Source of the DNA: Mytilus edulis | Lineage: Eukaryota | Direction of reading: 5' to 3' | Length of the DNA: 64,000 nucleotides | Assembly (NCBI RefSeq): GCF_963676685.1 | Contig: NC_092354.1 | Span: 64,790,001-64,854,000 of the forward strand | Shown here: positions 1 through 64,000 of the stretch, piece by piece | Numbering within the stretch: the stretch's first letter is position 1 | How the letters are laid out: each line of letters opens with the position of its first letter | Position numbers and translations under genes: made by a program | The notes under the pieces: generated by a model | What the model saw: the letters and a program-made list of their open reading frames with translations, nothing else | What the model was told of the DNA's origin: nothing | Database searches by the model: none

Positions 1-356
1 CGGTTTTCGTGTAAAACGAAAGTGGCCGCATTCGTGTTCATCCTTAATATTGAAATGTAAGTTGTATTTTATGATAAAACATAACATAAATAAAGGTTGA
101 GGATGAACACGGATGCGGCCACTTTCATTTTTACCAAAAACCATCTGAAAAGTGACATTTTTCGGTATATTAGGTAGATTTTTCATATTTGAGCTTGAAT
201 CGGATCGTTTTTAATGACTAAATCTGTTAAAATCTTTCACATAAACTAATTAATTCAAATACAATAGACACTTTAGTGTTTAAAAAGTGGTCAAAATCTT
301 TCGTCAGATGAACCTGAAATTTGAGGCCAAAATCGGTCCTTACCGGACCTACTCCT
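1..356. mobile_element. Right part of a non-autonomous TIR DNA transposon (same family as 45364-45946)
   Basis: Aligns by eye with 45588-45946 and ends in the same terminus TACCGGACCTACTCCT. Confidence 0.8.
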
Positions 357-679
357 TTGAGCTAGCACATTGAATTCAGTCGAAGAGAGCAGATTATACA
401 ATGCACAGAATCAACATATTCGAGCAAAATCCAATCTCATATTTTCCTCATGTCAAGAAGTGTAAATGTACATGTAGTTGTTAATTACTGTGTCATCTTG
501 TCTCTCCACAAGAGTAGTCTCATTGGCAAATATATCACATCTTCTTTTTCATACGAATCAAATATTTCAAAAGCCTTTTAGATTAATGTAAATAATACGT
601 TTTTAAATGCTTTCAACCCCCGAAGTACTGTATGTAGTTTTTTTTAATAGTTAATAATGTTAAGTTCAACACACACTTA

Positions 680-815
680 ATTCCTGTTCGATGTGAGCCA
701 AGTATCCATGTTGAATGCCGTACTTTGACATTTACTGGTTTACTTTAACAAATTGAGACTTGAATAGAGAGTTGTCTCATTGGCACTCATACCACATTTT
801 CTTATAATATCTATT
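680..815. repeat. Fragment of the abundant dispersed repeat (GAGTTGTCTCATTGGCA..ATACCACAT motif)
   Basis: Same motifs recur in either orientation at ~5115-5530, 9650-9900, 11630-11880, 16615-16735, 23540-24240, 42870-43280, 48035-49020 and 49625-49810. Confidence 0.75.
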
Positions 816-1771
816 TGAGGTACAAAATGTTTAATAGATTGATTCATTTTTTTTTATATAGTTTTACGTCCAGTGGCAATTATTTCAGGACTTAGCCAAA
901 TTAAATAATAGGAACAGTAAGTCGGTCATACAATAGGGTTTTGAACAGGGCGATGCGGGGGAAATTAGAAAGGCCTCTAAAAAGATGAGAATATAAATTA
1001 TTTGGATGGGAACATACATTTTACCTTCTATTTTGGTCGTAATTGGCTGCGACTTCATATATCCTGCACAACCGAATGTACGCCCAACTTTGAAAATATG
1101 TTATTACGGTTAGGAAGAAGACCGAAGCACAGGAATATTTCTATACAGGCAGTTAATACATCTAATTAATGGCCACAAGGGTATACTGTTCACATGTTAC
1201 GTGAGGTAATGTAGTATTATTTTTACCTCAGAATAAGCTGCTGTGTCTTTTTTTTTTAGTTAATCGGATATACACAATAACATTCGACAAACATCTATTG
1301 TAATTCTTGTAATTAGAGATCGGATACAATAACGAAAAACGCTAAATATGGTCTTCAGGCTTATCTAACTCCTAGTATAAGATATCGGCTGTGTTCATTA
1401 TTGAAGGCCGCTTACTCTTACCAATAGTAACTGTTGCTTACATACATGTGACTTGGACTAGGTAACTAAAATGATCTCTTTGATAGCCTTAAACATCTTT
1501 GTATTTTACAGTGTAGCGAACAACAATTACAGTTATCTTTCTTTTTTCTTTTTTAGCGGGGTGTTTTTTTTTCAAACGAGACAAAGGGAACAGTAAGATA
1601 TAAGGCCATCAGCATTGATAAATATACTGTTGTAAAAATATCCCTTCATCTTTATTTTACAAGACTTTCCTTTCAATAACTTTCGTTATGGAATGATAAT
1701 AAATAAGATTCAAAATTATAAGGTACGAAGTTCGTCAAAGATAACGAACGTCTTTAAAAGTTCAATGTTTT

Positions 1772-3664
1772 TCATTTTCTGTAAACATTAAAAAAAGAAA
1801 TGTTCTTGTGTGTATATTCTTTCTCCTTATCTCTACTTCTTTCGCTTTTAATTTCTGTTTGCATGGTTTTTATTTCTTCGTTCTTCTTTTTTTCTGTCTC
1901 CCTGATCTTTCTCAATAAATCTGCTAGCTTTTCTTTCCATTCACGTTCTTCCCTTTCAAGTCGTCGTTGAAAATTTTCACTACGTTCCGATTTTACTCTT
2001 TCTATCTCTTTCAATTTTTCTTCACTTTTTTCTTTTTCCGATTTTCTTCTCTTTAGCATATTTTCTATCCGATGCTTTTGTAAAATATTTTCATCTTTGA
2101 TTTCTTTATCTTTTCGAAGTGATCTTCTCAGAGAAGTATCTCTAAAATAGAAAATTTTAAAAATTTAAAAATATATATTTTGAAATACAAAATTTAATAA
2201 TGTATATTGTTATCCGTTTATATTGTATTGAAGTGCTTTATCAGAAGATTTGTTTGTACTTAAACTATATACAGAAACTATTTTCTTGCTCAAATGGGAT
2301 CTTTTCAAATTGCATGTTTCTCCTGAAAAAAAGTGTCAGCTTTTATCATTACGATTGCTATTGTTCTAGGCTAATACGACAGCTTTGGCTAAACTGAAGC
2401 AATATTTATTTGCGTACCTGAATTTTTCTTTAGTTAAATCTAGACTTTTAACTCTTCGTTTATTGTTTTCTATTTCTTTAAGTTTCCTCATCTCCACTTC
2501 TTTGATTCTATGAAGCATACGCATGTCTTCTTCTTCAATGTGACGTCTTAATTTCATAAAACGACGTTTGATATTTTCTCCTTTTTTCAACTTTTGCCAT
2601 TCATCTTCTATAATACGTTTGTATATTTTCTCGAACTTAGCATGACTTTGTAAATCAAGTTTTTGAATATTTTGTGACAAGGCAGTGTTTTGTTTCGTGA
2701 TTGAATTTTCAATTTTTCGTGATCGTTCACTTTGCCGAGATCGATTCGTATCCAATCCCAGGCTATGATATGCATCTCTTCTACTCCTTTCCACATATAC
2801 AGTATGCAAATGGGTTTCTAAGTTTGCTAGCGGCCCAGTCCAAAAACACTTTTTCCATTCGCATCGTACGATTTTCTGGTTTATACGCTCTTCTAACTCG
2901 ACATTCTCGCGGTAAAGTCCATCCACTCGGCACATTGGACAGGAACCATGCGAAGCGTGGTGACTCCATCTTGTTATGCAGAAGTGACAAAATTGGTGGC
3001 TATTTTTACACTCATGGGGCTGCCGTAAGATGTGACAACTACAAGAATTATCATATATATATTAATAACACATTACGCTATTATTTTCTTCTTTTATTGT
3101 AGATTAGTACATAGTTTTACATCTTTTACTACATTAATTTTGGTGCATGTATTATTTCGCAGAGGTAAAACATAATTCCTGACCCATTTGGTCACAATTG
3201 GTCCAGTCGATTCATTTCAAAATATGAGAATATACCTTTTTGTTGAACTAAATTTGCAAACGACTCTTTTATATGTGAAAATATCTTGAAGCTCGATCAA
3301 TATAGGTCATAACGGGCTACAGCTGCCTGGCTATATGATATGAGTTATTTTCTCATTGTTGAAGGCCAAAAGTTATTGCTTATATCAACGTCATTTAAAC
3401 TCTGGTTGATAATTTTCTTCTACCATATCTACATTGTACGTTATTTTCTTATATAAAGAGTGAACTCCCATTCTACTCTACACCTTCCGATATAACCAAA
3501 CAAATATATTACATCGAGAGTAAAACATGGCATCTTATTTTTGATTTTAAGCAATTAAACAAATTAAATTAATGCGTTACAAACCATATTGAACATGTGA
3601 ACTCTTCTTTTTCCTCTTCTGTAAGGTTGAAAAATAAATTATCCCTATATCCAACGGAAGCCAT
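1772..3664 (-). CDS. RING-HC + TRAF/SIAH-like zinc finger + 18-residue-repeat helical protein (paralogue A, 356 aa), putative E3 ligase
   Basis: Manually spliced exons 3664-3585, 3038-2418 and 2141-1772; GT/AG introns, both phase 2; 1071 nt open. MASVGYRDNLFFNLTEEEKEEFT-CSIC-CHILRQPHE-CKNSH-QF-CHFC-ITRWSHHASHGS-CPMC, then CEWKKCFWTGPLANLETHLH and a charged helical tail. Confidence 0.9.
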
Positions 3665-4874
3665 TATTATTTACCTACAATGTACACAGTACTGGAGCCT
3701 GTTTATCGAAACTGTCCTAAGTTCCGTCCTAAGAATTTCCTGAAGAGATCTATGTTAGCAGTTCTGTTATTTTCCCTGGTGTATTTGTTCGATCTGTCTA
3801 ATTATGTTTGTTAATATTTACACAAGTAATAATTAGCGTTTAAACATGAAATTTAAAAGAATAATTGATAAGTTAAAGATTGATTTTCAAATTTTCATTT
3901 CAATGAAAACAAAAGTGAACGTAATTACCAATAATTATTGATGTTCTTTAAGTTTTGAAATTGAGACAATAATTAAATCCTTGTCGCTTTTGACTGAATT
4001 CTTGTTCTTCAATTACCGTTGTTTTAAAATAAGTGTACTCACATCTAAGTGCACTTTAATTTAAAAATATTGATTCAAAAACTGCACCAAGTCACACATG
4101 TGTTCAATATTTATCCCTTTGAGACAGTAAAATTTTAATGTTTTAAGCACGATCCTTACCTAGGTTTTTTTTAGATAATTAAGATTTAGCTGTTGAGAGT
4201 GAGGAAATATTGTAATAAACGATTTGTTTCTCTTTAGATTTTTATCATTCATTTTTAAAGATTTAAAGATTTACAGAAATATTTGGTTATGTTCTTTATA
4301 TATATGACGTCAACAAGCATGTTCTCTTTTTTTATGACGTCATAATCGGAAAATCAGAAGAAACTAAGACAATTTGACAGCATAATTGAATTTCGACCAA
4401 TTATTGCCGAGAACAGATATTTCACTAGCGTGCAGAGCAAATTTTTCTCAATCGGTTTGATAATGGGAAAAAGTGGGGTAAAATAGAGAAAAAACGATCT
4501 CGCATCGAACCTGTTTAGTGATATGTTTCATGGTTGCGAACAATCAGAAAAAAATATCAATGCGAGATAAGTTTGTAGTAGATGTGAAAAATCCGCATAA
4601 TTATAGTATTTGTTCGTAATGTTATGTAGCTGTATTTTGAATTCTTTCGGAAGTTATTTATAGCTTTCACAAAAACCCGCTGATATCAATGTTCGAAATG
4701 TATAAATAAATAACAACGTCCGATCGAAATCGGGTCGTTAAATCCAATCATTATTCTCCTCAATAAAAGATAGCCATTGGGTTAAACTAGCTTTTCATAA
4801 CTACTAGTGCTCTAAGATCGGCTTGATATGTCTGTTATAGTTATATATGGTACAACTAATAGGGGTCTATATAA

Positions 4875-5105
4875 GAGGGCCCTCATGGGGTTTTTGATTA
4901 TGTGATTACTTGGCCGTTTTTTTAATGATTATTTGATTATTAAGCCAAATATTTCATGATTATTTGATTACCTAGGACTGTATTTTTAGTTTATGATTAT
5001 TTGATTACTAAAGATAAGCAAATATTAAATGATTATGTGATTATATTGGCAAAAAATGGTGATTATGTGATTACTAGGACCCCCCCCCCCCCCATGAGGG
5101 GCCTC
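4875..5105. mobile_element. Short MITE with internal GATTA-type tandem repeats
   Basis: Inverted termini GAGGGCCCTCATGGGG ... CCCCATGAGGGGCCTC; internal (TGATTA) reiterations. Confidence 0.7.
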
Positions 5106-6533
5106 ATATAAAATAAGTAGATGTGGTATGATTAAAAATGAAAACTATTCACCAAGTACGTAAGCAAGTACAGGCAACCGTACGGCCTTCAACAATGAGA
5201 AAAAAACTATACAGTGCGTACTAGTGTGGTCGGCTATAAAAGGCCCCGACATGCAAACATTGCAATGATTTAATTGAGGAAACTATCGGTCTTTTATATT
5301 TATAACAAAACAATGTACGAAAAACAAATAACAGACATGAAACAACGACAATTACCGAAAAACAGGCTCACGACTTGGAACATACGGTATGTTTGTAAGC
5401 GCTCAAATCTCCACTATATATGGACAGTGGAAGAACAAACTATAAAAATCATTTGAATAAGATTGAAATCATCAGAAGGATACTTGTAAGTGGTAATACT
5501 TCTAGCAAAAACACGGTGGACATGGATAGACATGTTTACCTTTTATTGAAAGCTTTCAATAACTTTTGTGAAGGCTTTATGTTTTTTTCACATCTTCTCC
5601 AGACTTTTATGAAAATTCTCTCATTGTATTTTACTAAATAATTGCCCATTTTGATGTTTTGGGAATGAAACGTTTTACGTAGATCCTTCCATATGATAAT
5701 TCATAGAAATTGTGACAGTTTTGTGTTACCTTTAATACATGTATCTATGTTGAAAGACGTGCATATGACAAATTGTTTATGTCTCTTCGAAAACCTGTAT
5801 GATCCCTGCTGTTTTTTTGTCAAAATTTTTGAAAATTGAGTACTCGGTGCAATTTGTGTACAGTGTCGTTAAGTAAACCTCATTCTTAAGCTTTGTAACG
5901 TGTTCGTTATGTTAGATTGAATGAGTTTCTATATGTTGTAATAAAATTATAGCTGTTCTATCAGGCAGCAACATAAAATATGTCTGGATTGAATATGGTT
6001 CACTCGATATAATTCAGCAATTAGCAAAGACCATACCTCATAGTTAGCTATTAAAGATTCCGAAAAGACAATGTAAAACAATTCAAACGAGAAATTTATT
6101 TTTTAACGCAATTTCAAAACGTCTTTTCGAGTTTACCTATTCAAAAAATTTTTTTTTTTTGTGTTTTTTTGTTGTTGTGTTATTGTTTATTTCCTGGGTT
6201 AAAACATATGTCTGGCTTATAGAGCCCATAGAAATAAATGTACTAAGGTATGTATTTATTTTGGCCGTTCACAGAAAATCTACCATACCTTTTGTTTGAC
6301 AATAATTGAATGTTATAAAAAGGGTGAGGTGGAATTACGATAGAACTGACCATGGCAATGAAAATATAAGAATTATTAACAACATCCGTATTTATTAAAT
6401 TATTGATATATATTAAGTTGATTAGAATCACATATTAAAATTTCGTATTCGATAACTATATTATTGAATTGGTTTTTCATATATGAAGTATTCCCTTTAT
6501 ACATTTAACGTCTGCTCAATGAGATAAGGTTGC

Positions 6534-7793
6534 CTATTTATCAGATATATTTCCCATTAATTTTTTAAAAGCATCCTTGATTCTCTGTTGTTCCCTTTCT
6601 TTTGCTTCTAATTCAAATTTAAGTAAAGTTTTTTCTCTCGTTGACATTTCGGGTTCAACTTCCGGTCCTGGCTCTGTGTTGATGTTAGTTTGTTTGAGTT
6701 CCTTTTTCTTTTCTCGGATATCTCGTATCGCATCAATCATTGTATCCGTTGCCAATTCTTTCTTTTTAGACATATTTCTAATTCTTTTCCACATATTTTC
6801 GTCTTCTTTTAATTTTTCCTCATGCAAAACCCGTTGTTTCCTGAAAAAGGCTAGCTTTTCCTTTTCGGCTTTTAATTTTACATCGGCGATATTTTCATGC
6901 ATGTCTGATCCTAAGCCCCCTTTAGATGTTGATACTTTTGATATTCGTGATTTTAAGTTTGAGATATATTCTTGTTTCCATTTTTCATCGTTTTGCCTGT
7001 ACGTAGAAGATATTTTTCTCCTTCTTTCAATTTCCTGCTTAAATTTTTCATTTCGCTGACGAAGTACCTCTCTCTGTTTGATTTTCTCACGTTCAAGGTT
7101 ATTTATTCGTTCTGCCAGGGATATTGCATCCTGTTCAAATTGTCGCTCTACACTGCGAAAGTGATGCAACGAGTTTTCAATTTTTTGTTGTCTGTTACTG
7201 TCAATAATGTGCATGGCATGTTCTGCTTTGACGCTTGCTTTGGTTTTCTGTCGTTCAAGTTCATTAACACGTCTTTTCATTGCTTCGAATTGTTCTTTAT
7301 TTTTCTCTTCTCTCAATTTATTTTCTCTTTTAATTGAATTTAATTTCCGAATTGCGGCTTCCATTAGCTGCTTTTCTCTCTCAAGAGCGTCATTTCGTTC
7401 CTTTTCCCTAGCTCTATGTGTACGCGTTTTAACATTTTGTATCCTCGTTGAAAGAAACTTCATCCTTTCGGCCTCCTCTTCCTCCATTTTTCTCATTTTT
7501 CTACTCGCTGCTTCATTGCTATCTCTTTTTCTTTTATCTAATTGGGTAATCCTTAAAGACAAAGAACTAGTATTATGCTGCTTATATCTTTCCAATTTCT
7601 GTGCACGATCTGCTAAAATCTTTTTGTCGCTCTCCTCCCGTCTGGTTTTCTCAAACGTTCGATTTTTATCTTTTCTGATTTCCTCGTCCTTTTTGATAAA
7701 ATCATCAATAAGGACCAATAATGCTAACCTATTTTTTGTTCCTATTTGCTTCCATTGTCTTTCATTTTCATGCAAAGATCGCTGTAAAAACAT
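6534..7793 (-). CDS. Charged alpha-helical/coiled-coil protein with 18-residue repeat (419 aa), single coding exon
   Basis: Long ORF; splice acceptor (ttctcttttag) at 7827 followed by an in-frame TAG before the ATG, so the upstream exon is non-coding (candidate donor AAG|gtaagt near 8970); repeats RAQKLERYKQHNTSSLSL / RITQLDKRKRDSNEAASR / KMRKMEEEEAERMKFLST. Confidence 0.82.
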   Translation of the reverse strand: MFLQRSLHENERQWKQIGTKNRLALLVLIDDFIKKDEEIRKDKNRTFEKTRREESDKKILADRAQKLERYKQHNTSSLSLRITQLDKRKRDSNEAASRKMRKMEEEEAERMKFLSTRIQNVKTRTHRAREKERNDALEREKQLMEAAIRKLNSIKRENKLREEKNKEQFEAMKRRVNELERQKTKASVKAEHAMHIIDSNRQQKIENSLHHFRSVERQFEQDAISLAERINNLEREKIKQREVLRQRNEKFKQEIERRRKISSTYRQNDEKWKQEYISNLKSRISKVSTSKGGLGSDMHENIADVKLKAEKEKLAFFRKQRVLHEEKLKEDENMWKRIRNMSKKKELATDTMIDAIRDIREKKKELKQTNINTEPGPEVEPEMSTREKTLLKFELEAKEREQQRIKDAFKKLMGNISDK

Positions 7794-8677
7794 CGATTGT
7801 GCTTTCTAGCTGTGATATTGCAATGCCTAAAAGAGAAGTATTAAGTGCATTTTAAAAAAGGTAACAAAAGGGTTGTGTTGTACAAAATGTATCTCATCTA
7901 CACCCGAGTGTAAATCCAAAGTTAGTTCAAATAAGAAATATACATTGTTCATTTGTATATGTTGTCTATAGTTTACTCATATGTACATGTATATAGACTT
8001 TTGTGAAACGTTACGTAAACAACATGTATTCTGAACTTGTGTTTCATAGAATATTGACAGTATGAACTACAAAAAAAGAAGTAAAATCATCAAAATACTG
8101 AACTCTAAAAAAAGCTGGATTGAACCTGGTTTTAAAGCTAGCTAGACCTTTCACTTGTATGACAGACGCATCAAATTTCAATCTATCTTAACTCAAAAAC
8201 AAAATCGGTGATCTTTAATTCAATTAGAATGTATGGACTACCATTTTTTTCCTCAATGTCCAATGGCAGGTGTTGCATTAATTTTCTGAACGATATTAAA
8301 TATAAAAAAAAAATCGATAGATCCGTTATAAAAAAGGGAACTGACTAGGATGAAGGACAGGCGGTATGTTGGAAAAGGTAAGAACTTCAGCATCTTGCAG
8401 TGAGATATCTATTTTGATGAAAGACATTATTATGATAATGAATATAAAATATCGTAAATACTTTGCATGTTTTATTCTCATGAAAATTAGAATTTGCTTG
8501 ATCGGTATACATTGTGCATCTCTTTGAATGTGTTTTGATACATGTAGCAAAGCAATGATCGTGCATAGCAACCCGGCCTACCGTCTTTTGTATACGCATT
8601 ACAATTATTGTTCTGACAATTTGTTGATAGATATTTACAATATATATAATAATAATAATAATGATAATAGATATAAT

Positions 8678-8824
8678 AATAATCTGATATCGTGCGTTTT
8701 AAAGGCAGTTTTTATGTGCATACATAATAATCGTGCATGTTAAAGGCAATTTGTATGTGTATACATAATAATATTTATGCATGCACATAACAATTGCCTT
8801 TAAAACGCACGATATCGGATTATT
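8678..8824. repeat. Fold-back (palindromic) element
   Basis: AATAATCTGATATCGTGCGTTTTAAAGGCA ... TGCCTTTAAAACGCACGATATCGGATTATT, with an internal partial duplication. Confidence 0.75.
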
Positions 8825-10343
8825 TAATATTCTTAACAATATCGTACTGCACACTCGGGAAAAACTTTATCCAAACATGAAATGATTAAAACTGCAGGCA
8901 GTTGCATTATTAATGCAGGAAAAATTAGATAACATAACTTGAAAAGTGTTTTTTTTTTAGCAAGACTTACCTTAATCTTAAAGATCTACTAACTATGTTA
9001 ATAACAGCCAGTCTGTTTGTTTATTAAATTAAAGGTGTACAAAACATATTTGTAATTATATTCTGTCCTTTTGTCGTTAGTCAGCTCTTTTGTATGTTAC
9101 ATATTATTGTTTTTAAATTGAAAATTTTAATGAGAATCTAAAAAATCAAAGAACTCATTGCTTTCAAATTAAATATCTTAATAAGATTCAAATAAGCATC
9201 TGTATCAAACCGATATGTTATTTTTGAATATTTTATTAGTCATGTCATGTCGCTATTTGTACTACCTGCCATGTTTGTTTTGTTTGTAGTTAGAATTTGA
9301 AATCAATGAGTATAATTTTCGTCTTATTTTACTGTCTTTAGAACACTCTGTCAAAAGTCATTTTAAAGTCATCAATTTAGCGGAATATGTTACAAATCAT
9401 ATTTGAATGCTTGAAAGGGTGAAAACTATACTCCTGGGAACTTATTTTGTTTTGAAACGTTAGTATTCAAATAAAATCTTAATTTACCTATCTTATTCAG
9501 TTCAGCAATTTTATGTTTTTTAAATGTCAGTTTAATCAAAGAAATTGATACAAAGTTAAATTTTAGTAGTTCTACATTTTTGCACTTGTATTAGAAAAAC
9601 ATATAGTACGAAAATAATTAAGTAGTAAGAAAATTTATATATAGTATCAAAAAAAGATGTGGTATGATTGGCAATGAGAAAACACTTTGCAAGACCAATT
9701 GATACATAAATTAACAATTTAAGTTGATCGTAAGGCATTCAGCAATTAGTATAGCAAAGCTTACACGACATAGTCGGCTATAAAAGGCCCCGGATAAAAC
9801 GTAAAACAATTCAAACGAGAAAATAATGTACAAAATTAACGAAAACCAAATATGTAACACAGCAACAAACGACAACCTATGACGTAAAGGCTCTTCATAT
9901 TAAACATGCACATACATGTACATACATAATGTTATACAAAGCTACAAAAAATATTACAGTTTATCCCATTTTTTGATATTTTGAAAATTCACATATTGTA
10001 CATATTACAACGTTTGTGAATGGTGATTTCTTTTGTGAAGAAACATATTTATCAAATTGTTTACATTTTCATTTTTTTGATAATTCAACACCATAAACAA
10101 ATTGATCTATACTAATACATGTAATATTCTGCAGTAAAACAAAACTCTTTCACACGAAATTAACATAATTAATTCCCTTGATATGACTTTATTTAGTTTA
10201 TGGGTTTGTAAATGTGGTTATTTACTTTTATCAGTGAATTATACAATATATTGAGCTTCTTCTCGTTTTGTTACTTACATTGTGTTCAATTTACATGTTT
10301 CTGTATCATTATGTTAGAATAAATGTTAAATCATTTCACATTA

Positions 10344-10400
10344 TATGGTAATATATTTGCTGGTATCTAAATGTGTATTCGTAATGTATACATATATATA
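10344..10400 (+). promoter_or_regulatory. Candidate type-3 Pol III promoter (PSE-like element + TATA) of ncRNA copy 1
   Basis: TATGGTAATATA...TGG at about -80 to -60 and TATATATA at -31 to -24; equivalent elements at near-identical spacing precede all five copies. Confidence 0.65.
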
Positions 10401-10423
10401 CATATCGAAAGCATGATTCTATT

Positions 10424-10686
10424 GGAGATTGAAAGAACTGTGTCTACAGAGCGGTTTCTTGGATGTGTTGGTGTTTAACATACACTACGATACACGATCA
10501 TACACATGTGTACTGAGATTGAAAGGCGACAAGGCACTTTCATTATTAAGCAGAGACATACATGCGAATGTCTCCGATCAAAGGTACATTACAACTACAA
10601 GCAGATGTATGCTACAGTTATATGACAGCGAATGCATAAAGCTTTGCAAGGTCGTACTGAGACACGGTGATTTCAAATCTTCTTTT
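10424..10686 (+). ncRNA. Candidate Pol III panhandle ncRNA, copy 1 (~263 nt)
   Basis: 5' GGAGATTGAAAGAACTGTGTCT pairs with 3' AGACACGGTGATTTCAAATCTTC, followed by TTTT; TATA at 10393-10400; internal hairpins such as TGAAAG/CTTTCA and GAGACAT/ATGTCTC; no internal T4. Confidence 0.72.
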
Positions 10687-12819
10687 ATTTCTGTAAAAAA
10701 TAAACGTTATTAAATTTAAACTTATGTATATAGTTCTATACATTTCACGATGCAGTTATATGACATTCTTATACAATACTAGTTGATCCTTTATGTAGTT
10801 ACTGTTGTTTTGTATAATAAAGAGGCATTCGCTTCCAACTTATGCTCAAAGATATTTTAAAACTCTATTTCTCCGTCCAAACATGTTTCGAAACGATAGT
10901 TTATGTTATACACTACATGTACGTTAACGGATACTATTTCTGTTTACTTATTTTATATGTGAATTGTCATTGCGGAAATGAAAACACACATTACTATTTT
11001 CGATTGTAAGATGTTATAATAAGTACTACAACTGTTCTATATATGGATTGATACGTATCATTAGAGATGACAAGGATATTGTACAATGATTAACGAACTG
11101 ACGTATGCGTAATTTGACGAATTGTACAAAACGGGAGCTGCTGTTTTGTACAAAGAAATGAATAAATCTAACATGCATACGCTGGTTGAAGTTTAGTCAT
11201 TCGCATCACTTGCATGTAGTTTAAAGAAGATAGTATCTGTTTATAACTACTCACATAAATTATTCAATGTTTTCCACTACAGCGAATGATGCACTCGATA
11301 TCCGAGACTTTTCTTTTGAAAATATATGCATAATAAATAAAATAACAAAAATACCGAACTCCAAGGAAATTTCTAAACGAAAAATCAGCAGGCAAAGGAC
11401 AAAAAATCCAAAGCTCAAGCACATCAAACAAATGAATAACAACTGTTATATTCCTGACTGGTTACCGGATTTTTATAGTAAGAAAATGGTGGATTAAATC
11501 TGGTTTTATAACTAGCTATACCTCTCACTTATATAACAGCAATTTAAAAATCCATTTTATTGACATCGATGTATGAACAAAAACAAACAGACAGAAACAC
11601 CTAAATTTCTCTTAGTTAATCTGAAGAACAGTAGTTCTCGTTTGTTTATGTAATTTATACGTGTTTCTCGTTTCTCGTTTTTTATATAGATCAGACCGTT
11701 GGTTTTCCCGTTTGAATGCTTTACACTAGTAATTTTGGGACCCTTTATAGCTTGTTGTTCGGTGTGAGCCAAGGCTGCGTGTTGAAGGTCGTACTTTGAT
11801 CTTTAATGATTTGCTTTTATAAATTGTTATTTGGATGGAGAGATGTCTCATTGGGACTCGCACCACATCTTCCTATATCTATGATAGTTAAAAATATCAA
11901 AATTATAAGATTGATGATCAACACATATATAACTCAACAAAATTGTGAACACTTCAGAAATTAAGAATAATCTAAGATTTGTAATTATGATTAGTTCATT
12001 TTGTTTTAGGAGTAGGAAACACCTAAATTTCTCTGAGTTATTATGAGTTTCTACCTTGAGGAAGGCAAATAAATTCAAAGGACATGAAATTCGCAACCCC
12101 AACCATTCCCAATCATCGAAATGTCATAATGATCAATCATAGTATTTGCTTTTCGAGTATTTTGGAAAATCAATGCTATTGTAAATACATGTACATTTTG
12201 TATTCATTATTTTAGATTTTTTAAAAACAAACCATGTCTTACAGATTTTACTCAAACCTATGTAAGTAGTGGCGATACATAGACTAAGTGGTATACACAT
12301 AGAAAATTCAATATTCTAATACATTATGATGATTGAAAAAATAATTATAAAAAGGAAAAAAGGCGGGTCTACCCCATGTGTTTTTTTTTTTAAATGCTTG
12401 TTTTTTCTTCAAAATAGTAGAACGTCTTTATGCAAAACCAATTATGCATTTTGTCTAGTAAACTTCAATAACAAAATGATTTATTTACTCTTATGACCAC
12501 CAACATAGTTGCGAAGGTTAGAGGTTGACAGTTATGATAAAGAACTATTTGCAACATAAATCATTTCTTATTTGAAAAAAAAACACCTGTACATTTTCTT
12601 TTATTTTAATTTTAAACGGAGATATTTGTTTGTCTGAATCCTAAATACGTAAATGAAAACACAGAGCAAGCATACGATACGACAAGAATAAAGTTATAAA
12701 TTATTTAAGCATTCATAATTGATTGAACACATTCATCGATGCACTCAAATAGTGATGCACATTTCATTTTAAATCAATAATTGCCAACAACCATATTCTA
12801 TCGTAAAAAAAAGAAACAC

Positions 12820-13115
12820 GGCCCAGTAGTCAGCACTTCGGTGTTGACATGAATATCAATTATATGGTCGTATTATAAATTTTCTGTTTATAAAACTTTG
12901 AATTTTTCGAAAAACTAAGGTATTTTCTTACCCCAGGAGTAGATTATCTTAGCCGTATTTGGCACAACTTTTTGGAATTTTGGGTCCTCAATGCTCTTCA
13001 ACTTTGCATTTGTTTGGCTTTTTAACTATTTTGATCTGAGCGTTACTGATGAGTCTTATGTAGACGAAACGCGCGTCTGGCGTATAAAATTATAATCCTG
13101 GTACTTTTGATAACT
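12820..13115 (+). mobile_element. Retrozyme/Penelope-associated repeat carrying a hammerhead ribozyme
   Basis: ~300-bp unit containing the hammerhead core at 13040-13083; boundaries approximate. Confidence 0.65.
13040..13083 (+). ncRNA. Type I minimal hammerhead ribozyme
   Basis: GCGTTA-CTGATGA-GTCT(TATGT)AGAC-GAAAC-GCGC-GTC-TGGCGT: stem I GCGUUA/UGGCGU, intact CUGAUGA and GAAA cores, stem II, palindromic short stem III, GUC cleavage triplet ending at 13077. Confidence 0.85.
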
Positions 13116-15462
13116 ACTTGAAACTTTTTAAAAGTCTTATTTTATGCTCTCCACTCAGTTACACCCTTTAACACATTTATTGTTGTATAGATATCTATTG
13201 TTCTATTATTGTCCATGCCAATCAGGGAAATAAATACAATACAATACAGTTGTTACCTGAAAGAGAGGGAGCATCTCAAGGATTTCCCAAATTCAATATA
13301 CTTTTACACCTTCTGCAGAAACAGAAAATTAATGCCCATATAAATCCAAATGATATTTTGTCTTATTGAAACACAATATGCATTCAACTTTTATGGATGC
13401 CATGCCTTAAAAACTTTTAAACTGCACAAGTTAGTATGTACATAGTAGATTTTGAGGCGTTAATAAGCATTTGTTTTGATGAACCTACAATTCGTTCGTT
13501 AATATCGTGGTAATCTCTACTATCAGAAAGCTTTATTTGAAATGAACTGTATTGATTGACATGAACAATAGAGAAACTATACATACCTGACAATAATTGG
13601 TGATTTAAACAGTGTCATTTAGCGTAACATATATAGTGAAACTCAACTGAAAATTTAATCATCTTCTGCAGAACCAAAGTGCAGAGTAAAAACCCAAATA
13701 CTCCGGTGAACTACGTCTGTTTTGATCACTATTATCCGAGTAAAAATTTTGAATTTCTACAATGTACTGTCTTCGCTAATTATCTTATTAACGTGTTATT
13801 ATTGATCTTTGATTTCTTGTTGTAAATTGTTGCTTTTTTCCCGTTGTGTCCATTTGACGTGGCTCTGTACAGTCAGGATTCTAATCCGTCAAAATTATCT
13901 CCCCATTACGCCAGTTAATTTTCACAATTGTAGAAATTGAAGCCATTATAGGGATGACGCGCTGCCAATTTTTGTCTTCAAAACCGATAAATTTATCCAC
14001 ATAGCATCATACGATCCTTATATGTCAATTGTATTTTAAAAGATAAATGTATCTACTAGCTAATGAGCATCAGTTAATGATCATGTCTGCATTGATTCAA
14101 CTTATAACTATTGACTGATCGGTTGTCAGGTGGAATTTTCGAAAATTCTTAAACATTTAAAAAAAATTCTTTTAATTTATTAAATATTTCGTGGAAGGGC
14201 AGACTAGATATTTTCAGTGGCTGAAGATTACTAATTCTAGTTATCACACCAAAAATTATATTTTTTCGAAGATATGCATTTTATCTTATGTGATAAAAGT
14301 AAGAGGTTTAGCTAGTTATACAACCCTGTTCAATCCACAATTTTCTACATAAGAAAATACCGGAACCGAGTAAGGAATATGGCAGTTGTTTTCCCGTCCA
14401 TTTAAGGTTTTTTTTTTTTTTTATTTTGCCATTTGATGAGAGACTTTCCGTTTGGATTGTTTTCCGGAGTCCGCTAAAAATTGGACCACTAATAATATGT
14501 TAATGGAATCATTAAATAGCTGTGTTGCTATCATGAGTTCATTGTTCAAAGCATTGACATTCATGTGTTTATTTATTTATTCTATTAACTCAATATTCAG
14601 CCTAGGATAACATGGATAACACGAATTTGACCATCAATATTTCTGTAATCCTTTAGACTCACTTTCATCATTCGAACGACATGCATCGATTGTTATTAAG
14701 TAAATCCCTATCTTATTATTATTTTCACTTTCAAACCAATGGTTATATCATACGTGTTTCACATATTATTAATCAAATCTGTCATCTATCCATACATATC
14801 AATTCAATCGTATTTTGAATCCATAAAAACGTTAAAATCATATTTAGGCCTTTTAAACTTTTATATCCCTCTCCTGTGTCATTGTTAATGTCAATTTGTT
14901 ACAACAACCAAAATGTTCCATCCACTAATAAATTTCACTTGTATTAGAAATACCGATAGTACGAAGATAATTAATTGTTAATTAGCTACAATAAAATATA
15001 ACAGTGTATCCCTATATTACTTAATATTTGGACTCTGTTTGTAAAGATCAAATTGTATATATATATATAACAAGAAATGTTATAAAGATTTGTTTTACAT
15101 AAAATGTATAATATTTAAACAAAAATCAGTAAATCAACACCATTAAATAACTTTTATGTGCTAACATTCAGTAGCAAAAGAACTCTTACAAAATAAATTA
15201 ACAGAATTATATCCCTTGATGTGATCTAATTTAGTATATGGGTTTGTAAATATAGTTCTTTACTTTTATCAGTGAATTATACAATATAATTAGCTTCTTC
15301 TCGTTTCGTTTCTTATACATTGTTTAATTCACACGTTTCTCTATTATCATATTAGGATAGATGTAAAATCTGTATACATTATATGGTAATATATATCCTG
15401 GTTTCTATTTTTGTATTCGTAATGTATATCTATAAATACCTTTTCCAACGATAGTTTCAAAT

Positions 15463-15701
15463 GGAGATTGAAAGAACCGTGTCTGTAGGTTGGTTACTTA
15501 GATGTTTTGGTGTTGAACCAATGTTATATACACCATGATACACAAAGTGTACTTAACAAGAAAGGGTTGACCTATGATGCAACTTTCTTACGTACATTGC
15601 AGCTTTGCGGTTGTGCAGCCGTATGAAACAGTTTAAAAAAGAGCGAATACCCAAAAAAATCGCTTGTTCAACTGAGACACGGTGGTTTCAGATCTTCTTT
15701 T
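15463..15701 (+). ncRNA. Candidate Pol III panhandle ncRNA, copy 2 (~239 nt)
   Basis: GGAGATTGAAAGAACCGTGTCT ... AGACACGGTGGTTTCAGATCTTC then T8; TATAAATA at 15431-15438; upstream TATGGTAATATA; internal hairpins AAGAAAGGGTTG/CAACTTTCTT and AGCGA/TCGCT; one internal T4. Confidence 0.72.
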
Positions 15702-16087
15702 TTTTATTTTCTCGAAAAATAAACGTTATATAATTTTAACTAATTTATAGTTCTATACATATGATACATATACCCATATAGTTTTTATAAAATTCTTATG
15801 CACGACTAGTTGATCCTTCATGATGGTAATATTGTTTTATATAATAAAAAGGCATTCGCATCCAACTTATGCCCACCCATTTTGTTTCAAACTTTATTTC
15901 TCCGTCCATACATGTTTCGACACAATAATATCTTCAATATATTACACTACGTTGACAGATATAATTTCTGTTTACTTATGTTTTATTTGTATGTCATTGC
16001 GGAAACACACTACTGTTTTCGATTGTGAGATGTAATAAGTACTACAACTGTTCTAGATATGGATTTATATGTATCAATAGAGATATA

Positions 16088-16209
16088 CAGAATAATAGGT
16101 AGTTTCGTTTTTGATTCTGACTATATAATGTGGAATATCTAGACGAGGGCGAGTTAAGATATTCCACATGATATAGTCAGTATCAAAAATGAAACTACCT
16201 ATTATTCTG
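16088..16209. mobile_element. Palindromic fold-back element inserted in the 3' flank of ncRNA copy 2
   Basis: ~50-bp near-perfect arms CAGAATAATAGGTAGTTTC...GAAACTACCTATTATTCTG; absent from the homologous flank of copy 1 (~11060). Confidence 0.8.
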
Positions 16210-18300
16210 TTTCTCGGTAATTATGACGTCACACAATGTATTGCCTAATATTTTCAGTGATACAGCCAGTACGTTGATACTCGAAAATATTAGGCAGTAA
16301 GAGCAAAGGAAAAATATACGAAGTACCGATTAAACAAGGATATTGTGCGATGACGAGCGAACTAAATAAAGCGTAATTATACGAATTGTACGAAACGGGA
16401 GCCGCTGTTTTGAACATAGTAATGAATAAATCAGACATAAAAACGTTGATTGCTTCTATACATATAATTTCCGTTTACTTATTTTTTTATATGTATGTCA
16501 TTGCGGAAACACGTATTACTATTTTCGATTGTGAGATGTAATAAGTACTACAAGTGTTCTAGATTTAGATTAATATGTACAATTAGAGATGACAAAGATA
16601 TTGACTGGTTCTAACCTGTTCGGTGTGAGCCAAGGCTCCGTGTTGAAGACCGTACCTTGACCTTTAATGGTTTACTTTTGTGAACTGTGATTTGGATGGA
16701 GAGTTGTCTCATTGGCAATCTTCCTATATCTATCTACTGACAATAATTTGTGGTCTAAACTGTGTCATTAAGCGGAACATATCAAATAAAACTTAACTGT
16801 TTGATAATTTAATCATCTTTTGCAGAGCCGAAAAAAAGTACAGAGCAAAATCCCAAATGCTCCTGGGTACTACGTTTGTTATGAGTACTAGTACATGAGT
16901 AAAATCTTAGGTCACCTACAATGTATCTAATTAAGCTGCGCAATTTTAAATGTATGTTTAATCAAAGATATTACAACAAAGACAAATTTATTTTATGAAG
17001 TCATTTAGTTCTGTGTTGACAACACGAGTTTATTGTTATTTGTCAAGTAAAGTAAAGCATTTACATTTATGCATTTATTTATTTATTTTATTTTACTAAT
17101 TATTATGCCGAAGATAACATGGATTTGAGTTTCAATATTTTCTGTAGACTCTTGTCTATCATTCGAACGACATGCATCGATTGTAATTAAGTTTATCCCT
17201 ATTTCGTTTGTATGTTCGTATGTTCGTTTCTATAATATCTCTTAAGCCAGACTAGACTGAGTGGTCCGTAAGATTTGCAAGCGCTGCTGGACACAATATG
17301 ATCATGTAAAAGGAGAAGGTTCACGAAGGGTTAAAATTGGCCCTAAATTTTTTATGTTTTTTAAATCGGGCCAAAAAACTACAATTTCACATAGAAATAC
17401 TTGTGATAATATTAATAAGACAAAAATATATTTTCATGGCACCTTCCTTTAAAATTTATGGAGCTATGACCCCTTAATTAAATATTATTTGTATATTAGG
17501 TCAATTTTAGTAATTTTTTTCCATAACTTTAATTGTTTTTTTGGCATAATTAAACTTGGCCGCCATCCACGATCCAAAAAGTATTTATATTGATGAATTC
17601 TATATCAAAAATGGAATTTTTTGGTTACAAAACATTTTGGATCATAGGTGGCGGCCAAGGTTTTTCCTACAGCTTTTAGGTCTGAAAATTGCACAAAATC
17701 ATCATATTTTGACAAAATGTTCAAAATGGGCATACTTTGGAGAATAGTATGTACTTTTATGAAAACAACTGATTTATTAAGCATTAACGATGAAGGCTTT
17801 TGAAATAGACCCATTTACAAACCAAATAGTGACCTTTTTGGTTTTATGAAAAAGTTGATATTTTAGATAATTTTTGTCATGAGTGACCATTGTCCTTTAC
17901 TTATTTCGCTTTTATCCTTTCAAATTTGTATTCCTTACAGTTAGAAATCTTCCAAATTAACTATTTATATTATTGAATGGTGTCACTCAATTTATATTTA
18001 GCTAGAAAAAAATATTACAGTTTATCCCGATATTTCCTAATATTTGGACTCTGTAAAATTCATATTGTATATACAACAAAAAATGTCTTTTTGCGAAGAA
18101 ATTAATTTTTTCAATAACTAACACCATAAATAAACTGATATATGCTAACATTCAGTTGTAAAAAAAACTCTTACAAAACAAATTAACAGAATTATCTCCC
18201 CATATGTGATTTAAGTTAGTATATGGGTTTGTAACTGTAGTTATTTTCTTTTATCAGTGAATTATACAATATATTGAGCTTCTTCTCGTTTTGTTGCTTA

Positions 18301-18655
18301 CACAGTATGCATTTCATGCATTTCTACACAGTATGCATTTCATGCATTTCTACGCAGTATGCATTTCATGCATTTCTACACAGTATGCATTTCATGCATT
18401 TCTACACAGTATGCATTTCATGCATTTCTACACAGTATGCATTTCATGCATTTCTACACCGTATGCATTTCATGCATTTCTACACCGTATGCATTTCATG
18501 AATTTCTACACCGTATGCATTTCATGCATTTCTACACCGTATGCATTTCATGCATTTCTACACAGTATGCATTTCATGCATTTCTACACGGTATGCATTT
18601 TATGCATTTCTACACAGTATGCATTTCATGCATTTCTACACAGTATGCATTTCAC
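18301..18655. repeat. 26-bp minisatellite, ~13-14 copies
   Basis: Unit CACAGTATGCATTTCATGCATTTCTA. Confidence 0.95.
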
Positions 18656-18781
18656 ACTATTATCATGATAGAATAACTGAAAAATCGTCAAAGTTACGTT
18701 GTATGGTAATATAACTCTAGATTTCTATATTTGTATTCGTAATGTATACCTATATATACATCTCCAACAGTTGAAAGAATC

Positions 18782-18984
18782 GGAGATTGAAAGAACTGTG
18801 TCTAAGCATATAAGCAGGTCTTTGCAGAACGTTGCTCTTAACAAGATAACTGGCGGGACGAATGTAAAAATATGACTATTTGATAAAAATGATTGATACG
18901 CAAATGCGACTGTTTTAAGTAGCGTCGGCATGCAGTGATCGCGCATTCATAAACTGATACACGGTGATATCAGATCTTCTTTTT
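18782..18984 (+). ncRNA. Candidate Pol III panhandle ncRNA, copy 3 (~203 nt)
   Basis: GGAGATTGAAAGAACTGTGTCT ... ATACACGGTGATATCAGATCTTC then T5; TATATATA at 18751-18758; upstream TATGGTAATATA; one internal T4. Confidence 0.68.
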
Positions 18985-20359
18985 CTTCGAATAATAAACG
19001 TAATTACAATAAATGTACAGTTCTTGATATAACACCATTTACTTTTTAGAAGTTCTACAAAAATTAATTTGCTATACTAAATGTTATAACTCATGTTTGT
19101 ATATTAAGACAAATAAAGTCCTATCGATTTAAGATCTTGATCTTTAAACTTAATAAGCTTGCACGTTCTGAAATTTTTAGTCATATTAGAATCTCACAGT
19201 CTTTAGATCTTCTCATGCCCATGTCAGACCTATCAAACGTTTGTTATTGGAGTGAATTAAAATCCTACATGTGTGTATCAAGTAATTTCTTAATTTTTTT
19301 GTATACATCTATATATTTATCCTTTTTTTATTATTATTGGAGACTCATGGTTGTAATAACAATTATAGCAGTTTTATTTCTTAATATCTAAGATACATTC
19401 AGTGCCAAATTAATGTCCCTCAAATTTTATTGCACTCTCTTAACTTCACCGGCGAAACATGTTTCGACTCTACAGTATCTTTATATTGTAATGTGAATCA
19501 TAAACCGATAAAACATATGTTTAACTATTTGTATGATAATGGCTATAAATTAAATACATAATGTTCATTACTGTTTTAGATTGTGAGATAAAATATTCTA
19601 CCACGTTTTCGATTAATGGATAAGTATAAACGCACGGTAACAATATTGATTGATGAGCACAAAAAGGTTACATTCGTGTCCTCATAAAGCTTTAATAAAA
19701 ATATAATGCAGTTACCTCAACACTAGGAACTATATTCGTGTACAACGAAAATCGATAATTGTGGTCTCGGACATCTTATATGGATTGTTTTTCTTTTGAA
19801 AGTATCATAATTGGAAAAAGTAAAACCCCAATTAGCAACAACGCACAGTAACTATCAATTTAATCACATCGTCGTCTCTCTTTTAAGTACATTATTAACT
19901 TTAACAGGAAAAACAATGACCTAACAAATGTAATCATTTTATGCCTTGAAGGCAATTTCCTTGAAACCTCAGTTTCGTTCGAGTTGATTCTTCAAAAGAA
20001 AAACATATCGTTCTGAGTGAAAAAATAAGCGTATAGATATATAAGATTAAAAGAAAATAGAATTCTGACAAATGTTTTCGATGTTTTTGATAGATTCTAG
20101 TCGTCTGATTTGTAATTTTACTGATTGTGTCCTGATTTCGACTGTTGACATTCGTCGTACATGTAGTTTGGAATTGCATAGCTATTGATGCATTCATAGC
20201 ACGATACGCTTTTAACATGTAGATGCACTCGTTTTCGATCCAGATAACGTTTGTTTACTTGATTTGAATTTCTTTATATACCAGATTTGATCACCAGTAA
20301 ACTAGTGTTCTCTGAATCCCCCTACAATTGAGACAATGATAATGTATTCATGAAATCAT

Positions 20360-20531
20360 NNNNNNNNNNNNNNNNNNNNNNNNNNNNNNNNNNNNNNNNN
20401 NNNNNNNNNNNNNNNNNNNNNNNNNNNNNNNNNNNNNNNNNNNNNNNNNNNNNNNNNNNNNNNNNNNNNNNNNNNNNNNNNNNNNNNNNNNNNNNNNNNN
20501 NNNNNNNNNNNNNNNNNNNNNNNNNNNNNNN
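20360..20531. other. Assembly gap (172 N)
   Basis: Run of n characters. Confidence 1.
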
Positions 20532-22328
20532 AAAGAGGCGGAAGAAGAAGAAGCTACAGAGCTCATGTTTACGTTGTTGAATCATACATTTCATGTTCGA
20601 CCGTATATTTTCTGACTTATGCAAATAGAGTTAATATAGTTGATCATAGTTATACAAGCAAATATAGTTATACAAGCAAAGCTGAGTTGATATTTAAAAA
20701 AAAGACCTTAACATATGATCTGTTAGTCTGTATAGGTTTCAGATAGCTCACTAAAGCTCGTGGACAGGACAATTAGTTTACCAACAAGTCAACTTAGAGC
20801 AAATAAGGGAATTATGTGCACTTTTAACACAATTATCAAATTACTTTATAAACTCACGAAGCAGCAGACAGAGCATGGTACACAATATCCTCTTTACTTT
20901 GAAGTGCGATAATGTTATTGTATATATACATGTAGTGTTTTAATATTTTGATTGTATCATCATCTAACACGGATATGTAAACATTGAGGATACCTTTGTA
21001 TTTTACTATCACATTTATTTTACATGTCAGCACGAACTATGGGCTTCCCCACGTCTATTTTTAGAAACAAAACAAATATGCGGTATTTAAGTTACTGTTA
21101 AGGACTTTTACAAACAAACACGCATATTATCCAGATGGGAGACTCAATGAATTTTAAATTTATTTCAAATACTCTAGATCTATTTCCTTCTATTAAAAGG
21201 AACATTTAGCATTCTTATCTATATACAGAGCTGAATCTTTTTAATTCTAGTCGGAATTAATCAACTATGCATCTATATACACCCATTACTTAAAGTAATA
21301 CCATGGAATTTTACTCTAGCACCTAGTTCTTTTAGGTCACTAAATATATTCGACGTAAAACCATTCAAGTTTGAACTTTCCAAAAAGCGGCACATACTGC
21401 TTAGCTGTATCCGAATTTTAAGTACTAATTGGAATGCATGTGATTGCCGATTTAGTACAGGAAGTGTGGAACTTTCTATATATATTGATTGATATAATTT
21501 TTTTTTTAATTGTACGTTATACTAACTATTCTGGTACCCGGCACCATAAAGATATTCTCCATCATGAGCTATAAATAACTGCATGTACAGGTATCAATGA
21601 ATCATTCACTCAATTAATCAAACCAGTAGTTATATTCATATCACACAATAAAATCAGCCATCCAGTCATATCAATTCATTAGTTCGTTGAAATTATTAGA
21701 AACTTAATTCAATATTAACGCCTTTTACACTTGATTCATGTATCTTTTATTGTTACTTTATATTTCCCTTTGCATTTGTTTGCCAGTAAAAAAGGTTTTC
21801 CCAACACGATTCAACTAATTGTTTTCAAAATACCTATAATAAGAAGATAATTTATCAGCAAAAAAAGATTTTAATAAAAATACGTTACAGTTTAAAACAC
21901 AATTTCCAAATATTTAGAATCTGTTTGTAAAATTCATATTGTATAAGAAAAAATATATGTGACTTGAGATTGCTTTTGTGAATGAAAAATATATATCAAA
22001 TTGATTAAACTTTCAATTTTTCAATAACTCATCACCACAGGTAAACAAACTCTTTATAAAAAGTTAACAGAATTACTTCCCCTGAAATGCATTAATTTTG
22101 ACTATTGGTTTTTCATCGGAGTAATCTACTTAAATCAATGGATTATTCGATTCATTGAGCTCCTTCTCGTTTTGTTGCTTAAACAGTGCACAAGTTACAC
22201 GTTTATTTTTTATCAGGATAGTATAAATGTAAATTCGATATATAATATATGGTAATATACTCCCTGGCTTTCAATATTTCTATTCGTTATGTATACCTAT
22301 ATATACGGTTCCAACGCTGAAATTAAGT

Positions 22329-22513
22329 GGAGATCGAAGGAACTGTGGCTAAAAAGTTCACCGATTATTAAGGTTGTTGATATGGTCATGAACATGTTGC
22401 AACATGCGGTAACATCTCAGGTAATGTGCAATCTGAGTGTATAGTTATTGCGGGCATAGGCTATTGCACTATTGCTTGAATAATCAGCCACGGTAATTTC
22501 AAATCTTCTTTTT
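22329..22513 (+). ncRNA. Candidate Pol III panhandle ncRNA, copy 4 (~185 nt)
   Basis: GGAGATCGAAGGAACTGTGGCT ... AGCCACGGTAATTTCAAATCTTC then T5; compensatory U-A to G-C change; TATATATA at 22298-22305; second stem GATTATTAAG/CTTGAATAATC enclosing three hairpins; no internal T4. Confidence 0.75.
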
Positions 22514-22933
22514 CATCAGAGAATGTTATATTAACAAATATAAAGTCATCATGTGTCATGGCCACGGGAAATTAGATTCCCATGATACAAGAAGATAGGA
22601 GAAAAACAAATTGTAAATCAAGACGAAGTTCTTTAATATGTTTTTATCTAAACCATTTTTACTGTTTATCTGCATTTACCGCTTATGAAACGATTTTCAG
22701 ATTTATAGTGGTTTAAGTTTTTATGCCAACCAGTAGCAAACAATGCCATTTTTTCTGTTATACTACAAAACATTACACTTGGTACCAAAAGTATTTCCGG
22801 ATATCGTCTTGTAGTATTTTGTAATGTAGAGGTGTTATAAATATAAAGTAAATAATAACAAAAATGATATGATGTCCATATTAATGCGTTACCGGCTACC
22901 AAATTGACGAAGTTAACCCTCCAAATTAATTTA

Positions 22934-23380
22934 TCAAATAAGTCTGATCAAGTTGGTATAAGGGCGTCCGTAAATTTCACGAAGGGATGATTTCAACTTC
23001 ACCATTTGGAACTCTTGGTTTAAAAGCGTCCTTGTAAGCAGCAACCCTCTATCAAGAAAATCATGATAGGAAATACAAGCACGGGAACCTAGTATCAATT
23101 GGGAGGTATATATCTCGTATGCAGGTGCTGCTGGAATGGTGCTACTTAGAAATGGAAAGTTCACAATTGGAAAGCTGAAGTTATCTCTTTTGTCGTAAAG
23201 AATAGTTTTCAACCGACCTTCATGGTCAATTTCTAGATGTAAGTCAAGATATGATGCCGACTTAACTGTATCTGTTGTATTTATCTCTAGTTCCATGGGA
23301 TAGATGCGTTCAACATAGTCACCAAATTTAGAATTATTTAGTGAGAGAAAATCATCTTTTTAGCAGAAAGTAAAGTTAAT
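22934..23380 (-). mobile_element. Degenerate reverse-transcriptase fragment, Penelope-like retroelement
   Basis: TTDTVKSASYLDLHLEID..GRLKTILYDKRDNFSFPIVNFPFLSS.IPAAPAY resembles the RT thumb/C-terminal region of Penelope-like elements; truncated. Confidence 0.75.
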
Positions 23381-23539
23381 GGATATTGCAATAAACGCTG
23401 AAAAACAATGAAAAAATATATGTAAGACATGATCAACATATAAGTCAAATTGCTGGAATTGCCGGTTGACTCCGTGTAGGAGCTACCGCCATTAAATGAC
23501 GTTTTTTTTCTTTTCTTTTTTTCAATAACTTAAAAATAT

Positions 23540-24515
23540 AAAAAAGAAGATGTGGTATGATTGCCAATGAGACAACTATCCACAAAAGACCAAAATGACA
23601 CAGACATTAACAACTATAGGTCACCGTACGGTTTCAACCATGAGCAAAGCCCATACCGCATAGTCAGCTATAAAAGGCCCCGATAAGACAAAGTAAAACA
23701 ATTCAAACGAGAAAACTAACGGCCTTATTTATGTAAAAAAATGAACGAAAAACAAATGTGTAACACATAAACAAACGAAAACCACTGAATATACAGGCTC
23801 CTGACTTGGGACAGGCACATACATAAATAATGTGGCGGGGTTAAACATGTTAGCGGGATCCCAACCCCCTCTAACCTGGGACAGTGGTATAACAGTACAA
23901 CATAAGAACGAACTATAAAAATCAGTTGAAAAAGGTTTAACTCATCAGATGGACAAAAATATAAGTGGACGTGGCCTGGTACTTATACATCCCGACACAA
24001 AAAGACACAATGAACAGATCTAAGAGTACTCGCAGTTATCTGACAGCTAATTCAAAGCCACTAACAACTAATAAAAAATCATGCATCTAAGACTAAACTA
24101 TCAATCCGTACACATCCAACATCCAATGGATTTAGTGTAAAGACATCATGAACAGCCAGAGAACAACATGACCTTGTGCAATGCCAAGTTACAGGTATCG
24201 ACAGATTGTAGATCCATGAATATGTATATATATAACATACTAGTAAAATTTAGTTAGCTTTTAATCTGCTGATAACAAAATCAATATTTATTCCAATAAA
24301 AACAATATTCAATGATCTTATTACGGTGTTGAATAGGCAACCTTTTAGAATAAGTTTTTTTAAAGGAGCGACAAGTTTACATGGATCATTTCTAAATTTC
24401 CGGGCACGGTTAACAACATTTCCGTAAAAATGAGGTTGTTCTATCCCGTTTGAAATAAGTTTTCTACAGGTACATCCAAACTTCAAAACCAAATCTTTAT
24501 ATCTATGGAAAAAGT
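23540..24515 (-). mobile_element. 5'-truncated retroelement: C-terminal ORF fragment (24250-24510) plus downstream non-coding region equal to the abundant dispersed repeat
   Basis: ORF end KLISNGIEQPHFYGNVVNRARKF..LKKLILKG..IRSL is contiguous with the longest copy of the dispersed repeat. Confidence 0.6.
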
Positions 24516-24983
24516 TTATTTTTGTATAGTTACAAGCCTCTAAATAATATATTGTTTTGACAAAATTCTAGAAATGTTTTCGTCAATATGAATTAGTGAT
24601 ACTCGAGTACTCGCTCGGCAAAACATCTATAAAATGGTGACACAAAAGTAAACCCATTTTAAGTATTGTATGCTGTTTTCTTATTGACTGAAAACCCTCA
24701 ACATTTTTTATTAGGAGTAAAGTATAGTCCAAGGCGACGACTTTATGCAGAAAGCCGAATTTCTATTGAGTGGTCCCGCAGTTCATGTCGCTGCAATCTG
24801 AATTTTTTTTTTCAATACCGATTGCGGGAAGACGTTAATTCAGTAGTATTATGTTTGTTAAGATTGTAATTAGATAACGGATTCTAATTTCAAAAGTCTA
24901 TGTACAATTGTTTCACAGTAAAACGAAGTCATTCATTTTGTAAACATTTTTTTTTTACGAAAACAACGCAACAAAACAAACAC

Positions 24984-25494
24984 CATCTTCGCTAGCCAAG
25001 GGTTACGATCCACTTCCCTCCTCTCCACCCTTGGCAGATTAAGCCAACATTTGTGATAACAACTGTTGCGCCATCTATTGGTAAATTAAAGTCACGCACA
25101 TTCCGAATATATTATTCTTGACCAATGGTAGCACCTGAACTCTTCAATTTGGAAGTAAAAACACGGTAGCGTCTAAATTCTACACGCTTTGTAAAGCAAG
25201 AAACGAAATTGTACGTTGAAATTCATGCATTTATGCAAGAAACATACATATAAACTTTAACTAGTCGATTATAAACATTCAAATTCTCACTAAATATAGT
25301 CGTATGTTTAGGGATGTAAAGACTTAATAATAAGCACGTGGCAATTGTTTACATACACTTTCTATATTTATACGTGATCATGTTATAGGCGCTTTTTGAT
25401 TGGATACAGCGAGTTTCGACTGTAACCAATGAAAATCATTACCTTGAGTCTCCGAACTTCTATCTCAATCCGCCAAGGGTGGATAGCGAAGATG
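24984..25494. mobile_element. MITE-like element (~510 bp)
   Basis: Inverted termini CATCTTCGCTAGCCA ... TGGATAGCGAAGATG. Confidence 0.65.
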
Positions 25495-25845
25495 CAGAAA
25501 ATCTTAAATGCAACAAAAACAAACAACAATGCAACACATATAGGAACGAACTACAAAATAAATACTGCCATACTCTTCACCTGGTACAGGACATTTCACG
25601 AAAAAATTGTCGGCTGAACCTAGTTTAGTAGCTAGCAGAGTCTTGCGCTTTATGACAATGTTAAATATACCGCTAAATGACAACATGACATTGCAGGATT
25701 ACAGTACATATAAATGCAAGAACACTCAGAGCAGAGAAATACATAAATATATAATATAATTGTATATCATAAGCCAATGAGGAATTTAAGATATCTTGTG
25801 TACAAAAATGTGTATCGATTTAATTTCTTTCAACTTTTTAGTTAA

Positions 25846-26245
25846 GGATGTACTTAAGTGAGGTTAGGTTAAAATTAAGAAATTAAGAAATTAAAATTGA
25901 TACTATAAGCTGGTAGAGCATCAATCAAAGATAAAGATAAGCTAAAAATATTGATAGGTAATGGACCTTTTTTTTGAGATATTTGAAATTTAAATATGGC
26001 GGGAAAAGGCTGACTCGGACTTTTACCTTATAATTGCATTGGTAATATTTAGGTCTCAAAACAAAAGAAAGAAAATCAAGAATATTTTAAAACTTTGGTA
26101 AATGACCTTTCATGAGCTATTAGGTCTTATATGAACAAAATAAATGAGTGTTATGGGGCTAAATATTTTACATTGTATTGTATGGAAAAACACCAAGGAG
26201 TCCGAACATTTGACACAAATTCCAAAACCTCGCATAAGTACATCC
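25846..26245. mobile_element. MITE with TTAA target-site duplication (Kolobok-like)
   Basis: TTAA|GGATGTACTTA ... TAAGTACATCC|TTAA. Confidence 0.85.
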
Positions 26246-26970
26246 TTAAGTCAAAATCATAAATAAAAGATTATAATTATAAAAGTCAACGCACGATTGT
26301 TTTATAGTTAAACTAAATCATTCAAGTATAGAAACATGAGCATTGTGTTCATTTTGAAGTGTCATATGACGTTATGGGAACTAAGATTACAAAATATATA
26401 TTACTAGATAGCATTTTATAATGTTTAATAGCATATATAGGATAACTGACATCTGTTGGGAAAAACCTTAATAATGTTAAAAAAAATGGTGGCTGAGTTT
26501 GTTATAGCAACTCTATTATCAAAAGAATGTATCTACAACTATGCTATTGGTGTTGCTTTAGGACATTCAATTGCATATCCCGTCATGATGAGGAAATTGT
26601 TATTTCGTATGTACAAAACGTATCGAATAAGTATCATTTAACTGTTTAGTTAGTTCAATATCATATAAATACTTCATATGTTATTTGAATTGTAAACAAA
26701 AGAATAAAATAATTGGTTATCGCCCTTAATGAGTTTTAACTTAATTTAATTTCTTGTTAGACGAAACGTTTACTTTTATAACTAAATGGTATGATAAAGG
26801 TTGATTCTTGTCTTTCTTAAAACTTGTTTACAATCGTACATTGTTGTGATCTTTTAGTTAAGATAAAATATTTGAAAGATCTTCTCCGTAGTATGGTAAT
26901 ATAATGCCATGGCTTGTTGATTTCATTTATAGTATACACCTATATATAGTTTTCAAAATAAACTACTTGT

Positions 26971-27269
26971 GGAGATTTAAATCAACATGTCTATGGTCTC
27001 TTACATGTTATACAAGTATACTGGTGTGTCCGCGATAATAAGTATCCAAGTCTTTGTTTCGAGATTGGGTCTGATTCTGAGATGAGTCAAATGTGGTTTA
27101 AAAGTATGACATATAGATCATGAGGCGCAATGCCACCCTCCTGTGGGTCGATATGTTAAATACATAAAGCAATTATCGTGATCCAGTACTGTTAATGTTG
27201 ATTTTAAACGGTGCATCTAGCGGGAGGACTGAATGTTACCGAGACCTGTTGATTTCACATCTTCGTTTT
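26971..27269 (+). ncRNA. Candidate Pol III panhandle ncRNA, copy 5 (~299 nt, most divergent)
   Basis: GGAGATTTAAATCAACATGTCT ... AGACCTGTTGATTTCACATCTTC then GTTTT; AAAUCAACA/UGUUGAUUU is fully paired despite sequence change; TATATATA at 26941-26948; upstream TATGGTAATATA; internal stems TACTGG/CCAGTA and CGCGATAAT/ATTATCGTG. Confidence 0.68.
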
Positions 27270-28145
27270 GTCGAAAGTAACATACTTTCAACTCTCATGG
27301 TCAGTTCTACACGCAATATTATTTCAATTTAACTAATATGCAATGATTATGCTGTTTATATTTAAAGCAATAAACTCTTTAAGTCGCCGTGTATACATAG
27401 TACATTATGAAGTGTGAAACTGTTGTATTTATGATAAGTTTATATGAATTGGTGAATAACAATGTCCTTATTTTTCTAAATATATTTTCACAAATTTGAT
27501 AGATATAACAGAAAAACTTTTGCAAAATTTGCATCCTGTTTTCGGGCATTTTATTTAGCATTTAAGCTTTCGTATGGTAACAAATACGTGACAGAATTGC
27601 CAGTCTAACAATGAAGCTGTAATACTGAGGACTCCAGGGATATACAAAAATTATCTGCGTCATAGATTAAGGTCAAATTCATGTAAGAGATTATTTTACT
27701 ACAAGTAAAAATCATTAAATGATATGACCAAAGGAAACCAATTAAAGATACCAGGCTTTGACCAAAAACCAAATACGGTTTTATCGACATTTCCAATATA
27801 CTGGTGGTGTTAAGGTAACATTTAATTCACCCAGGTAACAATACAGAGAAACTGTGGTGGTGCTATATGAATGCTTAAACAAAAAACATGATATCTTTTA
27901 AATCTACATGAACTATCCCATAGAGGTCGAATTAGTCACTAGCAAGTAAATAACGATGTTTCTTAGCTGATTTTGACAAAATTGAACTAAACTGGATGCT
28001 GCAAGTGAATTGTCATTTCAATTTTTCACTTTCATTAATGATTAAACATAACAAAAATCATTTTTGTCATATATCTTATAACTAGTAATTTTACCAATAA
28101 AGACATATTATCAATGCAACGTCACTAATTAATATAAAGATTTAA

Positions 28146-28819
28146 AGGGGCACTAGCTACGAGATATATAAAAAATCTAAAGTTTGATTTTTTTCTTTTT
28201 AATCAATAATGAAAGTGAAATAGTGAAATAACAATTCACTTTTTGCAGCCAAAAAGGTTAAATTTTGTCAAATTACGCTAAGAAACATTGATAATTAGTT
28301 ATTCACTTGCAAGTGAATGAGTCGACTTCTTTAAATCCGTATTCATGTGAACTTCAATTTAACCCCTAGCTAGAGATTGACAACGCAAGCATTGTACGTG
28401 TACTGGTTATTTAAAGAAACAGAATGTCAACAATGAAAGTTAAACTACGGTAAATCATTTGACTATTAATTCGATGCACATAAAATAATTCTTATACGGT
28501 TAAAAACAATGAGAAACATCTATTTTTAATCTATAAAATAAAATCAAACAGACCTATAAAAACCCAATTGCACGTGTTAGTTTGATTTATTCATATCTTT
28601 ATTTATGTTTATATCGCTTATATGGTCAAATCGATAGTTAATTAGATGACATCTGGACTATAAAACACACGAAACGAACCTATATATTATCTACCCCATG
28701 CTCTTTAAACTGTTTATTTTAGACTTTTGATAGTTTGGATAAATGTTTTACATTGTTATAAATCAAATATGAGAATTTGAGTCAAATCAGTGACCATGAA
28801 TTTGACAGCTAGTGCCCCT
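28146..28819. mobile_element. MITE with TTAA target-site duplication (Kolobok-like)
   Basis: TTAA|AGGGGCACTAGCT ... AGCTAGTGCCCCT|TTAA. Confidence 0.88.
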
Positions 28820-29959
28820 TTAATATTCATCCTATTTTGTTTGTTTGTTTAGTTCAATTATTGTTGTCATTATAATGAAATTTAAAGCGACTCTCGTGCA
28901 TGTGAGAGATAAAGCTAACTTTAACCCCAGGTTTTATTCACCATTTTCTACTTAAGGAAATGACTTTACCAAGTCAGGAATATGAAATTTGGTATACATT
29001 GTATATGTTAAAACTCTGATCGACGTCCGGCCTCTAATCGACGTCCGTTTCTCAAATCGACTGCTAAATCTGACGATACATTCGCAAATCGACGTCTTAT
29101 ATTTTGATACCTTTATCGCTATCCAATATGACGGCATGTATTGACAAAACTACGTATGATTGATTGTAGTCCTCTCTAATCGATGTACAATGTCTATGAA
29201 TAATAAATTCCTGGACTTATTTGTTAAAATGTACATGTTTTGTAGGGTTTAAACATTTATACCTACTTTCCATATAGATTTTTTCAACCCGAAATAAGTA
29301 TCATGCCATGCATATTAAAGTTTATCTTGATAAAAAGTTAATCGAATCGATCTACATAGTAGTGTGTCATTCCTATTCATGTTAATAAATGACATGCATG
29401 TAAGTGTATGTCAAGAGAAAGCAACCTAACGACTAATAACACCAAACGAAATCTATAGGACAATATGTTATCTTCAACAATAGAAAAAATAATTAAGTAC
29501 AGCCAATGGTTTTTTTTTTGTATTATAATTCGATAAGATACTTTACAACAAATTTCAGATTTTTAAACCTGGAGTGAAACATATACGCAAGAAATTGGCA
29601 TTTTTTATGTTGTGCTGTTACACAACTGTTCTAGGTTGTATGCTCATACACACATTTAACCCAGATATATTCTTTATGGGCCTGTAGTACAGTAGTTTTC
29701 TGTCTGTCATTTTTGTCTTTCGAATTTTTTTTTTATAAATAAGACCGTTAATTTTCTTATTTGAAATGTTTGCATCATTCGTGTCATAACACATCTCCTT
29801 ATTTTTATGCAATCTCTGAAATTAAAAAAAAAATGATATCACTACCTGTTTACATATTTAGTTTAGTATATTGTAAGTCTTTAAAAAAAAACTTTATTTT
29901 TAAATAGATCCTATTTGTCACCGATAATATGTTTAAAGGTCTAAAAGACAACTGTTTTA

Positions 29960-30260
29960 TGTGGAAATCAGCATTGTATGTGAGTTTCATGTCATTAGTT
30001 GAGGTAAACTAAAATGAGAGTACGGAAACAAAAAATTCTGCAATTTGTATTTCTAAAAAGGAGAGTAATCTGTTAAAGTGACGCCACCCAATATCCAACT
30101 TGATCTGTGTTGTGTAAAGTTTTATAACATTTGGTTGATGCAAACTAAAGTTAGAGAACGGAAACCAACTTTCAGGACGGACGCACGCACGGACGGACGG
30201 ACGTACAGATGGACAAGGGTAAAGCTTAATACCACGTCTGCTTCAGCTGGGCATAAGAAG
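29960..30260. repeat. Dispersed repeat with (GGAC)n microsatellite near one end
   Basis: GGACGGACGCACGCACGGACGGACGG followed by GGGCATAA; a related arrangement occurs at 58970-59360. Confidence 0.5.
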
Positions 30261-31479
30261 GTTAACTTTCATCGTTTTAGGCCAGAAACTCGCCTGTAAA
30301 TAAATAATAGGTCACCGTGGACCCCTTTACTCAGAATAATAAAGATCCTTTCAGGGTTTTCTATTTATAACAACTTTCATGATGATAGACATTTTCATCT
30401 TGCATTTTATTCCTATAATATATTTTAGCCGTGCAAACCATCATAGGATACATTTTTAAAGTACATATTCCAATGATGATTGTTTCCAAATCTTGTTTGA
30501 CGAGACGTCTGGTTACATTTTAGACGCTTAAGTGTGTTAACTTCACTTGAATCAATCAGTTTGTGTTAAAAATTTGAACTGATTTGGTCAATGCAAATAC
30601 TAAAATTAGAGCTCAAACATGAATATATATAAAATCTGCTCTACATTTCATTTTTAGAATGTTTTAGTCAAAAATGGAAGTTGCCAAATTCATGTTCTGT
30701 CTCAACATTTATATATGTAAGTGCTACCACTTCCATTTAAGAAAAAAAAACGTCTTACAATGAGCACAAATGCAAAATATTTTAGTATTTTTGCATGACA
30801 TAATGACTCAATTTCCTGACGCGTGTTTCAATGTGTTGTCATAGACGACTCATATTTATCTAACACACGCTTTCTACCTTTTTTATAAATAGCGTTAGAG
30901 TTAAAAAAAAAAATTAATAATTCTATATTTTGGGCCCAAAAAGGGGTCCTGATTGACCTAGTCTGTTCGATTACTAACGTCAAAGGAGAGTTTTGTTTAA
31001 AGTTAACAATGACTAGCACTTTTTATGAGTAAATTCTAATTGGCTCTGAGACTCTATTAGAATAACTTTTTTCTAAACACACAACGGATTTTTTTCATAA
31101 TTTTTTGTTTAAATCTTCCACTGAATATATATAAACATAGCAATGAACAGATGCAGGGTAGTTCTATTAGTTAGGACAGACCATTTTGTATTTTGTGATG
31201 GGGATAATAGATGTTTAATGAAATGAATGTGATAGTGTTTCGATTTGAAGATAAATAATATTGGCCAAATCATGCTAAATTCAGCCCTATTCTACTATTT
31301 AGTCGTCAGTCGCTACCCTGATATACTCTATCTTTTGTTTTATTTTTCAGTTAGTTAATACGGATAGCGTTTGACATCTTTAGCCGAACATATTTATCAT
31401 TTTACAGCCTCATTTTATGCTAGTTCATATTCTGGACGCTAGTCTGTGTTCCTTTATAACATGTATAATATAATCAACA

Positions 31480-31750
31480 CATTTTTGCACCTGTCCAAAG
31501 TCACGAGCCTCTGGCCTTTGTTAGTCTTCTATGATTTTCAACTTTAGTTTCTTGTGTAAAATTTGGAGTTTAGTATGGCATTCATTATCACTGAACAAGT
31601 ATATATATTGATTAAAGAGCCAGCTGAAGGACGCCTCCGGGTGTGGGAATTTCTTGCTACATTGAAGACGTTTTGGTGACCTTCTGCTGTTGTCTGTTAT
31701 ATGGTCGGATTGTTTTCTCTTTGACACATTCCCCATTTTTTTCTCAATTT
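31480..31750. repeat. Dispersed repeat (GCCTCTGG..TTTGTTAGTC / TTGACACATTCCCCAT family)
   Basis: Related copies at 40140-40260 and 56090-56370. Confidence 0.7.
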
Positions 31751-34700
31751 TATAAAAAATTTAAATGCACATCAGCAAAAACCGGTTTAAAAAAGAAAAA
31801 CGGTGTTTACGCAATGAAAAAAATTCCCACGAAAAAATATGTAATAAATAATCAAGTCTTATAACGAGTAAAAATGAATATTTTGTCTATGCACAACTTC
31901 TTTGCTCTAAAGGCCAACCCAACCCAAAGAAAAAAGACTGGTCGATCTCTTAGCATTGATATTCCTTTTCTCTTCTTCTTGTAGATTCAAAAGACCTGTC
32001 TTCAAAATAACATTTGGTTGTTTTCTGGACAGTTGTCATATCAGCCGACATCTTTAAAATGCTTGTATATATGTGAAATCAGTCTCATGAAATTAAAATT
32101 GCTATATAATTTACTATTCTGGAATAGTCATGTGTTCATAATATTATTTTTTTTTTCTGTTTTTTCTCCCAATATTCTGTTGCTGTGCAGTTTTTCTAAA
32201 TGATTGAATGATTTCTATGCTTATTCAATATAAATAGATGGTTGCTTGGCAATTTCCAAATATAAATAAATTGTTGCTAGGCAACACTTTAAATGAATGA
32301 TTGTTCACAACTCATGTGAAGACAGCCCTAGACTTTTTATGTAAGGTCTATTTAATAGTTTATATAGTCCTGAATGAAATCATGTATGGTGTTGCTAGGT
32401 ACTATTTTTATAAAATAAGGGTGGTTGCCAAGCAATTTTGATATGACCTTGACTCTTTATTTTTCATAATTTAATAAAAAGTGTCGTAAACGCCTGAATA
32501 TTTTCTCCATATATAGTATGCCTCTTTCTATTACATTTTCGTTCGAAATTCAATTAATATACACAAGGTCAAAAGTCAAGGTCATCAATGACCTTTGACC
32601 TTTGGACAAATTTATGGTAATTTAATTGCCAAAAGTTTGCACATCATAATCATTCAATAATTAGTACTTTTTGATGATTATTTTAATAACATGGCCACAT
32701 TTTAGAGGTAAAAAGGCAAAAATAACACATATTTGTTTCCATAGCAACCATCCTAGAACCCAATTTCCCAGACATTTTTTTTTCTTATTAAAAACATTAA
32801 TACTTTTCATTCATAACCACAGGTTTAATGGAGGTGGATGCAAACATTTCTTTTTTGTTCATACAAAATGTGTAAAATTTGTCTTTTGAACTATATTGAA
32901 AAATGACCTTTGCTTCTGCGGTTGTGACAATATTCAGCCAAAATATTTCGAGCCAAAATATTTCGTATATATGACATTGCTTTTTGTTTGTTGAGTTTCA
33001 AGTTACTGAAAAATATTTATAAATATCATTACAGAAAACCTGGTTTTGATTACGAATGACTGAAAGTTGTTGTTTTTTATCGATGATAAATTCCTAAAAA
33101 ATGGCGGGAAATCTTATTCACTTGGTTGCCATGACCTAGCAAAATTTTGGTGGTCATTTTCTTACTTAATTACATGATCACATGTTTTGACTAAGTTTCA
33201 TGAAAATCGGTGACCATGTGTGCCGGACTTCCTATATAAAATGGTTGGTGGTTACAGAGAATTGCTTTTAATTAAAACGCATTATTATCAAGACTACAGA
33301 CTAGGCACATACCAGGGGCGAAGTTAAACTAGTTTCGTATTCGGGTTGATTTTTCTTTGTGTGATAGGTTTCATCTGCTCATCAACGTGTGTATTATTGT
33401 TGTGATTACGATTTTGTCCTAGGCATCACTTCAGAGACACACTTGTCAAAATGCAAATCTGGTGAGATAACATTGGTACCATTATAAATGCTATTAAAAC
33501 TACTTGGTCGATACCAATGCTGATGGACTGTGTGTCCTCGTAGTAGCCTTTATGAAACATCGATTGTGTTGGACATAAAATCTTTAAACAAACAAACAAA
33601 TAGATTTAGGAGTTATCTTTATCATGCATAGCTTTAATTCCATTACCAAATGTGGCTAAAGTGTTCTTCATATGAACAAGGTTTTGGATTTTTAAGTAAT
33701 TAATTTTGGCAATGGGCACCGCTAATATTGGTACCCTGTAATGTTTCAAGAAAATGGCACTTCTCTATATTCTGCATTTTCTTATATTTAAAAACCTTAA
33801 AGTACTGTCATTGATCTAGTTTTTTATATGGACTCAATTGATATTTAGATCGTTGACATCTGATTTGCTCTTTCATAGGAGTTGTTAATACATAATTTTA
33901 TGTTAGAAAATTGGTTCATTTTGTGCATTATTAGATAATCAGAGGTATAGTGTCAGTTTCTTAAAAAGAAATACTGCAAAACCTGCAAAACAACTCATCA
34001 ATAAGCTTTTGCAATGTTTTTTTAATAACAGTTACAATGGATTATTCTCTTTTTTTCTTTCGAAATACGCAAAAAATCTCATCAAAATTCTTGGCTTATA
34101 TTTCATGTTTCGAGCGCCATGTTCGTCCCTTCGAGACTAACCAGTGGTGTTCAATGGAAAACAAATAAATAAATTGCGAATTTAAAGATCTTAAAAACTA
34201 AATATTTAACAATGTATCCATATAATTGTAATTTAGAGGATTTTAATATTTTTATTGTTACTAGTTTTGATTTTTTAAATTAAGTTAGTAAGTAAATACT
34301 TTAATATTTAAATGTTGACCATTTAAATTAAATAATTCGAATCCAAAAAATTGAAATACTAAGTTGTATAATTACTTGAAGAACTTCATTACAAAAACAA
34401 TTAGCTAAATGCTTGATGAAGATTTTTTGAAGGGTTTTTAAAAAGTACAGAAAAGGAGTAACCTTTTCAACATAACTTTGTCTGAGAACGTTGGAATCTT
34501 AGTGTCAGGAAAAGCAGTCCACCAACAGTGGTACTGACCCATTGTTGAAAAGTGATAAATAAAGGCAACAGTAGTATACCGCTGTTCAAACTCATAAATC
34601 CATGGACAAAAAACACAATCGGGGTAACAAACTAAAACTGAGGGAAACTCGTTAAATATAAGAGGAGAACAACGACACAACACTACAATGTAACACACAC

Positions 34701-35041
34701 AGAAACGGACCAAGCATCAGACAAAATCCCATGAGAATAATAAAATTGTTCTTAATTCTGTGCATCCACAATATGTTATTATCAACGTAATTAGATGGAA
34801 TTAAAATCGAAGTTTTAATACAGTGCTGATACATACGGTAATTTGAATGAAGTTATATAGAAAATCTTATGAAAAAAAACTGTATTCCCTTGACAACTAA
34901 GTAGAATGCAACTTATTTTAAAACTATAAGTTTATATATTATATCAATCTAATACGGCTATTCCTCTAGCGAAACGTGAGAAAATAAAGGTAAAAAGACA
35001 ATTTAAAACTGAAATCAGAATGAAAAAAAAACTTGAATAAA

Positions 35042-37363
35042 TCATGCTACTGATATGTCTGTACTGCTAGTCATCATCATTTTATCTATTCTTCGTTGTA
35101 CCTCTGATATTCTCTGGTCCACTAAAAGCATACTGGGATAACTATTTACAGAGAGTTTTGCTCTTGGTTTTATTGGAACAGTTAGTTTTTGTCGCCCTTC
35201 ACGACTGTTTTCGATGATGGAACGTTTGACATTCTCGATTTCGTTATTTTTCAACGAAACTCCCGTTATATTTTCTACAGTGGTTCTTTTTGGATCCTCT
35301 TGTGTTTTAAGATTTCGAAAACCTTCTTCTATTTCAGCCATTTTTCCAAAGTGATGTTTTGTTTTAGTATTATTTTCAAGTTCTTTAATCTTAGTTTTTA
35401 GTGACACTTTTGTATTTACTGCCCCTGTCCTCATCTCTGGTGGTTTGACTTGAGTTTTGTCTACAAGAAGTACCTGTTTAGTAGTTGGGAGGTTCGGTAC
35501 AGAATGATTCGTTGACTCTTTATCTGTTTTCTCCTTGTTTTTACTCTCGCTTTCATCGTTTCCTATCCTTTTCGGCTTTTGAATTGTAGAAAATAGAAAC
35601 TCGTAACGTTCTTTCTTATCCTTATTCTTTGAAATTTGACCTTCCGTCATTTTTGAATATGGATTGTCAAATTTTGCATTTACAGGCTCCTCGTTATTTT
35701 TTTCACTCTTTGGTTCTATGTCTTTCATTGTTGAATTTTTGCTCTCTGGAGATTTGTTTTCGAAATGGACAGTTTTATTTGTTATATTATCTTTCACTAT
35801 TGCGAGGGGCTTGATGCCCATAATTTCTTCAACTTCCGGTTGTCCGAGTTCAAGACTTTTTGGAATCAGCCGATCAGATAATGTGATTATTTGTTTCTTT
35901 TCTTGTAAACGGTTTATTGAGCTGAAATTACCCTTTAGTGTTTGAGTTAGAGTTGGTTTGATTTGTCCAGGTTTTGATGTGTCCTTACGATCTGAATTAC
36001 CTGCGCGGGCGGCATGATTGTATTTTTGAATTGCTTTTTCGTTAATTTTCGTTGGTGTTTCTGCAATATCCTCAGGTTTTGTTGCTTGTGATTTCTGTTC
36101 AAAGTCTCCATCCGAATTCTTTGTTTGCTTATTGGAAATGTTTGGATCGTAAGGATTATTTTGTCTGTTATCTCTACGAAGATTGTTGTCATTATTACTA
36201 ATTTTCTTTCTTGGTTTTTCTCTATCTTGTTGTGTTTGACTAAACTCCGCACCGTTTGTTACGCTTTCGGCTTTGTTCAGACGATATTTTATACCGACAT
36301 CCGTATCTGTTTTTCTACATGTGTTTTGAGTAGTTTGTTTTAAAGCATAACTATTCTTTTGAGGAACATAAAAACGTTGAAACTGTTCGGAGTTAGAACG
36401 TCGCATAATATTTTGTTTTACTACGTTTTCAGTAATACGTTGTTTTGTGATTATTCTAGGGGTAATTTTCTTTTTGCCTACGTCTAGTAAAATAGGATCT
36501 TCTTCGTTTACAGTTGATAATGTCGTCTTTACAACGGGATTATTTATTGCCTTTTTGGTCAGGTTTTTATGCAATTTATCTCTTCCACTTGGATAATCCT
36601 TGTTTTCCCAGTCTACCTCAAATTTTTGTTGAGATTTATAAACTTTATTGCCGTCGCCTTGTTTTGACTTTTCAAGCGACTGTTTTTTCTTCTCAACTGT
36701 CTTTCGTCCAATTTCCCAAAGTTTTCTACTAGATACTTTCTTCCCACTTTCAATACGTCTCGCAGCCATAAGTTTATGCTGCCAAATCATACGCTCCTGT
36801 ACAATCTTTTTCTCAATGTATGATATTCTGCGTTCAGCTTTTACAATATCTTTATTTCTTTCCTGTTCAGCAGTTGTAACTCTGCGCATAAACAACTTCC
36901 GGTCCTCCGCGTGTTTCTTTTCTATTGTTTTTATTCGCGTTCTCGTCTCCTCTCTTGACTTTTCTGCTCTTTTTTCGATATTCTCTATGTTTTTGGCAAT
37001 TATCTTTGATTCCTTTTTAATGTGTTCTTCCATATGTCTAGTGCTCCTATTAGAAAGAGAAGAACTCAGTCTTTTCCTTCCCTCAATTTTTCGTTCTCTT
37101 AACTTCAATTTTTTCTTGTTTGATATTTTCTCTTTTTCGATATTTTGAACAAACATTTCCATCAGTTCTTCGTCTTTTTTCATCCTCTCCTTCTCTTGCT
37201 CTTTCCAAGCTTTTTCTTTTCTTTCAGTAATTTCTCTTTTATGTAGTTCCTCTTGTCTGATATTCCAGGCTATACACGCTTGATAAATTTGTCGTTCCTT
37301 CTCCGTCTGTTTTTTTCGCTCTTCAATTTTCTTACGGTACAAAATGTCAACAGCATTACCCAT
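35042..37363 (-). CDS. 773-aa protein: N-terminal 18-residue-repeat helical region plus long low-complexity K/N/T/E-rich tail; single coding exon
   Basis: 2.3-kb ORF; acceptor tttcttttcaacag at 37427 with an in-frame TGA before the ATG; repeats RIKTIEKKHAEDRKLFMR / RVTTAEQERNKDIVKAER / RISYIEKKIVQERMIWQH. Confidence 0.85.
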   Translation of the reverse strand: MGNAVDILYRKKIEERKKQTEKERQIYQACIAWNIRQEELHKREITERKEKAWKEQEKERMKKDEELMEMFVQNIEKEKISNKKKLKLRERKIEGRKRLSSSLSNRSTRHMEEHIKKESKIIAKNIENIEKRAEKSREETRTRIKTIEKKHAEDRKLFMRRVTTAEQERNKDIVKAERRISYIEKKIVQERMIWQHKLMAARRIESGKKVSSRKLWEIGRKTVEKKKQSLEKSKQGDGNKVYKSQQKFEVDWENKDYPSGRDKLHKNLTKKAINNPVVKTTLSTVNEEDPILLDVGKKKITPRIITKQRITENVVKQNIMRRSNSEQFQRFYVPQKNSYALKQTTQNTCRKTDTDVGIKYRLNKAESVTNGAEFSQTQQDREKPRKKISNNDNNLRRDNRQNNPYDPNISNKQTKNSDGDFEQKSQATKPEDIAETPTKINEKAIQKYNHAARAGNSDRKDTSKPGQIKPTLTQTLKGNFSSINRLQEKKQIITLSDRLIPKSLELGQPEVEEIMGIKPLAIVKDNITNKTVHFENKSPESKNSTMKDIEPKSEKNNEEPVNAKFDNPYSKMTEGQISKNKDKKERYEFLFSTIQKPKRIGNDESESKNKEKTDKESTNHSVPNLPTTKQVLLVDKTQVKPPEMRTGAVNTKVSLKTKIKELENNTKTKHHFGKMAEIEEGFRNLKTQEDPKRTTVENITGVSLKNNEIENVKRSIIENSREGRQKLTVPIKPRAKLSVNSYPSMLLVDQRISEVQRRIDKMMMTSSTDISVA

Positions 37364-37473
37364 GGCAACTTTTCTATCAAGTCCATTTCCTTGTCATAAC
37401 GACTGGTATGCATTTGGTGTGTTTATCTGTTGAAAAGAAAACATTATCTAATAAATGCCTGTAATATTATTAG

Positions 37474-37563
37474 AAATAACATCAAAAATGTGGTACACAC
37501 TGAATAACACGCGTAGCAGGTTATTTTCAATTGTGCACCACATTTTTTATGTTATTTAGAATA
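37474..37563. repeat. Fold-back element
   Basis: AAATAACATCAAAAATGTGGTACAC ... GTGCACCACATTTTTTATGTTATTT. Confidence 0.7.
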
Positions 37564-38701
37564 GACAGAACAAATGTTACAGTCATTTCTTTTTATTTAA
37601 TTCTAAATTCCATTTTAAACCGGAGTAAATCATGAAAAAACGATGACAACGTCGAGGTCACATGACAAAATGATGTCTATGAGCTGATACACAAAACAAC
37701 GTCAGCCGATCAGAAGACGCGTAATATTCAAAATTAAATTATAAAAAAAAATGTATTTCTAACTAACAGATCCGAATCAAGAAAGGTATCTAACACAAAA
37801 AGCTGAATAAGTTGTGAAACATGTCATATATTAAATGTGTGGTCTAAATTTGTTTGCTGCAGGAATGCATTGACCTTATTTACATAGCTTTTTAAAATCA
37901 TTTGATCTGACTAATTGTGTATTTAAACGTTATATTTATTTAAATAATAATGAATATTTAACCAAATAAGATCAAGTACCTTTTTTTATTTTGTTAAAAA
38001 CACTTCAGACGCATGAAATTATGAAACGTGTTGTTTCAATTTTTTAATGTCTATATGTTTTTTAAGACATGCATCTCATCCTCTTTGACATCATTTAAAA
38101 ATATATAGGACAGTGGATATGTTAGGGACCTGGTCAGAACTCTCATTTCTTTATTTGTTCTTTTTTTTTTTTTAGATCTTTCTTCTACATTTGTTTTATA
38201 ATTATTTTGCCCAATATTCTAAAGTCCTCTTCTATTAGCACTCTATTACTGTTAGTTAGCTTTTCGCCATTTTTCTCTATTATTTAATCTGTGTTTGTCC
38301 TTTAATCTGCACTGTTTGACCATAACCATTATTCTTTTAATCCCATATAGACCCTTAGAAAATAGTGGTGTTTGGTTGTCCTTAATTTGAATCTAAATTG
38401 TTTTTAAAGTTCATTAAAAAAAAAACATTTTAGTTCAAAGTTTCACAAAATCAACAGTACTTTATAATTTTGTTGGCTCTTTTATTATTTCTATGATATT
38501 CATTAAAAATATGTCTTTCAACATAAAGACAGTATTTGAGGGATTTTGTTTGTTTTTGTTTTTTAGGCCGGGGAGGGATATCGTGTGAAATTTATTGCTA
38601 AGCAATAACACGCTGCAAACAGATTTCATATTTGAAACAAACATTCTGGCTTAATATGAAGCAAGAATCATGTCAAGATAGATTCTAATTATTTTACATT
38701 C

Positions 38702-38843
38702 TATACTATAGGGTTATTGCATAAATATTGGGGAATATTGTCCGGAGTAAAATTTTATATTGCACGAGCTTGCGACTGCAATATATATGTTCTACGAGGG
38801 ACAACATTCCCCAATATTCATGCAATAATCCTTTTATTGTATA
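38702..38843. repeat. Fold-back element
   Basis: TTATTGCATAAATATTGGGGAAT..TGTCC ... GGACAACATTCCCCAATATTCATGCAATAA around a central TTGCACGAGCTTGCGACTGCAA. Confidence 0.75.
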
Positions 38844-41800
38844 GCAATATAATATTTTAAAGTAAAATTTGTTTTAAACTAAGATTTTGTCGTTGATGAC
38901 GTCATGCATTTTGAAGATTTATTGCACGCTGACTTTTGGTTACTTTCTGTGGTAAATATTATATTTCTATACAATATTAACACATATTCATGGTTTCATG
39001 TTCATATAGATATAGTATGAGCATAGCAGCTTTGAATATGCGCAATTTGTGTATATCTTAATTCTTGCATTTATAAGCTTTAAAAAAAAATAAGCGAATT
39101 TTATTTGTTTACATTTTTTTTCATTCGATATTTCAACATTTAAACACTGTAAACAATTATATTTTCATGTTAAACCAAGTGATATAGTTTAATATTGGAA
39201 AAATATCTTAATACATCTTTCAAATCAATAAAATATTTTTGTCTTACCATATTTCCACAAGTTCATAATTTTCCCCCGTATGATAATAATTGCATGTTAT
39301 TATGCATATAGTATTATTGTCCGCCATCTTGTAAACAAAACTAATTTAAACAATGGTTGAACATAAATGCTTACTCACCCTAAACACCAAACGAAACTTT
39401 AAATTAAAATAATTGGGACAATATTTAAAATATGTTGTTTAAAAATTGTTAATAATACATAAATATTCGAGCTTACATTGCAGTATTTTCAAATACAGCT
39501 ATCATTATCTTTGAAATGATTTTGTTTTGTTCGTAAAATAGAAGATTATTGGTAACTATACACTTAATTTTATAATAACTGTGTTTATGACTGTCATATA
39601 ATGTCGACATATTGATGTTTGTATTAATTAAGACAAACAAATAATCTTGCCTTTATGCAATCATGAGTAAATAGTCTGCTGCAGAATATTTTTTATGAAA
39701 TATTTAAATCAGACGGTTACCTTTATTAGCTTTAACGTCAATATGAGACTTCATAATTGAGAGTGATTTGGCTCCATAAATTCATATGTATGAGGGTCCA
39801 GAGGGGGTTTACAGAAACAAAAATATTGGGAAAAAAGTAAAGAATAAATGGCAAAATAAATGACAGAATATAGAGAATTATAAGTTGCTAAAATATAAAG
39901 AACAAATAATGATGGGAAAAATAAATACAAAATATAGAACAATGTCAAAAGATTAAAGTGTAAATGTGGTTGCATAGTCGCCACGTCAAACCTATGGTCG
40001 GTAATGCAGTTTTACCACCATTTTTTCTTAAAATGTCCTGTATTCTTAATCGATTTATGAATTTTGAACAGTAGTATACTACTGTTGCCTTTATTTGCGA
40101 GGGATACATAATCATATTTCGTACAATATTTGCACCTGAAGTTAAAATCATCAAGTATATTTGAAGCATTGAAGACCCATTGGTGGCCTTTGGCTGTTGT
40201 CGGCTCTTTGGTCTGGTTGTTGTTTCTTTGACACATTCCCCATTACCATTCTCAATTTTATTTGACAAATATAATTAAGTCTTAAAAAATTTCTATGATT
40301 TTATTTGATTGTAAATTTTATAGTTGCATGGTTTTGAAAATATACATGATTTGTACCAACTAATTAAAACTAGACGTATAATGCAAGACGTTATATAATT
40401 TATTTATACATTTCACCAGTCGCAATATATGTTTATATTGTTGCCAAAAAAGGAAAGATATTTATCAAATGTTTAGTATCTTGAACTTCAATGCCACGTT
40501 TTATCAACTTAAGTGAAGAGCTTTCCCTATAACCCTTCAATATAAGTACGTTTATTTAATTTATTATATTTCTTTACGACACTTTTAACATAACATAATT
40601 CATAATTTATTTCTGAAGTATGACCAAGAAAACCAAAAAATTAGATTAAAAAATTAAGTGTATTAGGAAAAAAAAACACGACAAAACATTTACCGTGACT
40701 GCTTATCTTGTTTGAATTATGTTATGCTGTCCAGACACGTGATGTATATTTTCGGCTATCCAAAGTTGAAGTTTCCATTATAACTTGTAGGAGTTCTTCT
40801 GAAGAAATGTTTCGTGTTCATGGAAATCGTATCGAACGTTTTTCGCTTCCAGTTGGTCAGTACCAATAATTGAGGACGATAAAACACTAATTAAACAAAA
40901 ACGCCTGCCAACAAGCCCGTGCTTCGGTATCATGATCAGCATCATTTAAATGAATTTAGGTCTGTATTTCTTTATTCATAACATTATTTCGGTATATCAT
41001 ATTAAGTCTCCAACTCCTTAAAGAAAAGATGGTCCCGGACAGATTTGAAATATTTAGTATGTTACTATCAATATCGTAGATCCCAGCTAACCTTTATTCT
41101 ATAATAATGTGTATCGTGATAAACATATTTTTTGCAATTAAACTACTTCAGCCCGTCTACTGTTGCACCACAACTATCTGCGGTTAAAAAAAAAATCACT
41201 AGTGTTTCGGTAATTTTACTATCTAAGGGTCGGTTTATTTGGTCTGAAGGTTTTCTATTTATTGAGTAGCACGATGGCGTTAGAGCAGAGACAGTAAATA
41301 CGTGTATTATGCAAAAAATACATAATCTCTACTTTTGAAGGTCCACATTGTTGTTGTATGTTTAATTCCAACCTTGTCGATATAAAGGAATATATGCTTT
41401 TGTTTCCGAAATGATATCTGCAACTTTCGAATTTTTTGCTAAAAAGTAAAAAATCAAAACTACAGAACCCCGCTGAAAATTCAAAACGGAAAGTCCCTCA
41501 TCAATGACAAAATCAAATGATAAAACATATCAAACGAATGGACAACAACTGTCATATTTCTGACTTGGTACAGGCATTCTCAAATGTAGAAAATAGTGGA
41601 TTGAACCTAGTTTTCGAGCACTAAACCTTTCACATGTATGACAGACGCAATAAACAATGCTTTTTCAGCTTCGCATATTTTGCCTTTTTCAATCATTTTA
41701 TTTGAGAGCCACTGGTCATTTGTAGACTGGTTGAAAATAATTGAAGCCTGGTGCCTATTAAAAATTTAGTTAACGCACACTTGTATTTGAAAACAAATTT

Positions 41801-42279
41801 TGGCTTTTTCAGTTTGGGTGTTAAATAAACAAAAACCAAAAGACACAACTAGAAGTGAAAATACACAAAAGACACGTGACTGTGGCATATATCTAGCTCC
41901 ACCTCATCTAAGTCTAGAAAAGATGATAAGTTTTGCATATGTATCTTTGACTATATATAAAATATATTATTCTACACATAACTAGTAATAACCTTTTACT
42001 GAACTGTGTTTGCATATATTTTTTTTGCCAAATGTTTGATTCCTTGGCCTCGATATGTTCAATAGTAACACAAATGGGTCAACATGGTTAAACTACCTAT
42101 TTGTTCTTCTTCAAATTCCACACAAGAATATATTATAGTTTATTAAAATTGGTATGAATGTCTGTTAGAAAATTAGGATAGATTGATTGGTGTCAAAGAC
42201 CACTTCTTTACAGGACACGACAAAAGAGCCGCTGGAGACTAGGACCCAGTTAACCCCGTGCTATTTTGTGGAGGTTATT

Positions 42280-42430
42280 TTTTTTAATGGTGGAGGAAGC
42301 CGGAGTACCCGGAGATATCCAACAAACGTCGGTAGGAAAATTCACAATCCCAGCAAATTAAGAATTGGAGTCGAACACAACTGCAATGTGCCAGATTCGA
42401 ACTCACAACTTCAGTATTGACAAACTAGTG
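42280..42430 (-). mobile_element. Degenerate tRNA-derived SINE fragment
   Basis: Minus-strand B-box GAGTTCGAATC (~42404-42394) followed by a GC-rich core (CCGGGTACTCCGGCTTCCTCCACCA) typical of metazoan SINEs. Confidence 0.55.
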
Positions 42431-43462
42431 ATAAACTCTATATGATCATATGCGGTACATCTTTAATATCATTGTATATAATGCATATTAAGTTAAACAA
42501 TAATAAAATTATTTTTTGCTCAATGTAAAAAAGATAGAAGATACCAAGTGAGGAAATCCTTTTCAATAGACACAATGACCAAATTAATGAAAAAATGACA
42601 CACAACATTAACTAAACGTTTCACGAAAAAATTAAGTATAAATAACATAAACCAGAATACAACTAATTTAATGATGATATGTTGTATACTACCCAGCTTT
42701 CAATACAGTTTACTAATTATAGATACATGTACGTATTATCGTAAAAAAGTCTTATTGTGGTTGCCATCCCTTAACGTTAATCCTACAGCTCTTGTATTGC
42801 TCCTTTTCGTCTATGTCCATCAGAGAGGGTAAAAGACTTAATTGAGACAATATATGTCTGAAAACTCTGTTATTAGATACAGGAAGATATGGTGTGAGTG
42901 CCAATGAGACAACTCTCCATCCAAATAACAATTTATAAAAGTAAACCATTATAGGTCAATGTACGGTCTTCAACACGAGATCCTTGGCTCACCCCTAACA
43001 ACAAGCTATAAAGGGCCCCAAAATTACAAGTGTAAAACCATTCAAACGAGAAAACCAACGGTCTAATCTATATAAAAAATACGAGAAACGAAAAACACGT
43101 ATAAATTACATAAACAAACGACAACTACTGTACATCAGATTCCTGACTTAGGACAGGTGCAAACATTTGCAGCTGGATTTAACGTTTGAATGGTACCAAA
43201 CCTTTTCCCTTTTTCAGAAACAATAGCATTACATCACAAAATAGAAAAACACACGATAAAATATCATTTGCCAGGCTTAATTGTATATTATAGTTTAATT
43301 ATAAAAATTACATTCCTCTAACAAACATTGATATAAATCAAAAGATATGAGGGGTACATAAAAAAATGCATCAAATCATCATAATTTGTTTATTGGTAAT
43401 TACTATATGTACGTATAAAATGTTTAACGATAATCTCTAGGGTCTAGAAACGTAAGTTCAGT

Positions 43463-44956
43463 TTAATTTGATACTGTAACATTTTGTCGTATATCTTCTG
43501 AATTATCTTGTATACTTCCACTATGTAAAGACTTCTCAGTTGCTGTAACACTTAAATTACCATAATCCTTTTCCTTTCTCTTTCTTGATTTTGCTCCATC
43601 CGTTTTAACCTTACCTATCAGACCTCGTTTTGGTATTTTAGGAAGCGTTAAGGCAGTGGCACGTGGTATGTTTCGATTACTAACAGTTTCCATGACTCTT
43701 GCTTGGTCCTTCACATTCTTAACGATGTTTTGATGATGTGATACTTCTTGGTCACGTGACTGTTCAAATGTATCTGATGTTCTGGTTTCACCGTCTAAGC
43801 ATTGGACGGATCTCTTGAAAACTTCCTTCTTTAGTCCTTCTATCTTTTGAACATGTAAAAGCCATGCTCTTCTTTCGTTATATTTGCGTTTTTCAATTTC
43901 TTGAAAACGTTTCTGTGACGCTTCAAACTCCTCTTCTCTTTTGTGTTCCAACTCTTGCATGCGATGAAGAAATGCTTCCTGTTCTCGTTGTTTCGTCTGT
44001 TCAAGGTGACTAACTCTGTTTTTCAATTTTTCAACGTTCTTCTGTTTTTGTTTCTCGATTTCAAGAATTCTTTGTTGTAAAGCATCATTTTCCATTTGGA
44101 ATTCTTTATCCTTTCTTTGTAGCATTCGACAAAAAGCAAAATTGTTAGCTCTTCGTCTTTTCTCAAATTCAACCATTCTTCTTTTAAGCATTAGATTATC
44201 AGTCTTTTTCTTTTTCTCTATTTTTCTAATCTGTGTTTGAATTTCGTCCCTATAACTTTGTTCTAGTTCCCTTTCGTCATTTTTTCTTGTCAACTTCCGT
44301 TCTAATAGCCTCTGCCATTGAATTTCTTCCATTCGGATATGAGTCGTGATTGGTTCAAGATTACGTATGGTCCCCACTGTCCGACTAGGTTCTTTTTCAA
44401 ATGGTTCATGCTTCCAAGTGTAAGGCAACAATATTGTATTATCAGTGTCAGTATTTTCTAGATCATCATGTTTTGAAGGAATAATTTCCTTTGTCTCTGT
44501 AAGTTGACTTTTTATGAGTTTGCTCCGTTCATTACTTGGGTCTTTCTCTTGTTCGTCATAGGCTGCTACTACAGAGCTACTATATATCGATTCCTTTCCG
44601 TCTGGATTATCTTTCTCGTTTATGTATTCCTTAATTTCTTCATCTTTGACTTTCACATTTTCGTCGTTTCTTCCCGCCATTTGATGAACTGCTTTGGCAG
44701 AGCCACTATCTACAAAATTGTTTCTGTCTTGATTTTTCTTTCCATTTACGTTATCCATCAACTCCTCATTTCCCTCATTGGTATTTTCGTTATTTCGTCT
44801 TTCTTGTTGGTGTCCAGATGTATGCTCCTCTTCACTCGCTTTTGTTGAATTAGTTCTATTATATTGGTTTGTAATATCGTCGATTAAATCTTCCTTGTCA
44901 CGTACTTTTTCTTTCTTTCCTTTTTCCACGTTTCTTGTTTCTCTTTGATCGCCCAT
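43463..44956 (-). CDS. 497-aa protein: acidic disordered N-terminus plus 18-residue-repeat helical region; single coding exon
   Basis: Long ORF; acceptor ttttattttccag near 45008, 5'UTR intron likely; repeats RILEIEKQKQKNVEKLKN / RVSHLEQTKQREQEAFLH / RMQELEHKREEEFEASQK / RFQEIEKRKYNERRAWLL. Confidence 0.85.
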   Translation of the reverse strand: MGDQRETRNVEKGKKEKVRDKEDLIDDITNQYNRTNSTKASEEEHTSGHQQERRNNENTNEGNEELMDNVNGKKNQDRNNFVDSGSAKAVHQMAGRNDENVKVKDEEIKEYINEKDNPDGKESIYSSSVVAAYDEQEKDPSNERSKLIKSQLTETKEIIPSKHDDLENTDTDNTILLPYTWKHEPFEKEPSRTVGTIRNLEPITTHIRMEEIQWQRLLERKLTRKNDERELEQSYRDEIQTQIRKIEKKKKTDNLMLKRRMVEFEKRRRANNFAFCRMLQRKDKEFQMENDALQQRILEIEKQKQKNVEKLKNRVSHLEQTKQREQEAFLHRMQELEHKREEEFEASQKRFQEIEKRKYNERRAWLLHVQKIEGLKKEVFKRSVQCLDGETRTSDTFEQSRDQEVSHHQNIVKNVKDQARVMETVSNRNIPRATALTLPKIPKRGLIGKVKTDGAKSRKRKEKDYGNLSVTATEKSLHSGSIQDNSEDIRQNVTVSN

Positions 44957-45363
44957 TTTGTTTACATATTGACTTTCATATTATTCGGTTAATATAATGT
45001 GTATTCTCTGGAAAATAAAAAGTTACTTGTTAATAACTTCGATACATTCTTTAAGATAGGATTCGTTTTATTTAACAAGGCAATAAGTTTTCTGTATTGT
45101 CTGTATGGTTTGTTTTCAAATCAATTTGCCTGATGTTATTTGTTGTTTACGGGGGGGGGGGGATTGTATCTACACTTTTTAACATACTATACACGTGTCT
45201 ACCTCAAGATTTCCTAAATATACATGAAATATTTGCCACTGGGCAGAAAGCCAACAGTATATAACATGTTATATAGGTAGCCGAATAACTTGTATCGTAC
45301 CAGATTTCAAAAGAAAGAGATTGTTCAAAGTGTGTTTTCTTTATTCCAAAACACATTTGATAA

Positions 45364-45946
45364 AGGAGTAGGTTCAGTAAGACCCCTTTTTGGCCCCAAA
45401 ATATAGGAGTTTTACAAAATTGTGAAAATGTAATCTTTAAGCTATATTTTGGAAAGTAAAATGCTTCTGCTACATAAATATGAGCTGTTTTTGACAATAC
45501 AATGCACACATATCGCGTACTAGCATCATTAAGTCATGCTAAATTACTGAAATCTTCAAAATTTAAGCATTTTGGTTAATTTTTAGACGGTTTCCGTCTA
45601 AGATGAAAGTGACCGCATTCGTGTTCATCCATAATATTGAAATGTAATTTGTAGTTGATGATAATACAAAACATATACAAAGGTTGAGGATGAACACGGA
45701 TGCGGCCACTTTCATTTTTGGCAAAAAATCATCTGAAAAGTGACGTTTTTTGGCATATTTGATAGATTTTTCATATTTAAGCTTGAATCAGACCCATTTT
45801 TTAATGACTAAATCAGTTAAAATCTTTCACATAAACTATTCGAATTAATTGAAATAGACACTTAAGTGTTTAAAAAGTATCCAAAAACATTCGTTAGATG
45901 AACCTGAAATTTGAGGCCAAAATCGGCCCTTACCGGACCTACTCCT
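45364..45946. mobile_element. Non-autonomous TIR DNA transposon (~580 bp, Kolobok-like termini)
   Basis: AGGAGTAGGTTCAGTAAG ... CTTACCGGACCTACTCCT; second copy at 1-356. Confidence 0.85.
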
Positions 45947-47515
45947 TTCAAATTTTTAATTCGAATGCATTCTGAATTAAATATTAAGTTTATGAATTTT
46001 GATCATCTAAAACAATACCAACAAAGAAGAATAAAAATTAAACTCGGGACACAAGTAGAAAAAAATATAGTTTCATCATAAATAACAGGTACTTACGTCT
46101 TAAATCAAGTCCATGTCTATATAGTCTTTGATTAGATTTGTTGATAGTGAAAATATACAACACAAAACTAGAGTAATTAAATTTTGTCATACGTTTAGAA
46201 ACATAAGCAACATAATTCCATGTATAATTGAAATGCATGAATAATGAATTACAGTATCGATCTTTCAAAAATAGGGTATAATTACAAAAACCAATAACTT
46301 TCCTTAGTCAAAAAGACAATTATAGTAAAATTAAAAAACACAGATGTTTTCTGCAATTAAAGCAATTTGAAACTAAATATTTTGTATTTGTAGAAAGTAG
46401 CTTTTAAACAAAAAAGCACTAAGTCTTATAATTGACTTCAAAAGTACATCCGTCACCTTTTTATTTTTTTAGCATTTCGCTTTTGTTTATGTTACCATTC
46501 TATTCAGCTTTGCAAGAGACCAAGAGTTGCATGATGGCAACTGGCAAGTATTACACGATTATGGACGAGAATTCATTCAAAAATAAATCGAAAAGATAAT
46601 TTTTCGCAAAGAATATCGAGCAAGATGAGAAGCCACCAAAAAAGGTTACGGTGACCTATAGTTCCTATTCTTATATATCATTTGGTCTCGGATGTAGTGC
46701 TTTTTATATATATGGTATTTACAGAACACTGTTTTGCGGCAGCCTATAGACATGATAGAATTGTATCTTTATTAAATCTGTATTCCTGAATATTGACATC
46801 AATATAATTTAATGAATTTAGTCTACTATCTAATTAAAGCATGATTTTGTTTTAATTTGGATTAAAAACTATGTGGTGCCTGGGAAAGGGAGGCCTTCAA
46901 ACATTAGCAATATAACAATAAAAATGTACCTACAAAGCTCTATTGGTCAGATTTCTTCGTATAGAGAGTTTTTCACAATTCAAAACAACATATACATATA
47001 GAGAGAGAGAACCGTTGTACAAATGTAACACACACTTTGATGAACTCACAGATGACCTTACACAGGGCAAAATGCCGACTCTAACTAAAATATCGATACT
47101 CTTGTATTTCAAAAGCAATTCCCTAACCCTCATTTCGGGTGACCCAGTTTGTAGAAATCAAGATTGATTGTTAACGATTGAATTCCCGTCCAAAGTATGT
47201 ATGAACTATTTGCTGCTGAACATAAAACGAAAAATAATTTAGTCGATAATCGGCAATGTATCTAAAATTGAAAACGCAAAGAAGAAGTCAATACCTTACG
47301 TCATTATTTAATTTGTTATAAATAATAATTGAAAATAATTTGATATTGCATTACATACAATATCGAAGAACCATGACATTTTCTGAGGACAGATTCATCC
47401 GTAAAACAATTTTTCTTTTTTAAAACGTAGTTTTTTTTTTTATTTTATTCATCAGAGATATTCACCACTAGACCGTAGTTAAAGGGCGATAATTCGCTCT
47501 ATACACAATGTTTTA

Positions 47516-50500
47516 TTAAGGTTTGATAGTACTTTTCATATTATGAGGGGTCATTTTGTCATTTTTCATTTTGACCTTGATTACACTTATATGTCTTTGC
47601 CATGTTGCGTGTCCGTCTTTGTTTTTCCTTTCTTTTGCGGAAAGTTTTCTTTGAAAGGCATCCTTTTCCTCCCTCATTTTTCTCTCTATTTGCAAAATTC
47701 TTTGTTCAGAATTATATCTATTTTCCTGTTGTTTTTGTTCAATATCATGAATTTTTCTATATAAACTGTGCCTTTCTGCCACTTTTCGACTTTCGATTTG
47801 TTCCAGTTTTTTTCGTGTAATTTCCCTGAAATGTGTAATATAAGGTTGTTTGATTATTAGTTACAGTATATCTTTATGTATAGGAGTATACACAATTTAA
47901 ATACTTTTATCTGAAAGTTTTGTGTGAATGTCGCAAAACGTTAAGGGAACTTTTGCCGAGTTCCTCTATATGCACTTAATCTCTAGCCAATCAACAGTAC
48001 ATATTTCCAGTCGATTCACTATGTGATAACCGATGAAGTAGTATGATGGCCTATGAGACAACTCTTCACAAGAGACCAGGTGACATAGAAATTAAAACAA
48101 ATTTAGGTCAACGTACGACATTCAACAATGTGCAAAACCCATAACACATCGTCAGTTATAAAATGCGCCCAAATGACAAATGTAAACCAATTGAAAGGAG
48201 AAAACTAACGACCTGATCTATGTACAAAATAATGAACGAAAAAACAAATATGATATATATCAACAAACGACAACCATTGAAATACAGGCTTCTGGTCCGA
48301 GACCACAATTATTTCATAGTGCATTTCTTTTAGAACATAGATGAAAATAAAAAAATCACACCTGCGCTTTCTCAAAGAAACTTTAACAGTGTGTTGTACT
48401 ACTTTTTGGACAAATTATATAAAAATTATAGAAAACTTCATCGGATCTAACTCAAAATATGAACAATTTTATGTTTAGGGCGTCTTGAAATCTTTCGAAA
48501 TGCTATTTGTAAACCTTTTTCAGCTGGACCAAATCACTACTTTCCTTTAAATTTCTGGACCCAAATTTTTTTACAGTGTAATTTCAACACCCCCCCCCCC
48601 CCTACTTGCAATTTGAGGCATGGAGAAATAAAATTTGGAAAGGGTATCAAAATTAATGGCAAGTAGCCCACTGTCAACACTTTGGACTATATTTGACAAT
48701 TGTGGTCTCGGACCTACTGACTTGGGAAAAGCACATAAAGAATGTCGCGGTGTTATACTAGTCTGACGGCCACCGGACCTGGGACAGTGGTGTGACAGAA
48801 CAACAGGAAAACAGACTATAAAAGTCAGTTGAAAAAAACTTAAGTCATCAGATGACTACAAAGTAGAAATTCGTCTTACAAAAACACAGACCGGACGTGG
48901 CAGGGTACAGGGTACATCCCCACAAGAGAAACTACGCTAAGTACAAATCTATGAGTGCCCAGTAATTGACCGTTAGTACAACGCCAATAACAACTTATAG
49001 AAAAAAATCATGACTCTGAGATAGAGACTTTATTTATAAAAGTAAGACAACGAATGTCACATGTGGAGCAGGATTTATTTTTCGTGTATGTGGTTCGTGT
49101 CGTTCAGTCTTTAGTTGTACATGTTGTGTGTTGTAGACTGTCTTTTGTCATTTGCTACCCTGAACGTTATGCACGGAACAAGTAATGCCAATCGTCTGAG
49201 AAAATCTATATTCCAGTGATATAATCACTCAAAGGAATACCATTTGAACAATTGTAACATTCAAAACAATCTGGATTGGATTTACAGCAACGAGAATAAT
49301 GGGCAAAATGTGCTGAATAAATGGGAAAAAAAGAAAAGAATAGAGAAAAATAAAGAAATTTCGAACAGAGAAAAATGAGGTGATCAGAAAAAGGCTTAAA
49401 ACATTGCAAAATATTGAAATGTCGCATAGAGAAAAACGAGGTGATCAAATATAAAGAATAGAGAATTATAAGCAAAATGAAAAAAATGAAAAGAGAAAGA
49501 GGTCGAAAACAATTCAAAATAAAGTCATGAGAGACCCCAATCAAGACCCCCAAACAAAAAGAAGAAAAATACTTTGATGTATGACATGTTTGTTTTTCGT
49601 TAATTTTATGTACATAACTAATGCCGTTAGTTTTCTCGTTTGAATTGTTTTACATTTGTCCTTTCGGGGCCTTTTATAGCTGAATATGCGATATGGACTT
49701 TGCCCAATGTTGAAGGCCTCACGGTGACTACAATTGTTAACTTCGGTGTCATTTGGTATTTTGCGGAGAGTTGTTTCATTGGCAATCGGACCACATCTTC
49801 TTTTTTATATTTTGTAAGTTCAGCGAATGATTTAAAAGTATTTTTTTCTAATACCCGATTGTATCTAATCATAATATATAATAATAATAATTCTGACCTT
49901 TTTTTCTGCTTTACATTTTCAATATCTTCCAGTTTTTGATAGAAGCTGCCTCTGTTATGATGTTCCTGTTGCAATGCAATCACAGGCAATTTGTCCATTT
50001 TTCTGTCGTTAATATCCGTAAGTGGTCGGTAATAGTCGGAACGAGAAGTGTTGGATTCTAAACATGTTAACGGGGGTAACGTTTGTGCGCTTTGTCTATC
50101 TAACACATTTTGTCTCTTAATCTTCTCCATTTTCTTTATCCTTCGTTGGACAACCTCCTTTTTCAAGTGATGTATTTTGTGAACTTCGTTAGCTACTTTG
50201 TGATACTCTATTAGATCGTCCGTTGAAAACGAGTCTCTCTCGGTACTAACGCTTGATTCTGACGAATGGTGGGAATCGGCAACATGATGCTTTAGCCTTT
50301 CAAGTCTACCTTTCCATGCACACATAGAAGACTCGCATCGTACATATTTGCTCTCTATTATGTTTCTCAAATCAGTATTATCACTGTACGTAGCCTGTGC
50401 TCCACAGGTAGGGCATGTTTTGTTTCCTCGTTTAGTCCATTCTTTGACGCATGACAAGCAATATAAATGTCCGTTACAACATTGCTGTGGTTGATTCAAA

Positions 50501-51056
50501 ATTAATCGACTGAAAATAAACAAAATGTTCAAATTTTTTTTAAAGTAAGGCTATTTTTTAAAACAAAAATACAAAAGTGTATACGCAGAAATATCTCGTC
50601 TGCCTTACTACAATGTAATAAGATTTTATGTTGATAGTCCTAAGGCCAAATTGTTGAGACTTATTGTAATTACTCCAAACAATTTGATACCTAGTGAAAT
50701 AAAAAAAAAACTTTCTTGTTTTTACCCTGCAAGTGAAACGAATACTGCGGATATATAATATTTGACATACAAACATGCACATTTTATCCAATAAATTGTC
50801 GTTATTATATATTTACTCAAACAAACGGATACAATTCTTAACAAGTATTATCTCGCCAAGACTCGTTTCGTTAATTACATGAAACAATAAAAATATTTGC
50901 TAGTCTCTTCCTTTCGTTTTTATATAATCGTGTTTATAGTAGGTCTAATTAGGGATCTTACCAAATAGAACATTTATACTCTAATCTTTCTCTTTTAGAA
51001 AGGTCCAGGAATATCTCGTTATCATGTCCTCCAACTTCAACCAATGTTTCATCCAT
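47516..51056 (-). CDS. RING-HC + zinc finger + 18-residue-repeat helical protein (paralogue B, 338 aa), putative E3 ligase
   Basis: Manually spliced exons 51056-50962, 50509-49898 and 47825-47516; GT/AG, both phase 2; 1017 nt. MDETLVEVGGHDNEIFLDLSKRERLEYK-CSIC-RLILNQPQQ-CCNGH-LY-CLSC-VKEWTKRGNKT-CPTC. First intron falls in the same Cys codon as in paralogue A, and the repeat register continues across exon 2/3. Confidence 0.9.
48294..48714. mobile_element. MITE nested in a copy of the dispersed repeat within intron 2 of paralogue B
   Basis: GGTCCGAGACCACAATT ... AATTGTGGTCTCGGACC interrupts the motif ACAGGCTCCTGACTTGGG; a solitary terminus occurs at ~19757-19772. Confidence 0.85.
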
Positions 51057-52564
51057 TTATATCATGAACTCTGAGCGAATTATATCACATTGATTCTTAA
51101 ACAAATCGGTCCTAACTATAACATTGTGTTTGTTTAATCTTCGAAGAACAGTAAGTCCAATAGTCCTTCTCTCATGGCGAAACACATTATTGTTCCATCA
51201 TCATGGGGGTTTCTGCGCATGAAAATAAACTTAATGTACTTGTTTGACCTTTAGACGAATTGAAAATCTAATATAAATCAAAAAATTAACTGATTTAGTT
51301 CAGTATTTCGTCTATTGAAACATAAAACTGAATCCAGATGAAGTTTGTCGTCAAATCGAAACACAAAACTTATTTAAACGAAACAAAACACTAGAATATT
51401 CGTGAATCCTAATTTTTCAAAATATTTAGAACACACACAATGACAGATTGAAAACTCCTCTTTAATAGTTTTAAACAATAATAGAACAATCTTTTGAATA
51501 TATACATTAAATACTTTAAGGGTTCAAAATATAACAAATAACTATCAATTTCAGTTTAAAAAGGTGTAAAACGTAATTTGATAGTTTATGCACCGTTTCA
51601 TCTCGGTACCTCTTATTATTATAAACAAATTAAACATAACGTGTTTAACGGTATACTAATTCAAAAGTGGTATATTTGGTGTTTCCCCCTATAACACGTC
51701 TGATACGGTGCTTTTTTACGCTATTTGTTTTTTGTCCGATAATTTTGCTTTTTGTCCGTTGCTTTTTGTTAGCGACACTTTTGCTTTTTGTTAGACTCTT
51801 TTGCTTTTTGTCCGACACTTTTGTTTTGCGTCATTTTTAACGACTTTGATTGGTGTTTGCTTAACGCCCAGAAGCAAATATTTCATGAATATTCCGGGCG
51901 AGAAAAGACTACCGAAACAACTACAAATTTATTTACTACATAATTGGTAGAGCATGGCGAAGACCGCGAAATACGCTTATGAAAAGGAGGGTTTTTTTTT
52001 GTACAGGGGCAGAAATGGTGCTTTACAACATCCCACCTATAATTACGAAAATGGTAAAGTATTAAGCGTGGCACATAAATTGTAAGCCTAACGTGGCTGC
52101 GTATTTACACATCCAACACAACAAAACGGACGTCACCCTAAGGGGGGCAAGCTCCATTGATAATGCAGTGATTCCCTATATATCAATCAATTTTTCCCAT
52201 AAAAGGGGGAGGAGACGTTTGAGATGATTTCATTGGCTCAGTGTATCCTGGAGATTTGAAAAATAATAGTTAGTATCAGCTCAAATTTAATTAGTGAGAA
52301 AACTTCCCTTATCTTAAGTCGACAGACTCTTCTCTTTAAAATTTGAAAGAGGTAAGTACAGACTATAACTATTAACGAGTGAAAAACCTTTTTCACATTT
52401 ACACAAGGAAATGATTTATTTGTAATTTCGTCAATGACTAAAAACGAGGAAGTCATATTAAAACATCACATGTGAATTAGTTCCTGTATAAAATGGATGA
52501 TGTACTTTAAAGTCAGGTGATAATGGTATTCTGATCGATGACTTTAGTGTACATTTAATGAAGG

Positions 52565-55500
52565 ATGTTTGTGTTTGTGTTTCTGTGTATGTTTGTTCAT
52601 ACTGTTTTCTGTATGCAGTGCAGATCGCAGACTAATAAACCAGTAGATTGGTAAGACTTAAGTCACGTGATAACATTTAAAATTTAATATTATCTTACAT
52701 ATGCATGTATAGCAAATTTTCAGTTCTCATTCTGTGTAAACTTGTTTATCCACTTTTGGGGTGTCTAATATAGACAAAATCAATTTGTTTGTTTGTTTGT
52801 TTGTGTAGTTTTTTTCTTTTCCTATACATAAAATACAGATCATGATTTTCAACCTATAGATTAAGTCTAACCATTTATAGATATTTACATATATTTACAT
52901 ATATTTCTTATAGGTGTATAATTTTGTACTCGAGAGGTATTTCGTTTTCATTATCTACAGCAATTGTGCCCAGATTATCAGGTGTTCGAAAGCCAACGAA
53001 TATGAAATGGAAAAGCATTCAAAACCGAAATTCTTATAAGTGTTGCTAAATAGTATACGACTTACTTAGAGGTAATCTATGTCTAAGTGTAGAAAAACCT
53101 GAATAGTCTGGTAACCTTTCATTAAAATCACATGTACAATCAAGCTCAACATATCGGTATAATACAAAGACGCATAAACGTGTTAACGACGGGTGCAACA
53201 TTTGGAGCAGGATCCGATTACTCTTTGCGAAGAAACGGAGAATATCCAAGTTTCTGGTAGGGTTAGTGTTGCTCAGTTTTGAGTTGTATATGTTGTGTTT
53301 TTTACACAGTTGTTAGTCTTATATTCGCTTTTTGTCATGGCATTGTCAGTTCGTGTTTGGCTTATAAGTTTATCCCTTTGGTATATTTCGCCTCTCTGGT
53401 TGTCTGGTATTGAATATGCATTCATCAAATTTTTATTTTTTTTTATATATATTTCAAGGTTCATAGTGTACAAGATACCTAAGTTGGGAAGTCATCCCGA
53501 TCCTAATTTCCAAGCTGGGACGGGATTCTATTACATGGATAATAATAATCCTGAACTGACACCTTCTGACAGAGGATTAGATGTGAAGAGTGATGCCTTG
53601 TTTTATACACTCGATCAAATCTACAATAACAAGGTAATTTCAATTCAATTTGGCACATTCTACGTAGTGTTCAGTCATTCCCAAAAAATGGGTACAATTC
53701 GAATGTAGACACTGTTAAAAAATAAATTTCAACTGAGCAGAGAGAGAGTGTTGTTTTCTTCTGTGTCTATATCTAGTCTGTCATTTTTTTAATTTTTACT
53801 TACACCATTTTAGTTGTTTTCTAGTTTTAGCATTTTTTGTAAGACAAGGTAAGTATGAACGTATCGGAGGTTAGTGTTGTATAAAGTCATCTTAAAAATT
53901 GCATTAGAGAAAAACACAAGATTTAAATCCAGGCTCATGTAAAATGGGTTACATTTACCACCATAGCAAACTGATTTATACGTATTATTCTGTATATATT
54001 GAAAGCAAATACCAAATTTAAGGTCTGAATTAATATAGTGTTTAAAAAATAATTCAAATAAGTAGTTTGCACAACTTATTTAGTAATAAATTTAAACTAA
54101 TGAAATGTTATGCTGTATAATATTTTAGTTTCATAATACAGCTTTCCAGGAAAAACCCTATGATTTATGTTTTGAATCACTTGTATGTATTTTTTATGCT
54201 TGTATCAATCCCCACCCCCATCTTTGTTACGGAGGTTGATATCAAACCAGTATCTGAATGCTGATACATAGTAATACTTAACTCTTTAATGCTAGCTTTT
54301 CTAAACAATTTATTGACATTACAAACTAAAAAACTGTTTTCTATCAAGTTATATGTTTCTTTTAGTCAAATGGACTTGTTCTTGTCAAAATCTCCGTAAC
54401 GATTTATGAACTTTCACTCAAAAATATGTTTTACCTAAACCGAATACTGTTCAACTTAATTTTATTAGCTCTATACAGATAATGTCATCTTCCTTCACAC
54501 CATAATGTATGTATTATACTCAACTATGAAGTTTTGGAGTCAAAATAGTTTCATTTCGAAAATTTCTATCCTCCGTAACGACATTTAAAACCTCCATAAC
54601 GAACAATTCCAGTTCTTACCAACAGCAAACATATAAATGAATGTAAATATTGGAATTAAATGACAAACAAGACAACAGAATTAAACATTTTTCTTAGTAA
54701 ATCGTTATCTAAAAAGAGTAAAGTCCTTTTAGAGAAAAAAAACGTTTTTTCCTTAAATTTCTATCCTCCGTAACGTAAATCAATGATGTCGTCTATGATT
54801 GACATCACCTTTTGATTTTTAATAGTGATAATTGATGAACTGATTTGGTATCTATAACAATGTACAAGAATTTCAATTGGTATGATCGTGTTTACATGCA
54901 TCTTTAGATTTTTTTAATTTGCATAACCTCCGTTACATTGATGAGTCCTAAATAATCTTGAAAATGTTTGCCATAAACCGCTGTTAAAGTTATGATTGTC
55001 GTCGTAATTACACAAGTTGTGTTGTAGACTATTTTAAATCTAAGAAAATGGCTGATATAACGTTTATTAAACGTTATAATGTTGATCACATAATAGGGAA
55101 AAACAAGTTAAACTACCTTTCTCAAAACAACATTTTTTTTCTCAAATCTGTATTTTGTTTGTCTGTTTTCTTTATAATAAATGATGTCTGCTACAAAAAA
55201 GACTTTCGGCAGTGTCGGCAGCCGCTGATACTGATAAAAAAGTCTGACAACTTAACTGTAAATAACTGCGCCACGGAGGTTATTTAAACGGAGGTTAGTT
55301 TTATTTACATTATACATGGAAATATGTAACAATATTGTTGAGTTGCTTTCTCAAAACTGATTATTGAGAAGCTTTATGGGTGCTTTCAATGAAATAATCA
55401 TCATTTTGATTTGTTCTTGGTTAGTGCGTTCCAAAATACGCGTTACGTAGGTTGGATTCTTATATGCGACAATCGAAAAAAAGAGAAAGAGAAGATTTTT

Positions 55501-57279
55501 TTTTATTTTTCGTTTCATTGCAATAAAAGTTAAAGGCAGGATTTTAAAATTTGATGTATCAACTTTGCTTAAAGTCACATTGGGCATGATTTCCAATCAT
55601 ATAAATATGTTTTGACTGTACCTAAAGATACGTTACGGTAGGTTATACGTTTATCGGCGACATTGGTTTAATGGGTAAATCAAAGTGTATATTATAACTT
55701 TTGATTCTAAAATATTTTTGTGGATAAAAATCAATATAGTGTCAAATAAAAAAAGCAAATCTAATCATGATTTAGATGAAATAAAGTATTTTAATTCACA
55801 CCGATATTTGGAGTTTTTCTTGGCGACATTCGGAATTCGTGTGATTTCCGTATATTGAATAGAAAATCACACAAATATATTTACGATATACATCACAAAA
55901 GAATATAATTTTATTTTAGTATACATATTAATCACTTAGAACAGAAAAAAGATTATCTGTGACATATGTTAAGCTGGCATTTTGTGGTTATTTGCCGGCG
56001 ACACTGAAATTTTGTAATTGTACCCATTTTTTGGGAATGACTGTGTTACGTCTTTAAAGTCATACAGGGGAGGGTTGAGATCTTACTAAACATGTTTTTT
56101 GTGCCTGTCCAAAGTCGGGAGCCTCTGGTTTTTGTTAGTCTAATATGTTTATTTATTTATATATATGTTTAGGAGTATAGTATGACGTTCATTTTTACTG
56201 AACTAGTGAACTTTGTTGTTCAGGGGACAGCCGAAGTCCGCCACAGGGTGCGGGATTTTCTCGCTGAATTAAAGACCCATTGCATTAATTGGTGGTCTTC
56301 GGTTGATTTTTTTACTCTTTGGTCGGGTTGTTGTCTGTTTGATAGATTCCCTATTTCCATTCTCTATTTCATAAAAAAAAAAAATAATTGTAGAACAGTG
56401 AGATTAATTAATTCAAATATCAAATGAAAATAGCGCTTTAAGAATACCAATGATGTTCAAGGATTTAAAAGAACGTTACAGTTGAAGAGCTACATGTATT
56501 TGTATTTTCAAAAGTGTATTTAACCGTTCAAGAATACTTGTTATCGCCAGGACGATGTTCATGGACATTCATATTCTCCCGTGGTTTATTTAAAGTAATA
56601 GGGTTAAACTTTGAATGCATGTAACTTTTTATTTTTATTTTATTAAGTTTTGATAGAGTTATCGAAATTAAACTACTTATTTTTAATCTAGTGGTATAAA
56701 ATGCTGGTCAGTAATTCTATAGGACTCACTGGTCCCATAAGTCATTTCCTTTCATAATACGCAAAAAAACAAAATACACGAATTTGAGTGGTTTGTCTAT
56801 TTTCAGACAGAAGTTGGCTATTTTATGTATAGCGATCACACACCAGCCAATGGAACTGGTGCCAACCCAAGAGGACATGCGAAAGGTAAACAAGGGCTTA
56901 TGTTCTTAATATGCTTCATTCAAACTGATCTTTTATAGGTAATTGTATTTTAATTTGTATAACTCTGATAACAAACATTTGACATGACATATTTCAAAAC
57001 CTCCTTTTATGTAAATTTTATCAGAAATCATAGTTGCAGCTAAGGTATAGCTTATAACGGTTATTTTCTAAATACACTTAATATAGCGCACTTAAATTTA
57101 ACAAGTAATTTTTTCAGGAGTTTTGGGATTTGAACAATCAGGTGGATTTTGGATGATACATAGCGCACCACAGTTCCCGCCATTGAGGTCTGATGGCTAC
57201 AAATGGCAAGAAACAGCCTCGAAAAATGGACAGACTTTCCTGTGTATATCTTTGGACTACGGGATCTTTAATCGTACAG
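52565..57279 (+). CDS. DNASE2: Deoxyribonuclease II (acid DNase/plancitoxin-like), first four coding exons; gene continues beyond the window
   Basis: Exons 52565-52650, 53459-53633, 56807-56885 and 57118-57279 with compatible phases 2,0,1: signal peptide MFVFVFLCMFVHTVFC, C..PVDWFIVYKIP, catalytic GHAKGV (HxK), GGFWMIHSAPQFP, NGQTFLCISL. Probable 5'UTR exon ending at 52351 (GAG|gtaagt). Confidence 0.93.
53672..56043. mobile_element. 2.37-kb non-autonomous DNA transposon in a DNase II intron, 28-bp TIR, 4-bp TSD
   Basis: TGTT|CAGTCATTCCCAAAAAATGGGTACAATT ... AATTGTACCCATTTTTTGGGAATGACTG|TGTT; no transposase ORF. Confidence 0.9.
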
Positions 57280-57325
57280 GTTAGCAGTATATAATTTAAA
57301 ATGTAAAGTGTAATTATAATTATTA

Positions 57326-58457
57326 TCTATACTATTAAACGAGAAGACCTCATTGTGTGTGTCGCTTCTCTTCCTCCCACAATAAATTAATCGTTATGCC
57401 TCTATGTCCTATAGGTACCGTGCATAGTCGCATTTGTCATCCATTCCGGATATTGATTCCGTATTCAAACCGACTTTTAAGTCAGATATAACTTCCGGTT
57501 TTAACATTGAGAACCAATCGTATGATAGATAACAAAAAAAAATAAGCCAATCAGGGCGTTGTCCGTATCGTGGTTTTTAGATCGTAAAAACCACTACTAT
57601 TATACCTCGGCTTAAACTTGCACTTAATTTTCATAAGTACTCGGCCGGGGACAGGACAATTATTTTCGCGTTTAACTGCATGTATACTAGGATTAATATA
57701 TTACTATAATATATAGAGACTGTCTATAAACTATAGCAGTGATCGCCATGGAGAAGAAACTTAGAATTAATAGTTAATAGAAAATTAAATACACTTTAAT
57801 ATTTATAATATAGATACGTATGTTCATAGTATACAGCATAGTATACAGAAACGCGAAAATAATGGAATATAACAGAAAACTAAATAATAACGGACTATGA
57901 AAAAAAAGAGAGAGGGCTTAAAAATATTGTCCTGTCTCCATGTACCTATCCTATCATTTCTTAAAATCTTTTACAAAAATTCATCCTAAAATAGTTAACA
58001 TACTTTCAACCAAGCTTAAAATGCCCACGATTTTGCTTTTAGGTCAAACAGGACTTCCGGATTTTAACTTGCACATAAATTTCATTAGAGTACTCGGGGA
58101 CAGGACAATAATTATCATTGATCAGTCGCGTTGATATAGACTCTCTATATAATAAAGCAGTGATCGCCTAGGAGAAGAAACTTGAATTTGATAGTTGATA
58201 GTAAATACACTTTAATTATAGTATATGTATGTTCATAGTATACAAAAACGCTAAAATAATGGAATTTAACAGAAAAAAAATAATAACAGACTTTGGAAGC
58301 AAGGGAGAGGGCTTAAACGGTTTCCAAGTACCTATGAATTTTGATACCTTTTCTGAAATTCTCCAGACATGAAATATTTTACAAATATTCTCCTTACAAC
58401 AGTTTACATACTTTCAACCAAGCTCTAAATGCCCGCGATTTCGCCGGTGTGTTCTAG
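57326..58457 (+). mobile_element. Non-autonomous Helitron, copy 1 (with internal duplication)
   Basis: A|TCTATACTATTAAACGAG start; 3' hairpin CCCGCG-ATTT-CGCCGG then GTGTTCTAG|T. Confidence 0.8.
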
Positions 58458-58459
58458 TA

Positions 58460-60030
58460 AATATTAAACGAGAAGACCTAATTTTTTGTGTCGCTTCTCT
58501 TCCTTCCACAATAAACTAATCATCATGCCTCTGTGTTCTTTAGGTAACATGCATAGTCGCATTTGTCATCCATTCTTATGATTATTCAGATTGAGTTATT
58601 TTGGGAGAAAAACGACAAAATAGGTGTCCGGATATTGTTTCCGTTATTAGACTGACTTTTGTCATAGATAAGACTTCCGGTTTTAAACACACACAAGAAC
58701 AACCAATCGTATGATAGATTACAAAAATGAAAAATAAATAAGCCAATCAGAGCGTCCTCCATATCATGCTTTTTATATCGCAAGAACCACAACTATTATA
58801 CCTCCTTAGAGACAATTATGTTTTCGCGTTTATCCACCTGTAAACTACGATTATATTACAGTACTATAATATACAGAGACTCTCTGTATTCTGTCTACTT
58901 TTTTCTGAAATATTTACTATCTAGGGGGTCATACCAGTTGCATATATATTGAAATAAGAAAAACATGTGGAAACAAGAATGTGTCCATAGTATACGGATG
59001 CCACATCGGCACTATTATTTACTATGTTTAGTGGACCGTGAAATGGGGTAAAATCTCTAATTTGGCATAAAAATTTTAAAGATCATATCATAGGGAACAT
59101 ATTTACTAAGTTTCGAGTTGGTTGGACTACAACTTCATCAAAAACTACCTCGACAAAAACTTTAACCTGAAGCGGGACAGACAGACGGACGAACGAACGA
59201 ACGGACGAACAGACTAGAAAACATAATTCCCATAAATGGGGCATACTTTATTGTTGAAAGTGAAAACTTTAACCTGAAACCGGACAGAAGGACGGACAAA
59301 CGAACGAACGGACGAACAGACTAGAAAACATAAATCCCATAAATGGGGCATAAAAATGTATTGTTGATAGTGAAAGTAGTGATTTGGCCAAAATGAAAGT
59401 AGGGTAGAGATAAGAGGGAGGCAGGACTTATTCGGGACGTCGGGATCGGGTGTTTTTAAGCTCGGGATTTCGGGATTGATCTTTACGGGATGCGGGAACA
59501 TTTTTTTTTTATTTCGGGATGTCGGGGTATGAATTTCGTTAAAATACGCACCTCGGTATTTCATGTTTTTAAGCCCGGGAATTCGGGATCAGGGCCCCTC
59601 ATACCACCCCTCAAAAGAGCCTTAGTCATTTATACGAGATTCAAATGCTACCATTGGCATGTTAATAGGGCTCTCAAAAAGAAAAGCACTGATGGATTGT
59701 CCTAGAAGCACATTTTATTAGAATAATAATGGTCTATTAGCAGTTTCATTTATTTCCTGTTTGAAGCGGTGCAAATTTTTAATTTAATTTGACTTTTACC
59801 AAAACAATGCATTGTAGCATGCAAAGGGGAAGAATAATTGTGGCATATGGCCAGAAACACGAAAAATAATTGAATTTAACAGAAAGGAAGCACATAACGG
59901 ACTTTGGAAAAAAGGGAGCAGGCTTTTGATACCTTATATGAAATTCTCCAGTCATAATATCTTTTACAAAAATTCATCCTACAACAGTTTACAAGCTGTA
60001 TATGTCCGCGATTTTGCGGGTGTGTTCTAG
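58460..60030 (+). mobile_element. Non-autonomous Helitron, copy 2, head-to-tail, with nested insertions (~58970-59360 GACG/GAAC repeat element; ~59415-59613 CGGGAT-repeat element)
   Basis: Restarts with TATTAAACGAGAAGACC; ends TCCGCG-ATTT-TGCGGG-TGTGTTCTAG|T. Confidence 0.72.
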
Positions 60031-60059
60031 TAATTATAAATTATCGTCACATGCACTGT

Positions 60060-63000
60060 CTACAGATATCATCATATATGTTGTCTTTAGATATTGTCTC
60101 ACGTTTGTCTACGTATATCTTTACTCGTTTTGTTTTAATATATCTTCCACGTGTTGTCTCCAGATATTATTCCCATATCATAACACGAACGAGTTGTCTT
60201 CCGATATCATAACACGTACGTGTTGTCTTCAGATATCATAACACGTATGTATTATACAAGATATCGTCACATGTATTGTTGTTTTATATCGTAAGCATAT
60301 TTTTCTCCAGATATTGTCTCACGTTTGTCATCAGATATCGTATCACGTTTGTCCTAGATATAGTCTCACGTTTGTCTTCATATATCGTCTCACATTTGTC
60401 TTCAGATATCGTATCACGTTTGTCTTCAGATATCGTCTCACGTTTGTTTCCAGATATCGTAACTCGCTTTGTCTTCAGATATCGTCTCAAGTTTGTCTTC
60501 GGATATCGTCTCACATTTGTCTTCAGATATCGTCTCATATTTGTCTCCAGATATCGCTTCACATTTGTATTTAGATGTCATCTCACGTTTGTCTTCAGAT
60601 ATAGTCTGACGTTTGTCTTCAGATATCGTAACTCGCTTTGTCTTCAGATATCGTCTCACGTTTGTTTCCAGATATCATTACTCGCATTGTCTTCAGATAT
60701 CGTCTCACGTTTGTCTTCGGATATCGAGTCATGTTTGTCTTCAGATATCGTAGCTCGCTTTGTCTTCAGATATCGTCTCATGTTTGTCTTCAGATATCGT
60801 CTCATTTTTGTCTTCAGATATCGTCTCACGGTTGTCTTCAGATATCGTCTCACGTTTGTATTCAGATATCGTAACTCGCTTTGTCTTCAGATATCGTCTC
60901 ATGTTTGTCTCCAGATATCGTCTCATGTTTGTCTTCAGGTATCGTAACTCTCTTTGTCTTCAGATATCGTCCCACGTTTGTCTACATATATCGTTACTCG
61001 CTTTGTCATCAGATATCGTCTAACGTTTGTCGTCAGAAATCGTTACTCGCTTTGTCTTCAGATATCGTTTCACGTTTGTTTCCAGATATAATAACTCGCT
61101 ATGAATTCAGATATCGTCTCACGTTTGTCTTCAAATATCGTCCCACGTTTGTCTTCAGATATCGTAACTCGCTTTGTCTTCAGATATCGTCTCTCGTTTG
61201 TCATCAGATATCGTTACTCGCTTTGTCTTCAGATATCGTCTCACGTTTGTCTTCAGATATCGTCGCACGTTTGTCTTCAGATATCGTCTCACTTTTGTAT
61301 TCAGATATCGTAACCCGCTTTGTCTTCAGATATCGTCTCATGTTTGTTTTCATGTATCGTTACTCTCTTTTTCTTCAGATATCGTCCCACGTTTGGCTAC
61401 ATATATCGTAACTCGCTTTGTCTTAAGAAATCGTCTCACGTTTGTCGTCAGATATCGTTATTCGCTTTGTCTTCAGATATCGTCTCACGTTTGTTTCCAG
61501 ATATAATAACTCGCTTTGTATTCAGATATCGTCTCACGTTTGTCTTCAGATATCTTAACTCGCTTTGTCTTCAGATATCGCCTCACGTTTGTCGTCAGAT
61601 ATCGTTACTCGCTTTGTCTTCATATATCGTCTCACGTTTGTCTTCAGATATCGTAAATCGCTTTGTCTTTAGATATCGTCTCACGTTTGTCTTCAGATAT
61701 CGTCAATCGTTTGTCTTCAGATATCATATCACGTTTGTCTTGAGATATCGTCTCACGTTTGTCTTGAGATATCGTCTCATGTTTGTCTTCAGATATCGTC
61801 CCAAGTTTGTCTACAGATATCACATCTCGTTTGTCTTCAGATATCGTCTCACGTTTGTCTTCAGCTAACGTCCCACAATTGTCTTCTGATATCGTCACTC
61901 GTTTTGTCTTCAGATATCGTCTCACGTTTGTCTCAAGATATCGCCTCTTATTTGTATTCAGATATTAGCTCATGTTTGTCGTCAGATATCGTATCACGTT
62001 AGTCTTCAGATATGGTATCACGTTTGTCTTTAGATATCGTCTGACGTTTGTCGTCAGATATCGTCTGACGTTTGTCGTCAGATATCGTCTGACGTTTGTC
62101 GTCAGATATCGTCTGACGTTTGTCGTCAGATATCGTCTGACGTTTGTCGTCAGATATCGTTACTAGCTTTGTCCTCAGATATCGCCTGACGTTTGTCTTC
62201 AGATATCGTATCACGTTTGTCTTCAGATATCGTCTCACGTTTGTATTCATATATCGTATCACGTTTGTATTCAGATATCGTAACTCGCTTTGTGTTCAGA
62301 TATCGTCTCACGTTTGTCTTCGGATATCGTAACTCACTTTTGTATTCAGATATCGTCTCATGTTTGTCTTCAGATATCGCCTCACATTTGTCTTCAGATA
62401 TCGTCTCACGTTTGTCTTCATATATCGTCACTCGCTTTGTCTTCAGATATCGTTACTCGCTTTGTCTTCAGATATCGTCTCTCGTTTGTCGTCAGATATC
62501 GTTACTCGCTTTGTCTTCAGATATCGTCTCACGTTTGTCTCAAGATATCGCCTCTTATTTGTATTCAGATATTATCTCACGTTTGTCGTCAGATATCGTA
62601 TCACGTTGGTCTTCAGATATGGTATCACGTTTGTCTTCAGATATCGTCTGACGTTTGTCGTCAGATATCGTCTGACGTTTGTCGTCAGATATCGTCTGAC
62701 GTTTGTCGTCAGATATCGTCTGACGTTTGTCGTCAGATATCGTTACAAGCTTTGTCCTCAGATATCGCCTGACGTTTGTCTTCAGATATGGAATCACATT
62801 TGTCTTCAGATATCGTCTCACGTTTGTATTCATATATCGTATCACGTTTGTATTCAGATATCGTAACTCGCTTTGTGTTCAGATATCGTCTCACGTTTGT
62901 CTTCGGATATCGTAACTCACTTTTGTATTCAGATATCGTCTCACGTTTGTCTTCAGATATCGTAAATCGCTTTGTCTTTAGATATCGTCTCACGTTTGTC

Positions 63001-63800
63001 TTCAGATATCGTCCATCGTTTTTCTTCAGATATCATATCACGTTTGTCTTCAGATATCGTCTCACGTTTGTCTTCAGATATCGTCTCACGTTTCTCGTCA
63101 GATATCGTCCCAAGTTTGTCTTCAGATATCATATCACGTTTGTCTTCAGATATCGTCTCACGTTTGTCTTCAGATAACGTCCCACAATTGTCTTCAGATA
63201 TCGTCACTCGTTTTGTCTTCAGATATCGTCTCACGTTTGTCTCAAGATATCGCCTCTTATTTGTATTCAGATATTATCTCACTTTTGTCGTCAGATATCG
63301 TATCACGTTGGTCTTCAGATATGGTATCACGTTTGTCTTCAGATATCGTCTGACGTTTGTCGTCAGATATCGTCTGACGTTTGTCGTCAGATATCGTTAC
63401 TAGCTTTGTCCTCAGATATCGCCTGACGTTTGTCTTCAGATATCGTATCACGTTTGTCTTCAGATATCGTCTCACGTTTGTATTCATATATCGTATCACG
63501 TTTGTATTCAGATATCGTAACTCGCTTTGTGTTCAGATATCGTCTCACGTTTGTCTTCGGATATCGTAACTCACTTTTGTATTCAGATATCGTCTCATGT
63601 TTGTCTTCAGATATCGTCTCACATTTGTCTTCAGATATCGTCTCACGTTTGTCTTCAGATATCGTCACTCGCTTTGTCTTCAGATATCGTTACTCGCTTT
63701 GTCTTCAGATATCGTTACTCGCTTTGTCTTCAGATATCGTTACTCGCTTTGTCTTCAGATATCGTTTCACGTTTGTCTTCAGATATCGTCACTCGCTGTG
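60060..63800. repeat. 24/25-bp satellite array (~3.7 kb) with higher-order structure
   Basis: Units CAGATATCGTCTCACGTTTGTCTT (24 bp) and CAGATATCGTAACTCGCTTTGTCTT (25 bp); degenerate edges. Confidence 0.95.
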
Positions 63801-64000
63801 TTTTTAGATTTTGTCTCACATTTGACTTCATATATCTTTACACTGTCTTCGGATACATTAGTACATTTTGTTGCGAGATGAAAATATCAACCAGTTTACT
63901 TTGGTGGTTAGAGATATCTTTATTCGTTACATTTGTGGAAATATGTTTAGATATCTTTATCTTACATTTTTTTATTTTTTTAGATATGATTATTAACCTG

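Follow-up and report, generated by a model that had tools for sequence, protein, structure and literature searches.

The repeat units at this locus of Mytilus edulis (contig NC_092354.1; the window analysed is a stretch of 64,000 nucleotides) correspond to five adjacent genes for a non-coding RNA that is as yet undescribed; its predicted end-to-end stem is fixed, and its middle changes fast. Each unit has the same layout: a U6-type element at about -80, a TATA box at about -31, a G start, a 22-pair stem that joins the two ends of the transcript, and a T-run. The RNAs are 180-294 nt long across the five copies, and copy 5 is the most diverged. The original prediction, made from the sequence alone, had described copies 1-3; its observation is confirmed and is explained by this layout, and the copies at 22329 and 26971, beyond the range then considered, extend the family to five.

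Table 1. Features of the RNA gene cluster (positions in the window)
Feature	Position	Strand	Remarks
Far-upstream block	9932..10343	+	Common to copies 1-4; partners at ~14973, 17989, 21876
Copy 1 promoter core	10344..10400	+	Octamer-like element -80, TATA -31
Copy 1 RNA gene	10424..10686	+	259 nt to stem end, then T4; interior 214 nt
Copy 1 stem arms	10424-10445 / 10660-10682	+	
Copy 1 downstream flank	10690..11188	+	Homologous to 15716-16084 and 16334-16452 (copy 2)
Copy 2 promoter core	15382..15438	+	Elements at -81, -32
Copy 2 RNA gene	15463..15705	+	235 nt, then T8; interior 190 nt
Copy 2 stem arms	15463-15484 / 15675-15697	+	
Copy 2 distal downstream blocks	16737..17202	+	Colinear with 13587-13766 and 14548-14711
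26-bp tandem array	18299..18654	.	13.7 copies; grown within copy 3 upstream block
Copy 3 promoter core	18702..18758	+	Elements at -80, -31
Copy 3 RNA gene (predicted)	18782..18984	+	198 nt, then T5; interior 153 nt; two additional stem mismatches
Copy 4 promoter core	22248..22305	+	Elements at -81, -31
Copy 4 RNA gene (predicted)	22329..22513	+	180 nt, then T5; interior 135 nt
Copy 5 promoter core	26892..26948	+	Elements at -79, -30
Copy 5 RNA gene (predicted)	26971..27269	+	294 nt, then G and T4; interior 249 nt

Five copies is a lower bound for the family. A motif scan of 100 kb on either side of the cluster gave no sixth copy. Pattern searches gave two further matches for the 5' end and six for the 3' end, all of which lack promoter and stem on inspection; the promoter pattern gave five further matches, uninspected, against 24 control matches. 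Three matches in a metagenome pattern scan all fall in what looks like coding DNA from other organisms and have neither promoter nor 3' arm. The gene ends occur solely in the cluster, each time with the same promoter.

Promoters and terminators

In all five copies the TATA box lies at -30 to -32, ahead of a purine start, and the upstream element at -79 to -81, two mismatches from the corresponding element of the U6 and MRP genes. The genome's own type 3 genes have TATA at -30 (U6), -30/-31 (U6atac) and -31 (7SK), and in U6 the upstream element is at -79. In 7SK and U6atac the match to this element is weaker (2-4 mismatches), so it is not universal, and no PSE proper is defined. Of the 64,296 G positions in the adjacent 200 kb, only 11 have both promoter elements. 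We infer that the cluster is very probably transcribed by RNA polymerase III (Pol III).

The T-run follows the stem directly in copies 1-4 (T4, T8, T5 and T5, respectively); in copy 5 a G intervenes before T4. Internal T4 runs are present in copies 2, 3 and 5, and these, together with the T4-only end of copy 5, count against the explanation favoured below. Scanning with the A-box and B-box consensus strings for a vault-type internal promoter gave the A-box consensus in copy 4 only and an exact B box in none of the five copies.

The predicted terminal stem

The first 22 and last 23 transcribed bases are the most conserved stretch of the gene (82-100% among copies 1-4) and are mutually complementary. 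Pairing is found in 87% of 110 cells, compared with 30-49% in slid controls, and in single folds most stem pairs have a probability above 0.9. Three stem pairs are altered on both sides, with a U-A to G-C compensatory pair in copy 4 and two compensatory pairs in copy 5, where the internal loop is closed; this covariation, based on five related sequences, is equalled by 7 of 500 shuffles. Ten of the 22 pairs are invariant in sequence, G-U pairs are retained, and an internal loop occupies a fixed place in four of the five copies. The original prediction had spoken of fixed ends; the ends are indeed conserved, and they are in fact the promoter and this base-paired RNA stem, which it had missed.

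The stem that joins the 5' and 3' ends is divided into a lower and an upper part, and is accompanied by a variable loop and a U tail. Its nine-pair upper part carries GUG-CAC (UG-CA) at positions 17-19 in copies 1-4, a feature absent from copy 5. An A on the 3' strand forms the bulge, a C is present at position 7 in copy 4 only, and four of the five copies end in UCUUUU. The interiors, when compared with shuffles, show a clear gain in folding in copy 4 alone (z -1.2, -0.2, +1.2, -2.3 and -0.6 for copies 1-5), and no loop structure is common to the copies or clearly selected.

Expression

RNA contigs from run X1 cover 10424-10631 of copy 1, with no differences, and 15463-15682 of copy 2. A contig from run X5 covers 15472-15612 of copy 2, and none lies over copy 1. 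Each X1 contig has its first base precisely where the transcript of its copy is predicted to begin, and depth over the unique flanks is 0; RNA was checked at these two copies, and contigs are not formal proof of a start or a strand. In the interiors of copies 1 and 2 the X1 and X5 contigs show 0-1 differences. In runs X21 and X24, which consist of raw reads, depth over both copies is 0-0.14. Under five organism labels, RNA runs contain a fraction of 0.31-0.41 of the copy 2 query words, the part concerned being shown for X5 only.

Flanks and upstream block

The flank blocks named in the original prediction were recovered by self-BLAST, which pairs 10122-11068 with 15162-16084 (73%), 11070-11188 with 16334-16452 (80%), 13587-13766 with 16737-16925 (76%), 14548-14711 with 17054-17202 (75%) and, upstream, 14973-15340 with 17989-18325 (75%). 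More distant homology relates the downstream flank of copy 1 to 19269-19710 in copy 3. Two short downstream parts are dispersed repeats, namely the first 117 bp of the distal block (16737-16853; 37 of the 40 matches listed lie elsewhere) and ∼15965-16070 (23 of 26 matches elsewhere). By contrast, all 4 of 4 matches of the upstream block lie within the cluster, and the blocks are colinear.

The far-upstream block has a lower rate of change than the downstream flank, and is likely to be regulatory or converted. Its motifs in copies 1, 2 and 4 are absent from the eight known type 3 promoters examined, and in copy 3 the 26-bp array parts them from the promoter core.

Divergence of the interiors

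Among the ten pairs of interiors, that of copies 1 and 2 is the only one that is clearly homologous (z 6.9; local p 0/500 shuffles); the value for copies 3 and 5 (p 0.042) is unremarkable among ten tests. As originally claimed, the interior of copy 3 aligns neither with that of copy 1 (global z 0.8, local p 0.62) nor with that of copy 2 (global z 0.4, local p 0.09). The further claim, that change is faster inside the gene than in its spacer, is borne out by copies 1 and 2, in which 51 of 175 interior columns differ (0.29) compared with 177 of 982 (0.18) in five flank blocks (Fisher p 0.0013), with 10 gaps in the interior and 15 in the flanks (p 0.003). These two interiors are homologous and colinear along their whole length. 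Their simulated distance is 0.5-0.6, against 0.2-0.25 for the downstream flank (10690..11188 and its partners), which served as the neutral clock, and the interior has diverged 2-3 times more than the flanks.

The conserved upstream block makes copy 3 look younger than it is, the distance being 0.5-0.6 in the downstream flank and 0.15-0.2 in the upstream block; for copy 4 the downstream-flank distance is at least 0.8. Given the flank distance of copy 3, an interior at a distance of at least 0.7 requires only modest acceleration, and because the copy is older than the upstream block suggests, no cassette swap is required. In simulations, interior homology was detected in 129 of 200 cases at a distance of 0.6 and in 18 of 200 after twofold acceleration. 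A genome search with interiors 3 and 5, the two for which it was run, gave no other match.

The untranscribed bases from -13 to -1 are as variable as the interior (33 of 78 comparisons identical), which points to transcription-linked mutation; 134 of 186 comparisons are identical from -120 to -86, and the promoter elements reach 88-93%. Interior GC is 38-41%, compared with 25-30% upstream, and this raised content counts against purely relaxed drift.

Comparison with known RNA families

An Rfam scan of 9000-25000, a range that excludes copy 5, gave eight weak hits at E up to 5, none of them on the copies and none above the gathering score. No Rfam match to 7SK, RNase MRP, RNase P, U6 or U6atac falls in this range, the true genes lying elsewhere in the genome. 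Telomerase RNA was likewise rejected, all five copies lacking any 6-mer of the complement of TTAGGG, which we take to be the telomere repeat.

The closest likeness to be weighed is with the Y RNAs, although their Rfam model (RF00019) gave no match. As described for vertebrates (PMC4726728, PMC4030889, PMC10498592), Y RNAs share with the mussel genes a type 3 promoter, several diverged single-copy paralogues, a lower and an upper stem, GUG-CAC (4 of 5 copies), a variable loop and UCUUUU (4 of 5 copies). They differ in length (84-112 nt, compared with 180-294 nt), and the mussel stem is without the bulged C and is 3-4 mismatches from the Ro60 motif GGUCCGA (PMC4726728, PMC4030889, PMC10498592). 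The bacterial Ro60 motif GNCGAAN0-1G is one mismatch away in copy 4 and two or three in the others. The upper stem has A-U pairs at both ends and no G-C clamps, UUAUC is found at the loop start in none of the five copies, and the match of the 5' arm to a published human Y fragment primer is at chance level, 13-79% of 5,970 genomic GG starts scoring equally.

Nematode sbRNAs are reported as a Pol III gene family with a conserved bulged stem, unalignable loops of varying length and a nine-pair upper stem with a central UG-CA, all seen here, whereas the mussel copies lack their G-C clamps, bulged C and UUAUC (PMC4450293). Vault RNAs (RF00006) are likewise described as clustered Pol III paralogues with a terminal stem, a variable middle and a T-run, but the mussel copies are longer and lack the pair of A and B boxes (PMC7916137). 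The genome has canonical vault RNA genes of its own at other places, with 10 matches above the cut-off, of which five were inspected.

The genome also carries Ro60-like genes, at about ten places on one contig. These paralogues are 39-77% identical, and the Y RNA-contact helix, including the position of His187, is kept in all six Ro60-like genes examined.

Interpretation of the inverted conservation

The best overall explanation, and on balance a probable one, is that the cluster represents a new Pol III stem-loop RNA family with inverted conservation. Promoter and stem would be held by purifying selection and the loop would be weakly constrained in sequence; the loop would absorb the extra mutations that a Pol III gene incurs, and old copies would then lose all alignable similarity. 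We somewhat favour this combination as the source of the inverted conservation. In active tRNA genes a divergence peak is reported 12-15 nt upstream, with a mutation rate raised 7-10-fold (PMC6130373). As in the mussel genes, the bases just upstream of +1 are hypervariable, conservation returns at the TATA position and constrained RNA elements are kept; that work, in contrast, used mammalian orthologues and population SNPs where we have five paralogues, and the mussel upstream promoter is long and conserved (PMC6130373).

By analogy with the vertebrate Y RNAs, the common stem and the UCUUUU end may bind Ro60 and La, with the differing loops recruiting different partners. We consider this plausible, if short of probable, and the cluster a similarly tentative candidate for a molluscan Y RNA. 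It is rather unlikely that these are the missing molluscan Y RNAs in a more specific sense, enlarged and diverged, with a changed Ro60 site and with loops diversified by selection alongside the expansion of Ro60 to about ten genes.

A possible but weaker alternative is that the genes encode Pol III stem-loop RNAs unrelated to Ro60, in which a 5'-triphosphate panhandle, comparable to adenovirus VA RNA or nc886, would act as a ligand or decoy for dsRNA sensors, or as a substrate for export or Dicer, and the loop would be a spacer. The long terminal stem with its 3' U overhang and the failure of the Y-defining features are consistent with this, as is the reported binding of Y and vault RNAs to RIG-I (PMC9250025, PMC10914904), but the invariant pairs and the fixed internal loop exceed the needs of a plain duplex.

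It is doubtful that the loops of these same RNA genes were driven apart after duplication by positive selection in favour of novel partners or targets (in immunity, for instance), with each loop now conserved in its own lineage. The speed of the interior relative to the neutral flank and its retained GC content would fit, as would the near-identity of the RNA contigs to the interiors, the query words shared across five organism labels and the diversity of the Ro60 paralogues. However, the untranscribed bases from -13 to -1 are equally scrambled, the 2-3-fold excess lies inside the published Pol III mutation effect (PMC6130373), and the loops have no shared or clearly selected structure.

The original prediction had also proposed cassette-like replacement between fixed ends, which would here proceed by recombination or capture. 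Faster interior change stands; replacement itself is improbable. Nine of the ten interior pairs are without clear alignment, lengths range over 135-249 nt, and a homologous interior at a distance of 0.6 was still detected in most simulations; yet the interiors of copies 1 and 2 are colinear homologues, the flanks of copies 3 and 4 are old enough that few interiors would be detected after twofold acceleration, and the genome search gave no source for interiors 3 and 5. Two further readings, that the interiors are hypervariable exons coding for peptides and set between conserved introns, or that the inverted ends are transposon termini, are already largely refuted and very improbable: in copy 1 one plus-strand frame is free of stops throughout the unit and the ends are inverted repeats, but stops interrupt that frame in copies 2, 3 and 4, no frame is open in all of copies 1-4, the RNA starts at the stem, the kept G-U pairs suit RNA pairing and not DNA termini, and the ends are found only in the cluster and always with the same promoter.

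Significance

A 2009 survey reported Y RNAs only in vertebrates and nematodes, although Ro60 is widespread in animals (PMC2770079); a later review adds a few insects and a lancelet-type mention (PMC4726728), and another predicts that organisms bearing Ro60 should have Y RNAs (PMC4030889). Our literature search found nothing on Mytilus polymerase III together with 7SK, nor on a mussel Ro60 expansion. The cluster offers a concrete molluscan Y RNA candidate, expressed as judged from the contigs of copies 1 and 2; were the co-diversification of loops and Ro60 genes true, mussels would possess Ro60-RNA particles in combinatorial variety. Should the Y RNA identity prove wrong, the cluster would still represent a family of animal Pol III RNAs that is as yet undescribed. 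It would also offer a small natural setting in which to ask if transcription by Pol III is enough by itself to make the interior of a gene outrun its spacer.

Organisation of the gene cluster

The locus is a previously undescribed cluster of five genes for stem-loop RNAs of likely Pol III origin (copies 1–5). A search of this 1.37 Gb animal genome placed all four matches to the block upstream of the genes inside the cluster. Although dispersed repeats make up two short stretches of the downstream blocks, these blocks keep a colinear order and continue beyond the repeats, which identifies the units as segmental duplicates. Self-comparison of the window, positions 64790001-64854000 of contig C11, recovered the blocks named in the original prediction, at 73–80% identity, whereas the variable interior of copy 3, between the stem arms, aligned with neither copy 1 nor copy 2. 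The inverted conservation reported there, with flanks more alike than interiors in copies 1–3, is thus confirmed. The similar cysteine-rich starts of two open frames in the window suggest that a second duplicated gene family surrounds the RNA cluster.

Coordinates of features in the window and elsewhere in the genome (G000; C, contigs; L, loci)
Feature	Position	Remarks
RNA gene starts, copies 1–5	10424, 15463, 18782, 22329, 26971	
X1 contig, copy 1	10424-10631	0 differences
X1 contig, copy 2	15463-15682	One difference
Repeat with abundant reads	12821-13116	Some reads jump 13116 to 12821
Hammerhead-like match	13040-13083	Within this repeat; below Rfam cut-off
Insertion, copy 2 downstream flank	16085-16333	Long palindrome near 16090-16210
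Local duplication after insertion	15959-16084, 16462-16590	88%
Long charged, coiled-coil-like open frames	1772-3061, 6534-7805, 35042-37393, 43463-44980, 49627-50550 (minus strand)	
Open frames with similar cysteine-rich starts	2366-3061, 49627-50550	RING/TRAF-like (label by eye)
24-bp tandem array	60300-63836	About 146 copies; strong strand skew
U6 snRNA tandem array	G000:C10:45057210-45092312	At least 48 copies; 733-bp period
Ro60-like genes	G000:C7, about 12.28-31.81 Mb (L072-L077)	13 TROVE matches, about 10 places
Further TROVE matches	C4	3, exon-sized
Vault RNA matches	L078-L082 (C4, C1, C8; also C2)	At least 10 above Rfam cut-off

Promoter, stem and expression

Upstream of the predicted first transcribed base (+1), all five copies carry an element of 11 bases (−79 to −81) and a TATA box (−30 to −32), and each starts with GG. 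The genome's own U6 gene has its TATA box at −30 and, at −79, an octamer-containing element that differs from the cluster element at 2 bases and is the same in MRP; 7SK and U6atac have the TATA spacing in common with the cluster and an upstream element that matches less well. In 200 kb of neighbouring DNA, the two elements occur jointly at 11 of 64,296 G positions. The cluster genes are likely transcribed by Pol III.

In every copy the interior (135–249 nt) leads into a block of 23 bases that is complementary to the opening 22 bases of the gene, and a T-run comes next. Of 110 cells in the 22-pair stem, 87% are paired, compared with 30–49% in slid controls; 10 pairs are invariant, 3 have a change in one arm and 3 in both arms. 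The covariation score was reached by 7 of 500 shuffles, which for five related sequences supports, but does not prove, the predicted end-to-end stem.

Coverage of copies 1 and 2 was examined in random-primed RNA (run X1), where the contigs over both begin at the predicted first base and the unique flanks have depth 0. Run X5, taken to be RNA, gave a contig within copy 2; copy 1 has none there. Depth in raw-read runs X21 and X24 was 0–0.14 over both genes, which would agree with a non-polyadenylated RNA only if poly(A) selection had been used to make these two libraries.

Divergence of the interiors

The interiors of copies 1 and 2 are colinear homologues. Their mismatch fraction is 0.29, with 10 gaps; the corresponding values over 982 columns of their flanks are 0.18 and 15, so that faster change within the gene than in its spacer holds for this pair. 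Simulation puts their distance at 0.5–0.6 for the interior and 0.2–0.25 downstream; mismatches alone give about 0.4 for the interior. Simulated distances for copy 3 are 0.15–0.2 by the upstream block and 0.5–0.6 by the downstream flank, and for copy 4 0.3–0.4 and at least 0.8. The upstream block therefore does not evolve neutrally: selection or gene conversion probably maintains it, and the age of copy 3 is greater than it would seem.

The original prediction explained this pattern by diversifying selection or cassette-like replacement, an interpretation that is partly supported. Twofold acceleration at the age of copy 3 would give a distance near 1, at which 18 of 200 simulated interiors were still detectable, making cassette exchange unnecessary; for interiors 3 and 5, moreover, the genome contains no other match that could be a donor.

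We favour an explanation in which purifying selection would keep the promoter and stem while a weakly constrained loop would collect transcription-linked mutations. The promoter elements and stem are about 90% identical and positions −120 to −86 agree in 134 of 186 comparisons, yet over the 13 bases just ahead of +1, which are untranscribed, agreement drops to 33 of 78 (six pairs, not independent). Active tRNA genes, according to PMC6130373, have a 7–10-fold raised mutation rate and a divergence peak 12–15 nt upstream of the gene, and it is this correspondence that favours a mutation-based cause. Against a weakly constrained loop stands the GC content of the interiors, 38–41% compared with 25–30% in upstream DNA. 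Interior folding is clearly better than in shuffles for copy 4 only.

Relationship to Y RNAs

No Rfam family matches copies 1–4. U6, U6atac, 7SK, MRP, RNase P and vault RNA were rejected as the identity of the cluster because such genes sit elsewhere in the genome. The 7SK, RNase P and full U6atac genes, two of each, occupy separate sites; vault RNA matches lie in several pairs or small clusters, and the five inspected have a terminal stem, an A-box-like 5′ end and a T-run. A Y RNA model found no match in the genome, although with 51 candidates scored this is not proof of absence.

Compared with the Y RNA/sbRNA plan in PMC4726728, PMC4450293, PMC4030889 and PMC10498592, the cluster has the same type 3 promoter, two-part terminal stem, divergent loops and UCUUUU end, with GUG-CAC within a 9-pair upper stem in 4 of 5 copies. 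Unlike the RNAs described there, its predicted products lack the defining Ro60 site, the G-C clamps and UUAUC, and differ in size; we do not class them as Y RNAs proper. Similarity of the 5′ arm to the human Y fragment primer in PMC5331234 is at chance level, and copy 4 is one base short of the looser bacterial Ro60 motif as PMC4201824 gives it. A Ro60-independent panhandle role seems somewhat less likely than a Y-like role with Ro60.

Ro60 is expanded on C7, where the Ro60-like genes are mostly single open frames of 488–585 aa. Six that were inspected share 39–77% identity, and one matches human Ro60 (E 1e-133). Apart from His187, four residues of the Ro60 helix presumably have a role in Y RNA binding. 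The helix aligned with Xenopus residues 170–187 is kept in all six, including the position of His187, on which the binding of Y RNA depends according to PMC11277228. We tentatively suggest that the cluster RNAs may work with Ro60 as a Y RNA does.

The literature covered, with most subscription journals outside it, describes no such RNA family in a bivalve, and PMC2770079 has Y RNAs known at that time from vertebrates and nematodes only. The cluster is a testable candidate for a molluscan Y RNA.

What the first reader, a model, noticed from the sequence alone, without database searches (positions are those of the whole stretch)
10344..27269. Tandem array of five unrecognised Pol III-type panhandle ncRNA genes with a conserved closing stem and hypervariable interiors
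Seen: five same-strand units 3.3-5 kb apart, starting at 10424, 15463, 18782, 22329 and 26971. Each has TATGGTAATATA at about -80, a TATA box at -30 to -32, a GGAGAT start and an ATCTTC end followed by a T-run. The first ~22 nt are complementary to the last ~23 nt, and the interiors differ in length (total 263, 239, 203, 185, 299 nt) with no shared ORF. Established: an upstream PSE plus TATA and a T-run define type-3 Pol III genes (U6, 7SK, Y RNA); Y RNA, nematode sbRNA and vault RNA genes occur as tandem clusters of panhandle RNAs with variable loops. These copies lack the Ro60 site (GGUCCGA/UUGACC), convincing internal A/B boxes and the 7SK GAUC stem, and are 2-3 times longer than Y RNAs; four copies do carry a GUG/CAC pair in the upper stem like Y/sbRNAs. 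Inference: a possibly undescribed family in which a common protein-binding handle presents exchangeable structured modules (scaffold, decoy or guide).
Basis: partly seen in the sequence, partly recalled or inferred. Interest (0 to 1): 0.93.

Follow-up and report, generated by a model that had tools for sequence, protein, structure and literature searches.

The report
Mussel cluster of Y-like panhandle RNAs
Five neighbouring genes in a mussel genome carry the same promoter layout as the animal's own U6 gene. Each makes a 185-300-base RNA in which only a 20-22-pair closing stem is conserved, so this looks like an undescribed relative in kind of Y RNAs whose partner protein and function are not known.

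Summary
Five same-strand units (RNA starts 10424, 15463, 18782, 22329, 26971) each have:
- an invariant TATGGTAATATA box at -79 to -81;
- a TATA box at -30 to -32;
- a GGAGAT start and an ATCTTC end followed by a T-run.

The box-to-TATA spacing equals that of this genome's own U6 and RNase MRP genes. The 5' and 3' ends form a 20-22-pair bulged stem with three compensatory double changes.

A small random-primed RNA library holds a 238-base contig identical to 10424-10661, beginning exactly at the predicted start. It also holds a 207-base contig inside unit 2. Unique spacer DNA has zero depth.

No Rfam family matches, even at E 10. 7SK, RNase P, RNase MRP and U6 lie elsewhere. The family has only these five copies in 1.37 Gb, so it is not a mobile element.

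What is not supported is "exchangeable structured modules". Four of five interiors fold no better than shuffled sequence, share no motif, match nothing else in the genome, and diverge faster than their flanks.

The best reading is a lineage-restricted, Y-RNA-like type-3 Pol III family in which the stem is the selected part. It fails the tests for membership of Y RNA or vault RNA. The genome carries at least 10 intronless Ro60 paralogs and no detectable canonical Y RNA. This suggests a partner but does not show one.

The parts
10344..10355 (+). u1 upstream promoter box TATGGTAATATA (-80)
   Evidence: invariant in all five units
10393..10401 (+). u1 TATA box TATATATAC (-31)
10424..10686 (+). u1 RNA, 263 nt: 5' arm 10424-10445, 3' arm 10660-10682, T4 10683-10686
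   Evidence: An RNA-library contig is identical to 10424-10661 and starts at the predicted +1
15382..15393 (+). u2 upstream promoter box (-81)
15431..15438 (+). u2 TATA box TATAAATA (-32)
15463..15705 (+). u2 RNA, about 239-243 nt; ATCTTC ends at 15697, T8 at 15698-15705
   Evidence: RNA-library contig 15479-15685 with 1 difference
18702..18713 (+). u3 upstream promoter box (-80)
18751..18758 (+). u3 TATA box (-31)
18782..18984 (+). u3 RNA, 203 nt; ATCTTC 18974-18979, T5 18980-18984
20360..20531 (.). assembly gap in the u3-u4 spacer; not part of any unit
22248..22259 (+). u4 upstream promoter box (-81)
22298..22305 (+). u4 TATA box (-31)
22329..22513 (+). u4 RNA, 185 nt; compensatory GTGGCT/AGCCAC in the stem; T5 22509-22513
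26892..26903 (+). u5 upstream promoter box (-79)
26941..26948 (+). u5 TATA box (-30)
26971..27269 (+). u5 RNA, 299 nt; most diverged stem, with AAATCAACA/TGTTGATTT keeping the pairing; ATCTTC 27259-27264, G, T4 27266-27269

Best explanation

**How each unit works**
- A box at about -80 (TATGGTAATATA, a variant of this genome's U6/MRP box TATGCAAATATC) and a TATA box at about -31 set the start at the G of GGAGAU.
- The T-run after AUCUUC ends the transcript.
- The RNA closes on itself. Nucleotides 1-22 pair with the last 23 nt before the U-tail. The order is a 7-bp invariant basal helix, a one-base bulge on the 3' strand, 4 bp, a 2x2 G.A/A.G loop, then a 9-bp upper helix that carries GUG/CAC in four copies.

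**What is selected**
- Selection acts on the promoter, this stem and the U-tail.
- The 130-250-nt interior is a fast-evolving, largely unconstrained loop.

**Inferred mechanism, by analogy with Y RNAs**
- The stem plus the 3' oligo-U is a protein-binding and export handle. Candidate binders are La on the U-tail, an exportin-5-type minihelix receptor, and a stem-specific protein.
- The likeliest stem-specific partner is one of the genome's many Ro60-type TROVE proteins.
- The RNA would therefore act as the RNA subunit of a small RNP.

**Shown:** gene anatomy, promoter likeness to U6/MRP, stem covariation, presence of the RNA, single-locus family.
**Inferred:** Pol III itself, the exact 3' end, every protein partner, and the function.
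For: **Promoter**
- U6 has TATGCAAATATC at -79 and TATATATAG at -30. MRP has the same box at -83 and TATA at -35.
- The units have their box at -79 to -81 and TATA at -30 to -32, with the same 36-37-nt gap.
- The box, TATA, GGAGAT and ATCTTC are invariant in all five copies, although the flanks have diverged to about 68-80% identity.

**Termination signature**
- The units hold no T5+ run and 2.6 T4+ runs per kb. The surrounding DNA has 3.4 and 12.5 per kb.
- A5+ runs are equally frequent in both.

**Stem**
- All five MFE folds close the same stem.
- 87% of cells are paired against 30-49% in slid controls, with three double compensatory changes.
- RNAalifold finds this stem and nothing else.

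**RNA evidence**
- Run X2 is a random-primed metatranscriptome of 47 million letters. It holds a 238-nt contig equal to 10424-10661 with 0 differences and a 207-nt contig equal to 15479-15685 with 1 difference.
- Depth is 0 over the unique spacers 10808-11179, 11924-12667, 13226-13783 and 14528-15457.
- Four RNA or probable-RNA runs from three studies hold 5-6% of the sampled words of 10300-19100. That is about the share the three RNAs make up.

**Family size:** only five copies in 1.37 Gb.

**Loose interior**
- u1/u2 interiors are 71% identical in aligned positions (54% counting gaps), against 80-83% for the flanks; Fisher p = 0.003.
- Other interior pairs show no detectable homology, although the upstream flanks of u1/u4 and u2/u4 score z = 32-36.
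- Interior folding z-scores are -0.9, +0.5, +0.5, -2.4 and -0.4. No motif is shared.

**Y-like context**
- The genome has at least 10 intronless Ro60 paralogs with TROVE and vWA_Ro60 domains, E = 1e-133 to solved Ro60 structures.
- No Y_RNA match at E <= 1.
- The Y RNA review PMC4726728 describes clustered Pol III genes, conserved lower and upper stems, a greatly varying loop, GUG-CAC in the upper stem, and a lower stem resembling an exportin-5 minihelix.
Against: - No canonical Ro60 site. GGUCCGA is absent, there is no bulged C on the 5' strand, and the only bulge is one variable base on the 3' strand.
- The RNAs are 2-3 times longer than Y RNAs.
- Rfam Y_RNA does not match them, even at E 10.
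- Three raw-read runs gave 0 reads on u1/u2: two RNA-seq runs and one miRNA-seq run, with about 10-13 million records read from each. These libraries probably exclude such RNAs by poly(A) or size selection, but that was not checked.
- The RNA evidence rests on assembled contigs of one laid run. Contigs cannot show strand or true ends.
- Interior T4 runs occur in u2, u3 and u5, and the terminators of u1 and u5 are only T4. T4 is therefore read through at least sometimes.
- The Y_RNA genome scan scored only 51 of about 200,000 first-look candidates, so canonical Y RNAs may exist elsewhere.
- Nothing links the Ro60 paralogs (contig C7) to this array (C11).
- Distribution outside this genome and its close relatives could not be examined.
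Confidence: 0.6

Rival explanations
1. They are the mussel's vault RNAs. These are Pol III panhandle RNAs carried in vault particles and bound through the TROVE protein TEP1.
For: - Vault RNA genes of vertebrates are also small tandem clusters of Pol III genes with paired ends and variable middles (my own knowledge).
- Major vault protein is abundant in Mytilus gill (PMC5302490).
- I found no paper describing a mollusc vault RNA.
- A multi-exon TROVE gene on C4, which could be TEP1 or the ancestral Ro60, exists.
Against: - No internal box A or box B.
- No match to Rfam Vault, even at E 10.
- Lengths of 185-299 nt, against about 90-140 nt.
- The promoter is purely external, as in Y RNA genes.
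- The identity of the C4 gene was not resolved.
Confidence: 0.12
2. The interiors are the functional part. They would be rapidly diversifying bait, decoy or guide modules under positive selection, for example in a conflict with viruses or mobile elements. The stem would only present them.
For: - The interior diverges faster than the neighbouring untranscribed DNA.
- Each copy keeps a long interior rather than losing it.
- GC content is 38-40% inside the units, against about 32% in the window.
- u4's interior is more stable than shuffles, z = -2.4.
Against: - No interior matches anything else in the genome at E <= 10, so there is no long antisense target.
- Four of five interiors are not more stable than shuffles.
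- No motif is shared.
- Transcription-associated mutation of a heavily transcribed, unconstrained stretch would give the same pattern without selection.
Confidence: 0.15
3. They are precursors of small RNAs. The 22-bp terminal stem with a 3' overhang would be cut by Dicer, like adenovirus VA RNA or vault-derived small RNAs.
For: The stem length and the 3' U overhang fit an exportin-5/Dicer substrate. This is an inference from anatomy.
Against: A size-fractionated miRNA-seq run (X14, about 10 million records read) gave 0 reads on u1 and u2. It did give reads on the neighbouring repeat.
Confidence: 0.04
4. They are expressed but functionless leftovers, a young mobile or SINE-source element, or a diverged copy of a known RNA such as 7SK, RNase P, RNase MRP or U6atac.
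For: - The interiors are unconstrained.
- The family is known from one locus of one genome only.
Against: - The promoter box, TATA, start and end are invariant in five copies whose flanks are 20-30% diverged, and the stem shows compensatory changes.
- Only five copies exist, with no dispersed copies.
- 7SK (2 copies), RNase MRP, RNase P (2 copies) and a U6 array are found elsewhere with good scores.
- No Rfam hit.
Confidence: 0.07

Closest known systems
Y RNAs (Rfam RF00019) and nematode stem-bulge RNAs
   Same: - External type-3 Pol III promoter.
- Several genes clustered at one locus.
- 5' and 3' ends pair into a lower and an upper stem, separated by bulges or a loop.
- The stems are conserved while the loop varies greatly.
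- GUG/CAC in the upper stem (4 of 5 copies).
- 3' oligo-U.
- A basal helix of 7 bp followed by a bulge.
   Different: - 185-299 nt instead of 100 +/- 20.
- No GGUCCGA/UUGAC Ro60 site and no bulged C.
- The bulge is one variable base on the 3' strand.
- The Rfam model does not match.
- Ro60 binding is untested.
Vault RNAs (Rfam RF00006)
   Same: Small tandem cluster, Pol III, paired ends, variable middle, length differing between paralogs.
   Different: No internal box A or box B, no Rfam match, twice the length, purely upstream promoter.
U6 and RNase MRP genes of the same genome
   Same: Box at about -80, TATA at about -30, identical 36-37-nt gap, 9 of 12 box positions identical, T-run terminator.
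   Different: The RNA products are unrelated. The box variant TATGGTAATATA is private to this array.
Adenovirus VA RNA and EBV EBER RNAs
   Same: Pol III RNAs of 160-170 nt closed by a terminal stem with a 3' overhang, which serves as an exportin-5 minihelix and binds La (my own knowledge).
   Different: Those are viral, use internal promoters and have conserved central domains. Here the interior is not conserved.

Membership tests
Type-3 (U6-like) Pol III genes | Upstream proximal element plus a TATA box at about -30, at fixed spacing, with no internal promoter needed | tested here: met
   Same geometry as this genome's U6 and MRP genes. No box A or box B
Type-3 (U6-like) Pol III genes | Termination at a T-run, and avoidance of long T-runs inside the transcript | tested here: met
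   T4-T8 follows ATCTTC in all five units. No T5+ run inside, against 3.4 per kb outside; A-runs are not depleted. Interior T4 occurs in three units
Type-3 (U6-like) Pol III genes | Transcription depends on Pol III/SNAPc/Brf2 | not testable with these tools
   Needs ChIP or inhibitor experiments
Y RNA (RF00019) | Match to the family covariance model | tested here: not met
   No hit at gathering score or at E <= 10
Y RNA (RF00019) | Ro60 site in the lower stem: 7-bp helix, single bulged C, 3-nt bulge on the opposite strand, conserved sequence (PMC4726728) | tested here: not met
   A 7-bp basal helix is present, but GGTCCGA is absent and the only bulge is one variable base on the 3' strand
Y RNA (RF00019) | Size 100 +/- 20 nt | tested here: not met
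   185-299 nt
Y RNA (RF00019) | Conserved stems formed by the 5' and 3' ends, a variable loop, and GUG-CAC in the upper stem | tested here: met
   GUG/CAC is present in u1-u4 but not u5
Y RNA (RF00019) | Bound by Ro60 | not testable with these tools
   At least 10 Ro60 paralogs exist in the genome. Binding is unknown
Vault RNA (RF00006) | Internal box A and box B; match to the family model; about 90-140 nt | tested here: not met
   No box A or box B; no Rfam hit; 185-299 nt
Vault RNA (RF00006) | Presence in vault particles or binding to TEP1 | not testable with these tools
   MVP is abundant in Mytilus gill. No RNA data from vaults
7SK / RNase P / RNase MRP / U6 | Match to the family model | tested here: not met
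   No hit in the window. The true genes are elsewhere: U6 on C10, 7SK on C9, MRP on C3, RNase P on C6
MITE / SINE | Many dispersed copies | tested here: not met
   Only the five tandem copies by BLAST, exact pattern and profile search of the 1.37-Gb assembly. Interiors are unique

The most novel reading that the evidence does not exclude
This would be a new class of Pol III RNP RNA in bivalves, in which a conserved bulged terminal stem is the docking site for members of a greatly expanded, intronless Ro60 (TROVE) family. The long interior would be driven to diverge faster than neutral DNA. That would make it an RNA-protein surveillance or decoy system evolving under conflict, and it would stand in for the canonical Y RNAs that this genome seems to lack.
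Probability: 0.15. Interest if true: 0.85.

Novelty: new variant of a known kind. Interest (0 to 1): 0.6.

Why it matters
Outside vertebrates and nematodes, the small Pol III RNAs that partner Ro60, La and vaults are almost unknown. I found no mollusc Y or vault RNA in Rfam or in the paper library.

This array gives a concrete, expressed candidate with a clear handle, the stem, that can be used as bait for its protein. It sits in a genome that also shows an unusual expansion of Ro60 genes.

It is also a clean natural case of an RNA gene whose promoter and closing stem are held fixed while its body changes faster than the neighbouring DNA. That bears on how much of a Pol III RNA needs to be conserved, and on transcription-associated mutation.

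The defined mussel U6/MRP-type promoter (box at -80, TATA at -30) is of practical use for expressing guide RNAs in bivalves.

Tried and rejected
**Known families**
- Rfam on the whole window at gathering score, and on 10300-27400 at E <= 10: nothing on any unit.
- Telomerase-RNA idea: no telomere-template permutation in any unit.
- Box A/B, Ro site, hammerhead core, C/D boxes: none meaningful.

**Interiors as copies of, or antisense to, other genomic sequence**
- u1 whole and the interiors of u3, u4 and u5 match only themselves.
- Shared interior motif: none.
- Interior thermodynamic stability: not above shuffles in four of five units.

**More family members**
- Exact promoter pattern and a promoter plus 5'-arm profile R1 found only the five.
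- The next hits (23 bits and below, E >= 0.06) include a dispersed repeat. Its 40-nt AT-rich likeness to the promoter is weak (z = 3.6) and I take it for chance.

**Relatives elsewhere**
- A pattern scan of JGI metagenome contigs gave three chance hits in AT-rich microbes.
- No tool here reaches other mollusc genomes.

**Reads**
- Raw-read runs X17 and X18 (RNA-seq) and X14 (miRNA-seq) gave no reads on u1 or u2. I treat the RNA-seq blanks as uninformative because library selection is unknown. I treat the miRNA-seq blank as weak evidence against a small-RNA precursor role.

**Other**
- Canonical Y RNA in the genome: none at E <= 1, but the scan scored few candidates.
- TROVE gene on C4: the fetched 10 kb shows short exons only, so it could be TEP1 or Ro60; one translation attempt failed on stops.
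- Literature searches for mollusc or Mytilus vault RNA, Y RNA, Ro60/TROVE, U6 promoter and Pol III ncRNA found nothing relevant.
- A structural covariance model of the whole RNA was not built, because the model would be too long for calibration. The stem was tested by pair counts instead.

Full report
**1. Is it there?**

Yes.
- TATGGTAATATA occurs five times in the window, only on the + strand, at 10344, 15382, 18702, 22248 and 26892.
- Each box is followed 37-38 nt later by TATA(T/A)ATA. About 22-24 nt after that comes GGAGAT.
- Measured from that G, the box lies at -79 to -81 and the TATA box at -30 to -32.
- Each unit ends ATCTTC followed by T4 to T8. In u5 a G stands between ATCTTC and T4.
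- Across the whole 1.37-Gb assembly, the box plus TATA at this spacing is found at these five places plus four hits that look like chance. The reversed-pattern control gave three.

The assembly gap at 20360-20531 lies in the spacer between u3 and u4. It is 1.4 kb past u3's terminator and 1.7 kb before u4's box. Its flanks hold no piece of a unit. Continuity across it is unknown, so the u3-u4 distance is only an estimate and a hidden unit cannot be excluded. I made no attempt to fill it.

**2. The stem**

- Minimum-energy folds of all five RNAs close the same 5'/3' panhandle.
- RNAalifold on the alignment of the five RNAs (A3) predicts that stem and nothing else. Its order is 7 bp (GGAGAUU with AAUCUUC), a one-base bulge on the 3' strand whose identity varies (A/G/G/A/C), 4 bp, a 2x2 G.A/A.G internal loop, then 9 bp.
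- In the 22-pair version, 87% of cells are standard pairs, against 30-49% when the 3' partner is slid by 1-3 columns.
- Three pairs show changes on both sides that keep the pairing. In u4, GUGGCU/AGCCAC replaces GUGUCU/AGACAC. In u5, two pairs change together (C-G to A-U and G-C to A-U), and the G.A/A.G loop becomes U-A and C-G pairs.
- With five sequences the statistics are modest: 13-34 of 500 column shuffles reach the observed values. Direction and register are nevertheless clear.

**3. The promoter is this animal's U6/MRP type**

I located the genome's own Pol III genes with Rfam models:

| Gene | Location |
|---|---|
| U6 | tandem array, 733-bp period, C10 |
| 7SK | two genes, C9 |
| RNase MRP | C3 |
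| RNase P | two genes, C6 |

Promoter positions compare as follows:

| Gene | Box | Box position | TATA position |
|---|---|---|---|
| U6 | TATGCAAATATC | -79 | -30 |
| RNase MRP | TATGCAAATATC | -83 | -35 |
| Units u1-u5 | TATGGTAATATA | -79 to -81 | -30 to -32 |

- The units share 9 of 12 box positions with U6/MRP and have the same 36-37-nt gap to the TATA box.
- 7SK and one RNase P gene carry a related box 8-9 bp further upstream.
- The array is none of U6, 7SK, RNase P or RNase MRP.

A second Pol III mark is the T-run count. The 1,166 nt of transcript hold no run of five or more T and 2.6 T4+ runs per kb. The surrounding DNA has 3.4 and 12.5 per kb. A5+ runs are as frequent inside as outside. 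Interior T4 runs do occur in u2, u3 and u5, so T4 is not a tight stop here.

**4. Is it made as RNA?**

- The run index listed four RNA or probable-RNA runs from three studies that hold 5-6% of the sampled words of 10300-19100. That is about the share the three RNAs occupy.
- I laid one of them, X2, on 10250-15800 together with three raw-read runs. X2 is a random-primed metatranscriptome of an invertebrate gut, only 47 million letters.
- X2 holds a 238-nt contig identical to 10424-10661. It begins exactly at the predicted first G.
- X2 also holds a 207-nt contig equal to 15479-15685, with one difference.
- Depth is zero over the unique spacers 10808-11179, 11924-12667, 13226-13783 and 14528-15457.
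- A data set of 47 Mb cannot assemble single-copy DNA of a 1.37-Gb genome. These contigs must therefore come from abundant RNA, and their extent fits the predicted transcripts.

Limits of this evidence:
- Contigs give neither strand nor true ends.
- Both contigs stop 12-25 nt short of the 3' end.
- Two ordinary RNA-seq runs and one miRNA-seq run gave no read on u1/u2. The first two are probably poly(A)-selected, which I did not check. The miRNA-seq blank argues weakly against processing into small RNAs.

**5. What it is not**

- Rfam finds nothing on the units at gathering score or at E <= 10.
- There is no telomere template, box A/B, Ro site, or shared ORF.
- It is not a mobile element. BLAST with u1, the exact promoter pattern, and a profile of promoter plus 5' arm (R1) find only the five copies. 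They score 75-98 bits, and the next hit scores 23 bits.
- The low-scoring hits include a dispersed repeat with a 40-nt AT-rich likeness to the promoter, which I take for chance.
- A pattern scan of metagenome contigs gave only chance hits.

**6. The interiors**

- The interiors of u3, u4, u5 and the whole of u1 match nothing else in the genome at E <= 10. They are therefore not captured or exchanged pieces, and they have no long antisense target.
- No k-mer motif is shared by all five.
- Against dinucleotide shuffles, the interiors alone have folding z-scores of -0.9, +0.5, +0.5, -2.4 and -0.4. The full RNAs score -4.7, -3.1, -0.6, -4.8 and -1.9. The excess stability therefore comes from the stem.

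The striking fact is the rate of change.
- u1 and u2 share about 950 bp of homology. Within it, the untranscribed flanks are 80-83% identical in aligned positions and the arms 88-94%. The interior is only 71%, or 54% counting gaps; Fisher p = 0.003.
- The upstream flanks of u1/u4 and u2/u4 are plainly homologous (local-alignment z = 32-36), yet their interiors show no detectable similarity (z about 0.1-0.2).
- The body of the gene thus changes faster than the neighbouring DNA, while the promoter box, TATA, start, stem and end stay fixed.
- Fast divergence is enough to explain this. Module swapping is not needed.
- Whether the cause is transcription-associated mutation of an unconstrained stretch or positive selection cannot be told from one genome.

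**7. How it most likely works**

*Shown:* five paralogous genes with a U6/MRP-type external promoter; RNAs present in total RNA; a covarying bulged terminal stem with a 3' U-run; a single-locus family.

*Inferred:* Pol III starts at the G of GGAGAU and stops in the T-run. The stem plus U-tail is the functional part, a handle for La (U-tail), for an exportin-5-type receptor (a minihelix with a 3' overhang) and for a stem-specific protein.

The nearest known design is the Y RNA. According to PMC4726728, Y RNAs have the following properties:
- Their genes are clustered and transcribed by Pol III.
- Their lower and upper stems are conserved.
- Their loop "varies greatly".
- The Ro60 site begins with a 7-bp helix followed by a bulge.
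- The upper stem carries GUG-CAC.
- The lower stem resembles an exportin-5 minihelix.

The mussel RNAs share that layout, including GUG/CAC in four of five copies.

They fail the tested membership features:
- The sequence of the Ro60 site is absent.
- The bulged C is absent.
- The size does not fit.
- The Rfam model does not match.

I therefore say they work like Y RNAs, not that they are Y RNAs.

A lead rather than evidence:
- The genome has at least 10 intronless, full-length Ro60 paralogs on C7. They have TROVE plus Ro60-type vWA domains, with E = 1e-133 to solved Ro60 structures.
- There is a further multi-exon TROVE gene on C4.
- A limited scan found no canonical Y RNA.

Vault RNA is the main rival. 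Major vault protein is abundant in Mytilus gill (PMC5302490), and I found no paper on a mollusc vault RNA. Against it, there is no internal box A/B, no match to the Vault model, and the length is double.

**8. Novelty and score**

I found no description of this family in Rfam 15 or in the paper library. The kind is known: clustered type-3 Pol III stem-loop RNAs with a conserved stem and a variable loop. This family is new within it, with unusual length and an unusually fast-changing body. I rate it a new variant of a known kind, interest 0.6.

That the organism is a mussel comes from the scan's earlier notes, which I did not verify. Hits fell on contigs C1 to C14, but contig sizes were not listed.

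Noticed in passing
window 12668-13225 (hammerhead match 13040-13083, + strand): A repeat between u1 and u2 carries a type I hammerhead match (30.2 bits, E = 5e-4, below the gathering score of 34). It is heavily covered in all four RNA runs. Many reads join 13116 back to 12821, about 296 nt head-to-tail, which fits a tandem or circular RNA. Small-RNA reads are also present. It fits the mussel hammerhead retroelement noted elsewhere in this scan.
   Followed up: partly
window 11552-11923: A second well-expressed dispersed repeat. Copies also lie at 16617-16733 and 42874-43141 of the window. Reads carry many differences, so they come from other copies.
   Followed up: no
G000 C7: 12.28, 12.285, 12.289, 12.32, 21.60, 26.96, 27.02, 31.80, 31.81 Mb (L058-L061): At least 10 intronless, open 490-585-aa Ro60 paralogs (TROVE plus vWA_Ro60). 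Ro60 is usually a single intron-bearing gene in animals (my own knowledge). No canonical Y RNA was detected.
   Followed up: partly
G000 C10:45057210-45092312 (L006-L015): The U6 snRNA genes form a tandem array with a 733-bp period. At least 48 copies are identical by score, each with its own box and TATA promoter.
   Followed up: partly
L025, L026, L027, L030 and the U6 loci: Two spacing classes among this genome's type-3 promoters. The box-to-TATA gap is 36-37 nt in U6, MRP and the five units, and 45-46 nt in both 7SK genes and one RNase P gene. The second RNase P copy (L031) has no clear box.
   Followed up: partly
window 18299-18654: A 26-bp tandem repeat of 13.7 copies at 96% identity, lying directly upstream of u3's promoter region.
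   Followed up: no
window 60042-63855: About 3.8 kb of satellite-like tandem repeat at roughly 80% identity between copies, with several registers.
   Followed up: no
window 35042-37363 (-), 43463-44956 (-), 6534-7793 (-): Long uninterrupted ORFs of 773, 497 and 419 aa with no Pfam domain at E <= 0.001. The ORF at 49627-50532 (-) has weak RING/Sina-like zinc-finger matches.
   Followed up: partly
L037, L038, L044, L045 (G000 C1, C3, C11): A dispersed repeat family containing TATTTG(A/T)ATTCGTGAT ... GGAGATTGAAA, faintly like the units' region from -55 to +11 (23 bits, z = 3.6). Probably chance.
   Followed up: partly

Follow-up and report, generated by a model that had tools for sequence, protein, structure and literature searches.

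Small RNAs that RNA polymerase III (Pol III) synthesises and that are closed by a stem, i.e. those of the Y, stem-bulge (sbRNA) and vault types, are still poorly charted beyond vertebrates, nematodes and a few insects. Y RNAs and sbRNAs have a common architecture in which clustered paralogues under type-3 Pol III promoters display ends that pair, a stem that is conserved and a loop that varies (PMC4726728). The lower stem harbours the Ro60 site, in which a 7-bp helix is accompanied by one bulged C and, on the opposite strand, a 3-nt bulge (PMC4726728). The 64-kb window analysed here, a single stretch of DNA from Mytilus edulis, contains at one locus five related paralogues, c1 to c5, all on the plus strand and in the same orientation (Table 1). 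In our judgement they probably form one tandem family of small non-coding RNA genes, five paralogues that Pol III transcribes from external promoters of the U6 type (type 3), with a terminal rod under selection and a variable interior. On sequence grounds, such an ensemble would be a new lineage-specific family of Pol III RNAs, and a putative relative of Y and vault RNAs in anatomy.

The likeness to Y RNAs and to nematode and insect sbRNAs (RF00019) concerns the clustering of type-3 genes, the bulged end stem, the poorly conserved loop and the oligo-U tail. Contrary to Y RNAs, which measure 70-140 nt, c1 to c5 would measure 180-294 nt and their interior is far larger and branched. The Ro60 site is missing: no bulged C was found on the 5' strand, and the copies display a one-base 3' bulge and a symmetric 2x2 GA/GA loop. 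Of the A/GUG-CAC/U motif in the upper stem of Y RNAs, GUG/CAC occurs in the upper helix of c1 to c4 (AUG/CCU with a U.C mismatch in c5), a trinucleotide that carries little information. UUAUC, which Y RNAs conserve in the loop beside the upper stem, is absent from c1 to c4, and its one occurrence in c5 (position 203) is remote from the stem. Vault RNAs (RF00006) are likewise Pol III transcripts of clustered paralogues whose termini are conserved and paired and whose centre varies, but c1 to c5 contain no internal box A/box B motifs and did not match the vault model. Ten bona fide vault RNA candidates, 103-122 nt long, that carry box A/B and score above the cut-off are located on other contigs of the genome. 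A third resemblance is to U6, U6atac and 7SK of the same genome, which also display a ATGCAAAT-like box near -80, TATA near -30 and a T-run terminator, although they give rise to unrelated RNAs; the two 7SK loci, on one contig, and the three U6atac loci all lie elsewhere in the genome.

Scanning the whole window with Rfam at gathering score, and positions 10000-27600 at E up to 10, returned nothing on any copy, a 7SK match included. Y RNA, vault RNA, 7SK, RNase P/MRP and miRNA identities were thus ruled out at the model level by these scans. Telomerase RNA was rejected because every copy is devoid of the CCCTAA template in all its permutations. No family of such anatomy was found in Rfam 15 or in the literature searched.

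Table 1. Genes, promoters and conserved upstream blocks of the five-copy array (window coordinates; RNA lengths are predictions)
Feature	Copy	Coordinates	Strand	Details
Gene	c1	10424-10686	+	RNA ~259 nt plus U-tail; 5' arm 10424-10445; 3' arm 10660-10682; terminator TTTT 10683-10686
Gene	c2	15463-15701	+	RNA ~235 nt; 5' arm 15463-15484; 3' arm 15675-15697; then T8
Gene	c3	18782-18984	+	RNA ~198 nt; 5' arm 18782-18803; 3' arm 18957-18979; then T5
Gene	c4	22329-22513	+	RNA ~180 nt; 5' arm 22329-22350; 3' arm 22486-22508; then T5
Gene	c5	26971-27269	+	RNA ~294 nt; 5' arm 26971-26992; 3' arm 27242-27264; then GTTTT
Core promoter	c1	10344-10400	+	same unit as c4; box + TATA
Core promoter	c2	15382-15438	+	same unit as c4; box + TATA
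Core promoter	c3	18702-18758	+	same unit as c4; box + TATA
Core promoter	c4	22248-22305	+	TATGGTAATATA box ~-81 to -70; TATATATA ~-32 to -25
Core promoter	c5	26892-26948	+	same unit as c4; box + TATA
Upstream block	c1	~10229-10275	+	alignment/BLAST
Upstream block	c3	~18253-18298	+	displaced by a minisatellite
Upstream block	c4	22134-22180	+	~-195 to -150; ..ATCA.TG.ATTAT...TTGAGCT.CTTCTCGTTTTGTT; alignment and BLAST of repeat units

A start at GGAGAU, an end at AUCUUC and a following T-run are common to all five copies, and in each of them the 5' and 3' arms, of 22 and 23 nt respectively, pair with each other. Likeness among copies is not limited to the termini, since it reaches ~200-450 bp upstream of the 5' arm; BLAST between repeat units aligned 974 nt of c2 with c1 at 73.5% identity. 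The most diverged copy is c5. The range 22329-27269, to which a first-pass annotation of this DNA was attached, spans c4, c5 and what lies between them, the other copies starting at 10424, 15463 and 18782.

Upstream of the genes, the TATGGTAATATA box at about -80 was identical at 12 of 12 positions across the five copies (64-79% identity in the surrounding flank). This box was invariant in c5 although the flanks of this copy were only ~65% identical. TATA(T/A)ATA begins 30-32 nt before GGAGAT in all five copies, type-3 genes being characterised by TATA ~25-30 nt before the start. In the U6 genes of the same genome, TATGCAAATATC occurs at -79 and TATATATA at -30, and the distance from box start to TATA start is 49 nt in the U6 array as well as in c1 and c3. 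This shared geometry, i.e. TATA plus a proximal upstream element at fixed distance in five copies, argues for c1 to c5 being type-3 Pol III genes on the plus strand. A further block, conserved at about -195 to -150 (Table 1), may be a distal enhancer. At the other end, where type-3 genes terminate at four or more T while containing few such runs, ATCTTC is followed by T4-T8 in c1 to c4 and by GTTTT in c5, the weakest terminator of the five. Gene bodies contained 3 runs of T4 or longer, versus 16.7 expected at the window rate, and none of T5 or longer, versus 6 expected; yet this depletion largely disappeared against the genes' own T content (29.5%), for which a hand calculation gave ~6 runs of T4 or longer.

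The rod begins with an invariant 6-bp basal helix, with a G.U pair at position 2, followed by a single bulged base of the 3' strand (A, G, G, A and C in c1 to c5, respectively) and a 5-bp A/U helix. Its upper part is composed of a 2x2 GA/GA purine loop and a 9-bp helix, the latter being 2-3 bp longer in four copies. In c5, U-A and C-G pairs replace the GA/GA internal loop. RNAalifold, when run on the five copies, returned exactly the terminal helix and nothing else, and the minimum free energy fold of c1 was closed by this same helix. Over its 22 pairs, 88% of the cells were paired, versus 31-51% when the partner strand was slid by 1-3 columns. Plus-strand RNA formed 20, 20, 18, 19 and 20 pairs in c1 to c5, versus 18, 19, 16, 17 and 19 for minus-strand RNA, an advantage of 1-2 pairs in every copy.

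Changes on both sides were observed for three pairs, namely 20-281 in c4 (U-A to G-C) and 15-286 and 17-284 in c5; in c2, the wobble U16.G became C-G. The covariation level of the helix was matched by just 3 of 500 shuffles. Random substitutions were also simulated in the number observed for each copy, P being the probability of retaining the observed pairing: it was ~7e-4 for c5, where 20 of 22 pairs were retained after 10 substitutions, 0.08 for c2, 0.09 for c4 and 0.67 for c3. Mismatches were recorded in c3 (C21.U and A10.A, both uncompensated and weakening the helix), c4 (C7.A) and c5 (U8.C and U18.C). Ten pairs, including the whole basal helix, provide no evidence on structure because they never vary. 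Covariation among the five sequences is beyond chance, yet rests largely on c5.

The first-pass annotation had proposed, from compensatory changes in the stem, that RNA structure is under selection. The arms quoted there for c1 (ACTGTGTCT/AGACACGGT), c2 (ACCGTGTCT/AGACACGGT) and c4 (ACTGTGGCT/AGCCACGGT) were exact, and its two substitutions, U-G to C-G in c2 and U-A to G-C in c4, are both present in the alignment. Those of c5 (AAATCAACATGTCT/AGACCTGTTGATTT), described as rewritten yet paired, do form 13 pairs out of 14, the exception being a U.C mismatch. The compensatory picture is borne out by the three double changes, but it was drawn with c3 left out and with no mention of the two uncompensated mismatches of this copy or of those in c4 and c5. 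Selection for pairing explains c5 best and agrees with c4 and c2, but it falls short of proof, given that only five paralogues are available, that c3 carries these mismatches and that c4 and c5, the sources of the compensatory changes, yielded zero reads in four RNA runs.

GGAGAT/ATCTTC, with its G2.U wobble, was indeed invariant in five of five copies. The proposal that the RNA is read from the plus strand is well supported by the U6-like box, TATA and T-run found on this strand in all five, and by its better pairing. G.U positions are retained in five of five and three of five copies, and such a pair is a mismatch in DNA or in minus-strand RNA; the annotation had taken the retained wobble to favour plus-strand RNA over a DNA inverted repeat. 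However, the invariant one sits in a helix that never varies and could therefore equally reflect sequence constraint (initiation region, terminator context or protein contact).

Between the arms, which were 83-85% identical, the interiors (135-249 nt) displayed only 60% identity, i.e. the level of shuffled sequences (59%). None of the 7-mers or 8-mers was common to at least three interiors when the five copies were compared. Folding z-scores of the interiors against dinucleotide shuffles were -1.2, -0.1, +1.1, -2.5 and -0.5 in c1 to c5; at full length they were -4.6 in c1 and -0.3 in c3. Sequence constraint is essentially absent from the interior, which has no detectable conserved fold. A selected multi-hairpin domain in every interior was unsupported by the interior z-scores, and interiors acting as antisense guides or derived from repeats were rejected as c1, c4 and c5 had no other genomic matches.

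As to expression, fractions of 0.85 and 0.74 of the sampled c1 31-mers were present in two small metatranscriptome contig sets, a suggestive signal of c1 transcription. Both sets were random-primed, and in one of them (X1, 47 million letters in total length) unique flanks from the c4-c5 range were at zero depth. Read mapping covered this range and gave zero depth for c4 and c5 in four RNA runs, among them X1, which contains c1. None of the c1 words occurred in sister runs of the same studies, and the RNA is therefore neither ubiquitous nor abundant in ordinary libraries.

According to the tandem-family reading, transcription would begin at GGAGAU, or no more than a few bases away from it, and stop in the T-run after AUCUUC. 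Pairing between the two ends of each 180-294-nt RNA would then yield a rod of ~22 bp that carries a 3' oligo-U tail. The rod would be the selected part, through sequence conservation and, where the sequence was altered, through wobble or compensatory changes. By analogy with known Pol III RNAs, it would most likely serve as a handle for end protection and protein recruitment, with La on the U-tail and a helix- or bulge-binding partner, and the interior would be a variable module, as in Y, stem-bulge and vault RNAs. If expressed, these genes would add to a mollusc a lineage-specific class of longer panhandle RNAs, and would provide a clean case of modular evolution in which promoter and helical handle are fixed and the interior is free. 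For the RNA partners still missing for the Ro60-like proteins of this genome, they would also be obvious candidates. Until they are known to be expressed and to have a protein partner, their practical value is modest.

Other explanations of the array have to be weighed against this one. We regard it as unlikely that only c1, perhaps with c2, works and that c3 to c5 are decaying duplicates with partly chance or leftover pairing, in which case the compensatory pattern would say little on present selection. Decay would fit the zero depth of c4 and c5 in four RNA runs although X1 contains c1, the full-length z-score and two uncompensated mismatches of c3, the c4 pairing test taken alone (P = 0.09) and the weak terminator of c5. 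Yet it accounts poorly for the retention of pairing in c5 (P ~7e-4) and for a 12-nt box and TATA that stay intact in five of five copies despite diverged neighbouring bases. Furthermore, three of the four RNA runs were ordinary transcriptome libraries, which may miss non-polyadenylated Pol III RNAs, and the sampled individuals may be without c4 and c5. Far less probable is a feature of the DNA itself, either MITE-like terminal inverted repeats or an inverted repeat due to template switching, with no role of RNA structure. Imperfect inverted termini of ~22 bp that flank a variable interior of small size (135-250 bp) do recall the anatomy of MITEs. Template switching is able to create paired changes in a single step. 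Unlike MITEs, however, each copy is unique in the 1.37-Gb genome and all five lie in a single array in one orientation; no target-site duplications were found in the flanks, which are conserved over ~200-450 bp upstream and carry a U6-type promoter exactly before the 5' arm, and the retained G.U positions would be mismatches in DNA.

Two further proposals start from the rod. That the copies are highly diverged Y RNA or sbRNA orthologues, bound through it by Ro60-like TROVE proteins, is doubtful. Their architecture is that of Y RNAs and sbRNAs (PMC4726728) and GUG/CAC is found in c1 to c4; in addition, TROVE-domain genes are present and expanded in this genome, in which a search with the Y_RNA model (51 candidates scored) detected no canonical Y RNA. 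On the other hand, this search is limited by the 51 candidates scored, TROVE is also a domain of TEP1 (vault), and no copy matched Rfam Y_RNA at E up to 10. The RNAs would be two to three times the length of Y RNAs and lack both the bulged C facing a 3-nt bulge and a conserved UUAUC, and c5 is without GUG/CAC. It is hardly credible that the rod is a Drosha-independent Dicer substrate, i.e. an open-ended helix of ~22 bp defined by Pol III, with a 3' overhang, from which a conserved small-RNA duplex would be released and the interior discarded as a disposable loop. The 22 (5') and 23 (3') conserved nucleotides, the 3' U overhang and a conservation that ends with the helix would suit such a substrate, but the arms matched no miRNA family, neither a 5' triphosphate nor a 135-250-nt loop suits an animal Dicer well, and the conserved GA/GA loop and bulge fit a protein-binding rod better. 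Within the tandem-family reading itself, a constant handle and a variable module could form a system whose interiors outpace the surrounding DNA through diversifying selection, and not just through lax constraint and transcription-associated mutation. We hold this to be quite unlikely; the interiors might act as decoys or partners in a conflict with transposons or viruses, or be matched to the TROVE/Ro60-like proteins expanded in this genome.

In the 1.37-Gb genome, c1, c4 and c5 were each without other match, and a search with a sequence-only model (promoter plus 5' arm) returned only the five copies. Since this search scored 150 of ~845,000 first-look candidates, weak members could be missed; its weak hits did not belong to any Rfam family. 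These genes being unique and no further members being found, they do not form a repeat family. A scan of metagenomes with a promoter-start pattern returned three AT-rich chance matches and no orthologue. Pattern searches of the genome gave extra matches at chance level, devoid of promoter, partner arm or terminator. One pattern match displayed box, TATA and GGAGAT, followed by repeat-like sequence.

The window carries five paralogous small-RNA genes, c1 to c5, on the same strand and spaced by 3.3-5 kb (BLAST of the c4 and c5 units against the window, which holds 172 N positions, plus direct reading). The range retained in the first-pass annotation, 22329-27269, extends from the start of c4 to the end of c5. 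All five displayed the box TATGGTAATATA (12 nt, invariant), which starts near -80, and a TATA(T/A)ATA beginning at -30 to -32; the box was 12/12 identical even in c5, where the surrounding flank was only ~65% identical. U6 genes of the M. edulis genome searched (1.37 Gb, 14 chromosome-sized contigs) displayed TATGCAAATATC at -79 and, at -30, TATATATA; in U6, c1 and c3 alike, the box starts 49 nt ahead of the TATA start. Related (T)TTGCAAA-type boxes plus a TATA box were also found in the 7SK and U6atac genes. Conserved box, TATA and a T-run directly behind the 3' arm thus form the anatomy of a + strand type 3 Pol III gene. Inside gene bodies, 3 runs of four or more T were observed where the window's rate predicts 16.7, and 0 of five or more where it predicts 6, although much of this depletion is due to gene bodies being poorer in T (29.5% vs 36%).

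Features in the window and at related loci of the genome (C, contig; L, locus)
Feature	Position	Strand	Remarks
c1	10424-10686	+	predicted RNA 259 nt; GGAGAT start, ATCTTC end, then T4
c2	15463-15701	+	predicted RNA 235 nt; GGAGAT start, ATCTTC end, then T8
c3	18782-18984	+	predicted RNA 198 nt; GGAGAT start, ATCTTC end, then T5
c4	22329-22513	+	predicted RNA 180 nt; GGAGAT start, ATCTTC end, then T5
c5	26971-27269	+	predicted RNA 294 nt; GGAGAT start, ATCTTC end, then GTTTT
Minisatellite	18299-18654		26-bp unit, 13.7 copies, 96% matches
Hammerhead motif	13040-13083	+	type I
Repeat family	23540-24100, also 6012-6094, 9645-9917, 11629-11872, 16642-16731, 29712-29771		
Satellite	60300-63836		24-bp unit TTTGTCTTCAGATATCGTCTCACG, ~146 copies, 81% matches
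ORF	35042-37363	-	773 aa
ORF	43463-44956	-	497 aa
ORF	6534-7793	-	419 aa
TROVE ORFs (examples)	C7 12277720-12278460, 27023522-27024376, 31810008-31810766		
TROVE multi-exon gene	C4:70588251-70593813		
U6 tandem array (L001-L008)	C10:45057210-45092312		733-bp period, at least 48 identical-scoring copies
L048	C9:56522022-56522076	-	TATGGTAATATA box, TATA box, GGAGAT 28 nt downstream

The U6 array served as type 3 promoter reference; one L001 unit at its edge departs from U6 after position ~67. Locus L048 enters repeat-like DNA behind its GGAGAT, neither a partner arm nor an ATCTTC-T-run being present within 1.5 kb, and is either a chance match or a destroyed sixth copy.

The arms of each predicted RNA (22 nt at the 5' side, 23 nt at the 3' side) form a terminal helix, or rod. 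Its base, GGAGAU/AUCUUC (6 bp, G.U at position 2), was invariant in the alignment of the five copies, as previously annotated, but invariance is uninformative about structure. It is followed by a one-base bulge on the 3' strand (A, G, G, A and C in c1 to c5, respectively), UGAAA/UUUCA (5 bp), a 2x2 GA/GA loop, replaced in c5 by U-A and C-G pairs, and ACUGUGUCU/AGACACGGU (9 bp). On visual inspection, a further 2-3 bp beyond a bulged base lengthen the rod in four copies (e.g. CAG/CUG in c1, UAG/CUG in c2, UGG/CCG in c5), which contributes one further A-U to G-C exchange. Standard pairs occupied 88% of helix cells, versus 31-51% with the partner strand slid by 1-3 columns, and RNAalifold on the whole alignment returned exactly the terminal helix and zero other consensus pairs.

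The first-pass annotation had quoted arm sequences, all exact when checked against the window, and had proposed compensatory changes between them. These are real and exceed chance: three pairs changed on both sides (alignment columns 20-281 in c4, 15-286 and 17-284 in c5), two more changed through wobbles, and only 3 of 500 column shuffles matched the observed covariation. When the observed number of random substitutions was placed on a c1-like ancestor, pairing as good as that seen, or better, survived with a probability of 7e-4 in c5 (6 + 4 changes, 20/22 pairs kept), 0.09 in c4, 0.08 in c2 and 0.67 in c3. The signal therefore leans on c5, and the earlier account had left out c3 with its two uncompensated mismatches, as well as the mismatches of c4 (one) and c5 (two). 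Based on five paralogues, its inference was reasonable and mostly right.

A clear contrast was observed between arms and interior, the sequence between them. Mean pairwise identity (shuffled control in brackets) was 0.85 (0.45) for the 5' arm, 0.83 (0.39) for the 3' arm, 0.72 (0.53) for -90 to -1, 0.68 (0.52) for -180 to -91 and 0.60 (0.59) for the interior. The latter was alignable only between c1 and c2, at 0.67, below their flanks at 0.70-0.82. Folding energies of the five interiors were not unusual (z = -1.2, -0.1, +1.1, -2.5 and -0.5), and no 7-mer was common to three or more of them. This pattern points to promoter and rod as the selected parts, while the interior behaves as unconstrained or faster evolving. 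Highly transcribed Pol III genes undergo transcription-associated mutation, which could account for interiors outpacing flanks without positive selection, the alternative explanation.

Rfam gave no match for c1-c5, whether at its gathering score or with E relaxed to 10. Vault RNA identity was rejected since the copies also lack box A/box B (the ten candidates with these boxes all lie elsewhere in the genome, as do two 7SK and three U6atac loci), telomerase RNA since no copy has a telomere template, and a repeat family since c1, c4 and c5 have zero other genome matches and target-site duplications are absent. Genome-wide searches with a promoter-plus-arm model, a box-TATA pattern and the 22-mer (up to 3 mismatches) returned only c1-c5 and chance-level matches. 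With nothing alike in Rfam 15 and the literature searched, c1-c5 are a new lineage-specific type within stem-closed Pol III ncRNAs.

Y, stem-bulge and vault RNAs share the same handle-plus-free-module organisation, but c1-c5 fell outside each class when compared with it. Y RNA hallmarks (a bulged C with opposite 3-nt bulge, UUAUC, and GUG/CAC in the upper helix; PMC4726728) were mostly missing: only GUG/CAC was found, in four copies, and the RNAs exceed Y RNA length by a factor of 2-3. That they are true but diverged Y RNAs, a sub-case of the stem-closed Pol III reading, is accordingly quite unlikely. The Rfam Y_RNA model found no canonical Y RNA in the genome (51 candidates scored), and TROVE (Ro60/TEP1) domain genes are expanded, with at least eight intronless ORFs of ~490-585 aa on C7 and one multi-exon gene on C4. 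Together, these two observations make a Y-like role a reasonable lead, nothing more.

As stem-closed Pol III RNAs, c1-c5 would be started at GGAGAU and stopped in the T-run, their two ends pairing to give a rod of ~22 bp that carries a bulge and is followed by 3' oligo-U. This rod may stabilise the RNA and act as a docking site, where presumably La sits on the U-tail and another protein on the helix, the bulge or the GA loop, leaving the interior as free module. That c3-c5 are decaying duplicates is unlikely, the broken pairs of c3 being set beside the retained pairing and intact box of c5. Far less probable is a DNA-level inverted repeat or template-switching product as source of the complementarity: the retained G.U had been taken to favour a + strand RNA, and this is supported by rod pairs in c1-c5, 20/20/18/19/20 on the + strand versus 18/19/16/17/19 in a minus-strand transcript, the former being better in every copy. 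Least probable of all is that this rod serves as a Dicer substrate.

Expression of the stem-closed RNAs was sought in public runs. Words of c1 occurred in two random-primed metatranscriptomes (0.85 and 0.74 of sampled words) and at 0.59-0.70 in three small runs of uncertain kind; the RNA runs holding c1 are labelled invertebrate gut metagenomes, and sister runs of the same studies had no c1 words. Depth was examined over 22100-27500 in X1, the contig set of one such metatranscriptome, and in three raw-read RNA runs. Only repeat-like 22824-26262 was covered, on both strands, while c4, c5 and all unique flanks had zero depth in the four. X1 is thus without broad genomic DNA contamination at this locus, which raises the likelihood that its c1 signal is RNA, but this gives no ground for high abundance, since the 47 million letters of X1 count contigs rather than raw reads. 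The copies with compensatory changes, c4 and c5, showed no sign of expression in these four samples. The repeat family of 23540-24100 was very heavily represented on both strands in all four, with word depths of up to ~11,000 in X1. Many reads continue from it into unlike sequence, which marks this SINE- or MITE-like element as dispersed and transcribed.

Other features were recorded in the window. The minisatellite lies between the c3 core promoter and its conserved upstream block, displaced ~360 bp farther; the same gene, c3, has the two broken stem pairs. Between c1 and c2, the hammerhead motif has an intact CUGAUGAG...GAAAC core and scores 30.2 bits (E 5e-4), slightly below the Rfam gathering score of 34; it probably belongs to an interspersed repeat or retrozyme-like element. 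None of the three uninterrupted minus-strand ORFs matched a Pfam family; those of 773 and 419 aa have letter-for-letter entries in the ESM Atlas, with look-alikes sub-threshold only (0.84-0.85). The string of overlapping ORFs at 60300-63836 is generated by the 24-bp satellite.
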